Positions 1 to 64,000 of a DNA stretch of 64,000 nucleotides are shown here, in pieces. The DNA is from Octopus sinensis (Eukaryota). The stretch covers positions 64,368,464 to 64,432,463 of the forward strand of contig NC_043011.1 of NCBI RefSeq assembly GCF_006345805.1, in the 5' to 3' direction. The position numbers and the translations under genes were made by a program. Numbering within the stretch: the first letter of the stretch is position 1; every line of letters begins with the position of its first letter. The notes below the pieces were generated by a model. It was not told the origin of the DNA, did no database searches, and saw only the letters and a list, made by a program, of their open reading frames with translations.

Positions 1-18
1 ATATATATATATATATAA

Positions 19-49
<31 letters not shown>

Positions 50-396
50 TTACACTGTATATATGTGCGTTTCTGTATATATCATTAAATGCGAGCTGGG
101 ACTATTTGGCAAAATGCTTACCGTTGTTTCATGAGGTTCTACGATCTGATTTTTAATTATGCCTTTAAAATCTCGTAGTTAAACTTTATTATGAGTATGT
201 CGGCAGTATTGCATCTTCAGAGCATGTTAACCGTTATCGGCCTCCAGCCGTCATGTGCGGTACTGCACTTTCTTTGCGGGATGTCGTAAAGAATTCCTCG
301 GTGCACCATGTTTATATTTTAAATAATTGATAGCGAAACAGAATGTAATATATTTTTTATTTAGCCCGACAATCGTGTATGCGTGCATGTATGTAC

Positions 397-434
<38 letters not shown>

Positions 435-1681
435 GTACGCGCGCGTGTGTGTACCGAGTAAAAAACGCCAAAACCATCCCTAACATATTCTCGACCACGT
501 TGCCACGGATGTTACGTATGAACAATCATCAAAGAAGTCCCGTGTTATATAACCTGGTTAGGTTTCGTCTGTGGTGTGTGTGCGTATGATTCCGTCATAT
601 CGTTTTTCACCCGTTAGGGTGACGTGATGACGAACGCCGAAAAGGTACAATCTGCCTTATTAATAATGTAAAATGTTTATGTATATTTATATGTATACGC
701 ATATATAGGTATGTGTGTGCTTTTCTCTCTGTGTATATATATATATATAAGTTCAGTAAAAATTTAGATTCAGTTGAATATGGTATTTAAGTTAAAGGCA
801 CCAGAGTTTGGTATGGCATTATCCATATAAATCAAAATGGAGTGATTATAATATCCTTATGAGGTTATTATAATATCATGTATTAATGATATTATATTAT
901 ATATTATATTAATATAAATATGTCTAGCATACACCTTGAATTTAACTCATTAATACCAATAAATTACAATTTACTAATTAACTCTATATTTATATTAATT
1001 TGATTTATATTTATATACATATGAAATTATTTCTATATTCTCCATCCCTATATTGTATAAGATACTAAAATTATTAGAATCTTTTGAAGAAAAACTATCT
1101 AAGAGATACCTATTTATTTCAAATCAAAGGTAGGGTTATGGCTGTTAAATAGTTAAATATTAGACGTTTCTATTCTCCCTACCCCATCGGCTTTAGCCTA
1201 CTAACTTTTGCTGAAATACATTCAAATGTACAAGAAGAGGTTCTTCAAAGAGAGCTTGATTTATAGCTCTGCCACTTACTTAAACTGCCTCTTCCTCTAT
1301 CTATAAAAGAATGGATTCTTGATGATGTTCTCCACTGGACTTACTAGAATAATATTAACCCCCCCCCCAATAATAATTCTAAATAATAAATGTAAATTCA
1401 GTGATAAGTAGTGTATCCATGAATAAAAATCATTTACTACCATGTTTCTGTTGATGAGACTGGTCTCTCTGTCTATCTACTTACCCTCTTTGTGAAGTTG
1501 ATAAATGGAATAAGTATAAAAATGAATCGTTTCAATTTAAATGAATTCCATATGCAGCTGAAGATTGCTCTACATTTTTAAACTGATGTAATACTTGCAT
1601 TGTTTAATTAATTTAAATCGCATGAAACGATCTTACTTTGGATATCCTTGCTTCTTATTTTGATATATATATATATATATA

Positions 1682-2260
1682 TCACCTTGATCACCTTGAC
1701 CGACCAGTCCATCGGGTGTCTATTCAAAACCGCTGGTCACAGCACGCTGTCCACTCCTCTCTGGATCGCACCTTTCTAATCCACCTGACCCCAATCGTTC
1801 TCCTGAAATCGTAACTCCACCGTCGTGGAGGCATTCCGGGTGGTCGTTTCCGCTCGCGCGGGTACCACTCGACAGCTGCGCGGGTCCACCGATTATCGGT
1901 GAGCCGGGCGATGTGTCCAGCCCACCTAAACTTGCTGCGTGTATACTCTGCGCTGACATCCCTCACGCCGGACTTCTTTCTGATGATTTCGCTACTGATG
2001 TGCTCTCTCAACAAGATACCAAGCATTGACCTTTCAATGGCTCTTTGAGCCGTTACCAGTCTCTGACCTTCTCTCTTTGTGGTAGCCCATGTTTCAATAC
2101 CATATAACATTGCAGGTAGAACTGTACTGTTGATGAGGTTGGCAGGGGTGTTCCTGTCAAACCTTCCATTGAGCACATCCCTTATGCCATTAAGCGACTT
2201 GCATCCGGCCATTACAAGGTGAGATTAAAATGTTTTCGCTTTAAGTGTATCGCGAAATCC
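1682..2260 (-). mobile_element. RTE-clade LINE, 5'-truncated 3' fragment
   Basis: ORF 1724-2212 has the post-RT motifs of RTE elements (MLYGIETW, FRWAGHIAR, WYPRERKRPPGMPPRRW); short tandem tail (TCAAGGTGA)x2 at 1682-1699 on the minus strand. Confidence 0.85.
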
Positions 2261-2732
2261 CTAGCTAGAGGTCCAACCTTCCGAATTCTTTTATAAGGCT
2301 AATAAAACATGAAAGACTGTTGCAATATAGGGATTAAGTTGAATAAAATCTTATCTAATTAATCCTCCTGAACTTTCACTTAACCTAAACTAGGTATTAT
2401 GAAGCGCCCCGACACGCGCATATTTTTGCTTGTATGTGTGTTTGTGTGTGTGTTTCCTTGTGTTTGTATATGTATATGTGTGTTTGTGAGTTGTTCGTCT
2501 CAATCTCATAAATTTCAGAAAACTTTCCGTGTTAAAGCTTTAAACGATTCATTTTACTTTGTGTCTCCTAGTAAATACCGGAAGCATTTTGAGTGTCTCG
2601 TTGAAATATCAAGTTATTGTACAGGATATTTCGGATTCGTGTATGAACGCGCCTGTCCGGTAATGTATTTCCATTCATTGGTCTCATTTGTTAAATTAGC
2701 TTTGAATAGTTCACTATATTCTATATACTACT

Positions 2733-2772
2733 ACTACTGCTACTATTAATAATAATAGTAATAATAATAATC

Positions 2773-2822
<50 letters not shown>

Positions 2823-2831
2823 TAATAATAA
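2733..2831. repeat. (CTA)/(TAA)n microsatellite
   Basis: Directly visible. Confidence 0.95.
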
Positions 2832-2854
2832 AAATAACAATGATAATATGAGTA

Positions 2855-3530
2855 TCTCAACAGGCATGATAGAGCTGCACAATAAATTCACTTGGTAATT
2901 TGCTGAAGCCTGGACTTGCCCCATGATAAAAACTGGTGGGAACACAAACCACCGCCAGTGCTTGAAAATGACCACATTTCACTGCTGTGGAACTTCACCA
3001 TTCAAACTGACAGGAAGTTAGACGCGAATAGGCCAGACATCATAGTAAAAGACTTCAGACAAAAACATGCCTCCTCATTGATATGACTGTCCCAATCGAT
3101 ATAAACGTAACTATAAAGACCTACCAGAAACTGAGCAAATATAAAGATCTGGAAATAGAAATCAGCAAAATGTGGAACCTGAAGACTAAAACAATACCTG
3201 TTGCCATAGGTGCCCTTGCAATGATAGCAAAAGGGGCTGATTGCTACCTAACTCAGTAACCAGGAAACCCAAAAATTGCAGAAATGCAAAAGATAGTGTT
3301 CATGGGAACTGCTCATATCCTACGCAACATAATTTCTTTCTAAACTCAAGTTTTAAAACAAACAATTTTTGTATGGTTTTTTAGGCATTCACTAGTACAA
3401 CACTAAGTACAAGACCAAATATATGGCACCTAGGAATAACACCAACATTTCCTTCCAGCTTGTTGTCTCTTGAGGCCTCTGAGTGAAACTTGGAGCAAGC
3501 TTGTGCAAATGTAAAGCAAAAGTCAAACAT
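2855..3530 (+). mobile_element. Dong/R4-type (REL endonuclease) LINE 3' fragment, subfamily 1
   Basis: Degenerate HDRAAQ..IH.VIC, RPDI, LLIDMTVPID, KYKDLEIEISKMW, IPVAIGAL; same 3' UTR as 49680-49900; flanked by TAA repeats. Confidence 0.85.
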
Positions 3531-3742
3531 AGAATAATAATAATAATATTTCCAACAATCATTATTTCATTGTTGTTAAGGTGGTATGGCTGCAGAACTG
3601 TAAGCATGGCGGTCAGAATACTTAACAGCATTTCGCCCGTTCTTTCCATTTCTGAGTTCAAATTGCACCAAGGTCGACTTAGCGTTTTATCCTTTTCGAT
3701 GTCGACAAATTGTGTAGCAGTCATCGTTATTGTTATTATTTT

Positions 3743-4935
3743 AATTTTTTTATTATTATTATCATATGTTTGACTTTTGCTTTATATTTGTACAAGTTGG
3801 CTCCAAGTCACACCCGGAGACCTCAAGAGACAACAGGCTGGAAGTTCACGTTGTTGTAATGCCTAGTGTGCCATATATTTGGTTGTTTTTTGTGTTGTAC
3901 TGGTGGATGTCTCAAAAAAAAAAAGAAAAATATGTTTGTTTTAAACCTTGAGATTACATATAAAGTATTTTGCGTAGGATATGAGCAGTTCCCATGAGCA
4001 CTATCTTTTGGATTTCTGCAATTTTGGGGTTTTTTGGTATCTGAGTTAGGTAGCTATCAGCCCCTTTTGCTATCATTCCCAGGGCACCTATGACAACAGG
4101 TATTGTTTTAGTCTTCATGTTCCACATTTTGCTGAATTCTATTTCAAGATATTTATATTTGCTCAGGTTTTGGTAGGTCTTGACAGATACGTTTATATCG
4201 ATTGGAACAGTCATATCAATGAGGAGGCATGTTCTTTGTCTGAAGTCTTTCAATATGCTGTCTGGCCGATTTGCATCTTTCTGTCAGTTTTAATGGTGAA
4301 GTTCCAGGGGAGTGAGATGTGGCCATTTTCAAGCACTGGAGGTGGTTTGTGTTCCCACCAGTTTTTATCATGGGGCAAATCAAGGTTTTTGCAGATTACC
4401 CAGTGTATATATTGTGCAGCTCTATCGTGGTTGTTGAGATACACTGTATGCGCTAGAAGACTGCACTTGGAGACCACATGATCAATTGTTTCATTTTGTT
4501 GCTTGCATACACGACACGTTGGACTGCTTCTGATCTTTAATATGTTGGCCTGGTAGTTTCTTGTTGGTAGGCATTGATCTTGAGCTGCTATGATAAACCC
4601 CTCTGTTTCAGATTTTAAGCCAGAGGCCATTAGCTATTAATGGATCAGGGCTTTGTCAACATCTGTATTATTCGCTCTCTTTGGGTATTTGCCGTAGAGA
4701 GGTTTTCCTTGCCATTTATCATTCAGAATATCTAAGGCCGCAGATTTAGCACGGGTTTTCATGCGTTTAGCTTTTTCTGTGCTTACTTCTTGTATGTCTA
4801 TCTCTAATTCCGAAATTTGTTGTATTCGGAATTCACTTTGATATTCCTTTGCCTGTTTTGTTACTGAGTATGTTGCTTTCTTGTTTTCATGTTTTGAGAC
4901 AAGTTTTAACATCCAGTCCTCAAAGTTTTTCAGGT
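3743..4935 (-). mobile_element. Dong/R4-type LINE 3' fragment, subfamily 1
   Basis: ORFs 3954-4253, 4250-4630 and 4637-4912 (SGLKSETEGFIIAAQDQ, CRVC..HVVSKC knuckle, IDMTVPID); near-identical to 48700-49900. Confidence 0.9.
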
Positions 4936-4937
4936 AG

Positions 4938-5738
4938 GTATTCAGTAGTTTTATTTTTATAGCGTGCTTTCACTTCACTATCGAGCGCAGCTCTGTGTGC
5001 CTTGGGTATGTGCTGTGATTTGTTGTGATGCTCTGATGGTTATTGTATAGAAAGTGTTCTGCGTAGGATGTGTGCAGTGCCTAGTAGTGCAATTTTATGT
5101 ATGTTATATGTGTTTGTAAGTCCTGGTGTTTTTGTTATGTATTTGTCTGAATATTTTTTATCATGCCTAATGCACCCACTATGATAGGAATTGTTTCTGT
5201 TTTCAGATTCCACATTCTAGTTACCTCCATTTCCACGTCTTTGTATTTTGAGAGTTTCTCCATTTCTTTTAGAGACACGTTGTCATCTGCCGGTATTGAT
5301 ACATCAATTAGAAAGCATTTTTTTTCTTCATGATCTCTGACAACTATATCTTGTCTGTTGGCCTCATTTTCTCTATCTGTGTGTATCGGCATATCCCAGA
5401 GTATGGTTGCTTTCTCGTTTTCTGTGACCTTTTCTGGTGTGTTCCTATACCATCTTTTTTCTGCTGTTATTCCATAATGTTGACATAGCTTCCAATGTAT
5501 GTAGGTTCCAACTCTGTCATGTCTGTGAATATATTCCTTCTTAGCCAGGACTGGGCAGCTAGAGATAATATGATTTATTGTTTCTTGTCCATCTCCACAT
5601 ATTCTGTAGTTACTTGTAATATTTATTTTCATTACATGTTTTTGGTAATTTCTGGTGGGGAGGCTTTGGTCTTGTGCTGCAATTAAAAATCCCTCTGTTT
5701 CTGCTTTGAGTCCTGAGCTTCTCAAGTCCTGAGCTTCT
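4938..5738 (-). mobile_element. Dong/R4-type LINE 3' fragment, subfamily 2
   Basis: ORF 5135-5725 (SGLKAETEGFLIAAQDQ, HRHDRVG, IDVSIPAD, KYKDVE); 3' end matches 55080-55180. Confidence 0.9.
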
Positions 5739-5739
5739 C

Positions 5740-5795
<56 letters not shown>

Positions 5796-5810
5796 ATTAT
5801 TATTATTATA

Positions 5811-5862
<52 letters not shown>

Positions 5863-5864
5863 TA

Positions 5865-5915
<51 letters not shown>

Positions 5916-5938
5916 TATTATTATTATTATTATTATTA

Positions 5939-6032
<94 letters not shown>

Positions 6033-6046
6033 TATTTATTTATTTA
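5739..6046. repeat. (ATT)n array
   Basis: Directly visible. Confidence 0.95.
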
Positions 6047-6175
6047 TTGTCCTTTTGCTGTATAAAGTTGCATATCCGATTACAATGTACGATGTAAGAA
6101 TATTTAAAACAATTTGCATATTTTAAATGTGATTTGGTCTTCTTTCTTCTAAATACATCAACTTCTTTTCAATAG

Positions 6176-8691
6176 GAAAAAAAAAAGAGTAATGGCCGTA
6201 CCAACCAAGCTGAGGTACGTGATACTTTTTGGCAACTATTTCCCCATCACTGCATTTTAATGCCAGATCTGCGCAGGATTTCTACGATATATTAGCATCA
6301 TACCATTTTGAAATCAATCAGATGGTTTGTAATGCAAACGCCATAACGCTACACTAACACGAAAGTAATTTTTAAAAAACCATCTTGTTAATCATTTACA
6401 ACAATGGATATATGATATGTATGTGGCGTTATGTTAATTTAGTGATGCCATGATTAACATATTCTCTATTAAATAACTCCTTTATTACTCTACTCAGAAG
6501 TTCTACTAGTGTTATTAGCGTGATAATATGATGCAGAGAGAGGCCATGCTCATTAAACTTAATAGAATACATAGGCAACACTTTATACCATTACAAGCTA
6601 TTGCAATGTGTATACCACTCTTTTATAACGATATATTTCCATAAACATAGTATGTATGTGTATTAAACGTCTTTGTAAGCCAATTATACGAATGTAAAAA
6701 TGTGCAATATTACAATGCTACTCACATAACAACTCATTCACAAACGCTATAAAATGTGATATCACATTGATATTTACCCTGGTAGCATTGTGAAGGGATA
6801 TAGAAGCAATTTCGTGAAATACTTGCTAATTTTCCCTGAATTGTGCGAAACAATTTTAATCCTGGTCTTAGAATTTGCATGCCTTGCCACATCTCAATTT
6901 CACATTTCACGTTCAAATTTCAGTAATAGTGCGTATATGAAATGCACTTAAAAGTGTAATGGTTTTCTGATTACACACATTCGTAAATAGAGTTACTTGT
7001 ATCATTTTATAAGGCTCTCTACTCTATAAATGTTTGTAATATATTTAGCTCTAAAATACGTGATAATATACATCATTTAATGCTAAAAGAATGGAAATGT
7101 ATTAGCCCAACGGCAATGCATTTATTAAGTGCCTATTGAGTTATGGACATCTGAACAGCGGCACACTGTAGGACAAAAGTATTTCTCTAATTAGAATGTT
7201 AATGTGTTAATTACTAACGAATTAATGAAGAATAAGGAGGATTGTCGAGCCAGGCGGATTTTTGCTTTTTATTTTCTTTACATGACATCAAAGATGATCC
7301 AGCATCCAACTTCACTTATATTATTTCCGTCTGCACTTTGCTATGAAGTTTATATCTTTAAGAAAAAGCTCTCCCTGTTTTCCAAAGAAAACACTATATT
7401 TGCAGGAACGTATTATAAACGTTTATTTTGAAGAAGAATTTTTTGTTAGAAGATTTCACGATATCGTAACTTCTGCACGGGAAATCAATTTCTACTTCAG
7501 GTATTCATAGTTTTCCGGCTTGTGGTGTATTGAAATATCTCTAAAGTTTATCTTCGAAATTTCCTCGTTGCGCTTCAAGCAACTCAGGACTGACTGACTT
7601 TTACCTAATTTACTCATTTCAAATTGCACTCACGTAACATCCGTCGAGTCTTCCTCATTTCGGGCATGATTAATACCTATATATTCCATTAACCACCTCG
7701 ACTGTATTTAAAGCTGTCGTTGCAAATGACTTTCCAGAATCTAATTTCATACGGTGTGATGACTGGATATACCTACATTTGTGCTATATGCGATGGATAT
7801 ACCTGTGGCTTATCAATTATTTTGAACATAACCGCCTAATAAATTCATTCACGTCAATGTGGCAAACGCTTTCACCACATACCAAGCAATGTCTTCACAC
7901 TCCCGTATTTCATCTTAATTGAAGTTCCCGAGATATTTCCGTATCGCCTTCAGAATCCCACGTTCCTTTATGTACCGACTGGCATATGAGCACCCAAGTA
8001 AGCCCATTTGCTTCGCATCACAATTGGACACCACATGATGTATATCTGCTTCTCACCCGTTTTCAGATAGAAACAGTCGGTTGATAATTTGATATTTCTC
8101 AGTTTTGAGTAATCGCGTTTAGAAATGTTCTCCGTGTATTAGAAATCCCTACGTGTATTAAGTTTGAATAAGCAAGATACTTTCTTCTTGGTTTAATATC
8201 TTCGACGCTTGTTCTGTTGCCCTTTCATCATGATATAACTGCTAAGTCGTTGGGGTTTTTATTGTTTGTAAGACTGTCCTCTTAAAAATGTATGCTACTC
8301 TGATTCAAAATGGTACAAGATTATTTCAACCTTCAGTAAAGAAGTATGTAGAATTTTCGTGAAGTGAAGAAATTTGATTAAGTCCGCATATATTGCCTGT
8401 GGTATTTGTAGAGTAAACATAATGCTAGAACATTTTTTTTATATCTTAAGTAGAATCCGCAGACTCAAGACGTCTCATAGTTCCGACGTCTTCTCGTAGA
8501 AAAAACAAAAAAAGAACTTACCCCAATGTAATGGATAATAAGACATATCTTGTAAAATGATAAATGCGCATTTTAATCTAATGGACACAACATCTTTTAA
8601 ATGATTATATTTTTATTCTCTTTACAGACCGGATGCCTGTCAATATCAATTACTACATATCTACTTTCATTGGCAAAAGTTATATGAATAA
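6176..8691 (+). other. Possible chain of three exons (6176-6214, 7406-7500, 8628-8691), product unknown
   Basis: Pyrimidine-rich AG acceptors, donors GAG|GTACGT and CAG|GTATTC; phases join into one open frame ending in TAA; no recognisable homology. Confidence 0.25.
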
Positions 8692-8859
8692 ATTTGGAGA
8701 TGTGATTAATAAGAGCATTCGGTGATGTTTTTATCGTTATTGAACTACGATCTCGATGTTAGCAACCGTTGTTATGTCTTTGCCGAGATATTATTGGTTT
8801 GCGGTTTTTATGCAGGGCAAGCGATTCCATGGCAGTCGGAATATCTATTAGATTGACCC

Positions 8860-9286
8860 CAGGGTTCAAAGAAGAAACAAGGAAGCAGACAAAGAATGAA
8901 AGATTACAAGAGAAAGACTTAAAGGAAAAGAAAGAACGAATAAAAATAAAGGAAGACAGAAAGAAAGAATGAAAGACGGGAAGAAAGAGAGAAAGAAGGG
9001 ACGAAATAAATAAAATAAAGAAAGAAGGATAGAAAAGATGTGTAACGAACAGGTGAAATATACGAATAAATGACGGAGGAAGGAAGGAAGGAAGGAATGC
9101 ATGAAGGAATAAATGAAGGAAGGAAGTGGGGAAGAAAGAACGGATGGATGGATGGTTGCAGTGTAAGAGGAGAGAAAAATGAACGAGGAGCGTAAAAGAG
9201 AGTAAAAGACAGACAAAGAGAAAGTGAGAAGGAGAGATGGGGAGAGAGAAAAGGAGAGATTGTGCGTGAGCATGTGAGAGGGGGAG

Positions 9287-9317
<31 letters not shown>

Positions 9318-9545
9318 TACAGAAAGTGAAGAGAAAAAAGACAGGAAAACAAGGATAAACTGATAAATCCATATACACGGAAATAGGGAGACATACGAGT
9401 CAATATTGATAGAGATAGATAGATAGATAGATAGACAGGCAGATAAATAGATAGATAGATAGATAGAGAGATAATAGATAGATAGATAGACAGGCAGATA
9501 AATAGATAGATAGATAGAGAGATAGATAGATAGATAGATAGATAA
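8860..9545. repeat. Polypurine low-complexity tract followed by (GATA)n
   Basis: Directly visible (GGAA, GA and GATA units). Confidence 0.9.
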
Positions 9546-9547
9546 GT

Positions 9548-9657
9548 TTCTTTATTGGCCAAACAGGGCTGCACACAGATGGGCAAGTTACAAGGTAGAG
9601 CTTTTCTTTTGGGGGATGAAGAGAACGAAAAACAAAAGAAAAAAGGGGGTGGCGTAG
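9548..9657 (-). mobile_element. ~110-bp copy of the 3' end of the Tx1/L1 element
   Basis: Near-identical to 9816-9930; embedded in GATA repeats. Confidence 0.8.
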
Positions 9658-9815
9658 ATAGATAGATAGATAGATAGATAAGTAGATAGATAGATTGATA
9701 GATATATAGATAAATAGATAGATAGATAGAGAGATAGATAGATAGATAGATGGATAGCTAGATAGATAGATAGATAGATAGACATATAGATAGATTGATA
9801 GATAAGTAGATAAGT

Positions 9816-12213
9816 TTCTTTATTGGCCACACAGGGCTGCACACAGATGGGACAAGTTACAAGGTAGAGCTTTTCTTTTGGGGGATGAAAAAAACAAAAA
9901 AACAAAAGAAACAAAAAAAGGGGTGGCGTAGGTTTTCGATCAAGAGGGATCGTAAAAGGGAAGAAGAGAACAAAAAATAAAATAAAAAATAAAAAAAAGA
10001 AAAATAAAAAAAAGAAGAAAAGCAAAAGGAACAAAAGAAAAGAGAAATGAAAAAGAAGAAAAAATGGGAAAAAAGGGGAAGAGAAGAAAAAACGATCAAT
10101 ATGGATCGTGTATCACAGTGTTATGATATATGGTGTAAAGGGGAAAGCAAGTAAGGTTTATCCGTGGGAAGAAAAGCCTACGAAAAAGACCACGGTAACC
10201 TTGGTCAATATTGTTATATGTTACCACATTTGTTTGCAAGTGGGTAACCCTCTGTTTTCAATTTCTGGGTTCATAGGATTATGCTCAAGGTGGCTTCGTC
10301 ATTCATACGTGCCATCCTTGCTACATTCACCCATCTTTTTTTAAAACATTCGCTAGACAAAACTTGCCTCTCTACTCTCACTTTCCTTTTCAAGTGGTAC
10401 TTGAAGAAGTTGAAGAGAGATTGACCAGAGAGGAAAGTGTTTGTCTCCAATCCTTTCAGACGCGTCCACCAGATACATTCTTTCGCCATAGCCACAAGGA
10501 TGATGAAAATAGCTCTACCTTCCCGTTTGAAGGAAGGAGGCGTGACAATATTGACGATAGACTCAGGTGATAAACCGACTCGTCCCACACGTGACAGCAG
10601 TTGTTCGACATAAGCCCACAGGTCGGAAATTGTTGGACACTGCACGAGTGCGTGCAGAACGGTTTCGTCGCTCTGACCGCATCTCGAGCAGGTCGGGCCC
10701 GTGTTTCTCGAGCCGTGTCTGTAGAGCTTATCCCGAACGGGTAGCGCTTCTCGGTAGCACTGCCAGACCAGGGATCTCTGGAAGTTGTCCATGGGCCCTG
10801 GCCCGAAAGTCGTCCCGAACAGGCGGGTCAGGTACTCCTCGTCGACGTCCAGGTTCGCCCCGAGCTCGTCGTTGTACCTCCCCTCCACTAATCCCCTTTA
10901 GAATGCTCTGGTTGTGATGAAGTCACTCAAGGTCGACCCAGGACGGTAGAGTTGCTTGAGAGCATCGCGACACTCGCGGTGCCATTCGCCCTTCCTCGGC
11001 CTCTTTTTGATCCACGACTGCAGTTCGGTCATGGAGACGAGCTGCGGGAAAGCGTGCCTCACAAACGGCGACCACACCTGTTTACCGTCGTCTACGAAGA
11101 GCCTGAGATGTCGCAGTCTCAGCGCGTGTCTGCGCATCATCAACCACGGCATGCCCAGTCCTCCTTTTAACAGGTGTTGACAGCAAATGGATCGCCTGAC
11201 CATCGGGACGCATCCTTTCCACAAGAAGCGAAAGAGAATGCGTTCTAGTTTGGTGATGGTAGGGTCGGGACAAAGCACGACGGTCAGGCGGTAGTAGATG
11301 ACGGACGCGATGTACGTGTTCGCCACCTCCGCCCGACCTTTTAGGGACAGTTTCCTCTCGGCCCATTGCCGGGCGAGAGTGACCACCCTACTCGTTACCT
11401 CGTTCCAGTTCTTCTCCACTTGGAGTTCCAGGCCAAACCAGACCCCGAGCAACTCAACCGGGCCGTCGGTCCAGCGTCGCACGACGTAGGCGCTGGTGGA
11501 CGGCATGGGCTTGCTTCTCCAGGTGCCTAGTCGCAAGACCAGACTTTTCCCGGTTGATTTTCGCTCCTGTCACCGCTTCGTAGTTTTTCAGTGTCTCACC
11601 GACCTGCTCGATGTGCTCGTGGCTAGACGCTATGACGGTGACGTCGTCCGCGTATGCAGACACGCTTGTCCCGCATCCCAGTTCTCGCGGGATTCCCCTC
11701 AAAGTTCCGCAATAATAGCTCGAGAGTCAATACGTATAGAAGCGACGAGAGGGGGCATCCCTGACGGACCGAACATGCGATGTCGAAGGGTCTCGAAAGA
11801 TGTCCATTTACGCGAATTACCGAACGGATGCCTCTGTACAAAGCGGCTATCCAGCCGCGGAAGACGGGACCGAAGCCAGACGCTCTGAGGACTGCCTCCA
11901 ATTATCGATGGTCCACCCAATCGAAAACTTTCGATTGATCTAAATTGATCTGCGCCCCACCCATGTCAGGTTCGTTAATTACCCTGTCTATGATGTAGCG
12001 CATCAGGTGGAGGTTGTCATGGATGGTCCGGCCCGGCACGGCGCATGTTTGCGCCTTGTCGACTAGTTTCTCGATGTCAAGCGCCAACCTCTTGGCTAGC
12101 ACCTTGGCCAAAATTTTCAAGTCTGCATTAAGCAGTGATGGGCCTAAAGTTATCTGTTACATTTCCCTTGTTTAGACCTTTCTTCAGCAGTGTTACGGCT
12201 CCTCGGCTCATAG
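9816..12213 (-). mobile_element. L1/Tx1-clade LINE, 5'-truncated within RT, frameshifted
   Basis: ORFs contain KILAKVLAKRL, SVRQGCPLS, SAYADDVT and a C-terminal CSRCGQSDETVLHALVQC zinc motif; minus-strand AATAAA at the 3' end; GC-rich against an AT background. Confidence 0.9.
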
Positions 12214-12224
12214 GTAAGTAGATA

Positions 12225-12254
12225 GAAAGATAAGTAGATAGATAGATAGATAAG

Positions 12255-12353
<99 letters not shown>

Positions 12354-12362
12354 GTAGATAGA
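12225..12362. repeat. (GATA)n array
   Basis: Directly visible. Confidence 0.95.
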
Positions 12363-12565
12363 TATGAAATTGCAGACGTTTATATTAATGGAAAGAGTGA
12401 CAGCTTCGTGTAATTAATTAATCAATTACCGGCTCAGTTGATAATCAAGAGAGCTGTGTGTAGTTGATTTTGTGTGAAATTTGCAGATAGATACAGACGG
12501 AAGCCTTGCTGCCTCCAGTTTCGAATCATATATATATCTGTTTGATACTAATTCCCTCTGAAAAT

Positions 12566-12685
12566 GTATAAATACGTGAAGCAAAATGCACTTTGCCTGA
12601 AAACCTGCGAAGTAAATACGTCTCATTTTACTTGAAATGAAAACAAAAGCTATCTGAGACAGAAAAAAATTCTATGCATATATCG
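12566..12685 (+). promoter_or_regulatory. Candidate TATA box and non-coding first exon of gene A
   Basis: GTATAAATA near 12566 followed by a strong donor TCG|GTAAGT at 12686; the link to gene A is inference. Confidence 0.25.
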
Positions 12686-12799
12686 GTAAGTGAATCTTCG
12701 ATAAATGGAAACACGCGTAAACCAGATCAAAATTTCAGATTTGGGAAACATTTAGTGACCTTGTTTGACAACATGTGATCCAGTATTATTCTTAAGAAA

Positions 12800-12970
12800 A
12801 TGGAATGCTTAGCGCTATTTCATTTGTCACTACGTTCTGAGTTCAAATTCCACCGAGGTCGCATTGCCTTTCATCCTCTCGGGGTTCAAATAATTAAGTA
12901 CTAGTTGCGTATTGGGATCTATCTGGCCCCGCTTCCCTAAAACTCTCGGGCCTTGTGCCTTGAGTAGAAA
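12800..12970 (+). mobile_element. tRNA-derived SINE
   Basis: B-box-like GAGTTCAAATTCC; reverse-complement copies at 28735-28880 and 61005-61160. Confidence 0.7.
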
Positions 12971-14459
12971 GGATATATAGTACATATTCAGACTCAGTTT
13001 GGAATTGGTTATTACGAAAATATTATCAAATTCTTCGAGATTTTCTGGACGAAGAAATGCATGTCAACAGCAGGTCACCCTCATAAACACATAATACATG
13101 TATACTTAATACATACGTACATACATACATTCTCTTGTATAGTGAAAATGTACACCTTTCCCGTTAATGTCTGTGGGGACATTATTGTCTTCGAAATGGA
13201 TTCTTCTGTTTAATTGGATAATAACCGCTGTCATTTTCGTTAGTTAGAATTACAGAGAAGCTACTTTACGTCATTAGAGACGATACTAACCACAACAAGT
13301 TCGGTAGCAATCCTGATCTTCAATGACGAGCAGAGGACAACCTTTTTCCTTAAACTTTGAAGTATTCTGATGAAGATATGACACATGTATATGGATGTAT
13401 TTTATAATCGTATTGTTACATGCATTATGTTGTTTCGCTAATTTTCGTGCAGCTTGATGTGAAATTTTCTGAACTGCGCTTGTTCCAAGTTCAATATTGA
13501 CATAATCTTGACTGGAAGCATGAGAATCTGCATGAGAAAACATCTCCGAATATAATCTTGACAAATCATTGTATTTATGTCTGAACACTTAATGTTATAT
13601 TTCCATATAAGGAACGCATGTTTCGTGATGTTTCAGTTGATAATTAGACTTTTCTCAAGTTATACAACATGCAGTTTCTAATATGAGTCAGCTGAAGTAA
13701 TTTAAATGGTTAAAATGGATACGGATGTATCCAGGATGGTATGCGTAATACGCAACGCGAAAAATCATTTTAATATCACAGCAAATATTTAATTTACTGT
13801 AAGTAATGAAAAGGCAATGTCAAAGTGATATCGAAAATGCTATGCAGAAATTTTACAACCTGATGTATATTTACACATACACTTTTATGCTTATAAAGTT
13901 ACATGTATATGTTTCCATGAGTTTGTATGATCCTAGTTGTAAACCTGGATGAAAGCGTGCTCTGAAGTATTTACATATAAACCTGTTTTTATACTGATGT
14001 CTTTTCTCTACACGTTTCGTACAAATAACCTATTTCTAAAATCTAGAGATAAATTTAGAAAACAATGAAAATGGAAAATATATTTATTCATGCTGTCCAA
14101 AAACCTTTCAAATAAATACTAATGTTTTGATTGGTAACTTAAATAAATCTGTAAAATACCTTTCAAAACATCATCCAAAGCATTAAATCGTCATTATATT
14201 ATACTATAAATATTTATGAGTGCAGAACAGAATGGCTTAATCAAAAGTTACCAAATTTGTAAATATTGAAAGATCTTTTGTACAGAATATTAAAATGGAA
14301 TTACAAGACTGCAGAGAGAAAATCCCAGCTGTTTCAATAAAATACGTTCAGATATAATGCCTTCTCAACCAATCGTTCCCATCCTTTTCACAGTGGTTCC
14401 CAACATTGGTACCTTTTATTTATATGAGTTTTCCCACGGAACACTTTTAATATGCTTAT

Positions 14460-14800
14460 CCTTCGGAAGTTGGAAGTCGGAAACCCCCATCGGTCATGAC
14501 TGACCATGGGATTGCAACTAGAAATTTACCCTCCCAGGCACAAGTCCGGGCAAGGTTGTTTATGGAAGAACAGCGACAGCCAATGCGTACCGGCATCCCA
14601 TCTACACGCCACCAATGTTATCCAAGGGAAAGGCAAAGGGCCCGATACAGCTTGACATCTGTGACGTCGCACCTCAGTTCTACAGCTGAGTGAACTGCAT
14701 CAACATGAAATAAAATGTGTTGCTCAAGAACACAACACGTAGACCGGGCCGAGGTTCTAATTCATAACCTCATGATCGTAAGCTCGACGCTGTAACCACT
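14460..14800 (-). mobile_element. SINE-like dispersed repeat
   Basis: Second copy at 24310-24520; tRNA-like head remnant near 14750-14800. Confidence 0.6.
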
Positions 14801-14823
14801 AGGGGCCCGTGAATTAAATTCAA

Positions 14824-14868
<45 letters not shown>

Positions 14869-14876
<8 letters not shown>

Positions 14877-15177
14877 AAAGGGCTTAGTAAAATAAATTAT
14901 TTTGCCACATACTGAACTCATTAGAAATAGCAGAAAAGTTTTTTTAGCTATTTCTAATACTTAAAGAAAGTTTCTCTCAGATAGTGTTTACTCAGAATAA
15001 CCCACGAAGGGGTTATGTTTTTACCCCCATACCTTCGTGGGTTATTCTGAGTAAACACTATCTGAGAGAAACTTTCTTTAAGTATTAGAAATAGCTAAAA
15101 AAACTTTTTTGGCTGCTATTTCTAATGAGTTCAGTATGTGGCAAAGTAATTTATTTTACTAAGCCCTTTTATATAAT
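14869..15177. repeat. Fold-back hairpin, ~142-bp arms, 21-nt loop
   Basis: Arms align apart from one 4-nt indel and a few mismatches; same family as 27030-27900 and 61361-62245. Confidence 0.9.
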
Positions 15178-15324
15178 GTAATATTTTGAATTCGCCTTAA
15201 ATGGTCCTTTTACATACTGAATACTTGGTGAAATTGATTAATAACTAATTAATTTTACCCTCAATTGTTGAAATTATATATATATACATATATATATGTA
15301 TGAGTAAGTATCTCATTTATTTCT

Positions 15325-15394
15325 TTACCACATTTATCACTGATGAAGGGAGGGTTCTTAGGAACTAACCTTGAAATCGGTCCGATATGGTAAT
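15325..15394 (+). ncRNA. Type I hammerhead-ribozyme-like motif
   Basis: CTGATGA (15340-15346), stem II, GAAA, short stem III (TCG/CGA), AUA triplet, and TGGTAA able to pair upstream. Confidence 0.5.
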
Positions 15395-15534
15395 AAAGGA
15401 ATTTTTTAGAAGTTTCGGTGGTTTGTTTTTTAGTAGCGTGCGTATTGTGAAAACTTATATGGTAATGGACAATATGTCTAATTTACGGCATATTTGGCAT
15501 TAGAATTTTTTTCGTTTGCCCTTATTTATAAGTT

Positions 15535-15604
<70 letters not shown>

Positions 15605-15905
15605 GAAATTTTGAATTTAATTCACGGACCCCCCCAGTAATATTTCCCAGGATGGGAAAGACCCTTCTAATCGTTGGAAGACTATAAGGGCACTGCAACA
15701 TATTATCAATTAAGACAATCGACAGAGAAATTTGTGCATTGGTATTGACTGTCAGGAATCTGGTAAGTTAGGAGATTTCCTATTCCGCGGCAGGGGTACA
15801 GCAGGTTAATCCGTGTAAAGTGTTACTTAACGAGGATAAATACGTCACGGCAACGACATACTTTGTTTCTCTCGTAATAAAACCTCCGTAAGAAAGGATA
15901 AATAC

Positions 15906-16156
15906 TGTTACACATTCATATCTATGTGTATACGTGTGTAGAATACATCCCCACTTTTGGCACTATTTGTTAGTGAACAGTACGAACTGTGTTTTAAAGT
16001 AAACAGTATTACTACGCTGTGTCTAACGATATACAGGTGTCGCTGCGCTGAAGGTAGCACAGTTCGTGTAACATGGAAAAGTAAATAAACACGTAAAAGA
16101 ATAACTATGCTTCGTATTGAGTTGTCTATCCCATTAGAACGAAACTACACATAACA
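15906..16156 (+). repeat. 5' LTR (251 bp, TG...CA)
   Basis: Begins TGTTACA, ends ATAACA, contains AATAAA, followed directly by the PBS. Confidence 0.9.
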
Positions 16157-16169
16157 TGGTGGCAGCGGT
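16157..16169 (+). promoter_or_regulatory. Primer-binding site TGGTGGCAGCGGT (probably tRNA-Leu)
   Basis: Directly abuts the LTR; complementary to the 3' end ACCGCUGCCACCA that I recall for metazoan tRNA-Leu. Confidence 0.75.
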
Positions 16170-17006
16170 AAATAATTAATTGTAAATTGTGACTATACAA
16201 CAAAACAGAAACACAACGAACCAGAAATTAACAAACAAAACATAGCTTCGTCTTCGGACACACATACACGAGAATCCAAAATGGTGAGCCCCGTCGCCGT
16301 ACAGATGAATCTACATCCAACCATGAATTGGGACTCCGGTGTTATCGTAGAAGCGTTTTAGAAATTCAAACAGAAATCTCAACTAGTTTTCAAAAGTTTC
16401 CTGAAAGGCACAACTGAAGAAGAAAAAGGTAAGCTATATCCTTTTATGGACGGGAGAGGAGGGCCTAGACCTATTCAATAGCTGGGACATGTAAGAATCG
16501 GATTGCAATAACCCAGACACACTTCTAGAGAAATTTGAGAGGCACCTAGAGCACAGGTCGAACCATAGAATTCACAGATACGAATTCCAGAGCCTGAAAC
16601 AAGACCCACAAGAAACGATTGACAATTTCCTGTCAAGACTAAAGAATGTTGCCGAAAAGTGCAAATTCAAAGATACGGACGAAAGAATTGTTGACCAATT
16701 AAAATGGGGGTGTATTCATAAAGAAGTTCAGAAATCCCTCATAGGTAAAGACGCTCTCCAGTTGATAGAATCAATAGACACTGCAAGAGCATTTGAAGCC
16801 ACTACCAAACAAATGGCCTCACTTACCTTACAAACAAACTCACTAGGCAGCAGTGTAGATATTGTATCTAGGCACAGGACGAAACGCACCTGCAAACAAA
16901 AAACATGCCAGTACTGTGGTACAGCGCATGAATTCCATAACCGGAAGAAATGCCCTGCATTCGGTACACACTATAAAGTATGTGGAAAACTTAACCACTG
17001 GAAAAA

Positions 17007-20000
17007 ATGTGTAGGTTGACAAAATCCCAGAAATACAAGCTCCAATCTTCAAAGAGGAGCGGAAATAGAAGAAGAAATATATATGCACAACAAAAGGAAC
17101 AAAACACTTCAGAGGAGGAATTCGTGGCGGTCGGCACAATAAATGTACATGAGATGGGAAAGGACGACCAGAAAAAAAATGAGGCATACACAACAATAAG
17201 AATTCAAAAGAAGTCTGGCAAGAAAAGAATAAACATTGACTTAAGGCTGAAGATTGACATTGGAGCCGAGAATGATATCTTGCCTGTCAACCTTTACGAA
17301 AAGATGTTCCCAGAACACATGACACAAGAGGATAAAGTCAAAGAAGGAATCCTCACACCAAGTGATGTAATCCTCACTGCGTACGGACGGTACCAGGATT
17401 CCACAACTGGGAGGAACAAAAAACAAAAAAAAACAAAACACACAGGGACACACAAAGGAAAATAATCAAGTGTTCTTCTGTCAACCTTTACGAAAAGATG
17501 TTCCCAGAACACATGACACAAGAGGATAAAGTCAAAGAAGGAATCCTCACACCAAGTGATGTATCCTCACTGCGTACGGAGGTACCAGGATTCCACAACT
17601 GGAAAAACAACAATCAACAGGGACACACAAAGAAAAAATAATCAAGTGTTCTTTTAATGTCACAAGAACAGAGGGACCAGCAATTCTTGGACTCAATACT
17701 GCAAAAAGCTAAATATTGTGTCAATCAATGGTGAAGTGAAGGCAGCTCCAAGCAGGATTGACAGAGATATGCCTATCAAAGACCGACCACCCATCACAAA
17801 CAAAGAACTGATAAGCATGTACCCTGAATGATTTGACGATACAGTGCTTGTGGAATGTCGATACCATATAACAGTCAACCCTAATATCAAACCAATTGTT
17901 CACCCACCTCGCCGCGTCCCTCTAGACTAAAAGAAGAAGGGAGACAGAGTTGGACAGAATGGAAAAAAAAAGAAATAATCGCCAAGTGACACGACCAACA
18001 GACTGGGTAAATTCAATCGTAATCAAGGAAAACCCAATGGTACCCTACGGATATGCCTCGACCCAAGGGACCTGAACAAGGCATTAAAAGAGAGTACCAT
18101 CCATTCCAACCCTTGAAGAAATCACACCATCATTGGCTGGGTCCAAATTATTCAGCAAACTGGATGCCAGTAATGGGTACTGGAATGTAAAGATAGACGA
18201 AGAGTCATCCATGCTCACTACCTTCAACACACCATTTGGCAGATATCGATTCAACCGACTCCCATTTGGATTGAAGGTGAGCCAAGATGTTTTCCAGCGC
18301 CAAATAGATGAGACCTACCAAGGCTGCAAGGGAGCAATTGGAATAGCAGAAGACATCCAAGTGCATGGCAAGGATGAGACCACACATGACTTCAATTTAC
18401 ATGAAGCTATGCAGAAAACCCGACAAGCAGGCATCAAACTCAATGCAAACAAGTGTGTGATAAAAGCAAAGAAGTGCAAATTCTTTGGAATTATATACTC
18501 TGCAGAGGGATTTAAACCAGACCCCGCTAAATTGGAAGCCCTTAGAGACATTAAAGAACCTAAAGACGAGAAGGAACTCAGGAGCTTCCTGGGACTCATC
18601 CACTACATGGGAGCCTTCATACCCAAGCTGGCTGATCACACTGCAAATCTCCGAGAACTAAACAAAGATGACGTAGAGTTTGATTGGTGTGCTTCACGCA
18701 CACAGGATTTCGAAGCGATCAAAAAGCTCATCAGTAAGGAGACAACTCTGCAATAGTATGACAGACGCAAACCAATAATACTCCAAGTCGATGCATCTAT
18801 GAGAGGAGTTGGCGAAGCACTGATACAGGGAGGTAAACCCATTGCATATGCCTCGAAAGCTCTCTCACCCACAGAGACAAGGTACGCAAATATTGAAAGG
18901 GAACTCCTGGCAGTAGTATATGGATGTGAAAAGCTCCATACATACCTGTATGGCAGACATTTCTATATTGAAACAGACCATCGCCCGCTAGAACAAATAC
19001 ATAGAAAAAAACTCACAAAAGCACCAACTAGACTGCAAAGATTACTGTTAAGGCTTCAAATATACGACTACGATATCAGGTACAAGCCAGGAAAAGACCT
19101 GATATTGGCGGATGCTCTTTCCAGACTATCATCACGTGATAAACAGGAGATGGAAAGACTAAGCATAAAGGTCCACCACATTGTAAATGTGACAACCACA
19201 AAGCTAGCAGAAATCAAAGAGGCAACCAGCAGAGATGAAGAACTTCAGCTCCTTACTCAGATGGTGATTCAGGGGTGGCCAGAAAAGAGACATCAGGTGC
19301 AGTCCCTAATTCGTGAATATTGGGCCATCTATGATGATATATCAGTGGAGAATGGAATCCTGATGGCTGGATCCCGAATAATTATACCCAAGTCAATGAG
19401 AAAAGAGATTCTGGACAAGATCCACCCAGGGCATCTAGGAATGGAGAAATGCATGCTTCGAGCCAAGTCAGCAGTATATTGGGTAGGCATGTACAAAGAC
19501 ATAGAGAAGACAGTTTCTACATGCCACATCTGTAAAAAGTACAGAAACTCACAACAAAAAGAGGAAATGATATCTAGTGACATCCCAAGAAGGCCATGGC
19601 AAACTATTGGAGCAGATCTGTTCACAGAGGGCTAAGAATGGTATTTGATTATGGTCTGCTACAACTCAAATTTCCAATTGTGAGAAAAGTGAAGGACCTG
19701 AGAGCCCAAACAATCAATACAGTTGCTCGAGGACTTCTAGCAGACCAAGGAATACCAGAGCAGATCATCTGTGGCAATGGAACCCAGTTCACATCGCAAG
19801 AATTCAAAAAGCTAGCCGATGAGTATGGGTTCAATATTACAACCTCATCTCCACACTACCCGAAAGGTCATGGGTTTATAGAAAGACAGGTGCAGACAGT
19901 GAAGAGAACACTAGTCAAATGCCGAGAGACTAAGGAAGACCCACACCTGGCACTTCTGTCCCTACGAGCAACACCACTGAGAGCTGATATGAAATCCCCA

Positions 20001-20318
20001 GCAGAATTGCTGAATGGCAGGAAGTACAAAACTACCCTGCCAAGTAAGATTCAACCTCCTATTGACCAGGAAGAGACAAGGGCAAAGTCAGCAGCCACTC
20101 AAGAACATTCACAGAAATGTTACAACAAACATGCACAATACTTACCTGAGATACTTGGAGGACAACATGTACATACTCAAGATCCCATAACTAAAACAAG
20201 GATTCCAGCACAGGTTGTCAGTAGAGCTGAAACCCCAAGATCGTATATAATAAAAACGGAATCTGGTAAGCAGCTTAGACGCAACAGGGCCCATATCCGC
20301 CCAACACTAATGGGATAG
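17007..20318 (+). pseudogene. pol: Gypsy pol (PR-RT-RH-IN), broken by stops and frameshifts
   Basis: ORFs 17007-17465, 18133-18756, 18799-19635 and 19596-20318; RT catalytic DD reads ED (IAEDI). Confidence 0.9.
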
Positions 20319-20538
20319 ACAACTCAATAAGAAGCATAGTTATTCTTTTACGTGTTTATTTACTTTTCCATGTTACACGAACTGTGCTACTTTCAGCGCA
20401 GCGACACCTATATATCGTTAGACACAGCGTAGTAATACTGTTTACTTTAAAACACAGTTCGTACTGTTCACTAACAAATAGTGCCAAAAGTGGGGATGTA
20501 CTCTACACACGTATACACATAGATATGAATGTGTAACA
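20307..20538 (-). repeat. Inverted LTR copy (232 bp)
   Basis: Reverse complement of 15906-16137 with 4 substitutions counted; lacks the last 19 bp of the LTR. Confidence 0.95.
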
Positions 20539-20573
20539 AATACTAACCAGGATTTTTTCCCCCTTATTTCCAG

Positions 20574-20622
20574 TAATGAATACCTATTATTCTAGCAACT
20601 ATGATTATTCTAATGGTGGTGA
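20574..20622 (+). CDS. Gene A exon with start codon and putative signal peptide
   Basis: Branch point TACTAAC (20541-20547), acceptor TTTTTCCCCCTTATTTCCAG, overlapping donors GTGAGT (20619) and GTAAGA (20623); ATG at 20601 gives MIILMVV in phase 1. Confidence 0.55.
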
Positions 20623-23600
20623 GTAAGAGAGTAAACCAACGATTAATATTAAACGATGTTTATGATCATGAAATCCGAAAATTGTGATGCCAGAGGTCAA
20701 TGGACTATTTCAGAGTATTCTTGAGATTAATCGACGTACTCATAATAAATTGTCCACGTTATGTCCTAAATGGATAAGGATAATATAGAGCATGTTTGTC
20801 AAGGACTTTAGATCCACATCAAAGCAGCCTTTAGAGCTAAAGGCGGGTGGATAGACTGAGCTGATGAGAAGGTTTATTGTGATCTAGCCCACAGATATTT
20901 ATCAAAATATATTTATTTGTCTTGTAATATTTTATCAGTCCCAATATGTTTGAGGCGTATTCGAACCGGTGAACAAAGTATTTACTGCATTTTTTCACGG
21001 AAGATATATCCCGTTTGTTGACAAATGGCGTGTATACACCTACATTCGCCGGTTCAAATGTGTCTCAAGCATATTCAGGCTGACAATGACGTCACAGGTT
21101 TACCCATTACTGCTTAGCGCTCACCGTCAGGAATCTACTTTTCTATGCATTGCACTTGTTTTATTAAATTACCAAGTATGCCCACAGGTATCTCTTGCGT
21201 TCCGTAGATATGTAAATGTTTTGACCTGTTCATAGTTAGCTGAGCAAGAGTGCATGTTGTGTGTATACTCATATATTTGTTTCGATCAGCACGAATATAT
21301 CAACATGTTTTAATTATTCAGTTTTAATGATATGTTCTGTTTTGATACTGGTAATTATGTAAAAAAAAAAACTCTTAATCATTGGCTGTCTCCTATATTT
21401 ACTTTTAAATCATTCCATCTGATTGAAACCTCAATATGTTAATTACTGTTGTATTTATTACATGAAAATAGGTTCTCGTTTACGAAAAATATGCATTCAT
21501 AACATATTCGACTAATTAAGACAAAGGATTCTGTGACACTGATGTTTGGACTTGACACTGATGTCTGTCGGCAGCTTTCCTCTAAGCAATCAGAATACTC
21601 ATTTAGATAATTAAACCAATAGCAAGCACGCATACAGAATGCTTGTATTTTGATAGTTTGAGGGTATGCTGCTCTTATAGGCATAAGAGAGTATATTCTC
21701 TTAGTGCGATTGGTGTTAAAACACCCGTGAGTCATAGACAAGCGAGATAACTCGCGACAGATCCTATTCAAGAGCGATAGACATCGATGTTTCGTAAATT
21801 TTGTGACTCGATTTTCCATCAGGCGCATGAAGAGGACCTAATCTCTTAAGCATATTTGATATAGTTAAAACTTGTCAAATAAAAAAAGATGTAAATTAAA
21901 CCATAAAATGAAAGATGAACACATGTTAGCATATATAATTAAATATAGCAAATATGTATCTTCACTTATTTAAGGCCAGCACCTGTTACACTATATTACT
22001 TAAGACGAAGTTAGTTGACGGTAAATTTATTTTACTACTTGAACGATTTGTTACGGATAACCAAGATGAAATATTCCATATTCATTTCATTTCTCATTTT
22101 CAGTAAGTTTCGATTACTGCATATAAACGTCTCACCTGTATAGCTAAGTGGAAATCTCTGTTTATTGTTATCTCTTATTCTGATTCTCGTTAGGACGGCA
22201 TTTATGCATGTAAGTGTATACATACACATACAAATAAACACACATCTATTGATGTGAATGTTTCTCTGTGTGTCAATGAATACAAAGGTTACAACACTGA
22301 TGCTTAAAATTTGACCTTTAAAAATACATTATTGCATTCAATTTCCATGCGCAGTGCCTGTTTTCTGTTATGACACAACATCCAGTAATATCTTCTTAAC
22401 GGGTTTGGTGCACAAAAGCCATATGAAAAAACACACACACACATACATACGCGCGCGCGAACAAACAAATGTATATATGCGTGTGTATGTGTGAGCGTTT
22501 GTGTGCCAATGTATATGCGTGTGTTTCTTCCTTTGCATTCTACCTCTTGTCAATCGATATTAGTTTACCTGTACGTAGCTCTCCATTAAAGGATCCAATT
22601 GAATAAATATTTGCCTTAAAATAACACTTAAGGTGCACTAGTATGTCTGTAGGCCAACGACTGAAGAAAGTAATAATAAAACGATAGATGGGTCTTCTTT
22701 ATATCTATGTATAAGCGTGCATATAAAGGGTTCAAACTCTCTTTGTATACTATCTCTCACAACATGCACAAACGCGCTCAACGCTATAAACTTATGTAAA
22801 AACAATGCCATACATGCAGACTTTGCAATATGCGTTTAAATTATATAAATCACTGACTCACATTTATATAAATACAAATACTAAATCTATTTCATTATGC
22901 AAAAACTATCATCGAAAAAGTGAAGTGTACCCAAGCAAAAAATCGGACTATAAAACAGCAATAATGCAAAAAAGCAAAAATGACACCCTAGTACGTAATT
23001 ACTCTCTGGAATTGGCATACTTTGACGAGCTGCTCTATTTTGCTACTAAAATATGCATTAATATTAAGCGTTATTGGTTATAAGAATTAAGGTCTCCACG
23101 CAACATTAATACAATTGAAGATGGGTCATTTAAAATATATCGTTTTTGGATTTGGTTTCGAAGATTCTTTATATAGGTTCGTGTGTTGAAGCATATTCTC
23201 TTGTGTCTAGGGAGAGTCATTTTCTTTTTGTTTTATAATTTGATTTGTATTATAATTTAACACAATCACCGGTAAAATTTCCACTTATTTCTTATTTTTA
23301 TTTTGCTAAAATGTTCGTTGTGTCTTGCAACATTTTCACGCGAGAAGTAGTCAAAACTGCCTTTTGAAGGCAGTTTTCTCTTTTGTTTAAATATACACTA
23401 TTTTATATTTGAGAATATATTGTCTATTGACATTTTATATATGTTGGACCACTGGACATGAATTTTCAAAAAGAAAAAATTCACTACTATATATATATTT
23501 TACGTAAATGTTTTTAGCAATATTTAAAAGATTAGTTCGGCAGTCATTCATTTACTCCCGACTGATACTGCCCTTGCGCGGCGAATTTTTAAAATTATAA

Positions 23601-23973
23601 TGTATAACGAAGAGACACATGTTACTCGACACTTAATTATATGTTAGTTTTATGGCGCGGTCACTGATGAAATATTTCGCCTAGCAAATTATTTTATTTG
23701 CTAAAAAAATTTAGACATCTAGGTCTGACCGGAATAAAGTAACAGGATAAAAGTTATTTTTCATTCCTTTTCAAGATTGGTCTTCAATGTGGGTTCGGTC
23801 GTTTTGACTACTTGTTCTAGCGTGTAAACATTGCTTGCTGAAGGCAGTTTTGTCATATAGTTAAATGTTCACTATAATATATTTGAGAATATGTTGTCCA
23901 CTGCCTTCTTATATATGCTAGACCATTATATATATTTAGCTACCTACATATGTCAATGCATATATATATAATA

Positions 23974-24022
<49 letters not shown>

Positions 24023-24309
24023 TGTTATGAATACATACATAGATACGTACATATATTCATATATGTAGATATGTAAATATGTAAATATGTAAATAGTCCG
24101 TAGACAATAGGTTGTGTTAATATTTCATTGTACGTTTTAGACATCGGGAGGTCAATAATAGATTAGTACAAGTTTGTACAAGTATAGATATCCGCATTAT
24201 TGGTTAATATTTTCACTTTGCCATTGACACGCAAGGCTTATTTTAACCACGTGACAGAAATGTTTGCCTTAGACTAAAAGTACAAGAGTTCTTCGAAAAG
24301 AGATTAGTG

Positions 24310-24520
24310 ACCCTTTTCGGTCATGAATGACTATGGAATTGCACCGAGAAAGTCACCCTCCCAGGCACAAGTCCGGGCAAGCTTGTTTGTGGAAGGCCAG
24401 GAGTCGTCCATGCATGCCAGCCTCACCTCTCCTCACCACTGATGTTATCCATTTAAAGCATAATACAGAAACTTGTTTGAACATGGTTCGGTTAACGTCG
24501 CGCATGTGTGGTAACACACA
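24310..24520 (-). mobile_element. SINE-like repeat (family of 14460-14800)
   Basis: Shared CCTCCCAGGCACAAGTCCGGGCAAG core. Confidence 0.6.
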
Positions 24521-24703
24521 CAATATATAACACATTAAACGAAGGTATTTTAAAATCCAATAATTTTTACATATACACGAATCAGTTCAGGAATACAGTA
24601 AATGTACAGAATTTATTTAGGACAGTATCAACTGCCTCAACATATTTATCTGTAATATTTATTTATTTTACTTATATAAAATATCTTTCGTTTTAATTTA
24701 TAG

Positions 24704-24806
24704 AATTTGTACTAGCAGCAGACCATTGTACAGAAATAGCCAAAGAATCTTGCCACGATGCAATGAAAGCATATCCTCATTTATCAAATAATTCTGACTA
24801 CTGCAG
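24704..24806 (+). CDS. Gene A exon 2 (xFVLAADHCTEIAKESCHDAMKAYPHLSNNSDYC)
   Basis: Acceptor TTTTAATTTATAG, donor CAG|GTACGT, open phase 1 to 2, Cys-rich. Confidence 0.75.
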
Positions 24807-25148
24807 GTACGTTTCATCGATATATACATTACAGTAGCAAATAATGGTCTTATGGCAGAAAATGTATAACACCATATTATGTAATCTATCTCAGCATATT
24901 AGCATTTTAAATTTACATTTTTATTTCCTAACACATTTATAAATTAAAATTGACAAATGCATAACTTGAGCTCCGGTTCTTTTTGTTGATTTCTTTCGCT
25001 ATATTCAAAGAAAATATTTCTATTTTAGTAAGTTTATAAAAAATATACTAATAACAAAGAAGCAAATGTTACATTGACAATATTAATAGAAATGAGAAAT
25101 GAAACGTACCTGCAGTAGTCAGAATTATTTGCTAAATGAGGATATGCT
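24768..25148. repeat. Inverted repeat 24768-24817 / 25099-25148
   Basis: 49/50 identity to the reverse complement; the left arm spans the exon 2 end and its splice donor. Confidence 0.95.
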
Positions 25149-25291
25149 GTTACGTAACACTGAAATGGTTTAACATTACGATTGAGGCAACGAAAATGTC
25201 ATGGCCTGCCACAATATACAAATAATCCAAGATAATGAAACATATAACTACTTCGTTAAAATGACTTTACCCTTTGTATGCTCACTTTCAG

Positions 25292-25380
25292 ACGCTTACG
25301 AATGTTTGAAGCATGTTTTCAAGAAACCCACAGCAACTGCAGCTTTTATTTTGCAATCATCTATCACCATCTGTGCAGTG
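25292..25380 (+). CDS. Gene A exon 3 (RRLRMFEACFQETHSNCSFYFAIIYHHLCS)
   Basis: Acceptor CTCACTTTCAG, donor GTG|GTAAGA, open phase 2 to 1; homologous to 56500-56684. Confidence 0.8.
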
Positions 25381-25997
25381 GTAAGATATAACGATATTGT
25401 TCATATTCGTACATGGCTTAAACAGTACGTTTGGCAGGAAAGAAACGTGCATTTAAGCAGTACAAAAACAGCCAAAAATGGAAAGTGCAGTTATATATAG
25501 TTTGATGGAAGAAAAGCAGAACAAAAACGATGGATGAAAATGGGTTAGCTGGAGGTAAATCTAGATGGAAAAGCATGATGAATTTATGGGAAAGTACCTG
25601 GAACAATAATAAGTTTATCCGATGAAACATGTAGGAAATCAACTTGGGGTAATTTTTTATGAAAAGCAACCACCTAGGAAACTAAGTAACTAATTTTAAG
25701 CCCACTTTACGGGATGTTCAAGGGCATGGAAAAGCTAGTGGGAACAGCTGATGTACTTGCGCATACAAATGCACGTTCCCACAACTTTATCGATCGCATT
25801 CTCACCTGGAATCGACATTTGTAATTGTTTCAAGACGTGTGCACGCCTTGATAACGTTGGTATCTACAAATCAAATTTTTTAACGCAATTGGATGGAGGA
25901 TGCCCGAGATCCTAGAAGGCGCACACGCAGACAAACAGAAAGATCTCATATAATATAAATGTGTATATATATATAATATATATATATATTATATATA

Positions 25998-26040
<43 letters not shown>

Positions 26041-26129
26041 CGTCCTATGGGATGACCTAGATGAGATATATATGTATATTATACACACACACATATGTGT
26101 ATATATATATATAGTTCCTGGATCTTAAG

Positions 26130-26720
26130 AACCTTCCGGTCCAGAGAACACGGTGCCATCATACCCCTTTTCTCCTCCTTTGTACAGCCACACCTTGAAT
26201 ACTGCTACCCACTATGGTCTCCTTATACAAGACAAAACATCTGGATGATTGAATCACCCTAGAGGGCATTCACTAAATGAATTAAAGGTATGACTGCTCT
26301 CGATTAGTGGGACCGACTTAAAGCGTTGAAACTCTGCTGTCTCCAGCATTGCCGCGAGCGGTACATCATTTGTACGATGTTGGGAATATACCGCCAACTT
26401 TGCACAAACCTCCTCAACATTAGTTTCAAGTTTAATCCAAGGCTTGGACCACGGGCCATACGTCCCCTGCCCAATTTAGGATCAGAGCATATAGGTACAT
26501 TGCAACATAATATCCTTTCCTCAACAGGCTCTGCCCTGTTTAAAATTGTCCCGAAAGAGATCAAAGAGGAAAAGTAACCAAACTTTAAACAGAGTCTGGA
26601 TAGATTTCTTCAAGGAACACCGGATAAGACACCCAAAAAGAAGTCACTAGTTGAATGGACCGTAAACAAAACTTGATTTAAGCAAAAACTTAGATGGTGC
26701 TTTTAATTTAGACATGGCCT
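26130..26720 (+). mobile_element. CR1/L2-like LINE 3' fragment
   Basis: Degenerate QPHLEYCYPLWSP and L...RERYII motifs typical of post-RT CR1/L2 sequence. Confidence 0.65.
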
Positions 26721-26723
26721 GGA

Positions 26724-26769
<46 letters not shown>

Positions 26770-26834
26770 TATATATATATCAGAAATATTAATTTTAAAT
26801 CTCTTAGAGATATGTAAGGAGGTGGGGCGATAGA

Positions 26835-26988
26835 ATGGTTGTATACTGTCAATCTAACGTGAACGTGACAGTAGCGGGTTACACCACTGTTTAGCCCTAG
26901 GAAGCATCGTCGATGTTCCTAGGGCTAAACAGCTGTAATGTATCCCCCCATACTGTCACGTTCACGTAGATTGACAGTATACAACCAT
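26835..26988. repeat. Imperfect fold-back hairpin
   Basis: ATGGTTGTATACTGTCAATCT...AGATTGACAGTATACAACCAT plus an inner CTGTTTAGCCCTAGGAA/TTCCTAGGGCTAAACAG stem. Confidence 0.85.
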
Positions 26989-27029
26989 ATATATATATAT
27001 AGATATATATATATAAACAAATAGGGACA

Positions 27030-27899
27030 ATTATTATTATTAATCAATTTACCAAGTGTTCAGTATGCAAAGGGACATCAAGGCATTAAAATTATACATG
27101 TATAAAAGGGCTTGTAAATAATTACTTTGCCGCTACTGAACTCATTGAAATAGCAGACAAAAAATAAAGCTATTTCTAATACTAAAGTGGAAGCAATCTT
27201 CGAAATATGTTCTTATTTCATGTTTCCAAATCCAACCAAGGAACTGAGCGATGATGATAGAAATTGACTAATCTTGAAACGTACGTTCTCGAATACCTTA
27301 GCATTTGACGATGCCTACCCCCAAACTATGAATAACAAACATATATATGAGAGAGATTTCTTTATATTAGAAATAGCTTTAAAAGTTTGGTGGCTGCTAT
27401 AATGCGTTCATATGCGGCAAAGTAATATTTTACTAGCCCTATAATGTATAATGAATCGCCTTCAATGGTCCTTGGATTACTGAACACTTGGTGACAGTGA
27501 TTAATAATTAATTAATTTCTCAATTGTTGAAATTATAATTATCTCCCTCTATTAATGCTTCGGATTTTACCGAAATAAGATAGTGTTGAGGACCCATACG
27601 GTGGAAAAAGAACACTCTTCGCTTGCTTTTTATTTGTGGCACTGTTAGTTGGAAGCAGATCTTCGAACGTATGTTTTATTTCAGGGTTTCCAAATCCAAA
27701 CCAGGAATTCTGAGCCGATGATAGAATGTTGTTTTGATAATCTGAAACGTACGTTCTCGATTAACCTTAGACATGATCGTGTCCTACCCAACTTTGTGAA
27801 TAGCAAACAATATATATTGAGAGAGAGTTTCTTTAAGTATAAGAAATAGCTTTAAAAGTTTATATTTAATATCAGTATGCGGCAAAGTAATACTAAGCC

Positions 27900-27900
<1 letters not shown>
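27030..27900 (+). mobile_element. Non-autonomous Penelope-like tandem and inverted repeat with two hammerhead-like motifs
   Basis: Inverted piece 27030-27185 followed by ~1.6 tandem units; motifs at 27246-27290 and 27712-27758. Confidence 0.6.
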
Positions 27901-27939
<39 letters not shown>

Positions 27940-28179
27940 CTTTCGAAACTCCGATTACTATATGACATCCATTATTATTTTCTCAAATTAAAACAAATAT
28001 ACATACATACGTACATACATACATACATACATAGACGCATACATACACACACACATACACATATATATGTGTGTATGTGTGTTTCGTGATTTATAATGCA
28101 AGAGCAAGAACCTAATTTACATTTATATATTCCCTTAGATTTATAATCATTTCACACCATTTTAATTCTTTCTTTGCAG

Positions 28180-28223
28180 GATCTCATTGGGATGAAAGCA
28201 AAAATCTCAAGGAATACGACTGA
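28180..28223 (+). CDS. Gene A terminal coding exon (GSHWDESKNLKEYD*)
   Basis: Acceptor TTCTTTCTTTGCAG, phase 1 matches exon 3, AATAAA downstream (~28333, ~28492); paralogous exon at 60454. Confidence 0.75.
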
Positions 28224-28734
28224 TATATGTCACAGTACCTTCAGTATATGAGTATGGTTTCAATGAATACCATTAGAGTAATACAGCTAAAATATCACAT
28301 CTCTTTTCGGCTGATACTGCCTATAATATCACAATAAAGCAGAGATGTATCACTTTAATAATACTTGCACTGGCGATTAGAACTTTGCCTTTGTAAAAGA
28401 CTGATGGTAAATATATTTAAAACGAATCCTAATTAACTGAGCAATATCATGGCAGATCTTAATGCAAATTTGTGAAGACGATCCAGTAGGCAATAAAATA
28501 CGAATTCGTTACTAAAACATTCATATGACTATTATTACATTTTATGTGTTTATACATGACGCAAATCACTGCAAAGCACATACACACACACACACACACA
28601 TTTATATTTATATAAGATAAATATAGGCTTTGCATACTGAATATTATCAAAGCAAATTCAACAGTGCCGCCGAATAACAATTAATATACAGAAAAACTAA
28701 ATTACAAATACTTATTTCTTTATTGCCCAAAGGA

Positions 28735-28880
28735 GGTTAATTAAAGGTTGGACAAACAAGAACCCAGAATGGGATTAAATCGACTACATGGACCCCGGTA
28801 ATTATCTGGTACTTCCTTAATCGACCCCGAAATGAAGAAGGGCAAAATCGACTTCGGCGGAATTTGAACTCAGAACGTAA
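28735..28880 (-). mobile_element. tRNA-derived SINE (shared by both duplicate copies)
   Basis: Reverse complement of the 12800 family. Confidence 0.7.
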
Positions 28881-29196
28881 CAACAGACGTAATACCACTA
28901 AGCATAACAAATATTGCGTGAGAGAAAACAGAAACGAGACAGAAGAATTTAGTAGATATATTGCCATTATCACGAATTTTCTAATTATCTACATTAGAGA
29001 TACTTCTTATACGTTAGCTGATATTCTCACATATATGTATAAACGCACAAACACATATATAATGCATGTATATATACTTATATATATATATATATGCATA
29101 TATGTGAGATGTTTTTATGTTTATATCTTATATATGTATATCTAAGTATATATATATGCGTGTATGTATATGTTATATATATATAATATATATATA

Positions 29197-29267
<71 letters not shown>

Positions 29268-30631
29268 TTGTTTGTATGTGAAATTTACAGAAAAACAAAA
29301 GATGAATTAAGTGTAGAAGGAGCGGACAGGTGTATTAGTTCGGGAAGGTGAGAAAGTCGTTTACGGTTCGAGCCTTCGTACTTCGGCATGAAAGAACATG
29401 ACAAATAAACATACAGAGAATTAAAAACAACAAAAAAAAACTTTGGGAGATAGTAGTTAATCAAATACATCCTCATAGACATACGTCTATAACATTATCT
29501 GCCAAAAATTCATGATGCAATTACAATGATTAGAGAAAGTGCAATCTCATACTAATGAAAAATCTTTCAAAATCTGTGAACCGATTGTTAATAACTCCCT
29601 ATGGGATACTTCATATATATTGTTTTATATCCAGTGAGTATTTGGGGGTTAAGTGATTTCATTGGCGGATTTTTAAAAGCACAGATATATTAGGGCTAAT
29701 ACATAATATGGAAGTTGTTTTTTGTAATGATATTAACCCTCCCCTGTTTAGCTTGCTGTTTAAAATTTTTACTATTTTTTTATAAAGTCTTTCTTATATT
29801 TTATGAATGCGGAATATTCTAAATTGTGATTTATTTCAAAATTGACTATTTTAAATTGTGGAATTGTACAGTTTAGATTTAGATTTAGTTGCCTTATGCA
29901 CTGTTCTTCATTTGTTAATCGCAGACGCCTCTCTCATAAAGTATCAATCGGTTGATTTTCATTTTGTAAATTGCAATATTTAATGTTTTTCAGTTATATA
30001 AATATCTGTTCGTTTACAATGCATCTCACTTCTCAGATTTGAAACGTAGATTAATTTATATGATTTGTTAGATTAGTCTCCGTTTCAATAATATATCCAC
30101 ATTGCATTCTGGGCATGTGATGCAATAGATACGAGTTTTTCTTCAGGCAAATAATAGTTGCATACATTTGCAGCGCCTTTCAATCTCTTAATCGTTTGTT
30201 TGAGCTTTGCTCAATCATTTCATTATTTCAACAACGAATACCTCCCGAGTTCGGTAACTAATATTTCTTTCTCCTCCAGCGATACCACATTTACTAGAAG
30301 TGCCCTGAGGCTTGGTGGTTATATTCATCACGTGATGATATGTGGTTTTGTAATTCTATATCAGAGATTTGATGATTCATGCAGAATTGGATTGCATCGT
30401 TTGGTGAAATCAAGATGTGATAACTAAGAATAGTGATGACGAGAAAGGGAATATAAATATGTATATATTCATATATATTAAGAGTATTTGATACAAAGAG
30501 ATAACGTTTCTAACTTCTTGAACATTCCCATAAGATCTTACGTTTCTTCGACTGAAATGCTCGTGATATCCCCATTTATAATAATTATTATCATTCTTCT
30601 TCTTTTCTTCTTCTTCTTCTTATTCTTCTTA

Positions 30632-30670
<39 letters not shown>

Positions 30671-30849
30671 TATTATTATATTACCTTCTTTCAAATTTGC
30701 TTCCATTCTTGCCGAGTGTCTTCCCGACTCCTAGGGCAAAGAAACTCATAGTAACATTGGTAGGCCATTAAACCAAAACTCAGTAGTTCGTTCATTTTTT
30801 TTTTTTTTAAGTTTAATTAAAATACATGATTAGCAACAGTTCTCACATC

Positions 30850-31065
30850 GACAATGCTCTTCTCAATACGTGTGATGTACCAGTTAAGACATCTTTTGCA
30901 CTTCTTACAGGGATGGTAAGCCAGGGATCATTCTCATATAATTTTCGGTTCCCTTCTTGATCATTCCTAGTGCTCCTACGATCACTGGTATTGGAACCGC
31001 TTTGAGATGCCACATTTTCTCAATTTCAATGAGTAGGTCTTTATATTTTCTGAGCTTGTCAGAAA
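30850..31065 (-). mobile_element. Dong/R4-type LINE endonuclease fragment
   Basis: KYKDLLIEIEKMWHLKAVPIPVIVGALG in ORF 30905-31246. Confidence 0.8.
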
Positions 31066-31560
31066 ATATTATTATTAGTATTATTATTATTATTATCATT
31101 ATTATTATTACTCTTCTTCTTCTATTTCTCCTCCTTCTTCTTCTTCTTCTTCCCCTTCCTCTTCTTCCCCTTCCTCTTCCTCTTCTTCTTCTTCTTCTTC
31201 TCTTCTTCTTCGTCTTCTCTTCTTTTTCCTCTTCTTCTTCACCCACTTCTTCTTCTCTTCTTCTTTGTCTTCTCCTTCTTTTTCCTCTTCTTCTTCTTCT
31301 TCTTCTTCTTTTTTATTCTTCTTCTTCTTCTTCTTCTTTTTCTCCTTTTTCTCCTTCTTCTTCTCCTTCTTCTTCTTCTTCTTCTTGTTTTTTTTCTTCT
31401 ACTTCTTCTTCCTCTACTTCTTTTTCGTCTGCATCTTCTTCTTCTTCTTCTACTACTACTACTACTACACTACTACTACTACTACTTCATTGTCATCATC
31501 ATCTTCTTCTGCTTCTCCTTCTTTCTTCTTCATCATCTTCTTATCATCATCATCGTCGTC
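31066..31560. repeat. (ATT)/(CTT)/(CTA)/(CAT) compound microsatellite
   Basis: Directly visible. Confidence 0.95.
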
Positions 31561-31949
31561 AGTGTTATTGAGTGAGAGAGCAGCGCATACCAACAAAGTG
31601 ACACTGGGGTCCAAATATACGTAGCCCAATACATACACCATTGCCACTCGCCTGATAAGGGTACAACAGGCACACGATTTACTTCCAAATGAACGCGATA
31701 TGGTGGTCTTATATCAAGATTATCTACCCATGATATTGTAGGTAGTGCGCCATTAGAATAATCTACAGCTCGAGAAAGCACATCTTACCTTAAATGTCCC
31801 TGTATAAGATATGTTTAAGGATAATAAAACATACACCTATGGTCCCAGTGGGGAATTATTCAAATCCCAAAAAAACTCCCAATAGCACTTGGCTAATATG
31901 CTACACCACTCCCTCTGCTCCTCATCAGAGTTGCATCGATCGTCAACCA

Positions 31950-32200
31950 CTAGGGGATATGCTCAACTGACAAACAGATCTGTGGTATTAAGTAGAACTT
32001 TTGCTGTAGACCATCATTTATACCAAGAAGAAATATCTGCATAATAACACTTCCAATCAATTAGGATTAAAGGTCATGATGTGTACGTAGCAGGGAATCT
32101 ATAAAAAATATCTAAGACCAATCATATGAATATACTCTAAATCAAATCCTATTCGAAAGATATATTATTTTGAGACATGAACTTTCTCTAAAAATAGGCC
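31950..32200 (+). mobile_element. Degenerate APE-endonuclease LINE remnant
   Basis: SIRIKGHDVYVAG.IY and II..DMNF resemble APE motifs across frameshifts. Confidence 0.35.
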
Positions 32201-32370
32201 ACGCTTCTAACACTAGTTAAAAAAGCCGCGACATATGCCACGTCTATCCATTTAAAATTTTCAAAATCAGTGTAGACTTTGAAACCGGTTAAAGGTTTTA
32301 ATATGTTGATAAATAATATTTTCACTATTCTCGGTGGATTTAAAACTTCTATTTTTCATATACATACACA

Positions 32371-32422
<52 letters not shown>

Positions 32423-32799
32423 TATATATATATATATATATAATAATATATATATACATATATACATAGAGAGAGAGAGGGCGGGGGAGAGAGAGCGTTT
32501 GAGGTGGTGTAAAGATATTGTAACTTTCGAATAATTAGCTTCTCAGAATGCTAGATGAATATATATATGTTTTTATTTACGTTTTATTTGTATTTTTAAC
32601 GCTTACTTCCTTTATTGGATTTATCAAAAAGTGATTTAAATTTAGATTTGTTAATCTTTCTTTTATATAAATAATTTTATATAAGCAAAATAGTAAACGA
32701 AATATTCAACGCTAGGAAAATACCTTAAAAAAGAACAGCTTTAAAGAACAAAATTTCCATCAGAGAATAAAACAAAATTCCTTATAAAAGAATGTGGAT

Positions 32800-33200
32800 A
32801 CAGCAGATGTGGAATATGCAACATCAAATATAAAGGACAAATAAAGAGGGACATATAAAATTTAAGACTGGATACATATTCAAAGCGATTGAAACCAAGA
32901 AATGCAAGACACAAAACCTCATATGCTGCATTACTTGCCCCAAACGCAAGGGTAATTATATTGAGGAAACGAGTAATTCCCTTTGCCAAAGCGCAAGAAG
33001 CCACAAGCATCACATCCGACAAGAAAAATCCCATTGAGTAGATATTCCACTGAGCAAATATTTGGAGAAGGAAAATTCAAAATACCCTCCCAGAAATGCT
33101 AAAGGAACAACCGAAACTTCCGAAAACAATGAGGCTAAACTTCATAAAGGAGTTCGCACCAAAATTAAACACTTCAAAAAAAGTAAACATTTGGTACTAT
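32800..33200 (+). mobile_element. Penelope-like element, GIY-YIG endonuclease remnant
   Basis: KCKTQNLICCITCP..CKGNYIEETSNSL...RSHKHHIR...PLSKYL across a frameshift. Confidence 0.7.
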
Positions 33201-34051
33201 ACTTCACAAAATGTCTCCTCAGCAAAAATAAACTTTTTTTTTTGAAATTGCACCATGTGAATTATACATTAATTTCATTGTGCATATGTTAAAGATGACC
33301 TCAAACCATTGCTAAAACTGCTTTCCCACATTCTTGTTGGACCTTACAAAACACTACAGGTTTATATAAGTACAGCTGGTTTCCCTCTTCTGTACTAGGC
33401 TCTCTTTCTTCATTAGAAACTTATAGTTTGGAGCTTTAAAATATATTCAGAACAAAAACGCCGACCAAATATACATGAAGTTTGAAATATAATTGTAACC
33501 GCGGTGTGCATTGCTTTTTATAAAACTCCGTTTTGCTGATTAACAAATACCCGGACAAAAATCAAGAGTAATGACTAGAATGATATGAATATTTAATTGT
33601 ATGAATTATTATTAAAATCCACGCTTCTTCACACAGATTCTTCTAAAAAAATCATTCTCTTCTTTCTTCTCCCTTGCATTTCAAATCTCACAAAATTATT
33701 TATATATAAAATATACCAAGTAATCTAACTTTAAACCGCTTTATGATAAATCCGACAATAGAAGAAAGCGCTGATAAACATGTAAATAAAAAATTATATA
33801 AAACCATTCAACACATTGACTACCTTATTATTTTAAATATGGGATTAAAATTAATCAAAGGACATACTAGGTATGTCAACCTGCTGGAAATAACAGTCAA
33901 AACTCTTATTAAATCGCCAAAAATACACCGATGAAAACTACAGAAATCAAACGAAGGTAAAATCAGGTTAAGGCAATCTACTAACATACATTTAAGTATT
34001 TGGACTCGCGTGGATCGATTTCTGCATTGGTAAAATAAAACCTTAGCTTCT

Positions 34052-34219
34052 TCAGCGACTGATACCATGATTAGAGACTCCCAACCTATCGCTTCAAAGT
34101 CTCTGCTGCAACTGATTCGTTTCCCGCCGGTGTTATGATTTCGGCGGGAAACGAATCAGTTGCAGCAGAGATTTCGAAGCGATGGGTTGGGAGTCTCTAA
34201 TCATGGTATCAGTCGCTGA
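34052..34219. repeat. Fold-back hairpin, 78-bp arms, 12-nt loop
   Basis: 3 mismatches counted. Confidence 0.95.
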
Positions 34220-34899
34220 CAGCTTTCCATATATAAATCATTATTGCTATGCGACGACATGTCATTCCAGTGGACTTATTTGTGCTATTATTCATTCTCG
34301 TTTTCTAACTACCACGAATATCATGATGCTTACCTGGATGCTCTTATTATTATTGTCATTGTTACTATTATATTATATTATATTATTACTTTTATCCCAG
34401 AATCTGATAATTTGATTGATGGAAAGTAATGTATATACCTAGAGAACACCAGAATGACCAATGGCGTTTAATCATATTCCACTCCACGAAGCGCGCACTA
34501 CCAGATGTTTCTGAAAAAAATATTCAACGTCATACTATTTATAAATTATAATCAGACATAATTGTATATGTATAACAAAGTCACAATCTCCTCAAAGTGG
34601 CTTGCGATGCACAAAGAAGTATCATCTGCCATTGTCTTGTCATATTAATCCTGTACACGCACATACCCACACACCTACACACACACGCACGCACACATAT
34701 GGATATATAAAATCAAGTTATTTTATTCCACACGGATGGAAGTATATTGTTGTTTATACTATTGTTTATGCTGTTGATTAGGTATTTGAAATGTGTGCGT
34801 CCATAGGATAAAAGAGCGATCTAGGCAACCGTCATCACCTGAAATGCTCCGGCTTACAGACGAATGTTCAGATAAAGCCCATTCACACGAAACAATTTG

Positions 34900-36250
34900 G
34901 CAACATTCGCACACCTTCAAAACTGTTCTTGGGGGGGGAGTACTTCGCTCTCCTTTTTAAGTTTTACTTGAAAGAAATTCATGGAAGCCCAGCCGAAGAG
35001 GTAAGTGCCAGCCTTTAATCCTTTTAAGCATCGTCCACCACACAGATTCAGGCAGAGGAAAACTGCATTTCCCTCCCGGCCAAAACTGGACATCGAGAGG
35101 ATCCTCTCAATGTACCCGTCAGATAACCGGTTCCATCGTACGTGTGTCAACTGCTCTTCGACAAAGCTCCACAAACAGTAATACACGGACACTGGACGAG
35201 TACATACAGGGCGGCTTCATCACCCTGTGCACACTTCCGACAGACCTGTCTGACAGGGCTTCGGTGTCTGTAGATCTTGACTCAAACCAGCCGAGTTCTC
35301 CGTTAGGAAAATCAGGCCAGGGAATTCTGGAAGTTATCCGTTGTCCCTTGCCAGGAAGTCCTCCTCAAAGGGACTGCTTTTGGTTCCTCCTGACACCCAG
35401 ATTTCCCTTAGTACGTTATCGCTCTTTCTCTCCACTAATCCCTTATAGTAGAACCTAAACACGCCACACTGGCAGAAATCTGTGAGTAATGGCGGCATTC
35501 CTGGTGCCAAGTACCATTTCTTGGTATACAACCCATGCCTGTAGTTCTATCAAAGAGACCAGCTGCGGAACGTCCCGTTTGAATAACGGCGACCAAAACT
35601 GCTGACGGTTACGGAGACGATAAAGATTCCTGCAGCCTCAGCGCGTACCTGCACATCATTAGACTTTGGCTATTATATCACACAGATCTTGTCTACCTGG
35701 CAGTTTAGACAAAGCTAGATCCCCATTAATTTAATGGTTCCTTCAATCAAGCGCCCTACAACGCTGGTGTTTGGCATAAACCTACCTCTCTAGGTGCCGA
35801 GATGTAGGCCCATCAAATTCTCCTGGTGTATGAGCTGTCTGCGAATCTTTAGCCATAGGTCATCCTGCTTCTTATCATTTCACCCAACTCTTGTCTACCT
35901 GGTGGTTTCGACCAAACTGGATAACCCGCCCTTCAGTGCAGCGCCCGACTACTCTGATATTTCGAATAAACCTGCTTCTCTATGTGCCGAGATATCAGGC
36001 CCATCGAATTCTCCTGGTTGAACTTTGCTCCTGTCACCACTTCGTAGTCTCTTGGAGCTGTGTCGACCACCTCGATTTCCGAGATGGCTGACACTATTAC
36101 AGTGACCTCGTCCAACAAGAAACCACCACATGCTCGACCATACCGGATACATCTCGAAGGATCCAGCTTCTACAGCAATGGCTAGAGATCAAATTCATAG
36201 ATAAGAGATGAGAGCGGGCATCGGTTACAGACAGAACGAGCTATGCTAAA
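34900..36250 (-). mobile_element. Heavily degraded L1/Tx1-like remnant
   Basis: Fragments parallel to 10271-12120 (GNAVFLCL, GAKFNQE.SMGL, VTVIVS). Confidence 0.55.
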
Positions 36251-38414
36251 CGATTCTAATACGTGGCCATTTACTTCGATCACCGAACATATGTTGATGA
36301 ATATTGCAGCAATCCCATCTCTGAAAACGACACTGAAACCAGCTGCCGTGAGGAATAGGACATACCAAAGTGTTACTGGTCGACACCACTAAAAGCTTTA
36401 GATTGATTAAATTACACATGGGACCCACCTATGCCAGGTTCCTTACCCACACGCTCTAAGATATAGTGTGTGAGGTGGAGGTTATTCTGAATATTTCGGA
36501 TTGATATAGCGCAAGACTACTCCTCTCCAACCAATTTATCAACGACAAGCGCTAATCTCTTGGATAACACCTTGTCCCAAAACTTATAATCTGCATTCAG
36601 CGGAGTGGTAGGCCGAACATTATCAATTGTGTAACCCTTGTTCGGGTTCTTTCGCTACAGCACCACGACTAAACGACTCACCGCACTGTGAATTCCCCCG
36701 TCGGCTTCCAGTTGTGGTAGACATCGACCAACAGACTACAAAATCTGGCATATCAAAAAAAAGCTCAATATGTTGACCTTCCTGTTTCGGAGACATCTTT
36801 CATGTGCAGCTCGTCATCACACCCCGTACATCACCGCCTGTTGTCGGCATTTCGCAGAACTCTGCATCCACAGATGTGTGAAGCCTTATGCCTGTGACAT
36901 AGGAGATGAAACCCGCCACTGTCCTGATCCACAGAACGCCGCGTACAGTTCAACAAATTGCCACTTAAATTCCGCATAATACTACTTGGTCCCCGTAATT
37001 ATGAACTCATCACATCTTTCCAAAACCTGAACTGTTTTTTTGTTTCCACGTAGTACCTCTGCTATATGGGCCAATAAAATGGTATTCGCACCGTCACTTT
37101 TGACAATGTAATTTCGTGATAGTTATTGCAGAATTGATCAAAAGCCAGTTTCACCGCTAGTATGTTAAAAGCTATGCCTTTTCTAAGGGCCACTTCTGGC
37201 ATCATAACTAGGTGTCACTCTATTCTTCTAATTCTATTTCCTTACTAAAACCTATCACCTTTACTCTAATTGGCTGCCTCAGGGCAATCCACCAACAAGT
37301 GTGGCCATCAGCTTCCGATGGACTGATTTACTAATAGGGTCCCTGAAATGTTGGCGCACCGGAAAGGAAGTGTTCAGTGCCTAGTATCCAGGATTATGTC
37401 TATTTCTCTTATATATGACGACCTTCCAGATTAAAAATTTACGGTCCGTGTAGACGATGACTTTCAAACATGGAAGTCTTATACGACTACTATTTACAGG
37501 CCTACAAAATAGTCTATCTAGAGGAGGTCGGGAGAATAAGATAGACTTTACCCATGTCCACATTGGCGCAGTCATTAAATCTAGTCAGCACCTGGAAGCG
37601 AACTGGTAGTGACCCTGCAGGTTTCTGAGGATTTTATTCCCACCTCTCATATCGTATTAACAGTGAATCACAATAAAAGGAAAGTGCAAGTGACATAGAT
37701 TATATTAGTAAGGGAATTGAAATATTCACACATAATTTTAGCAATGTGACAGAAATCTTTCGCTGGCATTTCAAAAGTTTTGCTTAAAAAATTACCAGCA
37801 GGTTTCGGAATTTAATCTTGTTCCAAACATATATTTCAGTCGCCTCTTGTAGACTTTAGAAAATATTCTCAGAAAATATTCTTAATCTGTTATACATTCA
37901 GTCCTCAAAATGCAGGACGAGAAATGTATTTATGGGACATTAACACGACGCCCTGGAGACATGAATAAAATGACAGTAGAATTTCCTCATATTTAAAAAA
38001 CAAAACAAATTATTTGTTTGCGTAATCTTTCTCTTCGTGTTGTTATTTCTTTTCGTTTTTGTCTCTTTCGGTGTTTTTCTTTTTGCTTTTTTAAAACTTT
38101 AAACTTTGAAGACTGATTATTTCATTGTATCAACGTGGAAACGCTGGTTGCTTCGTTCAAGTTTTGGATACGAATTCCTATAATTTTGAATTTCTTTTTG
38201 TCACTTTTCATTTGGAACTCGACCATGAATATCTAATTGTCGAAGTATTGTTCAACCAATAAAACCTCTGATACAGTCGCATCGTAATCATTGTATTGTC
38301 TACTTACGTTTATATGATGAGTTATGAGAAATCTTTTAAAATATATTGATGATATCGATGGCGATGGAAATAAAAATAATACTAATACTACTACTACTAC
38401 TAATAATAATAATA

Positions 38415-39570
38415 AGGCGGAGTACTTGCACGGATTGAGTCTGATACTTAAGTCGAAATAAAATGGACGGAATCAGATCGAAGCTATCGACACCAGAGCG
38501 GTTTCACTCCTTAGGTATAGAGTAGAAGTAAACGCATGGACACAAGAGGAACTAAAACCCAAAATGTGATACACACAGAAATATTTACCAAGTAAAAGTG
38601 AGGAAGAGTACTTATTGGGAGCGAGTGCAGCATAAAACTCTCAAAGGATGAATGGCAATGTCGAACCTGGCAGAATTTGAAGCTATGTAAAAACAAGGCC
38701 ACAGAGCAGCTATTATTAGAAGGAAGAAGATCAGGCTTGTGCAGGATGAATGATTGCAAATATAAAACATTCTACAAGAAATTGAAAACGAATGAAACTG
38801 AAAATATTTCGGTAAGAAAAGAATGCATGAACAATTTCATAGAGATGTTGAAGATACGATAGACAGAGTAAAAAATGGCTTAGGATGAATAAATGTGATT
38901 TAAAATCGGAAACGGTGGCTCTAATTTATGCTATGTTCGCACTAATCTGTGCTGCCCAAGAGCAAGCACTAAGAACAAACTACATAAAATACAGAATGGA
39001 CAACACTGCAGAAAGGTATAAGTGCAGAATCTGTAGGCAAAACTGGGAAACCGAATGGCATATTACCAGCCAATGTACGCCACTAGCCGAGAAGAAATAT
39101 AAGAGACGCCACGACAATATAGCCAAGCCTGTCAATTTGACATTTTGCAATAAGTGTGGACTTGACAAAGCAAAAGCTTGATACGACCACAATCCTAAAG
39201 GCAACGTCGAAAATATAGATGCAAAAATCGTATGGGATTTTATGATTCAATGTGACCATGAGATATAGAATTTTAAGCCGGAAACAGTCTTAATTGAGAA
39301 AGGAAATAATCTATGCTTAGTAATAAATATAGCATGCCCAGCTGATACCGACGTATTCGATAAGGAAGACATAAATGTCGAGAGATATGATAGGTTGGCT
39401 TGAGAAGTGAAGCAGTTGTGGTCGAGGTAGCAGTCGTATCAATAATTGTTGGTGTCCTAGGAAGAGTGAGCAAAAATCGCGAGAACTACGTGGAAGAAAT
39501 GGGGGCTGCAATAAGGGTGGAACACGTGCAGAAAACAGCACTGCTTGAATACTCCGGACGGTGCCCGAAA
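38415..39570 (+). mobile_element. Dong/R4-type LINE 3' part, third subfamily, degraded
   Basis: DLKSET...AAQEQALRTNY, CRICRQ..ET.WHITSQC, YKRRHDN; begins after a (CTA)/(TAA) tract. Confidence 0.8.
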
Positions 39571-39659
39571 AATAAGAAGTGTTATCTTAATTCACTGGTA
39601 GCGAACATCTGACGCTGTAATACATCTCCAGTAATAGAAGCTACGGAAAGTCTACTGAT

Positions 39660-39686
39660 ACTACAACTACTACAACGATTACTACA

Positions 39687-39726
<40 letters not shown>

Positions 39727-39787
39727 GTACTACTACTTCTACTATTACTTCTACTACTACTACTACTACTACTACAACTACTACAAC

Positions 39788-39847
<60 letters not shown>

Positions 39848-39875
39848 TAATAATAATAACACTACTAATAATAAC
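39660..39875. repeat. (CTA)n-(TAA)n array
   Basis: Directly visible. Confidence 0.95.
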
Positions 39876-40713
39876 AATGAAATATGGATGACAGGATTGG
39901 CGGTGGAATAAGGATAAGTAAGACCAGGTTTTAGAAAAGATGAGGAACATAAGAGATGCTGTCCAAAGAAAAGAATATCTTAAGTGAAAAGAAGAACTGC
40001 ATTACCATTGAGGATGGAACCATTGTTATTCTGACATTTTAATGTCAGAATAATACACGACATTTTATGAGGAACACTCAGTCATTTAAATACATGTTAC
40101 AAATTATTGAAATTACATATATTAGTGGACAACGTAGTGAAAAATTGCTCTTTTGATGAGTTACTGAACACCTGTTGTCCCGGGTTCTTATTTTCTTTTT
40201 GAAATATAAATGTTGCACTGATATATGATCATTAAACAGGTGCGTGGGGTTGAATGATTCCGTACAAAGTAAGTAGAAATATTTTGGAAACGTCTCGTTT
40301 TTCCATCTCTAATTTTACTTTTGATCTTGTATGTAAAATAAGGTATTTCTCTCATTCTTCGAAGTGTCCCACCAACGAGGGTATCGATGTTAGATGTGTC
40401 AGAACGAGTGTCATGCATTATAATTCAAATTCCCGTATATTCCACATTCTGTATTACAAATATATATATATATGTGTGTGTGTGTGTATGTGTGTGTGAT
40501 AGAGAAAATCTGTATCTCTAAGCTGACACCACATATTTTGGCCGTGCACACTTTCTAATGTATAAGACTCCTCAGAGAGATGTACCACCTCATTGATAGG
40601 CATCATCATCAACATATCTTTCCTTTGCTTGTTTAGACCATAATCATAGTGCGAACCATCTGGAATATTTCAATTACGTAGCTTTGCATTACGTCATTAA
40701 AGTTAAATAATTT

Positions 40714-40761
<48 letters not shown>

Positions 40762-40828
40762 CATATATGTATAAATATTTATTTACCACTGTAAATATCT
40801 ATCGATCTATGAGCCTCTCTCTCTCTCT

Positions 40829-40875
<47 letters not shown>

Positions 40876-41099
40876 AGTATGTAGACATGTGTACTACAAA
40901 TAATTAAATAATATACGTATTCATGTACGTGTTTATATATTTATTTATATACATTTTACCTATATATACACATACACACACACACATACACACACATATA
41001 TATACATATATACGACAGGCTTCTTTCAGTTTCTGTCTACCAAATCCACTGACAAGCCTTTTGTCGGTGACTTTTTTGCCCAGCTAAATATCTATAATG

Positions 41100-41460
41100 T
41101 CTTGTACAGAATTACCAACTAAAACCTTTACCGGTAAAAGACGACTGTAGTTGTACCTGGGCTGCACGTAACTTTGTATGTCGTCTAAGACCTCCTGAGG
41201 AATTACACTCCCTTCCACATGCCCGACAGATATGATTAGTATGGTGTGTTATACCACCCCAGTGGCCAGGTTGCCAATCATCTGTCTCGCTTTATGACTA
41301 AGAAGATGACTCTTGAGTCCAGCTTTACCGAGGCAGGGTCTTCCACGGACGCTGCATATCAGCATCATATGAATACCCTTCCCATCTGGAAGTGTAACAG
41401 CGATGCCCTTCCTGACATCCCTCCTTACTTTCTCATGTGCAACTCGAGATTTCTCAAAAG
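41100..41460 (-). mobile_element. RTE-like LINE 3' end
   Basis: ICSVRGRPCLGKAGLKSHLLSH, a degenerate C2H2 motif typical of RTE C-termini. Confidence 0.55.
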
Positions 41461-42047
41461 TGACTGTACCCTTGTGCACAATATTTCTCCACCTGCTATA
41501 CATGCATACATAAATGCATGCATACACACGTACAAAAGTTCTTACGTGCATTCAAAAATTCACACACACATGTATAGCTGCATGCATTCATACATACGTA
41601 CGTACGTACGTACCTATATAAGCGCATATATATCATGAACTAACTCTTAATTTCTCAGATGCAGTACGAAGGTTTTCAGTGTAAATGTTGTGCATTGAAA
41701 ATGTTTTGACAAACAATTTCAGCTTTGAAGTGAAACTAACGTTTTTTGTGAGTTCTTAAATGTCTTATAACCATCTTCCACGCTGCAGTTGTTTTTGTTT
41801 CGGCATACGATTTTAGATCAAGTCACTTTATATGCAAATGCATCGAATATATATAAATATATATATATAGGGTGAATTTACGAGAAAAACAAACGACGAA
41901 GACAGGTGGTGTACAAAACAAAGTGATGTATTAGTATAACGCTCAGGAATAGAAAAAGTATTTTAGGTTTCTAGCCTACACTCTTCTACAGAAAGGGACA
42001 CAGAAAAAACAAGGAGAGAGAAAAATGTGTGTTGTGTCTAACGATCA

Positions 42048-43030
<983 letters not shown>

Positions 43031-44400
43031 ACTTTAATTAATATATAGTTAGCATGTTCTTTAGACTTAGTATACCTTTATTAAATACCATTAATTGCCA
43101 ATGATCAATCTTTATAGATTCCATCTAATAAGTCAAGATTTAAGCATATAAAATAAATAAATATTAAACTATTTCTACGTAATTGTTTTCCTCAATCTAT
43201 TGTGGTAAATTTTGGTATATACTAAAAAGTATTCAAGCATTTTATCCTTTTATTTATAATATTCTTCTTAAATAATCTTGATAACCCTCAATTTTTTTAA
43301 TTTACACAATATAGCTATATAGTTTTAAAGTATTCAACTATAGTTCCCCATGATAATATTTCCCCTGGTTTTACTACAGTCTCGCTCATTTAATTGATAA
43401 CGAAATATTTTCCTTTACCAAATCTCATTATATTTCTTCAAAGTAATCTTGACTATTGTATGACTATACCCACTATGATTTCTGTCAACTCCCTCAGCCC
43501 CTTTCCTAACAGAAACTGCTCCGTTTTCCTTTGCTTTAGATTTCGATATACAAAGATTTGATATACAAATCTATAAATTAAAACTGACTACAAAAAACAG
43601 TGACAAGATAGATCCCTAACAAGACCTTTTTTTCCTGATAACTTGATAGCTTTTAAGCCGAAGTGAAGACAGAATGATCTTTGTCGCTCTCCTTTCCTTC
43701 TTGGAGGTTTTAGTTAAAGTTATCCTAATGTGTCCATCTGTTTTAATTTAACTTAATTCTATGTACTTTTGCAGCAGAGGATTGCTCTGCATTTAAATGG
43801 ATGTAATGGTTGCATTGTTCACTTAAATGGAGTGGCTTCAATCGATTGTATTGCATTATCACTGGATATCCGGTTGCTTATTTTGATTTCAATAACCTTA
43901 CATTGGAACTCTATGGATAAAACCGTATTAAACTGTAAAAATGTGGCGCAGGTTCCTACCCGACATCCGAATCTCGGAGTTTTATCATGGGTACCGAATA
44001 ATTGATAATTGTCACAAATTACAAACACATATATAAATAGTCTGTGTATTGATATATGTGTGCTGCGAAAGAAAGGCCTTTCATTTAGATTTTAATAGAT
44101 GGATGAAGAGCATTCGATGTTGTCCACTGCCATAAAGTTTCAACGCCAGAGAATACAAAGGCAAAACTAGAATATGTGGATATTTCTATTGAAACATAGT
44201 GCGCAAAAATACCACTTACTAATATTTAATTACAATGTATTTAAGTACCTCTTTCTTTCCCGAAAACACATAGTAAAAAAAAAAATTTTGTTTTTAATAG
44301 ACGAAGGATACATGACACGTCAGGTGAGGTTGTATGTATCTAAAGTGCTTTAAAATTAAAATCTTAACAGTTGCCAATGTGTTTGACACGAATAACAACG

Positions 44401-44440
44401 ATGAAATATGTTCTACTTCTTCTTATGATTCACCTGCAAG
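44401..44440 (+). CDS. Gene B signal-peptide exon (MKYVLLLLMIHLQ)
   Basis: ATG, hydrophobic core, donor AAG|GTAAGT in phase 1, upstream acceptor TTAACAG at 44370; loosely similar to 20574-20622. Confidence 0.55.
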
Positions 44441-44559
44441 GTAAGTAAAATCCATATCATTTCAGTACATCCCGGAACGAGTTAGGCATCCATGATCTCT
44501 CCATACGTATATTTGTATACCCGTCTCTCTCCCTCCTTCTCTCTCCCCCTCTCTCTCTT

Positions 44560-44840
44560 TATGTATATAACACCGTGATCGCCGTGACTGACCAGACTAT
44601 TGGATCCTGTTATACATCGCTGATCACCATGCGCTTCGCATTGTTTAAGCTTTCAATGACGCCATCCCTCTGAGAGAGCGTTGGGGCGAAAGAGTAGAGC
44701 AGGGATCGCCACCTCTCCCTGCCAGAGGGGTTTTAGGTGTTTTCGTTTAATGAACACTTAAAACGCCCGGTCTTCGAATCGTAACCGCGATCCTACAACC
44801 TCGATCCTACAACCGCGATCCTAACTACCGGGCCATTGCC
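44560..44840 (-). mobile_element. SINE with RTE-like 3' tail
   Basis: Tail resembles the RTE tail at 1682-1750 and 59280-59340. Confidence 0.5.
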
Positions 44841-44953
44841 CCTACACACTCACAAATACCTAAAAAATACACGCACACACACACACACATTTATATATAT
44901 ATATATATAAATATAAATATATAGATAGATAGATAGATTTGTATATATATACT

Positions 44954-45023
<70 letters not shown>

Positions 45024-45359
45024 CAGGGAGGATATTTAAACCTCAAAAGTGTATTAATAAGATTCAGTGGTTCAATAATCATATTTTCTACAGATATTTC
45101 TTCAATGAATATATAACACAAAATGTCGAAAACTGTCTAGAAGTACTATCTACTCAAACAGAATATTCTTATGTATAGTGATCGATATCTAATTAATGAA
45201 GATGTTGATTAATTGATAATTTAATCCCTTACAATTGGCTATCTCTGTTTTGTATCTCGATAAGATTGCCGATAACAATAATAATTAAAATAATAATATA
45301 AGGTTTTAGCCACAAATTCCTTAGCAGTACCAGTTGTTCTTTATAGCTTTAATGTGCTT

Positions 45360-45650
45360 AACTGGAATACCAGTTAAATAATGAAAATTAACAGAAAATT
45401 CCGCAAGCTACTGACTTGTAAGAAGATGCACCATCCAAAGGCAGACGTGGATCGCCTTTACCTTCCCAGAGCTCAGTTAGGTCTATGTTCAATCCAGCTT
45501 GAACTTACATACAAAACCACCACAATCGGACTGGCCAAATACCTTCAAACAACCAACGATTGTATTCTAAAACTTGTTGAAAAACACGAAAGACCGAAAA
45601 AACTTCACCCTATTCTCAAGGAGAGAAAAAAACGGCTCATGTACTGAGAA
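45360..45650 (+). mobile_element. Dong/R4-type LINE internal fragment
   Basis: RKLLT..KMHHPKADVDRLYLPR. Confidence 0.75.
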
Positions 45651-45774
45651 GACCACTATCGCTGTGAAAATATCATCCATCCATGAATTTATATATTTAA
45701 TAATTTCGAAAGAAGGAAAAACATAATGATAATAATTAAAAAGTAATAATATTATAGTAAATATAACAATATAT

Positions 45775-46022
45775 ATATTATATAGAGGGCATTATTACAC
45801 ATAAATGCCTCACACTAAGAGGGACATAAGTCATTTCTACCAAAAATGTCACTAATCATACCCAATGCAGTTTTTCAAAGCAAGACATTTAAAAAATGAA
45901 TTTTTTAAATGTCTTGCTTTGAAAAACTGCATTGGGCATGATTAGTGAAATTTTTGGTAGAAATGACTTATGTCCCTCTTAGTGTGAGGCATTTAGGTGT
46001 AATAATGCCCTTTATATAATAT
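45775..46022. repeat. Fold-back hairpin, ~122-bp arms, 4-nt loop
   Basis: About 4 mismatches; loop TGAA at 45897-45900. Confidence 0.95.
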
Positions 46023-46141
46023 AAATTAATATGTTCAAAAGAAAAATATTTTTTCGAATTTTTTCTCTTATGAATTTTTTCACGCTATCTACCTCATAAT
46101 TTCTTGTTAAGATTCCTTATTAAGAAGTTATCCTTAATTGT

Positions 46142-46211
<70 letters not shown>

Positions 46212-46212
<1 letters not shown>

Positions 46213-47876
46213 TGTTGCGGCCAAAATGTTCAGAACGGCATTGTTTTCGTCAGAAAGGTAAGTATAAATTTTGTCAAAGTGGTTTTGAACTTGCATAGAA
46301 AACCACCACAATCAGACTATAGTTTTATATTCTATAATTTTCACAGGCAATAAATACAATATTAATTGTTAGTGTCTGAGATTTGGGTGTAATTTCAGAG
46401 GATAATACAAAAGTTATGGATGATTTAGTGATTTACTGCAAAACACATTACGGCCAAAATGATCAGAACGGTTAAAAAAATAACAAAATAATAAAAAATG
46501 ACAGAGAATACTGAATTTATTTAATATTTAGTGTGAAGCCCTTTAGCTTCAATCACACTCTGACATCTTCGACTGCACGAGAAAATTAAATTTTCAATTT
46601 CTTGCTGGGTGATCTTATCCCATTTTTCCTGAAGGGCATTCCATAATTGCTCATTTGTTTTAGGATTTCTGGCTTTCGAACGTTCTCCTAGAATATTCCA
46701 TACATTTTCAATAGGATTGAGATCTGGGCTTTGAGCAGGCCAATCCATAACCTCTTCAGCCTTGAGGAAGTCCATGACCGCCCTAGCCTTGTGATATGGG
46801 GCATTGTCCTGCATGAATATGGGTGGTCGCTTAGTTGAATTCCTCAGCACAGGCAAGACATGATCTTTTACAAGTTGTTTATAAACTCCTGCATTTAACT
46901 TTCCATGTAATCGCACCAAAGGGCCCACACCATCTCCAGATATCATTCCCCAAACCATGACACTTCCTCCACCGAATTTAACACTAGCCTTAAGGCATTT
47001 AGGCAACAAGTTTTCACCTACTTTTCTACGAACGTACCTTTTCCCATCTGAGCCAAATAACATAAACTTAGATTCATCACTGAAATGCACCGTTTGCCAT
47101 TTTTCTTGAGACCACAACACATGTTCGGTTGCAAAGGTAAGACGACACTTTTTTTATTCTTGGAGTTGATCAGTGGCTTCACTGCATGTGCTCTTGCTGG
47201 TAGGTCATGTTCAACTAAACGATGAGACACAGTTTTTCGAGATAAAGCTTTCTTCAATACAATGCTCATTCTCCGAGAAACAGCAGCTGCAGTTTTAAAT
47301 CTGTCCTTTTTAACCAACTTTACCATAGCACCATCTTCTATCTTGTGTCGTTTTTCTTGGTCTACCTGTAAACGTCTTGCTTCACACGAACCACAATCAT
47401 CGTAGAGCTTAAGAATACCGTGAACAACACTTTTTGACTTGTTAACAATCTTTGCAATAGATCCAATACTTAAATTATCCTTCCTTCAAAGCTTAATAAT
47501 CTGCTGACGAATTGGTAACGGAGTAAGTGGCATTATATTAACAAAGTACACTGCAAATATTCTTACTAATGTTTAGTAAACGAACCGTCACGTAAACAAA
47601 TTCAAAACATTAGAGTTCGCCGATTAAATATACTAACACACGGAGTAAAAGTAACCGTTCTGAAAATTTTGGCCGCCATGGGTTTTGCAGTAAATCACTA
47701 AATCATCTATAAGTTTTGTATTATCCTCTCACATTACACCAAGATCTCAGGCAATAACAAATAATATCGTATTTATTGTCTGTGAAAATTACAGAATATA
47801 AAACAACTTTGATAAAAAAAATATATCTATCTTACTGACGAAAACAATGCCGTTCTGAATATTTTGGCCGCCACTT
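46212..47876 (-). mobile_element. Tc1-family transposon, full length, IR/DR-type long TIRs, TA-flanked
   Basis: TIRs ~265 bp with the GGCCAAAAT..TCAGAACGG motif at outer and inner ends; transposase 46521-47533 with FSDESKF, QDNAPYH, SPDLNPIE; stop and frameshift present. Confidence 0.95.
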
Positions 47877-47950
47877 TATATATATATAGATTTCTTTCCT
47901 TTTCTGAACGTGTACCGATTACTCGCGTTTGTGATTTTTCATGTTTGTTC

Positions 47951-48018
<68 letters not shown>

Positions 48019-48166
48019 TTATATACGTTATTTACATCATTTACATTTGACGGATATTTGTCCTCATCTTGTTTGTTGTTAACACAATCAGGTATCTTGG
48101 TAAAGTGTCGAACCTGGGTTCTCATTCGCAAGATATGTTACGTTGATATTATTATTACTATTCAGG

Positions 48167-48252
48167 TCACTGCCTGGAATCGAACTCCGAATCTTGCGCC
48201 TAAGAGCGCGGGCTCCTAACCCCATGATTCCGAGTTTGATTCCAGGCAGTGA
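48167..48252. repeat. Small hairpin from a SINE head (21-bp arms)
   Basis: TCACTGCCTGGAATCGAACTC...GAGTTTGATTCCAGGCAGTGA. Confidence 0.7.
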
Positions 48253-48266
48253 GAATAATAATAATA

Positions 48267-48346
<80 letters not shown>

Positions 48347-48349
48347 TAC

Positions 48350-49900
48350 CTAGGGGTAATTGAAGGGAACGGAATAAGGCATTCAGAGATGAAGGCATGG
48401 ATCAGGAGAGAATGCTATCGAAGAGTGAGAGCAATACTCAAGACAGAGCTAAATGCAAGAAACAGGATCGAAGCAATCAATGCATTAGCTATACCAGTCG
48501 TGACTTACAGTTTCAATATTGTTAATTGGTCAATTACTGAAATATGTCAGCTCGACAGAAAAATAAGGAAACTGTTGACAATGCATAGAATGCACCACCC
48601 TAAGGCAGATACAGAACGACTCTATCTGCCAAGAAAAGAGGGAGGGCGTGGTCTTTTGCAACTGGCAATAACAATGAAGATTGCTACAATTGGCCTAGAC
48701 ACCTACCTGAAAAGCTCTGAGGACTGGATGTTAAAACTTGTCTCAAAACATGAAAACAAGAAAGCATCATACTCAGTCACAAAACAATATCTAAGTGAAT
48801 TCCGAATACAACCAATTTCGGAATTAGAGATAGATATACAAGAAACAAGCACAGAAAAAGCTAGGCGCATGAAAACCCGTGCCAAAACTGCGGCCTTAGA
48901 TATTCTGAATAATAAATGGCAAGAAAAACCTCTCTATGGCAAATACCCAAAGAGAGCGAATAATGCAGGTATCGACAAAGCCCTGACCCACCAATGGCTA
49001 ATGGCCTCTGGCTTAAAATCTGAAACAGAGGGGTTTATCATAGCAGCTCAAGATCAATGCCTACCAACAAGAAACTACCAGGCCAACATATTAAAGATCA
49101 GAAGCAGTCCAACGTGTCGTGTATGCAAGCAACAAAATGAAACCATTGACCATGTGGTCTCCAAGTGCAGTCTTCTAGCGCCTACAGAGTATCTCAACAA
49201 GAACGATAGAGCTGCACAATATATTCACTGGGTAATCTGTAAAAATCGGATTTGCCCCATGAAAAAAACTGGTGGGAACACAAACCACCCCCAGTGCTTG
49301 AAAATGACCACATCTCACTCCTCTGGAACTTCACCATTCAAACTGACAGGAAGATAGATGCAAATAGGCCAGACATCATATTGAAAGACTTCAAACAAAG
49401 AACATGCCTCCTCATTGATATGACTGTCCCAATCGATATAAACGTATCTGTCAAAACCTACCAAAAACTGAGCAAATATAAAAATCTTGAAATAGAAATC
49501 AGCAAAATGTGGAAGCTGAAGACTAAAACAATACCTGTTGTCATAGGTGCCCTGGGAATGATAGCAAAAGGAGCTGATAGTTACCTAACTCAGATACCAG
49601 GAAACCCAGAAATGGCAGAAGTTCAAAAGATAGTGCTCATGGGAACTGCTCATATCCTACGCAAAATACTCTCTATGTAATCTCAAGGTTTAAAACAAAC
49701 ATAATTTTCGGTCTAAAAAAAAAAAAAAAAAATTTTTTTTTTAGACATTCATTAGTACAACATCCCCACCCCCCAAATATATGGCACACTAGGCATAACA
49801 ACAACATGAACTTCCAACACTGTTGTCTCTTGTGGTCTCTGGGTGAGACTTGGAGCCAACTTGTACAAACATAAAGCAAAAGTCAAACATAAAATAATAA
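48350..49900 (+). mobile_element. Dong/R4-type LINE, 5'-truncated, subfamily 1
   Basis: ORFs 48389-49357 and 49252-49680; (TAA)n on both sides. Confidence 0.92.
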
Positions 49901-50372
49901 TAATAATAATAATAAAAACAACAACATCGAAAACTACATTAGGAATGAGAAAACAAGTGTATATCAGCCGAAATGTTGTGTTAATAATAAACAAGATGCG
50001 GACAAATATCCGTCAAATATAAAAAATGAAATTTATAGAAGTGATACTGAGATATGTGAATAATGAATGACAAAAATGTTTTTCGATTTCAAGGTTATGA
50101 AGCAGCAGAGTACTGCTATGAAGCAGCGATAAAACTTTGTCCTCATTCTATGCAAAATTATCCTATAAGTAGGCCGGATCGTCACTATTGCGAGTAAATA
50201 TGCTTGTTTTCAACGTTTATTTCTAATATTTTTGTCCATAAATTTCTAATGAATGATATTTGAATGTTTCCTATATGTTGTCACATGATGCGTATCTCTT
50301 TATATCATTTATGCATATATATGTGTGTGCGTGTGTGTATGTATGTATACAGAGAGAGATATAGATATATAT

Positions 50373-50700
50373 ACTAGCAGCAAAGCCCGGTTTCTCAGGG
50401 TCTCTTTTTGATGATGTAGCTATGATCGTGTTCGGTTAAGCATAATCTATGACATCTTTACTCAACCCAATCATACTGGTCCCTGTTTTGATTGGAGCCT
50501 CCGAGTGTATGAAAATTTCGTGACTCCCCCAACTTATCAGAAAACTACTTCAGAAGTTGTGAAGTACGAATTTGTACGTGGTCTGTTTCTGAGAGCCATT
50601 CTTTTGGACCTCTGAATAATCATTAAAATATTGATTCAATTATGATCATAGAAAGAAATTATACTTTAATCCCTATTTTTGTATCCGAAAAAACTATTTG
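50373..50700 (+). mobile_element. Possible Helentron/DINE-like non-autonomous element end
   Basis: Starts TACTAG...GCCCGG; similar ends near 56900-56935 (minus) and core tandem repeats at 57740-58060. Confidence 0.3.
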
Positions 50701-50961
50701 CAGAGAGTAGAGATTGTAGGAAGATATATGAATTGGACCTGTGTGTGTGTGTGTGTATGTGTGCGTGCGTGATTGAGACAAGTGGACGTGTGAGAGAAAT
50801 AGGGTAAGAAAGCGACATAGAATGAGTTAGTGAAGGTGTTGTAAAGATTGCCGTCTTTTAAGGTACACTAATAATATTATTAATAATAATAATAATAATG
50901 AATAATAATAATAATAAATAATAATAATAATAATATAATAATGATAATAATAATAATAATA

Positions 50962-51020
<59 letters not shown>

Positions 51021-51028
51021 TAATAATG

Positions 51029-51061
<33 letters not shown>

Positions 51062-51119
51062 GTAATAATAAAATTATAATAGTAATAATAATAAGAAGAA
51101 GAAGAAAAAGAAGAAAAAT

Positions 51120-54100
51120 ACACCGGGGGACGTTTACGATGTAAGAACGATAAAACTGAGCTCCTAAATCTATCCTCAAACATCGAAAATAAGGACATCG
51201 TATGGAGCCAAAGATTTGCTTACAAAGGATTGGACTGTATCCGAGTAAGTAATACTCATTGAAATTTATTACTATTTTCGAAACGAAATGATGTATTTTG
51301 ACTCGTTATCATCTCCGCCTCTAACACAACACATGTAAACATGCGTGATACATTACGATCCATCAACAACAGATCATCCCCGACCCCAAACACCATGTAC
51401 AAAGGAACTACGAAGAAATTAAATGCCACCGATACTATTCAACCCAAGAATAACAATCGAGCGGTACGTACAGTAAACCTACAACAAAAAATGTACGAAA
51501 AACTACACGTGCAAAACAATGTGACAACAGAAATAAACGGACCGGTACCCTACGAAAATGACGACCGTCAAAATAATGGGCCGGACGTGGTTCCTCATGT
51601 CCGCAAATAAAACTAAAAAGACATAAATGGACGCGTGACGGATACATTTCTATACTACACGCATACTTCACAGCAGTGCCCTACCCAAAAAATGAAAACA
51701 CAACAACACATACATATAAAATATGGAAGGAAAATAACATAAGTATAGACTTGGATACAGCAATGAACACTAATAAAATAGCTAACATATGAAGATACAT
51801 TCTCAACGCCAAAAAATTATCAGAAATAGAAATAGAACATCTAAAACAAAAAAAATACACCACGAAAATGTAGATAGAAGAAACACAACAATGCCCAATA
51901 ATATAAACACTGAAACAGTAAAACACGAAGACAAACGTAACATTCCCAACAAACACGATGTAAACAAAAAACAACAAACCCAGACCGTAAGGATGCATAA
52001 TAATACACGACAAACAGCAAGCAAAAACACCGCAAACAAACATATAATTAAGAAAGAAAGCGACACAAATCTAAAACCTGGAAACAACGAGGGGGAGGCT
52101 AATGATTATGATAATATAAAAAGTAAAATAATCAAAGAATTGAAAATTACAGAGCTCAAAATGTACCACCGACCATACCTCCCAAACATCAAAATAGACG
52201 AAAGAACAATACCAATTATAAACAGCATAAGCCTAGCCGTCACGGAACTAAAAGCCACTGAAACAAAAAGCGATATCACTGAGCTAAACGACTTAATATA
52301 CGCAGCAGCCACTGCAGCCACTGCAGCCACAAAAGAGGCTGGATAAACACTCAAACCCATCCAAACAGGAGTACCACAACCCAGAAAAACCCTATGGATA
52401 AATAACATCCAAAACAAAATACAAAAAAATGAGAAAAGATCTGTCGATTCTTAATGAAATAAGTACACAATGAAAGCTACTGAGTAACAAAAAGAAAACA
52501 AAAATACTCCGCAAATATAACATCACAGAAAAAAGATTTACCTGAGATAAAAGAAAAGCTGAAACAAGATATCCTTGCCAAAGCACAAAGTATCCGCCGG
52601 TACGAGAAACACCAGCGCTTCTCTGTGCAAAACAAACAGTTCAACTCCAACGCCAAAACGTTCTACCAAGAACATGGCAAAAATAAAATAGAAATCACTG
52701 CAGCACGAACGGCAGAGGAAGTGGAAGAATTCTGGAGAGAAATATGGTCGGCGAACGAACAACCAAAAAAAAAGTAGTATTAAAACAACAAACATAGCAT
52801 CTGAGCAACTTGAGACCCCCATAACAACTAAAGAGGTCACCCAGGCACTGCAAAGACTAAGCAACTGGAAGACACCTCGGCATGACAAGATCCCAAAATT
52901 CTGGTTGAAATATGTAACAGAAATACACAAAAAGATGGCTGAAAATTTTAACAACATGCTAGCAGAGCCAGAGATAATGCCTGAATGGTTCACGAAGGGG
53001 AAAACCATCTTAATTCCCAAATCAAATGAGACAGCAAAACCAGAAAACTACAGATAAATAACCTGTCTCCCTACAATGCTCAAGGCATTTACTGCAGTGA
53101 TATCGCACAGGTTGAACAAGCACCTGGACGAAAGCAACCTATTTTCATAAGAGCAGAAAGGATACCGCAAAGGCTCATATGGCTGAAAAGATCAGTTAAT
53201 GAGTAATAAACCCATAACTGAAGACAGCCACAGAGAGAAGAAAGATCTCACTATGGCCTGGAAAGACTACAAAAAGGCATTTGACAGCATCCCCCACACA
53301 TGGATCCTCGAAACACTAGCCATGAACAAAGTAGCACCAACAATTATAAAAAAATCATAGGGCATTCTATGAATAAATGGCAAACAGTGCTACATCTCCA
53401 AACAAAAGAGGGACTCATGAAAACCAAAGACATCCACATTAGAAGAGGAATATTCCAGGGAGACACACTCTCTCCACTCCTTTTTTCCTTGGCACTGTCA
53501 CCTCAAACTGTATGCGGATATAAATGTTACGGCAAAGCGGCTAGCCACATTTTATATATGGATGACCTAAACTATATGCTGCAAATGACAAACAGCTGGA
53601 AACACTATTAAAGACAATTCATGGATTTACCAAAAAAATAGATATGAAGTTTGGATTAGAAGAATGCGCCAAAGTAACACTGAAGAGAAGAAAACTAGTT
53701 AAGAGTAGCTACATCATACTAGATAAAACCAATGAAATAAAAGTATTAGACCAAAGCCAAACTTACAAATACTTAGGATTCCAGAAACGAGATAAGATAC
53801 AACACACACAAATGAAAGAGAAAATAAAAAGAATATCATAGACGAGTTAGATCAATACTAAAAACAGAGCTCAATGCTAAAAACATAATAATAGGTTTTA
53901 ACACTTTAGCTGTCCCAGTTATAAGTTGCAGCTACAATATCCTTAACTGGACACTAAATGAACTGACCAAAATAGATAGGAAAACAAGAAAAATAATGAC
54001 GGGATCTAGGATGCATCACCCAAAATCTGACATAGAATGGCTATATATACAACGTATAGAGGTGGTAGAAGCCTTATACAGCTGAAAAACTACTATAGAA

Positions 54101-55180
54101 TAACGACCATAGGACTGCAAATTATCTACTTCAGAAGGAAGGAAAACTGATAGCGGAAAACACGAGCGGCAAAACACGAGCAAAACAAAAACTTTTCTCA
54201 GTATTTAAGGATGCTGACAACTAACCAACAAGAATTCATACCACCTAATAAATATGAAGATGAAGAAGAAGAAGAAGATGAAGAAACAACAAAAGCTATA
54301 AAACAAATGAAATCCTAACTAAAACTAGAACAGCAAAGAACCATGATAAATCGATGTCAAGAAAAGCCCCTTCATGGTAAATACTGGACTAAAAAAACGC
54401 AAAAGAAATAGACAAAAAAAATCCCAACAATGGTTGAGAACCTCAGGACTCAAGCAGAGACAGGGGATTTTTAATTGCAGCACAAGACCAAAGACACCTC
54501 ACCAGATATTAACAAAACATGTAATGAAAACAAATATTATAAGTAACTGCAGAATATGTGGAGATGGACAAGAAACAATAAATCATATTATCTTTGGCTG
54601 CCCAGTCCTGGCTAAGCAGGAATATATTCACAGACATGACAGAGTTGGAGCCTACATACACTGGAAGCTATGACGTCATTATGGAATAACCACAGAAAAA
54701 GGATTGTATAGGCACACACCACAAAAGGTCACAGAAAACGAGAAAGCAACCATACTGTGGGATATTCCGATACACGCATATAGAGAAATTAAGGCCAACA
54801 GACCAGATCATGAAGAAAAACATGATTTCTAAATGATGTATAAGTACCGCCAGATGACAATGTGTCTCTAAAATAAATGGAGAACCTTTCAAAATACAAA
54901 GACCTGGAAATAGAAGTAACCAGAAACAATTCCTATCATAGTAGGTGCATTAGAAATGATAACAAATATTCAGACAATTACATAACAAAAACACCAAGAC
55001 TTACAAATACATATATCATACAGAAAATTGCACTACTAAATGCTGCACACATCCTACGCAGAACACATTCCATACCATAACCATCAGAGCATCACAACAA
55101 ATCACAGCACATACCCAAGACACACAGAGCTGCGCTCGATAGTGAAGTGAAAGCACGCTATAAAAATAAAACTACTGAAT
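51120..55180 (+). mobile_element. Near full-length Dong/R4-type LINE, subfamily 2, many lesions
   Basis: N-terminal region (ELNDLIYAAATA), RT (RGIFQGDTLSPLLF, LYMDDL), CCHC knuckle, REL endonuclease; TAA arrays on both sides. Confidence 0.9.
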
Positions 55181-55190
55181 AATGATGATG

Positions 55191-55247
<57 letters not shown>

Positions 55248-55398
55248 GATAATAATAATAATAGTAATGATAATAATATTAATGATAATAATAATTATTA
55301 TAATGATAACAACAACAACAATAATATTAATAATCATAATAATAATGATGATAATGATTATAATAAAGATGATAATGATTATAATAATAATAATAATA

Positions 55399-55446
<48 letters not shown>

Positions 55447-55550
55447 TAATAATATATATAATAATAATAATAATAATATAATAATTATAATTATAATATT
55501 AATATTAATAATAATAATGATGATGATGATGATGATGATGATGATGGTGA
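55181..55550. repeat. (TAA)/(GAT) array
   Basis: Directly visible. Confidence 0.95.
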
Positions 55551-55554
55551 TTTT

Positions 55555-55900
55555 ACAGTGCTTGAAAATTATCATATCTCACTCTTATGGAACTTCACCA
55601 TTCAAACTGACAGAAAGATAGATGCAAATAGGCCAGACATCATATTGAAGACTTTAGACAAAAATCATGCCTTCTCATTGATATGACTGTCCTAATCGAT
55701 ATAAACGTATCTGACATGACCTACCAAATACTGAGCAAATATGTATGCCTTGAAACTGAAATTTGCAAAACGTATAACCTCAAGACTAAAACAATACCTG
55801 TTGTCATAGGTTTCCTAGTATAGGAAAATGGGCTGATTGCTAAGTAGCTTAGATACCAGAAACCCCAAAATGGCAGAAATTCGAAATGGAATCTGCCCTA
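55555..55900 (+). mobile_element. Dong/R4-type LINE endonuclease fragment, subfamily 1
   Basis: NRPDIILK, LIDMTV; similar to 49290-49660. Confidence 0.8.
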
Positions 55901-56201
55901 CTTTCTATGTAATCTCAACTTCATTAAGAGAAATCTACATAACTTTATTATGGTTTTTTTTATTATTCTCTTGTACAATACTATTTACAAAACCAAAAAC
56001 ATGGCTTTCTAGGCATGGAGGATCAATCTTTGGATTTATCGAGCATCTTCAATGTGCTGCATCTTACAGGGACCATTCATTGTTAAAGAAATAATTGATA
56101 ATGTTGAGGGAAGTTGATAGCCGATAACATCTACGTTTAGGAATTTATTACTATGATTCTATCGAACCCTAAATTAAAACAAGCCAAGATTGTCCTTGCA
56201 G

Positions 56202-56381
56202 ATATTGAAATCTGACGGAAAGAAAAACGGACAAAATGCAAACTAGCATGCAAACTATTCCCCGCCCTTCGTAGCAGAAATAATATCAGCGATTTATAAA
56301 GTGAAAACTCTTTGATCGACACTGTTAGACTACATAAACAATATCCACAGAATGTACAATATTGGCAGCTGTTTTGAAAAG
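56202..56381 (+). pseudogene. Gene B exon 2, disrupted
   Basis: DIEI*RKEKRTKCKLACKLFPAL aligns with A's HCTEIAKESCHDAMKAYPHL (C-x7-C, first Cys reads TGA); further stops; net phase mismatch with the next exon. Confidence 0.5.
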
Positions 56382-56499
56382 GTATTGTATATAACATATG
56401 TTGTGATTTTATATATGAAATACGTTAAAAATTATATATGAAATATGTTAGATATATCACATTTTAACATTTTCTGGCAATCTCCTATTTTTCTTTTAG

Positions 56500-56684
56500 T
56501 CGATTAAAAGCTTTCGAGGGTTGTTATACGAGGAGACAATCTGCGTGTGCGAAAGAGTACAGTCTATTATCGCGCAATCACATTTTGAATTTAATTGAAT
56601 TATCTGCGTTCTTGGTTTGTTACGAGACCATGGAGTCCGCGTGTGCTGCAACAATCAGACAAATTGCGTACAAACGACTCTGTG
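56500..56684 (+). CDS. Gene B exon 3 (61 open codons; RLKAFEGCYTRRQSAC...FLVCYETMESACAATIRQIAYKRLC)
   Basis: Acceptor TTTTTCTTTTAG, donor TGTG|GTATGA, phases 2 to 1 as in gene A exon 3; conserved RL..FE.C and Y...C motifs. Confidence 0.75.
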
Positions 56685-58773
56685 GTATGACATTTTAATT
56701 AGTTACAATATAATTTCGAGAAATGTTGTATAAGAGGGAATCCCATGCAATAATAATAAACGCATTGGGAAAGGATTCGAGTTTTCAGTAAGTGTAAATA
56801 TTAGCTGAAAATAAAATCGTATTTAAGAATATTTACGCAGTTAGCCATTAGAATAATCACAGCAACTGAACTTATCATCACAGTTTTATAAAGTAATAGC
56901 ATTAAAGACCCGTCATTGCCGGGTTATAGTGCTAGTGCAAGTATATATGTATATATATATATATATGTATACATATTACATGCACATCCATATATATACA
57001 TCTACGCATAAAATACAAAATACAAAGTTATATCTTGATATCGCTAGTGATAACAATACTCAAAATATATAAGAGACTGGAATTGTTAGCCCGTCTCTTG
57101 TAATATCGATCAATTGTATCTTATCCTCCCTCTTGTATAGAAGTGTGGCTACAATCCAGCCTACCTCTACTTCGGGGAGGGCATTTAAATTTTTTTTCCG
57201 GACGTCCTACGTCCCAGATATAAAGGTATAACTTGAATATTTCCACTTTGCAATTTCGAGTCGAGTACTCCCTTGGACGCTCCGTTGACTCGAAACTTGC
57301 TTCTATTGTGGCGAATTTACCACCTCTGATTAGATACCTTTCATAGTCGCACCAAGACACGTTTCGAAGGTGCTTCCTCAATATATTCAAATCTTCTTTT
57401 TTCTCTTCATTGCATACTTTATAGACAATAGTCTTTACTTTAATTTAATTTTTTATTATCCATCTAGCCTATTCAATTTCTGCGCGCTAATTTTATTTTT
57501 AATTTATTCCCATTCATGTGAAACCACTTATTCAAGTTTAAGTCATTGATACAATTTTATACCAATTGCTATTTTTGCTTTTGTTATGTTACTATTATAT
57601 TATACTTTAGTTTGATTTTAATTATTACTTACTACATATAATTCAATTGTTATTATTTTTTTATTGTTAAAATGAAAGTATCTGAGATAAAAGAGAAAAA
57701 TGTTTTTGTTTCACTTTCAACACGTAATACTGGAACAGTGGAGAAGATATGATATTGCTATGGTCTCGCTCTAGGCAAGAAGTTGAACTTTTTTGCCCAT
57801 GAAACTACATGGACCCTAAGTAAGGCATGTGAAAATTTGAATGAAATTGGTTGTGTAGTTCTCAAGTTTTAGGTAATCATATTGGAGAAGATATGATATT
57901 GCTGCGGGCGTGCCCTAGGCAAAAAATGATTTGTTTTTGCCGATGACTCTCCTCGGACCCTAAGTAAGGCATGTTTAAAATTGGAATCAAATTGGTTGTG
58001 TAGTTCTAAAGATTTAGGGAAACACACAAACAGACAGACACACGTTCTCAGTTTTATATATATTAAGCGATAACGTAACATATTCTCGCATTAGCTATTT
58101 GATATTTAATGAGGCATTGTTTGGAAAGCCAGTCCTCAGCTAATAATCGAAAACTAACGGAAACCAAACTTTCTATTAAATCTAGCATTTAGGTATAAAT
58201 TGAATCGCAATCCTCCGCTGGGAATATGGATGATACGTTCTGGTGGGAAGTGATGGAATGCCGCGTCAGCTGATACCCGTGTGTTTCACGTAAGGATGTT
58301 ATAAATTTATATCTATATAAGTATTCGTTGTTTTATTTGTCAGTTTCACAACACATCAAATATTTGAGTTTTATGTTGAAACGTGAAGGAATTTAAAGAT
58401 CATTCCACGCAAAACATAATCCAAAAAAACCTATCTAGAATTAAGTAATATCAGTGAAATATTGCATCGATCTCATTCTAATTGTGTTATATTAAGACTC
58501 TGACACCGACTTCCAGACACATCATGAAGACTACAATATCAGACGAATAATAGAATATATCTACTTACAGTGCTTCTTTGTGTATGTTTGTGTTTCTAAG
58601 TAATATATATAGTTGAAATATACAGAAAAACGAAAGGCGAAGAGGGGTGTATAAACAGGAAGCGGTTGTATTAATTTGATACTACGGAAGGAGAGAAAGG
58701 CTTTAGCGGCAGTCAGGAGAGTCAATCTTGGCTATATATATATATGTGAGTGTAGGTGTGTGTATGTGTGGTT

Positions 58774-58831
<58 letters not shown>

Positions 58832-58837
<6 letters not shown>

Positions 58838-59152
58838 GTTATCGCCATACTAATATGGTATTCTTATAAAAATAAGAATAAACCTGTCCGCTTATTAGCT
58901 CCACGAGGCCATCGCCTTAAGTTAGCTATTTGATACACAAACTGTATCCATATAACCTTCGAACAAGGGAGGTCAGTCGCTCACACTACTTGATCGACAG
59001 CTACAGACGCGTTTCGGGGTATTGCCCCTTTATATGGATACAGTTTGTGTATCAAATAGCTAACTTAGGCGATGGCCTCATGGAGCTAATAAGCGGACAG
59101 CTTTATTCTTATTTTTATAAGAATGCCATATTAGTATGGCGATAACTATTAT
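58832..59152. repeat. Fold-back hairpin, ~124-bp arms, 74-nt loop holding a half hammerhead
   Basis: Arms align with few mismatches; the loop on the minus strand reads GGGGCAATACCCC-GAAAC-GC-GTC. Confidence 0.9.
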
Positions 59153-59382
59153 TGACCAGGAACGCTGCCGTGATCTCTTTTAGAGAGACTTAGTAATTTT
59201 AATATTTCTATTATATATATATATGGCATGCTCGCTTAGCCAGCGGGTGGCGTCATTCAAAGGCTAAAACAATGCGAACGCATTGTGACCAACGATGTGT
59301 AACAACATATGATGGTCTATTCGGTCACGTGATCACGTGATATATATATATACATAAATATATATATATATATGTATAACTA

Positions 59383-60234
59383 CAGTCTGTTTCAAAAAAT
59401 CTAATGACTGCTATTTCCTGTTCAAATGACTTCAAATGTTAACAGCATCGGTAAAAATAGGTCAAAATATTATGGTTAAAGTTTGATATGTTTTTAAGTA
59501 TAGGAATTGCATTCACTATAAATGATAATGATATTTGTGTGTTGGAATATGGTCGACCAGAGTCGAACAAGACTGTGCGGCTTACTTTGATGAAGGATTT
59601 CACTAAAAGGTCGCCAACGGCAAAGCGGTTTTGGACCTGGCTCAAAAAATTCAAAAGCGAAGGTTTTCTGTGCCGGTGGAAACGATCCGGATGAGCACTA
59701 ACATCGGACGAGACAGTCGAGGAGGCTAGCCCGAAACTCTGTGAAAGCTCCAAGATCTCCATATGAAGAACCTGTTTGGACGTCCAGATTCCGCCAATGA
59801 CAGTTTAGCTCGACCTGATGAAACCCTACAAGCTGAGGTTCATTCAGGCCATAATGGCAGACGACAAGCGACTGCGCAAACAAGGGGCTATGTGAAGGGC
59901 TTGGTCTATGCCACCCACACCCTTTCTGAAAACCTAGAGGAACTCGAGCAGAGAATCAATACCGCACTGGAGACTGTGACACAAGACATGCTGCCGAGTT
60001 TTTGGGAGGAGGTACATTACCGACATGGCGTGTGCCCTTCCTTAGGCGTTGCGAACATTGGACATTTGAGAAATTCTTCATGGAATCTATTTACATTTGA
60101 ATTCCTGATACAATTTTTGCAGGAATACGTCTATGCTGACCAAATTTAAGCCTGTTTAGTTTCAATTTCTTTTGGCTATGTAATTTCTGTGATGTTTAGA
60201 TCTCAAAAGATATTAAAGATTTTGTAACGCCCTG
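59383..60234 (+). mobile_element. Internally deleted IS630-Tc1-mariner transposon
   Basis: TA-CAG...CTG-TA ends; N-terminal CVLEYGR..SNKTV..WTWLKKFKSEG..KRSG and C-terminal GYVKGLVY..LEELEQRI. Confidence 0.75.
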
Positions 60235-60238
60235 TAGG

Positions 60239-60329
<91 letters not shown>

Positions 60330-60453
60330 TGTATATATATATATATATTTGTGTGTCTTGTGATTTATAATACGAGAGCAGTAATCTAATATATATTTCT
60401 CTTTTCCCTTACTTTTATAATAAGTTTACACCATAATATTTCTTTTTCTGCAG

Positions 60454-60497
60454 GACCTCACTAGGATGAAAATAACAATCTTCAGAAATACGACTGA
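60454..60497 (+). pseudogene. Gene B terminal exon (GPH*DENNNLQKYD*)
   Basis: Acceptor TTTCTTTTTCTGCAG; homologous to 28180-28223 with TGG changed to TAG at 60462-60464. Confidence 0.7.
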
Positions 60498-61322
60498 GCC
60501 CAGTATCTTCTGTTTATGAGTATGGTTTCAATGAATACCATTAGAGTAACACCGCTAAAATATCACATTGCTTTTCGGTTAATAATGCCTATAGTATCTC
60601 AATGAAGCAGAAATGTATCTCTTTAATCGTCCTCGCACTGACGATTAGAACTTCGCCTTTGTAAAAGACTGAGGGTAAATATATTTAAAACGAATCCTAA
60701 TTAACTGTGCAATATCATGGCAGATCTTAATGCAAATTTGTGAAGACGATCCAGTAGGCAATAAAATACGAATTCGTTACTAAAACATTCATATGACTAT
60801 TATTACATTTTATGTGTTTATACATGACGCAAATCACTGCAAAGCACATACACACACACACATTTATATTTATATAAGATAAATATAGGCTATCATGCTT
60901 TGCATACTGAATATTATCAAAGCAAATTCAACAGTGCCGCCGAATAACAATTATTAAACAGAAAAACTAAATTACAAATACTTATTTCTTTATTGCCCAA
61001 AGGAGGTTAATTAAAGTTTGGACAAACAAGAACCCGGAATGGGATTAAATCGACTACATGGACCCCAGTAATTATCTGGTACTTCCTTAATCGACCCCGA
61101 AATGAAGAAGGGCAAAATCGACTTCGGCGGAATTTGAACTCAGAACGTAACAACAGACTAGGCATAACAAATATTGCGTGAGAGAAAACAGAAACGAGAC
61201 AGAAGAATTTAGTAGATATATTGCCATTACCACGAATTTTCTAATTATCTACATTAGAGATACTTCTTATACGTTAGCTGATATTCTCACATATATGTAT
61301 AAACGCACAGACACATATATAT

Positions 61323-61360
<38 letters not shown>

Positions 61361-61363
<3 letters not shown>

Positions 61364-62240
61364 GAGGGTAAAATTAATTAATTATTAATCAATTTCACCA
61401 AGTATTCAGTATGTAAAGGGACCATTTAAGGCGAATTCAAATTATTACATTATATAAAAGGGCTTAGTAAAATAAATTACTTTGCCACATACTGAACTCA
61501 TTAGAAATAGTAGCTAAAAAAACTTTTATAAAACTATTTCTAATACTTAAAGAAAATCTCTCTCATATAGTATTTGCTGAACTCAACTCACGAAAGTATG
61601 GGGTAAAGACATTAAAAAATCAAATGCAAAGGTTATTTGAGAACGTATGTTTCAAGATTAGTCAACACGACATTTTTATCATCAGCTCAGAACTCCTTGG
61701 TTTGGATTTGAAAACACTGAAAGTGGGAGCATACCCTTTCGCTTCTTATCGCTTCTGAAGATCTGCTCGAATCTAACAGTGCCAGCAAACCCAAAATATG
61801 CAAGCGAAGAATTTCTGCTCTCCCCTTTCCACCAGCGTGGGTTAAAATCAGCAAACACTATGCTTTTTCGGTAAAATCAGAAGCATTAAATAGAGAGAGA
61901 TGAATTATAATTTCAACAATTGAGGGTAAAATTAATTAATTATTAATCAATTTCACCAAGTATTCAGTATGTAAAGGGACCATTTAAGGCGAATTCAAAT
62001 TATTACAATATATAAAAGGGCTTAGTAAAATAAATTACTTTGCCACATACTGAACTCATTAGAAATAGTAGCTAAAAAAACTTTTTTAAAACTATTTCTA
62101 ACACTATATGAGCAAAACTATATGAGAGAGATTTTCTTTAAGTATTAGAAATAGTTTAAAAAAAGTTTTTTTAGCTACTATTTCTAATGAGCTCAGTATG
62201 TGGCAAAGTAATTTATTTTACTAAGCCCTTTTATATAATG

Positions 62241-62245
<5 letters not shown>
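61361..62245 (-). mobile_element. Non-autonomous Penelope-like tandem and inverted repeat, hammerhead motif at 61639-61688
   Basis: Direct repeat with 560-bp period (61361/61921), terminal inversion ~62130-62245; sits inside a (TA)n tract that is empty in copy 1. Confidence 0.7.
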
Positions 62246-62315
<70 letters not shown>

Positions 62316-62401
62316 TATATGTGAGATGGTTTTATGTTTATATCTATATATGTATATCTAAGTATATATATGTGCGTGTATGTATATGTTATATGTATTT
62401 A

Positions 62402-62531
<130 letters not shown>

Positions 62532-63109
62532 GTATATTTGTTTGTATGTGAAATTTACAGAAAAACAAAAGATGAATTAAGTGTAGAAGGAGCGGACAGG
62601 TGTATTAGTTCGGGAAGGTGAGAAAGTATTTTACGGTTCGAGCCTTCGTACTTCGGCATGAAAGAACATGACAAATAAACATACAGAGAATTTAAAACAA
62701 AAAAAAAAAACATTTGGAGGTAGTAGTTAATCAAATACATCCTCATAGACATACGTCTATAACATTATCTGCCAAAAATTCATGATGCAATTACAATGAT
62801 TAGAGAAAGTGCAATCTCATACTAATGAAAAATCTTTCAAAATCTGTGAACCGATTGTTAATAACTCCCTATGGGATACTTCATATATATTGTTTTATAT
62901 CCAGTGAGTATTTGGGGGTTAAGTGATTTCATTTGTCGGATTTTTAAAAGCACAGATATATTAGGGCTAATACATAATACGGAAATTGTATTTGTAATGA
63001 TATTAACCCTAAAGGGCTACGTGTATCTATACCCCAGTGTCAATTTGTTGGTATGCGCTGCTCTCTCACAATGATGGCGATGATGATGACGATAAGGAGA
63101 CAAACAAGT

Positions 63110-63285
63110 AGAAGATGAAGAAGAAAAGGAAGAAGAAGAAGAAGAAAATGAAGAAGAAGAAGAAGAAGAAGAAGAAGAAGAAGAAGAAGAAGAAGAAGAA
63201 GAAGAAGAAGAAGAAGAAGAAGAAGAAGAAGAAGAAGAAGAAGAAGAAGAAGAAGAAGAAGAAGAAGAAAAAGAAGAAGAATGAC
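63110..63285. repeat. (GAA)n array (a second one at 63860-63960)
   Basis: Directly visible. Confidence 0.95.
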
Positions 63286-63372
63286 AATAATTATTATAAA
63301 TGGGGATATCACGAGCATTTCGGTCGAAGAAACTTAAGATCTTATGGGTATGTTCAAGAAGTTAGAAACGTT

Positions 63373-63480
63373 ATCTCTTATATATAAAAAATAAGAAAAT
63401 GGAGAAATACACCTTAATCAATAATCAACTACCAGAAAAGGTGTATTTCTCCATTTTCTTATTTTTTATATATAAGAGAT
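63373..63480. repeat. Perfect hairpin, 43-bp arms, 22-nt loop
   Basis: 43/43 match. Confidence 0.95.
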
Positions 63481-63646
63481 TATTAATTTGTTGTAAAACA
63501 ATTTATCTTTGCCCTTATAATGCAATAAATGAATTAATTGCATCGCAATTCTTAACATTTATGTATTAACTTTGTATTAACTTATATTAACTGGCAGTAT
63601 ATTGGATATATGTTATCCCATGGTGGGTTGCACTCACAAAACTAAC

Positions 63647-63722
<76 letters not shown>

Positions 63723-63857
63723 TATATAAAATACCTACTTCAGAAGCAAGGAAAACTGATACAAATAGCGGCAAAACACGAACAAAACATAAAATTGTTC
63801 TCAGTATTTAAGGAACCTGACAAATACAAACAAGAAATCATACCATTTAACAAATAT

Positions 63858-63888
<31 letters not shown>

Positions 63889-64000
63889 AAGAAGAAGAAG
63901 AAGAAGAAGAAGAAGAAGAAGAAGAAGAAGAAGAAGAAGAAGAAGAAAAAGAAGAAGAAGAATGTTAATATTTATTATAAATGGGGATAGCAAGCTTGAA

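Follow-up and report, generated by a model that had tools for sequence, protein, structure and literature searches.

Two probable paralogous genes in the window

The window, a 64,000-nucleotide stretch of Octopus sinensis DNA (contig NC_043011.1), probably contains two unannotated genes for proteins, paralogs of each other that both lie on the + strand and are built on a common four-exon plan. The features of the two putative genes are as follows, with slashes marking splice junctions.

22066-28497, + strand: gene 1, from the exon 1 ATG to AATAAA
22066-22102, + strand: gene 1 revised exon 1, MKYSIFISFLIF; ATG-started, 12 codons plus 1 base, donor TCA/gtaagt, phase 1
24704-24806, + strand: gene 1 exon 2, 103 nt, phase 1 in and 2 out, KFVLAADHCTEIAKESCHDAMKAYPHLSNNSDYC(R), Cys1-3; boundaries tatag/AA...CAG/gtacgt
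25292-25380, + strand: gene 1 exon 3, 89 nt, phase 2 in and 1 out, (R)RLRMFEACFQETHSNCSFYFAIIYHHLCS(G), Cys4-6; boundaries tttcag/...GTG/gtaaga
28180-28223, + strand: gene 1 exon 4, coding part, (G)SHWDESKNLKEYD, then stop TGA; boundaries tttgcag/G...TGA
28224-28497, + strand: gene 1 presumed 3' UTR, ending at AATAAA 28492-28497
44401-60765, + strand: gene 2, from the exon 1' ATG to AATAAA
44401-44440, + strand: gene 2 exon 1', 40 nt, phase 1, MKYVLLLLMIHLQ(G), donor AAG/gtaagt
50094-50193, + strand: gene 2 exon 2', 100 nt, (G)YEAAEYCYEAAIKLCPHSMQNYPISRPDRHYC(D), C-x7-C-x16-C spacing as in exon 2
56500-56684, + strand: gene 2 exon 3', 185 nt, five Cys, 32 codons longer than exon 3
60454-60464, + strand: gene 2 exon 4', coding part, (G)PH, then stop TAG
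60465-60765, + strand: gene 2 presumed 3' UTR, ending at AATAAA 60760-60765

Both genes have intron phases 1/2/1, with GT-AG borders at all six introns; all eight exons are open and all 12 splice sites canonical. The spliced products share the spacing C-x7-C-x16-C-x8-C-x7-C, the revised gene 1 product having 90 residues and six Cys and the revised gene 2 product 111 residues and eight Cys. An earlier note on this DNA had proposed a hidden multi-exon gene encoding C-x7-C-x16-C-x8-C-x7-C-x11-C. Spliced exons 2-4 of gene 1, joined in phases 2 and 1, give exactly its peptide from 'FVLAADHC' on, with that Cys spacing. The AATAAA signals it placed downstream are present at 28333 and 28492, and the paralog it reported about 32 kb away, with the same exon phases, lies on the same strand with canonical splice sites (exon 4 to exon 4', 32.3 kb). 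Its tandem array amounts to two copies, as profile searches of the six-frame translation of the window find no third.

The first exon is revised. That of the earlier note (20601-20622, MIILMVV, donor TGA/gtaaga) would give a leader of just 12-13 residues, lies 63 bp downstream of a retroelement end and has no counterpart upstream of gene 2. It is replaced by 22066-22102, which a scan located as a hydrophobic segment that opens with ATG and ends at a GT donor in phase 1. This exon codes for most of a signal-peptide-like leader, which makes a more convincing signal-peptide candidate than the one first noted. The start-codon regions of the two genes align in register: positions 22047-22074 and 44382-44409 agree at 23 of 28 bases, the best match between the two 600-bp regions. 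Exons 1 and 2 together span 140 nt in each gene, so Cys1 is residue 21 of either product. Starting from another ATG in frame, at 44377, would lengthen the gene 2 N-terminus by 8 residues. Two other candidates for exon 1' (47121-47199 and 47941-48091) were rejected, as they lie in or beside a transposon or microsatellite and show no similarity to gene 1.

Exon 2 of gene 1 has a profile match with E=1e-21, and the strong acceptor of exon 4, ttctttctttgcag/G, is kept in gene 2. Exon 3' consists of two copies of a 32-residue unit (F-x2-C-x7-C...; repeat 1 versus repeat 2, z=5.8), and the additional Cys of gene 2 thus arise from a tandem duplication of 32 codons of exon 3. Both genes reach a stop 3-14 codons into exon 4. 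The TAG of exon 4' occupies the place of the gene 1 Trp codon TGG, and beyond it the old frame is open as far as the ancestral TGA (60495-60497).

Divergence, constraint and surrounding repeats

Exons 2-4 of gene 1 and its paralog are real, with a similarity far beyond chance. The spliced products score 109 in a Smith-Waterman alignment, against 28.5 +/- 5.5 for 5000 shuffles (z=14.7), none of which reaches the observed score, and masking the Cys leaves z=8.4 against shuffles. No DNA-level similarity is found between the genes across exons 2-3 or their flanks, and the coding exons are down to 35% identity. The duplication is old, since at the DNA level neither exons 1-3 nor the introns can still be aligned. 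Synonymous divergence has reached saturation (pS 0.79 versus pN 0.48, Fisher p=1.7e-4, a contrast inflated in part by the use of amino-acid similarity to locate exons 2' and 3'), and 12-13 conserved residues have different codons in the two genes. The Cys and a scaffold of hydrophobic and aromatic residues have been retained, as have every splice site and the reading frames, implying selection on the protein. Seven of the nine changes in the coding part of exon 4 are non-synonymous, and this tail is therefore without constraint.

A further stretch is shared beyond the coding exons.

27997-29740 versus 60270-63010, + strand: shared 3' block, 88% identity overall

Identity within this block is 70% in the intron and rises to 98% past about 28396; the presumed 3' UTRs of the two genes are 91% identical as a whole and 98% identical from about 28396 onward. 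A repeat at about 61366-62247 breaks up the gene 2 copy. The 3' flank was homogenised at a later time than the duplication, probably through gene conversion.

Gene 1 also carries an inverted repeat.

24768-24817, + strand: left arm, 50 bp, covering the last 39 nt of exon 2 and the first 11 nt of intron 2, donor included
25099-25148, + strand: right arm, within intron 2

The arms are 98% complementary and 281 nt apart, and RNA folding shows a full duplex (z=-6.8). Classification as a MITE was rejected, with no target-site duplication and no further copy in the window. The surrounding DNA, at about 33% GC, is mostly transposons and microsatellites, and a retroelement ends at 20538, about 1.5 kb upstream of the gene 1 start. 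Judged by eye, the stretch at 33.6-38.6 kb is a non-LTR reverse transcriptase in decay, read from the minus strand.

The retention of every scaffold Cys despite saturated synonymous divergence, together with intact exons and splice sites throughout, makes it unlikely that one or both copies are pseudogenes, that is, intact-looking relics of a once-functional family. The TAG in place of a Trp codon in exon 4' would fit such decay but costs just an 11-residue tail that is itself without constraint. Also in keeping with decay are the young inverted copy in gene 1, which would sequester the intron 2 donor, the retroelement end close upstream, the many transposon insertions at both loci and the lack of any annotated or predicted protein matching either copy in the searched collections.

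Predicted products and homology searches

Exon 1 and the start of exon 2 are predicted to code for a short hydrophobic leader (MKY...), most likely a signal peptide. By eye, the gene 1 leader divides into MK, YSIFISFLIFKFVL and V-L-A/A and fits n-, h- and c-regions, with a Lys interrupting the h-region; cleavage would likely occur after V-L-A, directly before ADHC. The gene 2 leader, again by eye, reads MK, YVLLLLMI and HLQG/Y, with Leu at -3, where a small residue would be expected, and a c-region that is not canonical. Both leaders are short. Exons 2 and 3 would form a compact, mostly helical domain, which we infer to be held by three disulfides in gene 1 and four in gene 2, while exon 4 would supply the 3' UTR and a short tail that is charged and not under constraint. 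AlphaFold2 modeling of the exon 3' fragment alone predicts two helices (pLDDT 68). As read from the coding sequence, the product is probably Cys-braced, helical and secreted, and its most likely role would be that of an extracellular binding or signalling protein, whatever ligand it might have.

A word-indexed search of 5.8 billion clusters returns no homologue for either spliced product, and an exhaustive HMMER search of 1.84 billion representative proteins with the exon 3 profile returns no genuine one; its single match, an integrase joined to a tandem repeat that has no Cys, is spurious. The absence of homologues from two very large protein collections indicates a lineage-restricted family, as the earlier note had suggested. 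TPR matches to gene 2 (E=0.04-0.06) were dismissed as a 17-residue composition match, and a Lufaxin match to gene 1 (E=0.4) was dismissed for having no individually significant stretch. No transposon-type domain was found on the exons of either gene, and with just two copies in the window they do not form a repeat family. Rfam gives no match across the whole window, nor do exact-pattern scans of metagenome contigs with the conserved 3' UTR block and the retroelement terminal repeat.

In overall build, the pair resembles lineage-restricted small secreted disulfide-rich proteins such as mollusc pheromones (e.g. attractin), salivary or venom peptides and antimicrobial peptides. These likewise place a short Cys-scaffold domain after a leader exon, occur as tandem paralogs, diverge fast outside the Cys framework and lack relatives beyond their lineage. 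No attractin-type, salivary, venom or antimicrobial family is known to have a Cys framework matching C-x7-C-x16-C-x8-C-x7-C-x11-C. Among the roles proposed in the earlier note (pheromone, toxin, salivary, antimicrobial or skin protein), none is favored by the present results, and the one tie to a known family, the RGM N-terminal domain, is weak and leads in a different direction.

Resemblance to the RGM N-terminal domain

The sole known family that the products resemble is the RGM N-terminal domain, RGM_N (PF06535), which is the top or only match for each paralog. Its Pfam scores of 16.9 bits for gene 1 (E=0.0078) and 10.7 bits for gene 2 (E=0.67) are both below the gathering cut-off of 24.2 bits, and the match spans only profile positions 22-47 of 70. 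PDB searches give RGM at E=0.16-1.9 with single sequences and RGM chains only, at E=0.06-0.5, with a profile. Profile alignment by hhalign to 12 RGMB N-domains gives a local match over 28 columns, with a probability of 72.8%, P=3.2e-5 and a score of 28.3, compared with 9.9 +/- 1.9 for shuffled columns (maximum 20.3 in 300) and 11.2 for the reversed alignment. The resemblance, along helix 2, is thus weak and local but not random.

RGM_N, a bundle of three helices with three disulfides, forms the BMP/GDF-binding part of RGMs (PMC7354924). As predicted for the products here, it is small, extracellular, helical and six-Cys in RGMA, RGMB and RGMC/hemojuvelin (PDB 4UHZ, 4BQ6, 7NDG), and it follows directly on a signal peptide coded by a separate exon. 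The spacing C3-x8-C4-x7-C5 is identical in the two families, as is a helix 2 motif, [DN]-S-[DE]-[FY]-C-x2-L-[RK]-x-[FY]-x2-C-x3-[TR]-x3-C, which in gene 1 sits in exon 3. Elsewhere the two families differ. C1 and C2 are separated by x7 in genes 1 and 2 but by x4 in RGM_N, and their loop preceding C3 is shorter by 6 residues. In gene 1, helix 3 reaches about half the RGM_N length; in gene 2 it is followed by an extra C-x7-C-x12-C unit. RGMs also possess a von Willebrand-D-like RGM_C region with a GDPH cleavage site and a GPI signal, all of which genes 1 and 2 lack. In spotted gar RGMB, one exon (residues 39-210) holds the whole N-domain; the phase-2 intron that splits the gene 1 and gene 2 domain is absent there, and no intron is common to gar RGMB and these genes.

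In RGMB, the R100-G101 'RGD/RGN' loop is described as essential for ligand binding, and the contacts in the helix 2-3 linker and helix 3 are R100, G101, L103 and H106 (PMC7354924). The RG[DN] loop is absent from both genes. At these four positions gene 1 has S, F (with a 2-residue insertion), I and H, and its Y-H pair aligns with RGMB Y105-H106. Gene 2 lacks the Y-H pair and reads A-K-E-Y-S-L-L across the contact region, with no RG and no His.

It is doubtful, and rather improbable, that the two products derive from the RGM N-terminal domain as free-standing proteins which, like it, bind BMP/GDF-type ligands and serve as soluble modulators or decoys. The missing R100-G101 loop, the C1-C2 spacing, the halved helix 3 of gene 1, the sub-threshold scores, the confinement of the alignment to about 28 columns and the lack of RGM_C, of its cleavage and anchor signals and of an intron in common with gar RGMB all speak against such descent. 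In its favor, RGM_N alone among known families is matched by the paralogs or their profile, the match survives shuffling controls, the C3-C5 spacing is exact, and gene 1 offers Y-H for Y105 and H106 and an Ile for L103.

Coleoid cephalopods edit RNA heavily, a setting that any editing scenario here presupposes. As a long shot, a secreted RGM_N offshoot might tune BMP/GDF-type signalling, with the gene 1 duplex perhaps A-to-I hyper-edited, recoding the helix 1-2 loop, and the gene 2 TAG perhaps read as Trp.

Directly upstream, both copies have homologous exons that begin with ATG and code for a hydrophobic leader, and both close with a strong conserved acceptor, then a stop, then an AATAAA that is likewise conserved. 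It is thus very unlikely that exons 2-3 are internal to a larger gene (a full-length RGM, for instance, or a matrix protein of several domains) whose true last exon is not exon 4. The evidence for a coding exon 4 tail is weak, and introns in this genome are long enough for distant exons to escape detection, but a tblastn search of the window with four full-length vertebrate RGMB proteins (E<=10) yields no RGM_C-like coding apart from low-complexity noise, although this is a weak test.

Open frames of 30-35 codons are common at about 33% GC and the exon 4 region sits within a duplicated 1.7-kb block in a transposon-rich window, but chance frames or transposon parts are barely credible given collinear blocks similar at z=14.7, on one strand, in the same phases and flanked by canonical sites, with two copies in the window and none among the 1.84 billion proteins searched with the exon 3 profile, where a transposon protein would be expected to match.

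Significance of the gene pair

Judged by its coding features, the pair looks like a real set of unannotated, lineage-restricted genes for small, predicted secreted, disulfide-rich proteins, an ordinary kind of lineage-specific gene. The locus represents old paralogs whose 3' flank was homogenised while their coding exons diverged. Short multi-exon genes among transposons are routinely overlooked by annotation pipelines, and, if expressed, these two would constitute a new unannotated lineage-restricted family for this genome. The tissue of expression would separate pheromone-like, defensive and developmental roles. Descent from RGM_N, if true, would be the more interesting outcome, making the products a free-standing BMP/GDF-binding module.

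Gene structure

Two paralogous genes in the window are real although they had escaped annotation; their predicted products are small, probably secreted helical proteins rich in disulfides. Gene 1 (22066-28497) and gene 2 (44401-60765) lie on the same strand, with the same exon order and identical intron phases, and their features are listed below.

Features of gene 1 and gene 2 (window positions; a slash marks an exon boundary; primes denote gene 2)
22066-22102, plus strand: gene 1 exon 1, revised, MKYSIFISFLIF, donor TCA/gtaagt
24704-24806, plus strand: gene 1 exon 2, tatag/AATTTG...CTGCAG/gtacgt
25292-25380, plus strand: gene 1 exon 3, tttcag/ACGCTT...GCAGTG/gtaaga
28180-28223, plus strand: gene 1 exon 4, tttgcag/GATCTC...TGA
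28333 and 28492: gene 1 AATAAA signals
44401-44440, plus strand: gene 2 exon 1', MKYVLLLLMIHLQ, donor AAG/gtaagt
50094-50193, plus strand: gene 2 exon 2', caag/GT...GA/gtaaat
56500-56684, plus strand: gene 2 exon 3', ttttag/TC...TG/gtatga
from 60454, plus strand: gene 2 exon 4', ctgcag/GA

The earlier note had proposed gene 1 as four small exons encoding a six-cysteine protein, with AATAAA signals downstream and a paralog 32 kb away. Its exons 2, 3 and 4 are present as described, and joining them in phases 2 and 1 yields the peptide and cysteine spacing it gave; both the signals and the paralog were likewise recovered. The pattern C-x7-C-x16-C-x8-C-x7-C is kept residue for residue between the two genes. 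When the six-frame translation of the window was searched with profiles, no copy beyond these two came up except a short inverted fragment of the end of exon 2.

The first exon had to be replaced. The one proposed originally (20601-20622) encodes only MIILMVV, has a weaker donor, lies 63 bp from the end of a retroelement and has no counterpart near gene 2. Candidates were sought by scanning for hydrophobic segments that start with ATG and end at a phase-1 GT donor. Three independent points in the sequences tie exon 1 to exon 1': both begin with ATGAAATAT; positions 22047-22074 and 44382-44409 agree at 23 of 28 bases in exact ATG register, the top local alignment of two 600-bp regions; and exons 1 and 2 together measure 140 nt in each gene (37+103 in gene 1, 40+100 in gene 2), so that the protein alignment is gap-free here and the first cysteine is residue 21 in both.

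The revised products comprise 90 amino acids for gene 1, MKYSIFISFLIFKFVLAADHCTEIAKESCHDAMKAYPHLSNNSDYCRRLRMFEACFQETHSNCSFYFAIIYHHLCSGSHWDESKNLKEYD, and 111 for gene 2, MKYVLLLLMIHLQGYEAAEYCYEAAIKLCPHSMQNYPISRPDRHYCDRLKAFEGCYTRRQSACAKEYSLLSRNHILNLIELSAFLVCYETMESACAATIRQIAYKRLCGPH. Both start with a short hydrophobic leader, which contains a V-L-A/A site in gene 1 and is less canonical in gene 2; after it comes a domain of 60-95 residues with evenly spaced cysteines. AlphaFold2 modeling of the contiguous exon 3' fragment alone predicts two long helices with modest confidence (pLDDT 68).

Homology and coding constraint

Similarity between the products of exons 1-3 is well beyond chance, with a Smith-Waterman score of 109 against 28.5 +/- 5.5 for shuffled sequences, none of which reached 109 in 5000 trials; with cysteines masked, z is still 8.4. 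At the DNA level, no alignment between the copies is left in exons 1-3 and their intron flanks, except for 28 bases at the start codon. Among identical residues in these exons, 12-13 are differently encoded; they include a serine (AGC/TCT), and of the six cysteines in common, four. The Nei-Gojobori proportions are 0.79 for synonymous sites (pS, saturated) and 0.48 for non-synonymous sites (pN; Fisher p=1.7e-4), the latter biased downward because exons 2' and 3' were located via protein similarity. Every reading frame, 12 of 12 splice sites and the complete cysteine scaffold have survived this saturating divergence. Such preservation is expected under selection on a protein and is unlike the pattern of decaying DNA.

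Differences between the copies

Exon 3' exceeds exon 3 by exactly 32 codons and carries a 32-residue unit twice in tandem (RLKAFEGC-x7-C... and ELSAFLVC-x7-C...; z=5.8 between units). This internal duplication contributes an extra C-x7-C unit, for a total of eight cysteines in gene 2; or else one unit was lost from gene 1.

The 3' ends tell a different history from the upstream sequence. Positions 27997-29740 match 60270-63010, and nothing upstream is alignable. Identity is lowest at the intron end of the block (70%) and increases in the 3' direction, to 80% over the 44 coding nucleotides of exon 4, 91% over the 3' UTR and 98% from ~28396, a level that extends for more than 1.3 kb. Because this gradient adjoins unalignable sequence and resembles a conversion-tract boundary, it suggests that the duplication is old and that gene conversion later homogenised its 3' flank. 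The gene 2 block is broken at ~61366-62247 by a repeat found also at 26986-27937 and 14842-15298.

Within the exon 4 coding part, seven of nine differences are non-synonymous, and a tryptophan codon of gene 1 (TGG) is TAG in gene 2 (60462-60464), so the gene 2 product ends at GPH. By these substitutions, the exon 4 tail is evidently without constraint. Beyond the TAG, the old frame is open (DENNNLQKYD) to the ancestral TGA at 60495-60497. That A-to-I editing at the middle base of the TAG would restore tryptophan is pure speculation.

Genomic setting and the intron 2 hairpin

The window is AT-rich (GC ~30-37% outside transposons), with abundant microsatellites and many transposon remains, including reverse-transcriptase fragments of non-LTR type. 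The genome is of animal type. An Rfam search of the window gave no match, and neither did exact look-ups of three transposon ORFs or two scans of metagenome contigs.

Transposons and inverted repeats
15906-20538: Ty3/Gypsy-type retroelement; ORFs at 17007-20318 (RT, RNase H, integrase)
46521-47120, minus strand: Tc1/mariner DDE_3 ORF in gene 2 intron 1
48389-49680, plus strand: non-LTR element fragment in gene 2 intron 1
24768-24817: inverted repeat, left arm (last 39 nt of exon 2 and first 11 nt of gene 1 intron 2, donor included)
25099-25148: inverted repeat, right arm, inside gene 1 intron 2

The Ty3/Gypsy-type element encodes RVT_1, RT_RNaseH, Integrase_H2C2 and rve domains in its ORFs at 18133-20318. 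It is young, and its 232-bp ends (15906-16137 and 20307-20538; 98% identical) are inverted rather than direct, which is unusual among LTR elements. In gene 2, the first intron (44441-50093) has gained the Tc1/mariner ORF and the non-LTR fragment, insertions that account for the length of gene 2 (16 kb) relative to gene 1 (6.4 kb). Intron 3 of gene 1 contains a palindrome of ~154 bp (26835-26988), with arms 86% identical to their own reverse complement and with flanking (TA)n microsatellites.

The 50-bp arms in gene 1 are complementary at 49 of 50 positions across a 281-nt loop, and the predicted pre-mRNA fold is a near-perfect duplex that buries the intron 2 5' splice site (z=-6.8). Such a duplex could act as a brake on intron 2 splicing, or its double-stranded RNA could be edited or processed into small RNAs. 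The repeat is young, confined to gene 1 and without target-site duplication, and could instead be a template-switch scar, neutral or harmful.

Relatives and the RGM N-terminal domain

Neither spliced product has a homologue in a word-indexed protein search, whose database includes eukaryotic NCBI and UniRef proteins, as an RGMB search showed. Exhaustive HMMER comparison of an exon 3 profile with 1.84 billion representatives found no true homologue; the one protein returned, an integrase fused to a cysteine-free tandem repeat, was rejected as an artefact.

The nearest known relative, on present sequence comparisons, is RGM_N (Pfam PF06535), the N-terminal domain of repulsive guidance molecules (RGMs), via a weak, local match; no other signal recurred. 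This domain is a bundle of three helices with three disulfides and forms the BMP/GDF-binding part of the RGMs (PMC7354924). For gene 1 it is the top Pfam match (16.9 bits, E=0.0078). Gene 2 matches the same profile positions, 22-47 (E=0.67), and both scores fall below the curated cut-off of 24.2 bits. When PDB sequences are searched with each protein and with their joint profile, RGMB/RGMC N-domain chains come up every time, as the only hits in the case of the two-paralog profile (E=0.06-0.5). Against twelve vertebrate RGMB N-domains, hhalign gives a probability of 73% and a score of 28.3, compared with 9.9 +/- 1.9 for column-shuffled controls (maximum 20.3 of 300) and 11.2 for the reversed alignment. 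The stretch in common is helix 2 (DSEFCKALRAYAGCTQRTSKAC versus NSDYCRRLRMFEACFQETHSNC).

However, the alignment is limited to 28 columns, the C1-C2 spacing and the length of helix 3 are unlike those of RGM_N, and the RG[DN] loop, described as essential in that domain (PMC7354924), is absent from both products. A tblastn comparison of four full-length vertebrate RGMB proteins with the window revealed no RGM_C-like coding sequence, and the N-domain of gar RGMB lies within one exon and thus shares no intron with gene 1 or gene 2. Descent from RGM_N may be regarded as a lead, possible though on balance doubtful, and BMP binding would be much less likely still. Invertebrate genomes often hold lineage-specific genes of this kind, so the pair is of modest note as long as neither expression data nor a link to RGMs gives it a role.

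Follow-up and report, generated by a model that had tools for sequence, protein, structure and literature searches.

The window analysed here is a stretch of 64,000 nucleotides of Octopus sinensis DNA, and it contains a predicted gene, hereafter called gene A, whose second intron carries an inverted copy of the end of the preceding exon (Table 1). Exons 1, 2, and 3 of gene A splice into the open frame MKYSIFISFLIFKFVLAADHCTEIAKESCHDAMKAYPHLSNNSDYCRRLRMFEACFQETHSNCSFYFAIIYHHLCS, every splice site is canonical, and the peptide spliced from exons 2 and 3 corresponds to one copy of a six-cysteine domain known from Octopus proteins. The start of exon 1, MKYSI, matches P0020 of O. bimaculoides, and the layout matches P0018 on L001, one of the loci of the same family. 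Gene A is a real gene and, judged from its sequence, apparently intact. The exon/intron boundary is supported by homology, both by the annotated O. vulgaris entry CAI9735826, which has an intron at the same codon position as intron 2 of gene A, and by the paralogous half-domain exons detectable in five Octopus loci, all of which (31/31) break at profile position 27/28. The conserved motif D-x-YC/xRL spans the predicted exon 2/exon 3 junction.

Table 1. Predicted exons of gene A, the segments of the putative templated patch in its second intron, and the second domain copy (positions within the window; a slash in a splice site marks the exon/intron boundary)
Feature	Positions	Strand	Remarks
Gene A exon 1, coding part	22066..22102	+	MKYSIFISFLIF + 1 nt; donor TCA/GTAAGT; first part of signal peptide
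Putative template of the 15-nt copy	22085..22099	+	TTTCATTTCTCATTT, within exon 1
Gene A exon 2	24704..24806	+	103 nt; enters in phase 1, leaves in phase 2; first half of 6-Cys domain
Left arm, putative template	24768..24817	+	last 39 nt of exon 2 (codons K-AYPHLSNNSDYC-R) and first 11 nt of intron 2 (GTACGTTTCAT)
Gene A intron 2	24807..25291	+	485 nt; contains the loop and the putative templated patch
Loop	24818..25098		within intron 2
Exon 1 segment copy	25090..25104	-	exact 15-nt reverse complement of exon 1 bases 22085-22099
Right arm	25099..25148	-	49/50 reverse-complement copy of 24768-24817, within intron 2
Palindrome	25148..25159		perfect, 12 nt, TGTTACGTAACA; abuts right arm with 1-nt overlap
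Gene A exon 3	25292..25380	+	89 nt; ends in phase 1; second domain half (RRLRMFEAC...HHLCS)
Second domain copy, first half	50094..50193	+	phase-compatible with exon 3; join gives ...HHLCSGYEAAEYC...
Second domain copy, second half	56500..56684	+	same intron position (after YC + 2 nt)

The 3' extent of gene A can be drawn in two ways. Further downstream in the window lies a second copy of the domain, whose split and phases equal those of gene A, and the sequence that arises when exon 3 is joined to the exon at 50094 resembles the inter-domain linker KKCSGDAKSQFC of CAI9735841. Gene A may thus extend to at least 56.7 kb, the exon at 50094 being one of its later exons. Alternatively, the second domain may belong to a separate tandem paralogue that starts at 44401 and has the exon at 50094 as its exon 2. 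A possible first exon encoding a signal peptide, MKYVLLLLMIHLQ, is seen on the plus strand at 44401-44440, with the donor AAG/GTAAGT and a phase compatible with 50094.

Two other candidate exons were rejected for gene A. An open reading frame at 24327-24508 was dropped as exon 1, since it matches repeated-element frames of O. bimaculoides and 22066-22102 fits the family better. The frame of 67 amino acids at this place (24327-24530, plus strand, in intron 1) is 46-62% identical to “uncharacterized proteins” of O. bimaculoides, such as A0A0L8HSB2, and proteins of this type look like translations of dispersed repeats that have been annotated as proteins. A hydrophobic terminal exon at 43650-43745 (plus strand) is phase-incompatible with exon 3. 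This frame is preceded by a good acceptor and ends, before its stop codon, in a tail (…DRMIFVALLSFLEVLVKVILMCPSVLI) like the C-terminal tails of the family; it may be a relic or serve an isoform as terminal exon.

A family of six-cysteine domain repeats in Octopus

The module encoded by 24704-24806 and 25292-25380 is about 55 amino acids long and contains six cysteines in the pattern C-x8-C-x6-YP-x5-D-x-YC-xRL-x5-C-x7-C-x11-C. In a HMMER scan of 1.84 billion representative proteins, it was found one to eight times per protein in uncharacterised proteins with 28-40% identity to gene A, and all of these homologues come from O. bimaculoides, O. vulgaris, or O. sinensis. Gene A keeps all of the domain invariants (C1, C9, P17, C26, R28, C35, C43, and C55). 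The same scan contained neither the protein of gene A itself nor a close orthologue, and word-indexed searches with the exon 2 plus exon 3 peptide, with a 99-aa intronic frame, and with an alignment of gene A and the second domain returned no homologue.

Members of the family consist of a signal peptide, one to eight tandem helical domains of 55 amino acids with six cysteines, and often a hydrophobic C-terminal tail; in the window they are unannotated. For the comparison we used five loci with members of the family (L001-L005), located on O. vulgaris OX597831.1 (15.36-17.16 Mb) and O. bimaculoides CM046618.1 (49.6-49.9 Mb), which together comprise 233 kb and hold paralogues of gene A only; at the DNA level, they match the window only in transposons. 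Both in these loci and in the window, two exons always encode each domain, and the position of the intron between them is fixed. The genes are clustered in tandem, and the cluster measures about 1.8 Mb. We treat the family as Octopus-expanded secreted proteins. This Octopus-specific family of six-cysteine domain repeats, with its fixed two-exon module, was previously uncharacterised and is defined here.

The domain is possibly RGM-N-like. Gene A scores 18-19 bits against Pfam RGM_N (PF06535), for which the gathering threshold is 24.2, and 14 of the 24 family domains match RGM_N weakly. When the family profile was compared with the sequences in the PDB, the N-terminal domains of RGMB and RGMC were the only matches (E 0.008). 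Like the RGM N-terminal domain, the family domain is a cysteine-rich helical module with the motif D-x-x-[YF]C-x-x-L-x-x-[YF]-x-x-C-x(6,7)-C; unlike RGM, it occurs in one to eight tandem repeats, lacks the C-terminal/GDPH part, and scores below the Pfam threshold. The AlphaFold model of the domain is a small helical bundle (pLDDT 96), with which Foldseek gave no significant fold match in the PDB and did not recover RGM. As for a canonical RGM gene, the window contains no GDPH motif and no RGM_C-like exon.

An inverted, composite copy of exon sequences within intron 2

A repeat finder and direct reading both identify the segments 24768-24817 and 25099-25148 as reverse complements of each other, identical at 49 of 50 positions and separated by 281 nt. 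The only mismatch is at 24784, where the left arm has T and the reverse complement of the right arm has G. The flanking sequences are dissimilar beyond both ends of the arms, so that the limits of the repeat are sharp. The left arm includes the 5' splice site CAG/GTACGT. In the whole window, the 50-mer was found at the two arm positions only, even with up to three mismatches allowed, and none of 100 dinucleotide-preserving shuffles yielded any match to it, which excludes chance. The 233 kb of paralogous Octopus loci likewise contain no further copy of the patch or arm sequence.

The first-pass annotation of this DNA, made from the letters alone, had described a 49/50 reverse-complement copy at a distance of 281 nt within an intron of 485 nt, had divided it into 39 exonic and 11 intronic nucleotides (CAG/GTACGTTTCAT), and had called it unique sequence rather than a transposon. 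The repeat finder returned exactly the same coordinates, the division and the intron length are both correct, and the uniqueness holds throughout the window and the 233 kb of paralogous loci. The six-cysteine homologues and the fixed intron position also bear out its reading of the left arm as the true end of an exon, with its 5' splice site, in a real gene.

The right arm is not the only copied segment in intron 2. Adjoining its 5' side is an exact reverse complement of 15 nt of exon 1, and the last 6 nt of this copy (ATGAAA, 25099-25104) are common to both segments and form a microhomology junction. In other words, 25090-25148 consists of the reverse complement of an exon 1 fragment, 6 nt of microhomology, and the reverse complement of the exon 2 end with its donor. 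The 15-mer TTTCATTTCTCATTT occurs twice in the window when either strand is considered (128 kb in both strands), once as the template and once as the copy, and no other exact match between intron 2 and the window exceeds 12 nt. Among 5000 shuffled introns, two reach 15 nt against exon 1. Against the exon 1 segment, its support comprises only 9 unique and 6 shared nucleotides, and these are AT-rich. The perfect palindrome of 12 nt that follows the right arm may have arisen in the same event of replication or repair.

Among the paralogues compared, the copy is confined to gene A. None of the 31 paralogous half-domain exons in the five comparison loci from O. vulgaris and O. bimaculoides (233 kb, paralogues only) has a reverse-complement copy of itself within 3 kb, and the second domain copy in the window is likewise without one.

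Which of the two arms is ancestral can be judged from the coding sequence. The left arm is a conserved coding exon end in a domain with all of its invariants, and its intron position is identical in the 31 paralogous exons; it is therefore taken as the ancestral copy, and the right arm as the derived one. The right arm is probably one segment of a short composite templated insertion that covers 25090-25148 and perhaps extends to 25159, an insertion recognised by its pattern alone. We favour, with moderate confidence, a recent event of template switching in which the two exons of gene A served as templates for this insertion and a duplex between the exon and the donor-containing intron arose incidentally. 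Both templates, in exon 1 and at the end of exon 2, lie upstream of the patch and on the same strand, which would fit an iterative snap-back of a nascent or resected 3' end. While the plus strand was being synthesised or repaired, its 3' end would have folded back onto a stretch farther upstream in that strand and, after copying 15 nt from exon 1, jumped at the 6-nt microhomology (ATGAAA/TTTCAT); it would then have copied 50 nt across the exon 2/intron 2 boundary before returning to the original template. Such an event would belong to the class of intra-strand template switching or snap-back synthesis, either of the replication-linked TSM/MMBIR kind or of the polymerase-theta kind. The event looks recent, given a single difference in 50 nt, and in this respect the first-pass annotation, which had called the element recently arisen, agrees with the 49/50 identity; the difference at 24784 may itself be a copying error.

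Several features of the patch have counterparts in published systems. Templated insertions by MMBIR are recognised by an insert that lies near its template, is inverted relative to it, and is flanked by microhomologies (PMC8421209), and the 3-2-1-4 class of template switches in the four-point model yields inverted repeats (PMC5453318). It has also been pointed out that a perfect stem can come from one template-switch event (PMC8794818). Like template-switch (four-point) events and insertions of the MMBIR or polymerase-theta type, the patch copies nearby sequence in reverse complement, its ends are sharp, and it has a microhomology junction, namely the 6-nt overlap between its segments; at its outer junctions, microhomology is limited to the 1-nt overlap with the palindrome. 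Unlike the published template-switch events, the gene A copy is 50 nt long and its templates are 281 nt and 3 kb away. For comparison, one screen considered short fragments (10 bp or more) whose switch points were no farther than about 30 bp from a mutation cluster (PMC5453318), and a screen for templated insertions considered templates within 100 bp of the insertion (PMC8421209).

Two other origins have to be weighed against template switching. The first is that the patch is an artefact of sequencing or assembly, that is, a chimeric or fold-back read that entered the consensus, or else that it represents a somatic variant or a rare haplotype. Long-read data are known to contain small inverted duplications as a class of artefact, and the patch is seen in a single assembly. 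On the other hand, it is internal, short, and composite, contains microhomology, has one template 3 kb away, and differs from its template at one base. Its composite microhomology structure and the one-base difference resemble a biological templated insertion rather than the fold-back of a read, and we regard an artefact or a rare variant as highly unlikely. The second is that a small transposon or foldback element has the arms as its terminal inverted repeats, or that the arms form a small-RNA precursor of the hpRNA or miRNA type. Foldback hairpins and elements with terminal inverted repeats do fill the window, but the left arm is the end of a conserved coding exon, the arm sequence is present in only two copies in the window and absent from the 233 kb of paralogous loci, and the flanks of the arms show no target-site duplication. 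For lack of multiple copies and of a target-site duplication, and with the left arm being a host exon, the identification of the arms as the ends of a transposon or MITE was rejected. As to a small-RNA precursor, Rfam has no match in the window, and a loop of 281 nt is unlike that of a miRNA hairpin. Taken as a whole, this second origin is extremely improbable.

The predicted pre-mRNA duplex and other hairpins of the window

When exon 2, intron 2, and exon 3 are folded together, the arms are paired with each other in both the minimum-energy and the centroid structures (z = -6.6), with a predicted duplex energy of -80.1 kcal/mol and a mean arm-arm pairing probability of 0.97. The predicted pre-mRNA helix has 50 bp with one U.C mismatch and encloses the whole 5' splice site together with the AYPHLSNNSDYC codons. 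In a survey of metazoan editomes, reverse-complement alignments of at least 50 nt with at least 80% identity within 2 kb were considered to be potential intramolecular dsRNA (PMC9989829), and the arms of gene A have such a length, identity, and distance. According to the homology-backed gene model, the intronic arm lies in the same transcript as the exon end with which it would pair, again with a probability of 0.97. Because a pairing of this type would form in the pre-mRNA, any editing must precede splicing.

The exonic part of the helix contains 13 adenosines, and the editing of nine of them would be nonsynonymous. The predicted recodings are Y>C, H>R, N>D/S (in two codons), D>G, Y>C, and R>G. 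ADAR prefers certain neighbouring bases, and when the adenosines are ranked by this preference, those with the best context are UAU at 24773 and UAC at 24800, which belong to the conserved tyrosines of “YP” and “YC” and whose editing would produce cysteine. In a module with three disulfides, a change from tyrosine to cysteine at these positions looks harmful rather than adaptive. In a near-perfect duplex of 50 bp, editing is expected at many sites and not at a single one. Should transcription of gene A coincide with ADAR activity, one would expect from the modelled structure that A-to-I editing affects both arms promiscuously, that the exon 2 donor is used more slowly, or both.

The duplex could be a functional editing-complementary sequence (ECS): by pairing with the end of the exon, the intronic arm would allow ADAR to recode particular gene A codons prior to splicing, and selection would keep the element. 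The geometry of the exon–intron duplex is that of classical ECSs; as in the intronic ECSs of GRIA2 (Q/R site, exon 11-intron 11) and of Drosophila Syt1, a segment of the downstream intron pairs with the end of the preceding exon. The lineage is also suggestive, octopods being cephalopods, in which recoding by editing is extensive (PMC5705066, PMC9989829), and the duplex offers the 13 exonic adenosines mentioned above, nine of them nonsynonymous if edited. Classical ECSs, by comparison, are conserved and imperfect duplexes that direct site-selective editing (in part PMC5705066, in part general knowledge), whereas the gene A duplex is young and near-perfect, is specific to one species and one gene, includes the donor itself, and is known from sequence alone. 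Its pairing is confined to gene A among the paralogues, of which 31 exons lack the copy, and at its age it has no record of conservation. Its near-perfect 50 bp would favour promiscuous over site-selective editing, the best-placed edits at 24773 and 24800 would introduce cysteines into a disulfide-bonded domain, and the protein collections searched contain neither a protein derived from a gene A transcript nor an orthologue. A selected ECS is, in our judgment, decidedly unlikely.

The term “ECS-like”, used in the first-pass annotation, deserves a divided answer. The repeat, the exon end, the octopod lineage, the recency, and the duplex, which had been expected to form between exon and intron in the pre-mRNA and is very stable in the prediction (-80.1 kcal/mol, pairing probability 0.97), all stand; an adaptive role is physically plausible, but the lack of the copy in the paralogues and the predicted damage to the conserved tyrosines speak somewhat against it. 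The term describes what the gene A element could work like in the modelled transcript. A parallel to the promiscuous editing expected of the duplex is offered by pairs of inverted repeats, for example inverted Alus, which are substrates of hyper-editing: in both cases, a long near-perfect intramolecular dsRNA is expected to be edited at many adenosines. Unlike inverted Alus, the gene A duplex is made of unique gene sequence, has one coding arm, and is much shorter.

The same helix could also act on splicing. As a regulator, it would hide the exon 2 donor from U1 snRNP, so that exon 2 is included less often or intron 2 is retained, and would thereby tune the output of gene A; skipping of the 103 nt of exon 2 would lead to a frameshift. 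At equilibrium, the donor positions -3 to +6 are paired with a predicted probability of 1.0 in the presence of the right arm versus 0.60 without it, that is, the whole 5' splice site lies within a stable predicted helix. Its loop of 281 nt, however, leaves the donor exposed while the loop is being transcribed, and this kinetic competition may blunt the masking. In the classic hairpin experiments of Eperon, hairpins with long loops reportedly often lost to co-transcriptional recognition of the donor. The pairing is, moreover, not conserved among the paralogues. Stems that sequester a donor are known, for example in MAPT exon 10 and in SMN2 exon 7 (TSL2), where the 5' splice site likewise lies in a helix that competes with U1 snRNP (PMC11802352). 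Those are short local hairpins with small loops, unlike the 50-bp helix over a 281-nt loop in gene A, for which the kinetics may favour splicing; in the “window of opportunity” view, too, long-loop hairpins would often lose to co-transcriptional recognition of the donor (PMC11802352). We consider a regulatory role in splicing quite unlikely.

A further reading combines origin and effect, namely that an ECS has been caught at its birth: a single composite insertion would have made a duplex that already drives ADAR editing of conserved residues and is coupled to the use of the exon 2 donor. This is an unlikely reading. Most likely, the patch is a young mutational by-product with a latent capacity for ADAR editing or donor occlusion. 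It is most probably selectively neutral or mildly harmful rather than an evolved regulator, neutrality being a default assumption here; a helix of 50 bp across a splice donor may well be of consequence where editing is as heavy as in this lineage.

The origins of exon-complementary editing structures and of helices that mask splice sites can rarely be observed, because the examples known so far are conserved and of old age. For miRNAs and rRNA, it has been proposed that template switching produces perfect stems in one step (PMC8794818); in the literature searched, no paper connects template switching to editing-complementary sequences. If an ECS had indeed been caught at its birth, gene A would reveal a de novo route to exon–intron editing duplexes in a lineage that relies on recoding, and if the patch, the empty site, and editing were all confirmed, it would be a clean natural example, from a cephalopod, of the template-switch route to an ECS. 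Otherwise, it would simply join the other neutral templated insertions, and its main use would be that of a mutational footprint seen at good resolution.

The window also contains near-perfect foldback hairpins at 14901-15145, 26826-26990, 34052-34219, 45771-46026, 58832-59152, 61443-62245, and 63373-63480. They have arms of 30-130 nt and short loops and are foldback palindromes or members of repeat families, not copies of gene sequence; one repeat family includes those at 14.9 kb and 61.4-62.2 kb, and the others are single in the window. By origin, they may be foldback elements or palindromes made by template switching. A Ty3/Gypsy-type pol region on the plus strand at 16800-20320 extends over several open reading frames (RVT_1, RT_RNaseH, Integrase_H2C2, and rve), and a Tc1/mariner-like element at 46322-47804 has terminal inverted repeats of 153 nt (89% complementary) and a DDE_3 transposase frame on the minus strand (46521-47120). 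LINE-like frames with a zf-RVT domain are found at 4939-5725 and 48389-49680, and the first of these copies is 96% identical over 788 nt to O. vulgaris OX597831.1 (L001).
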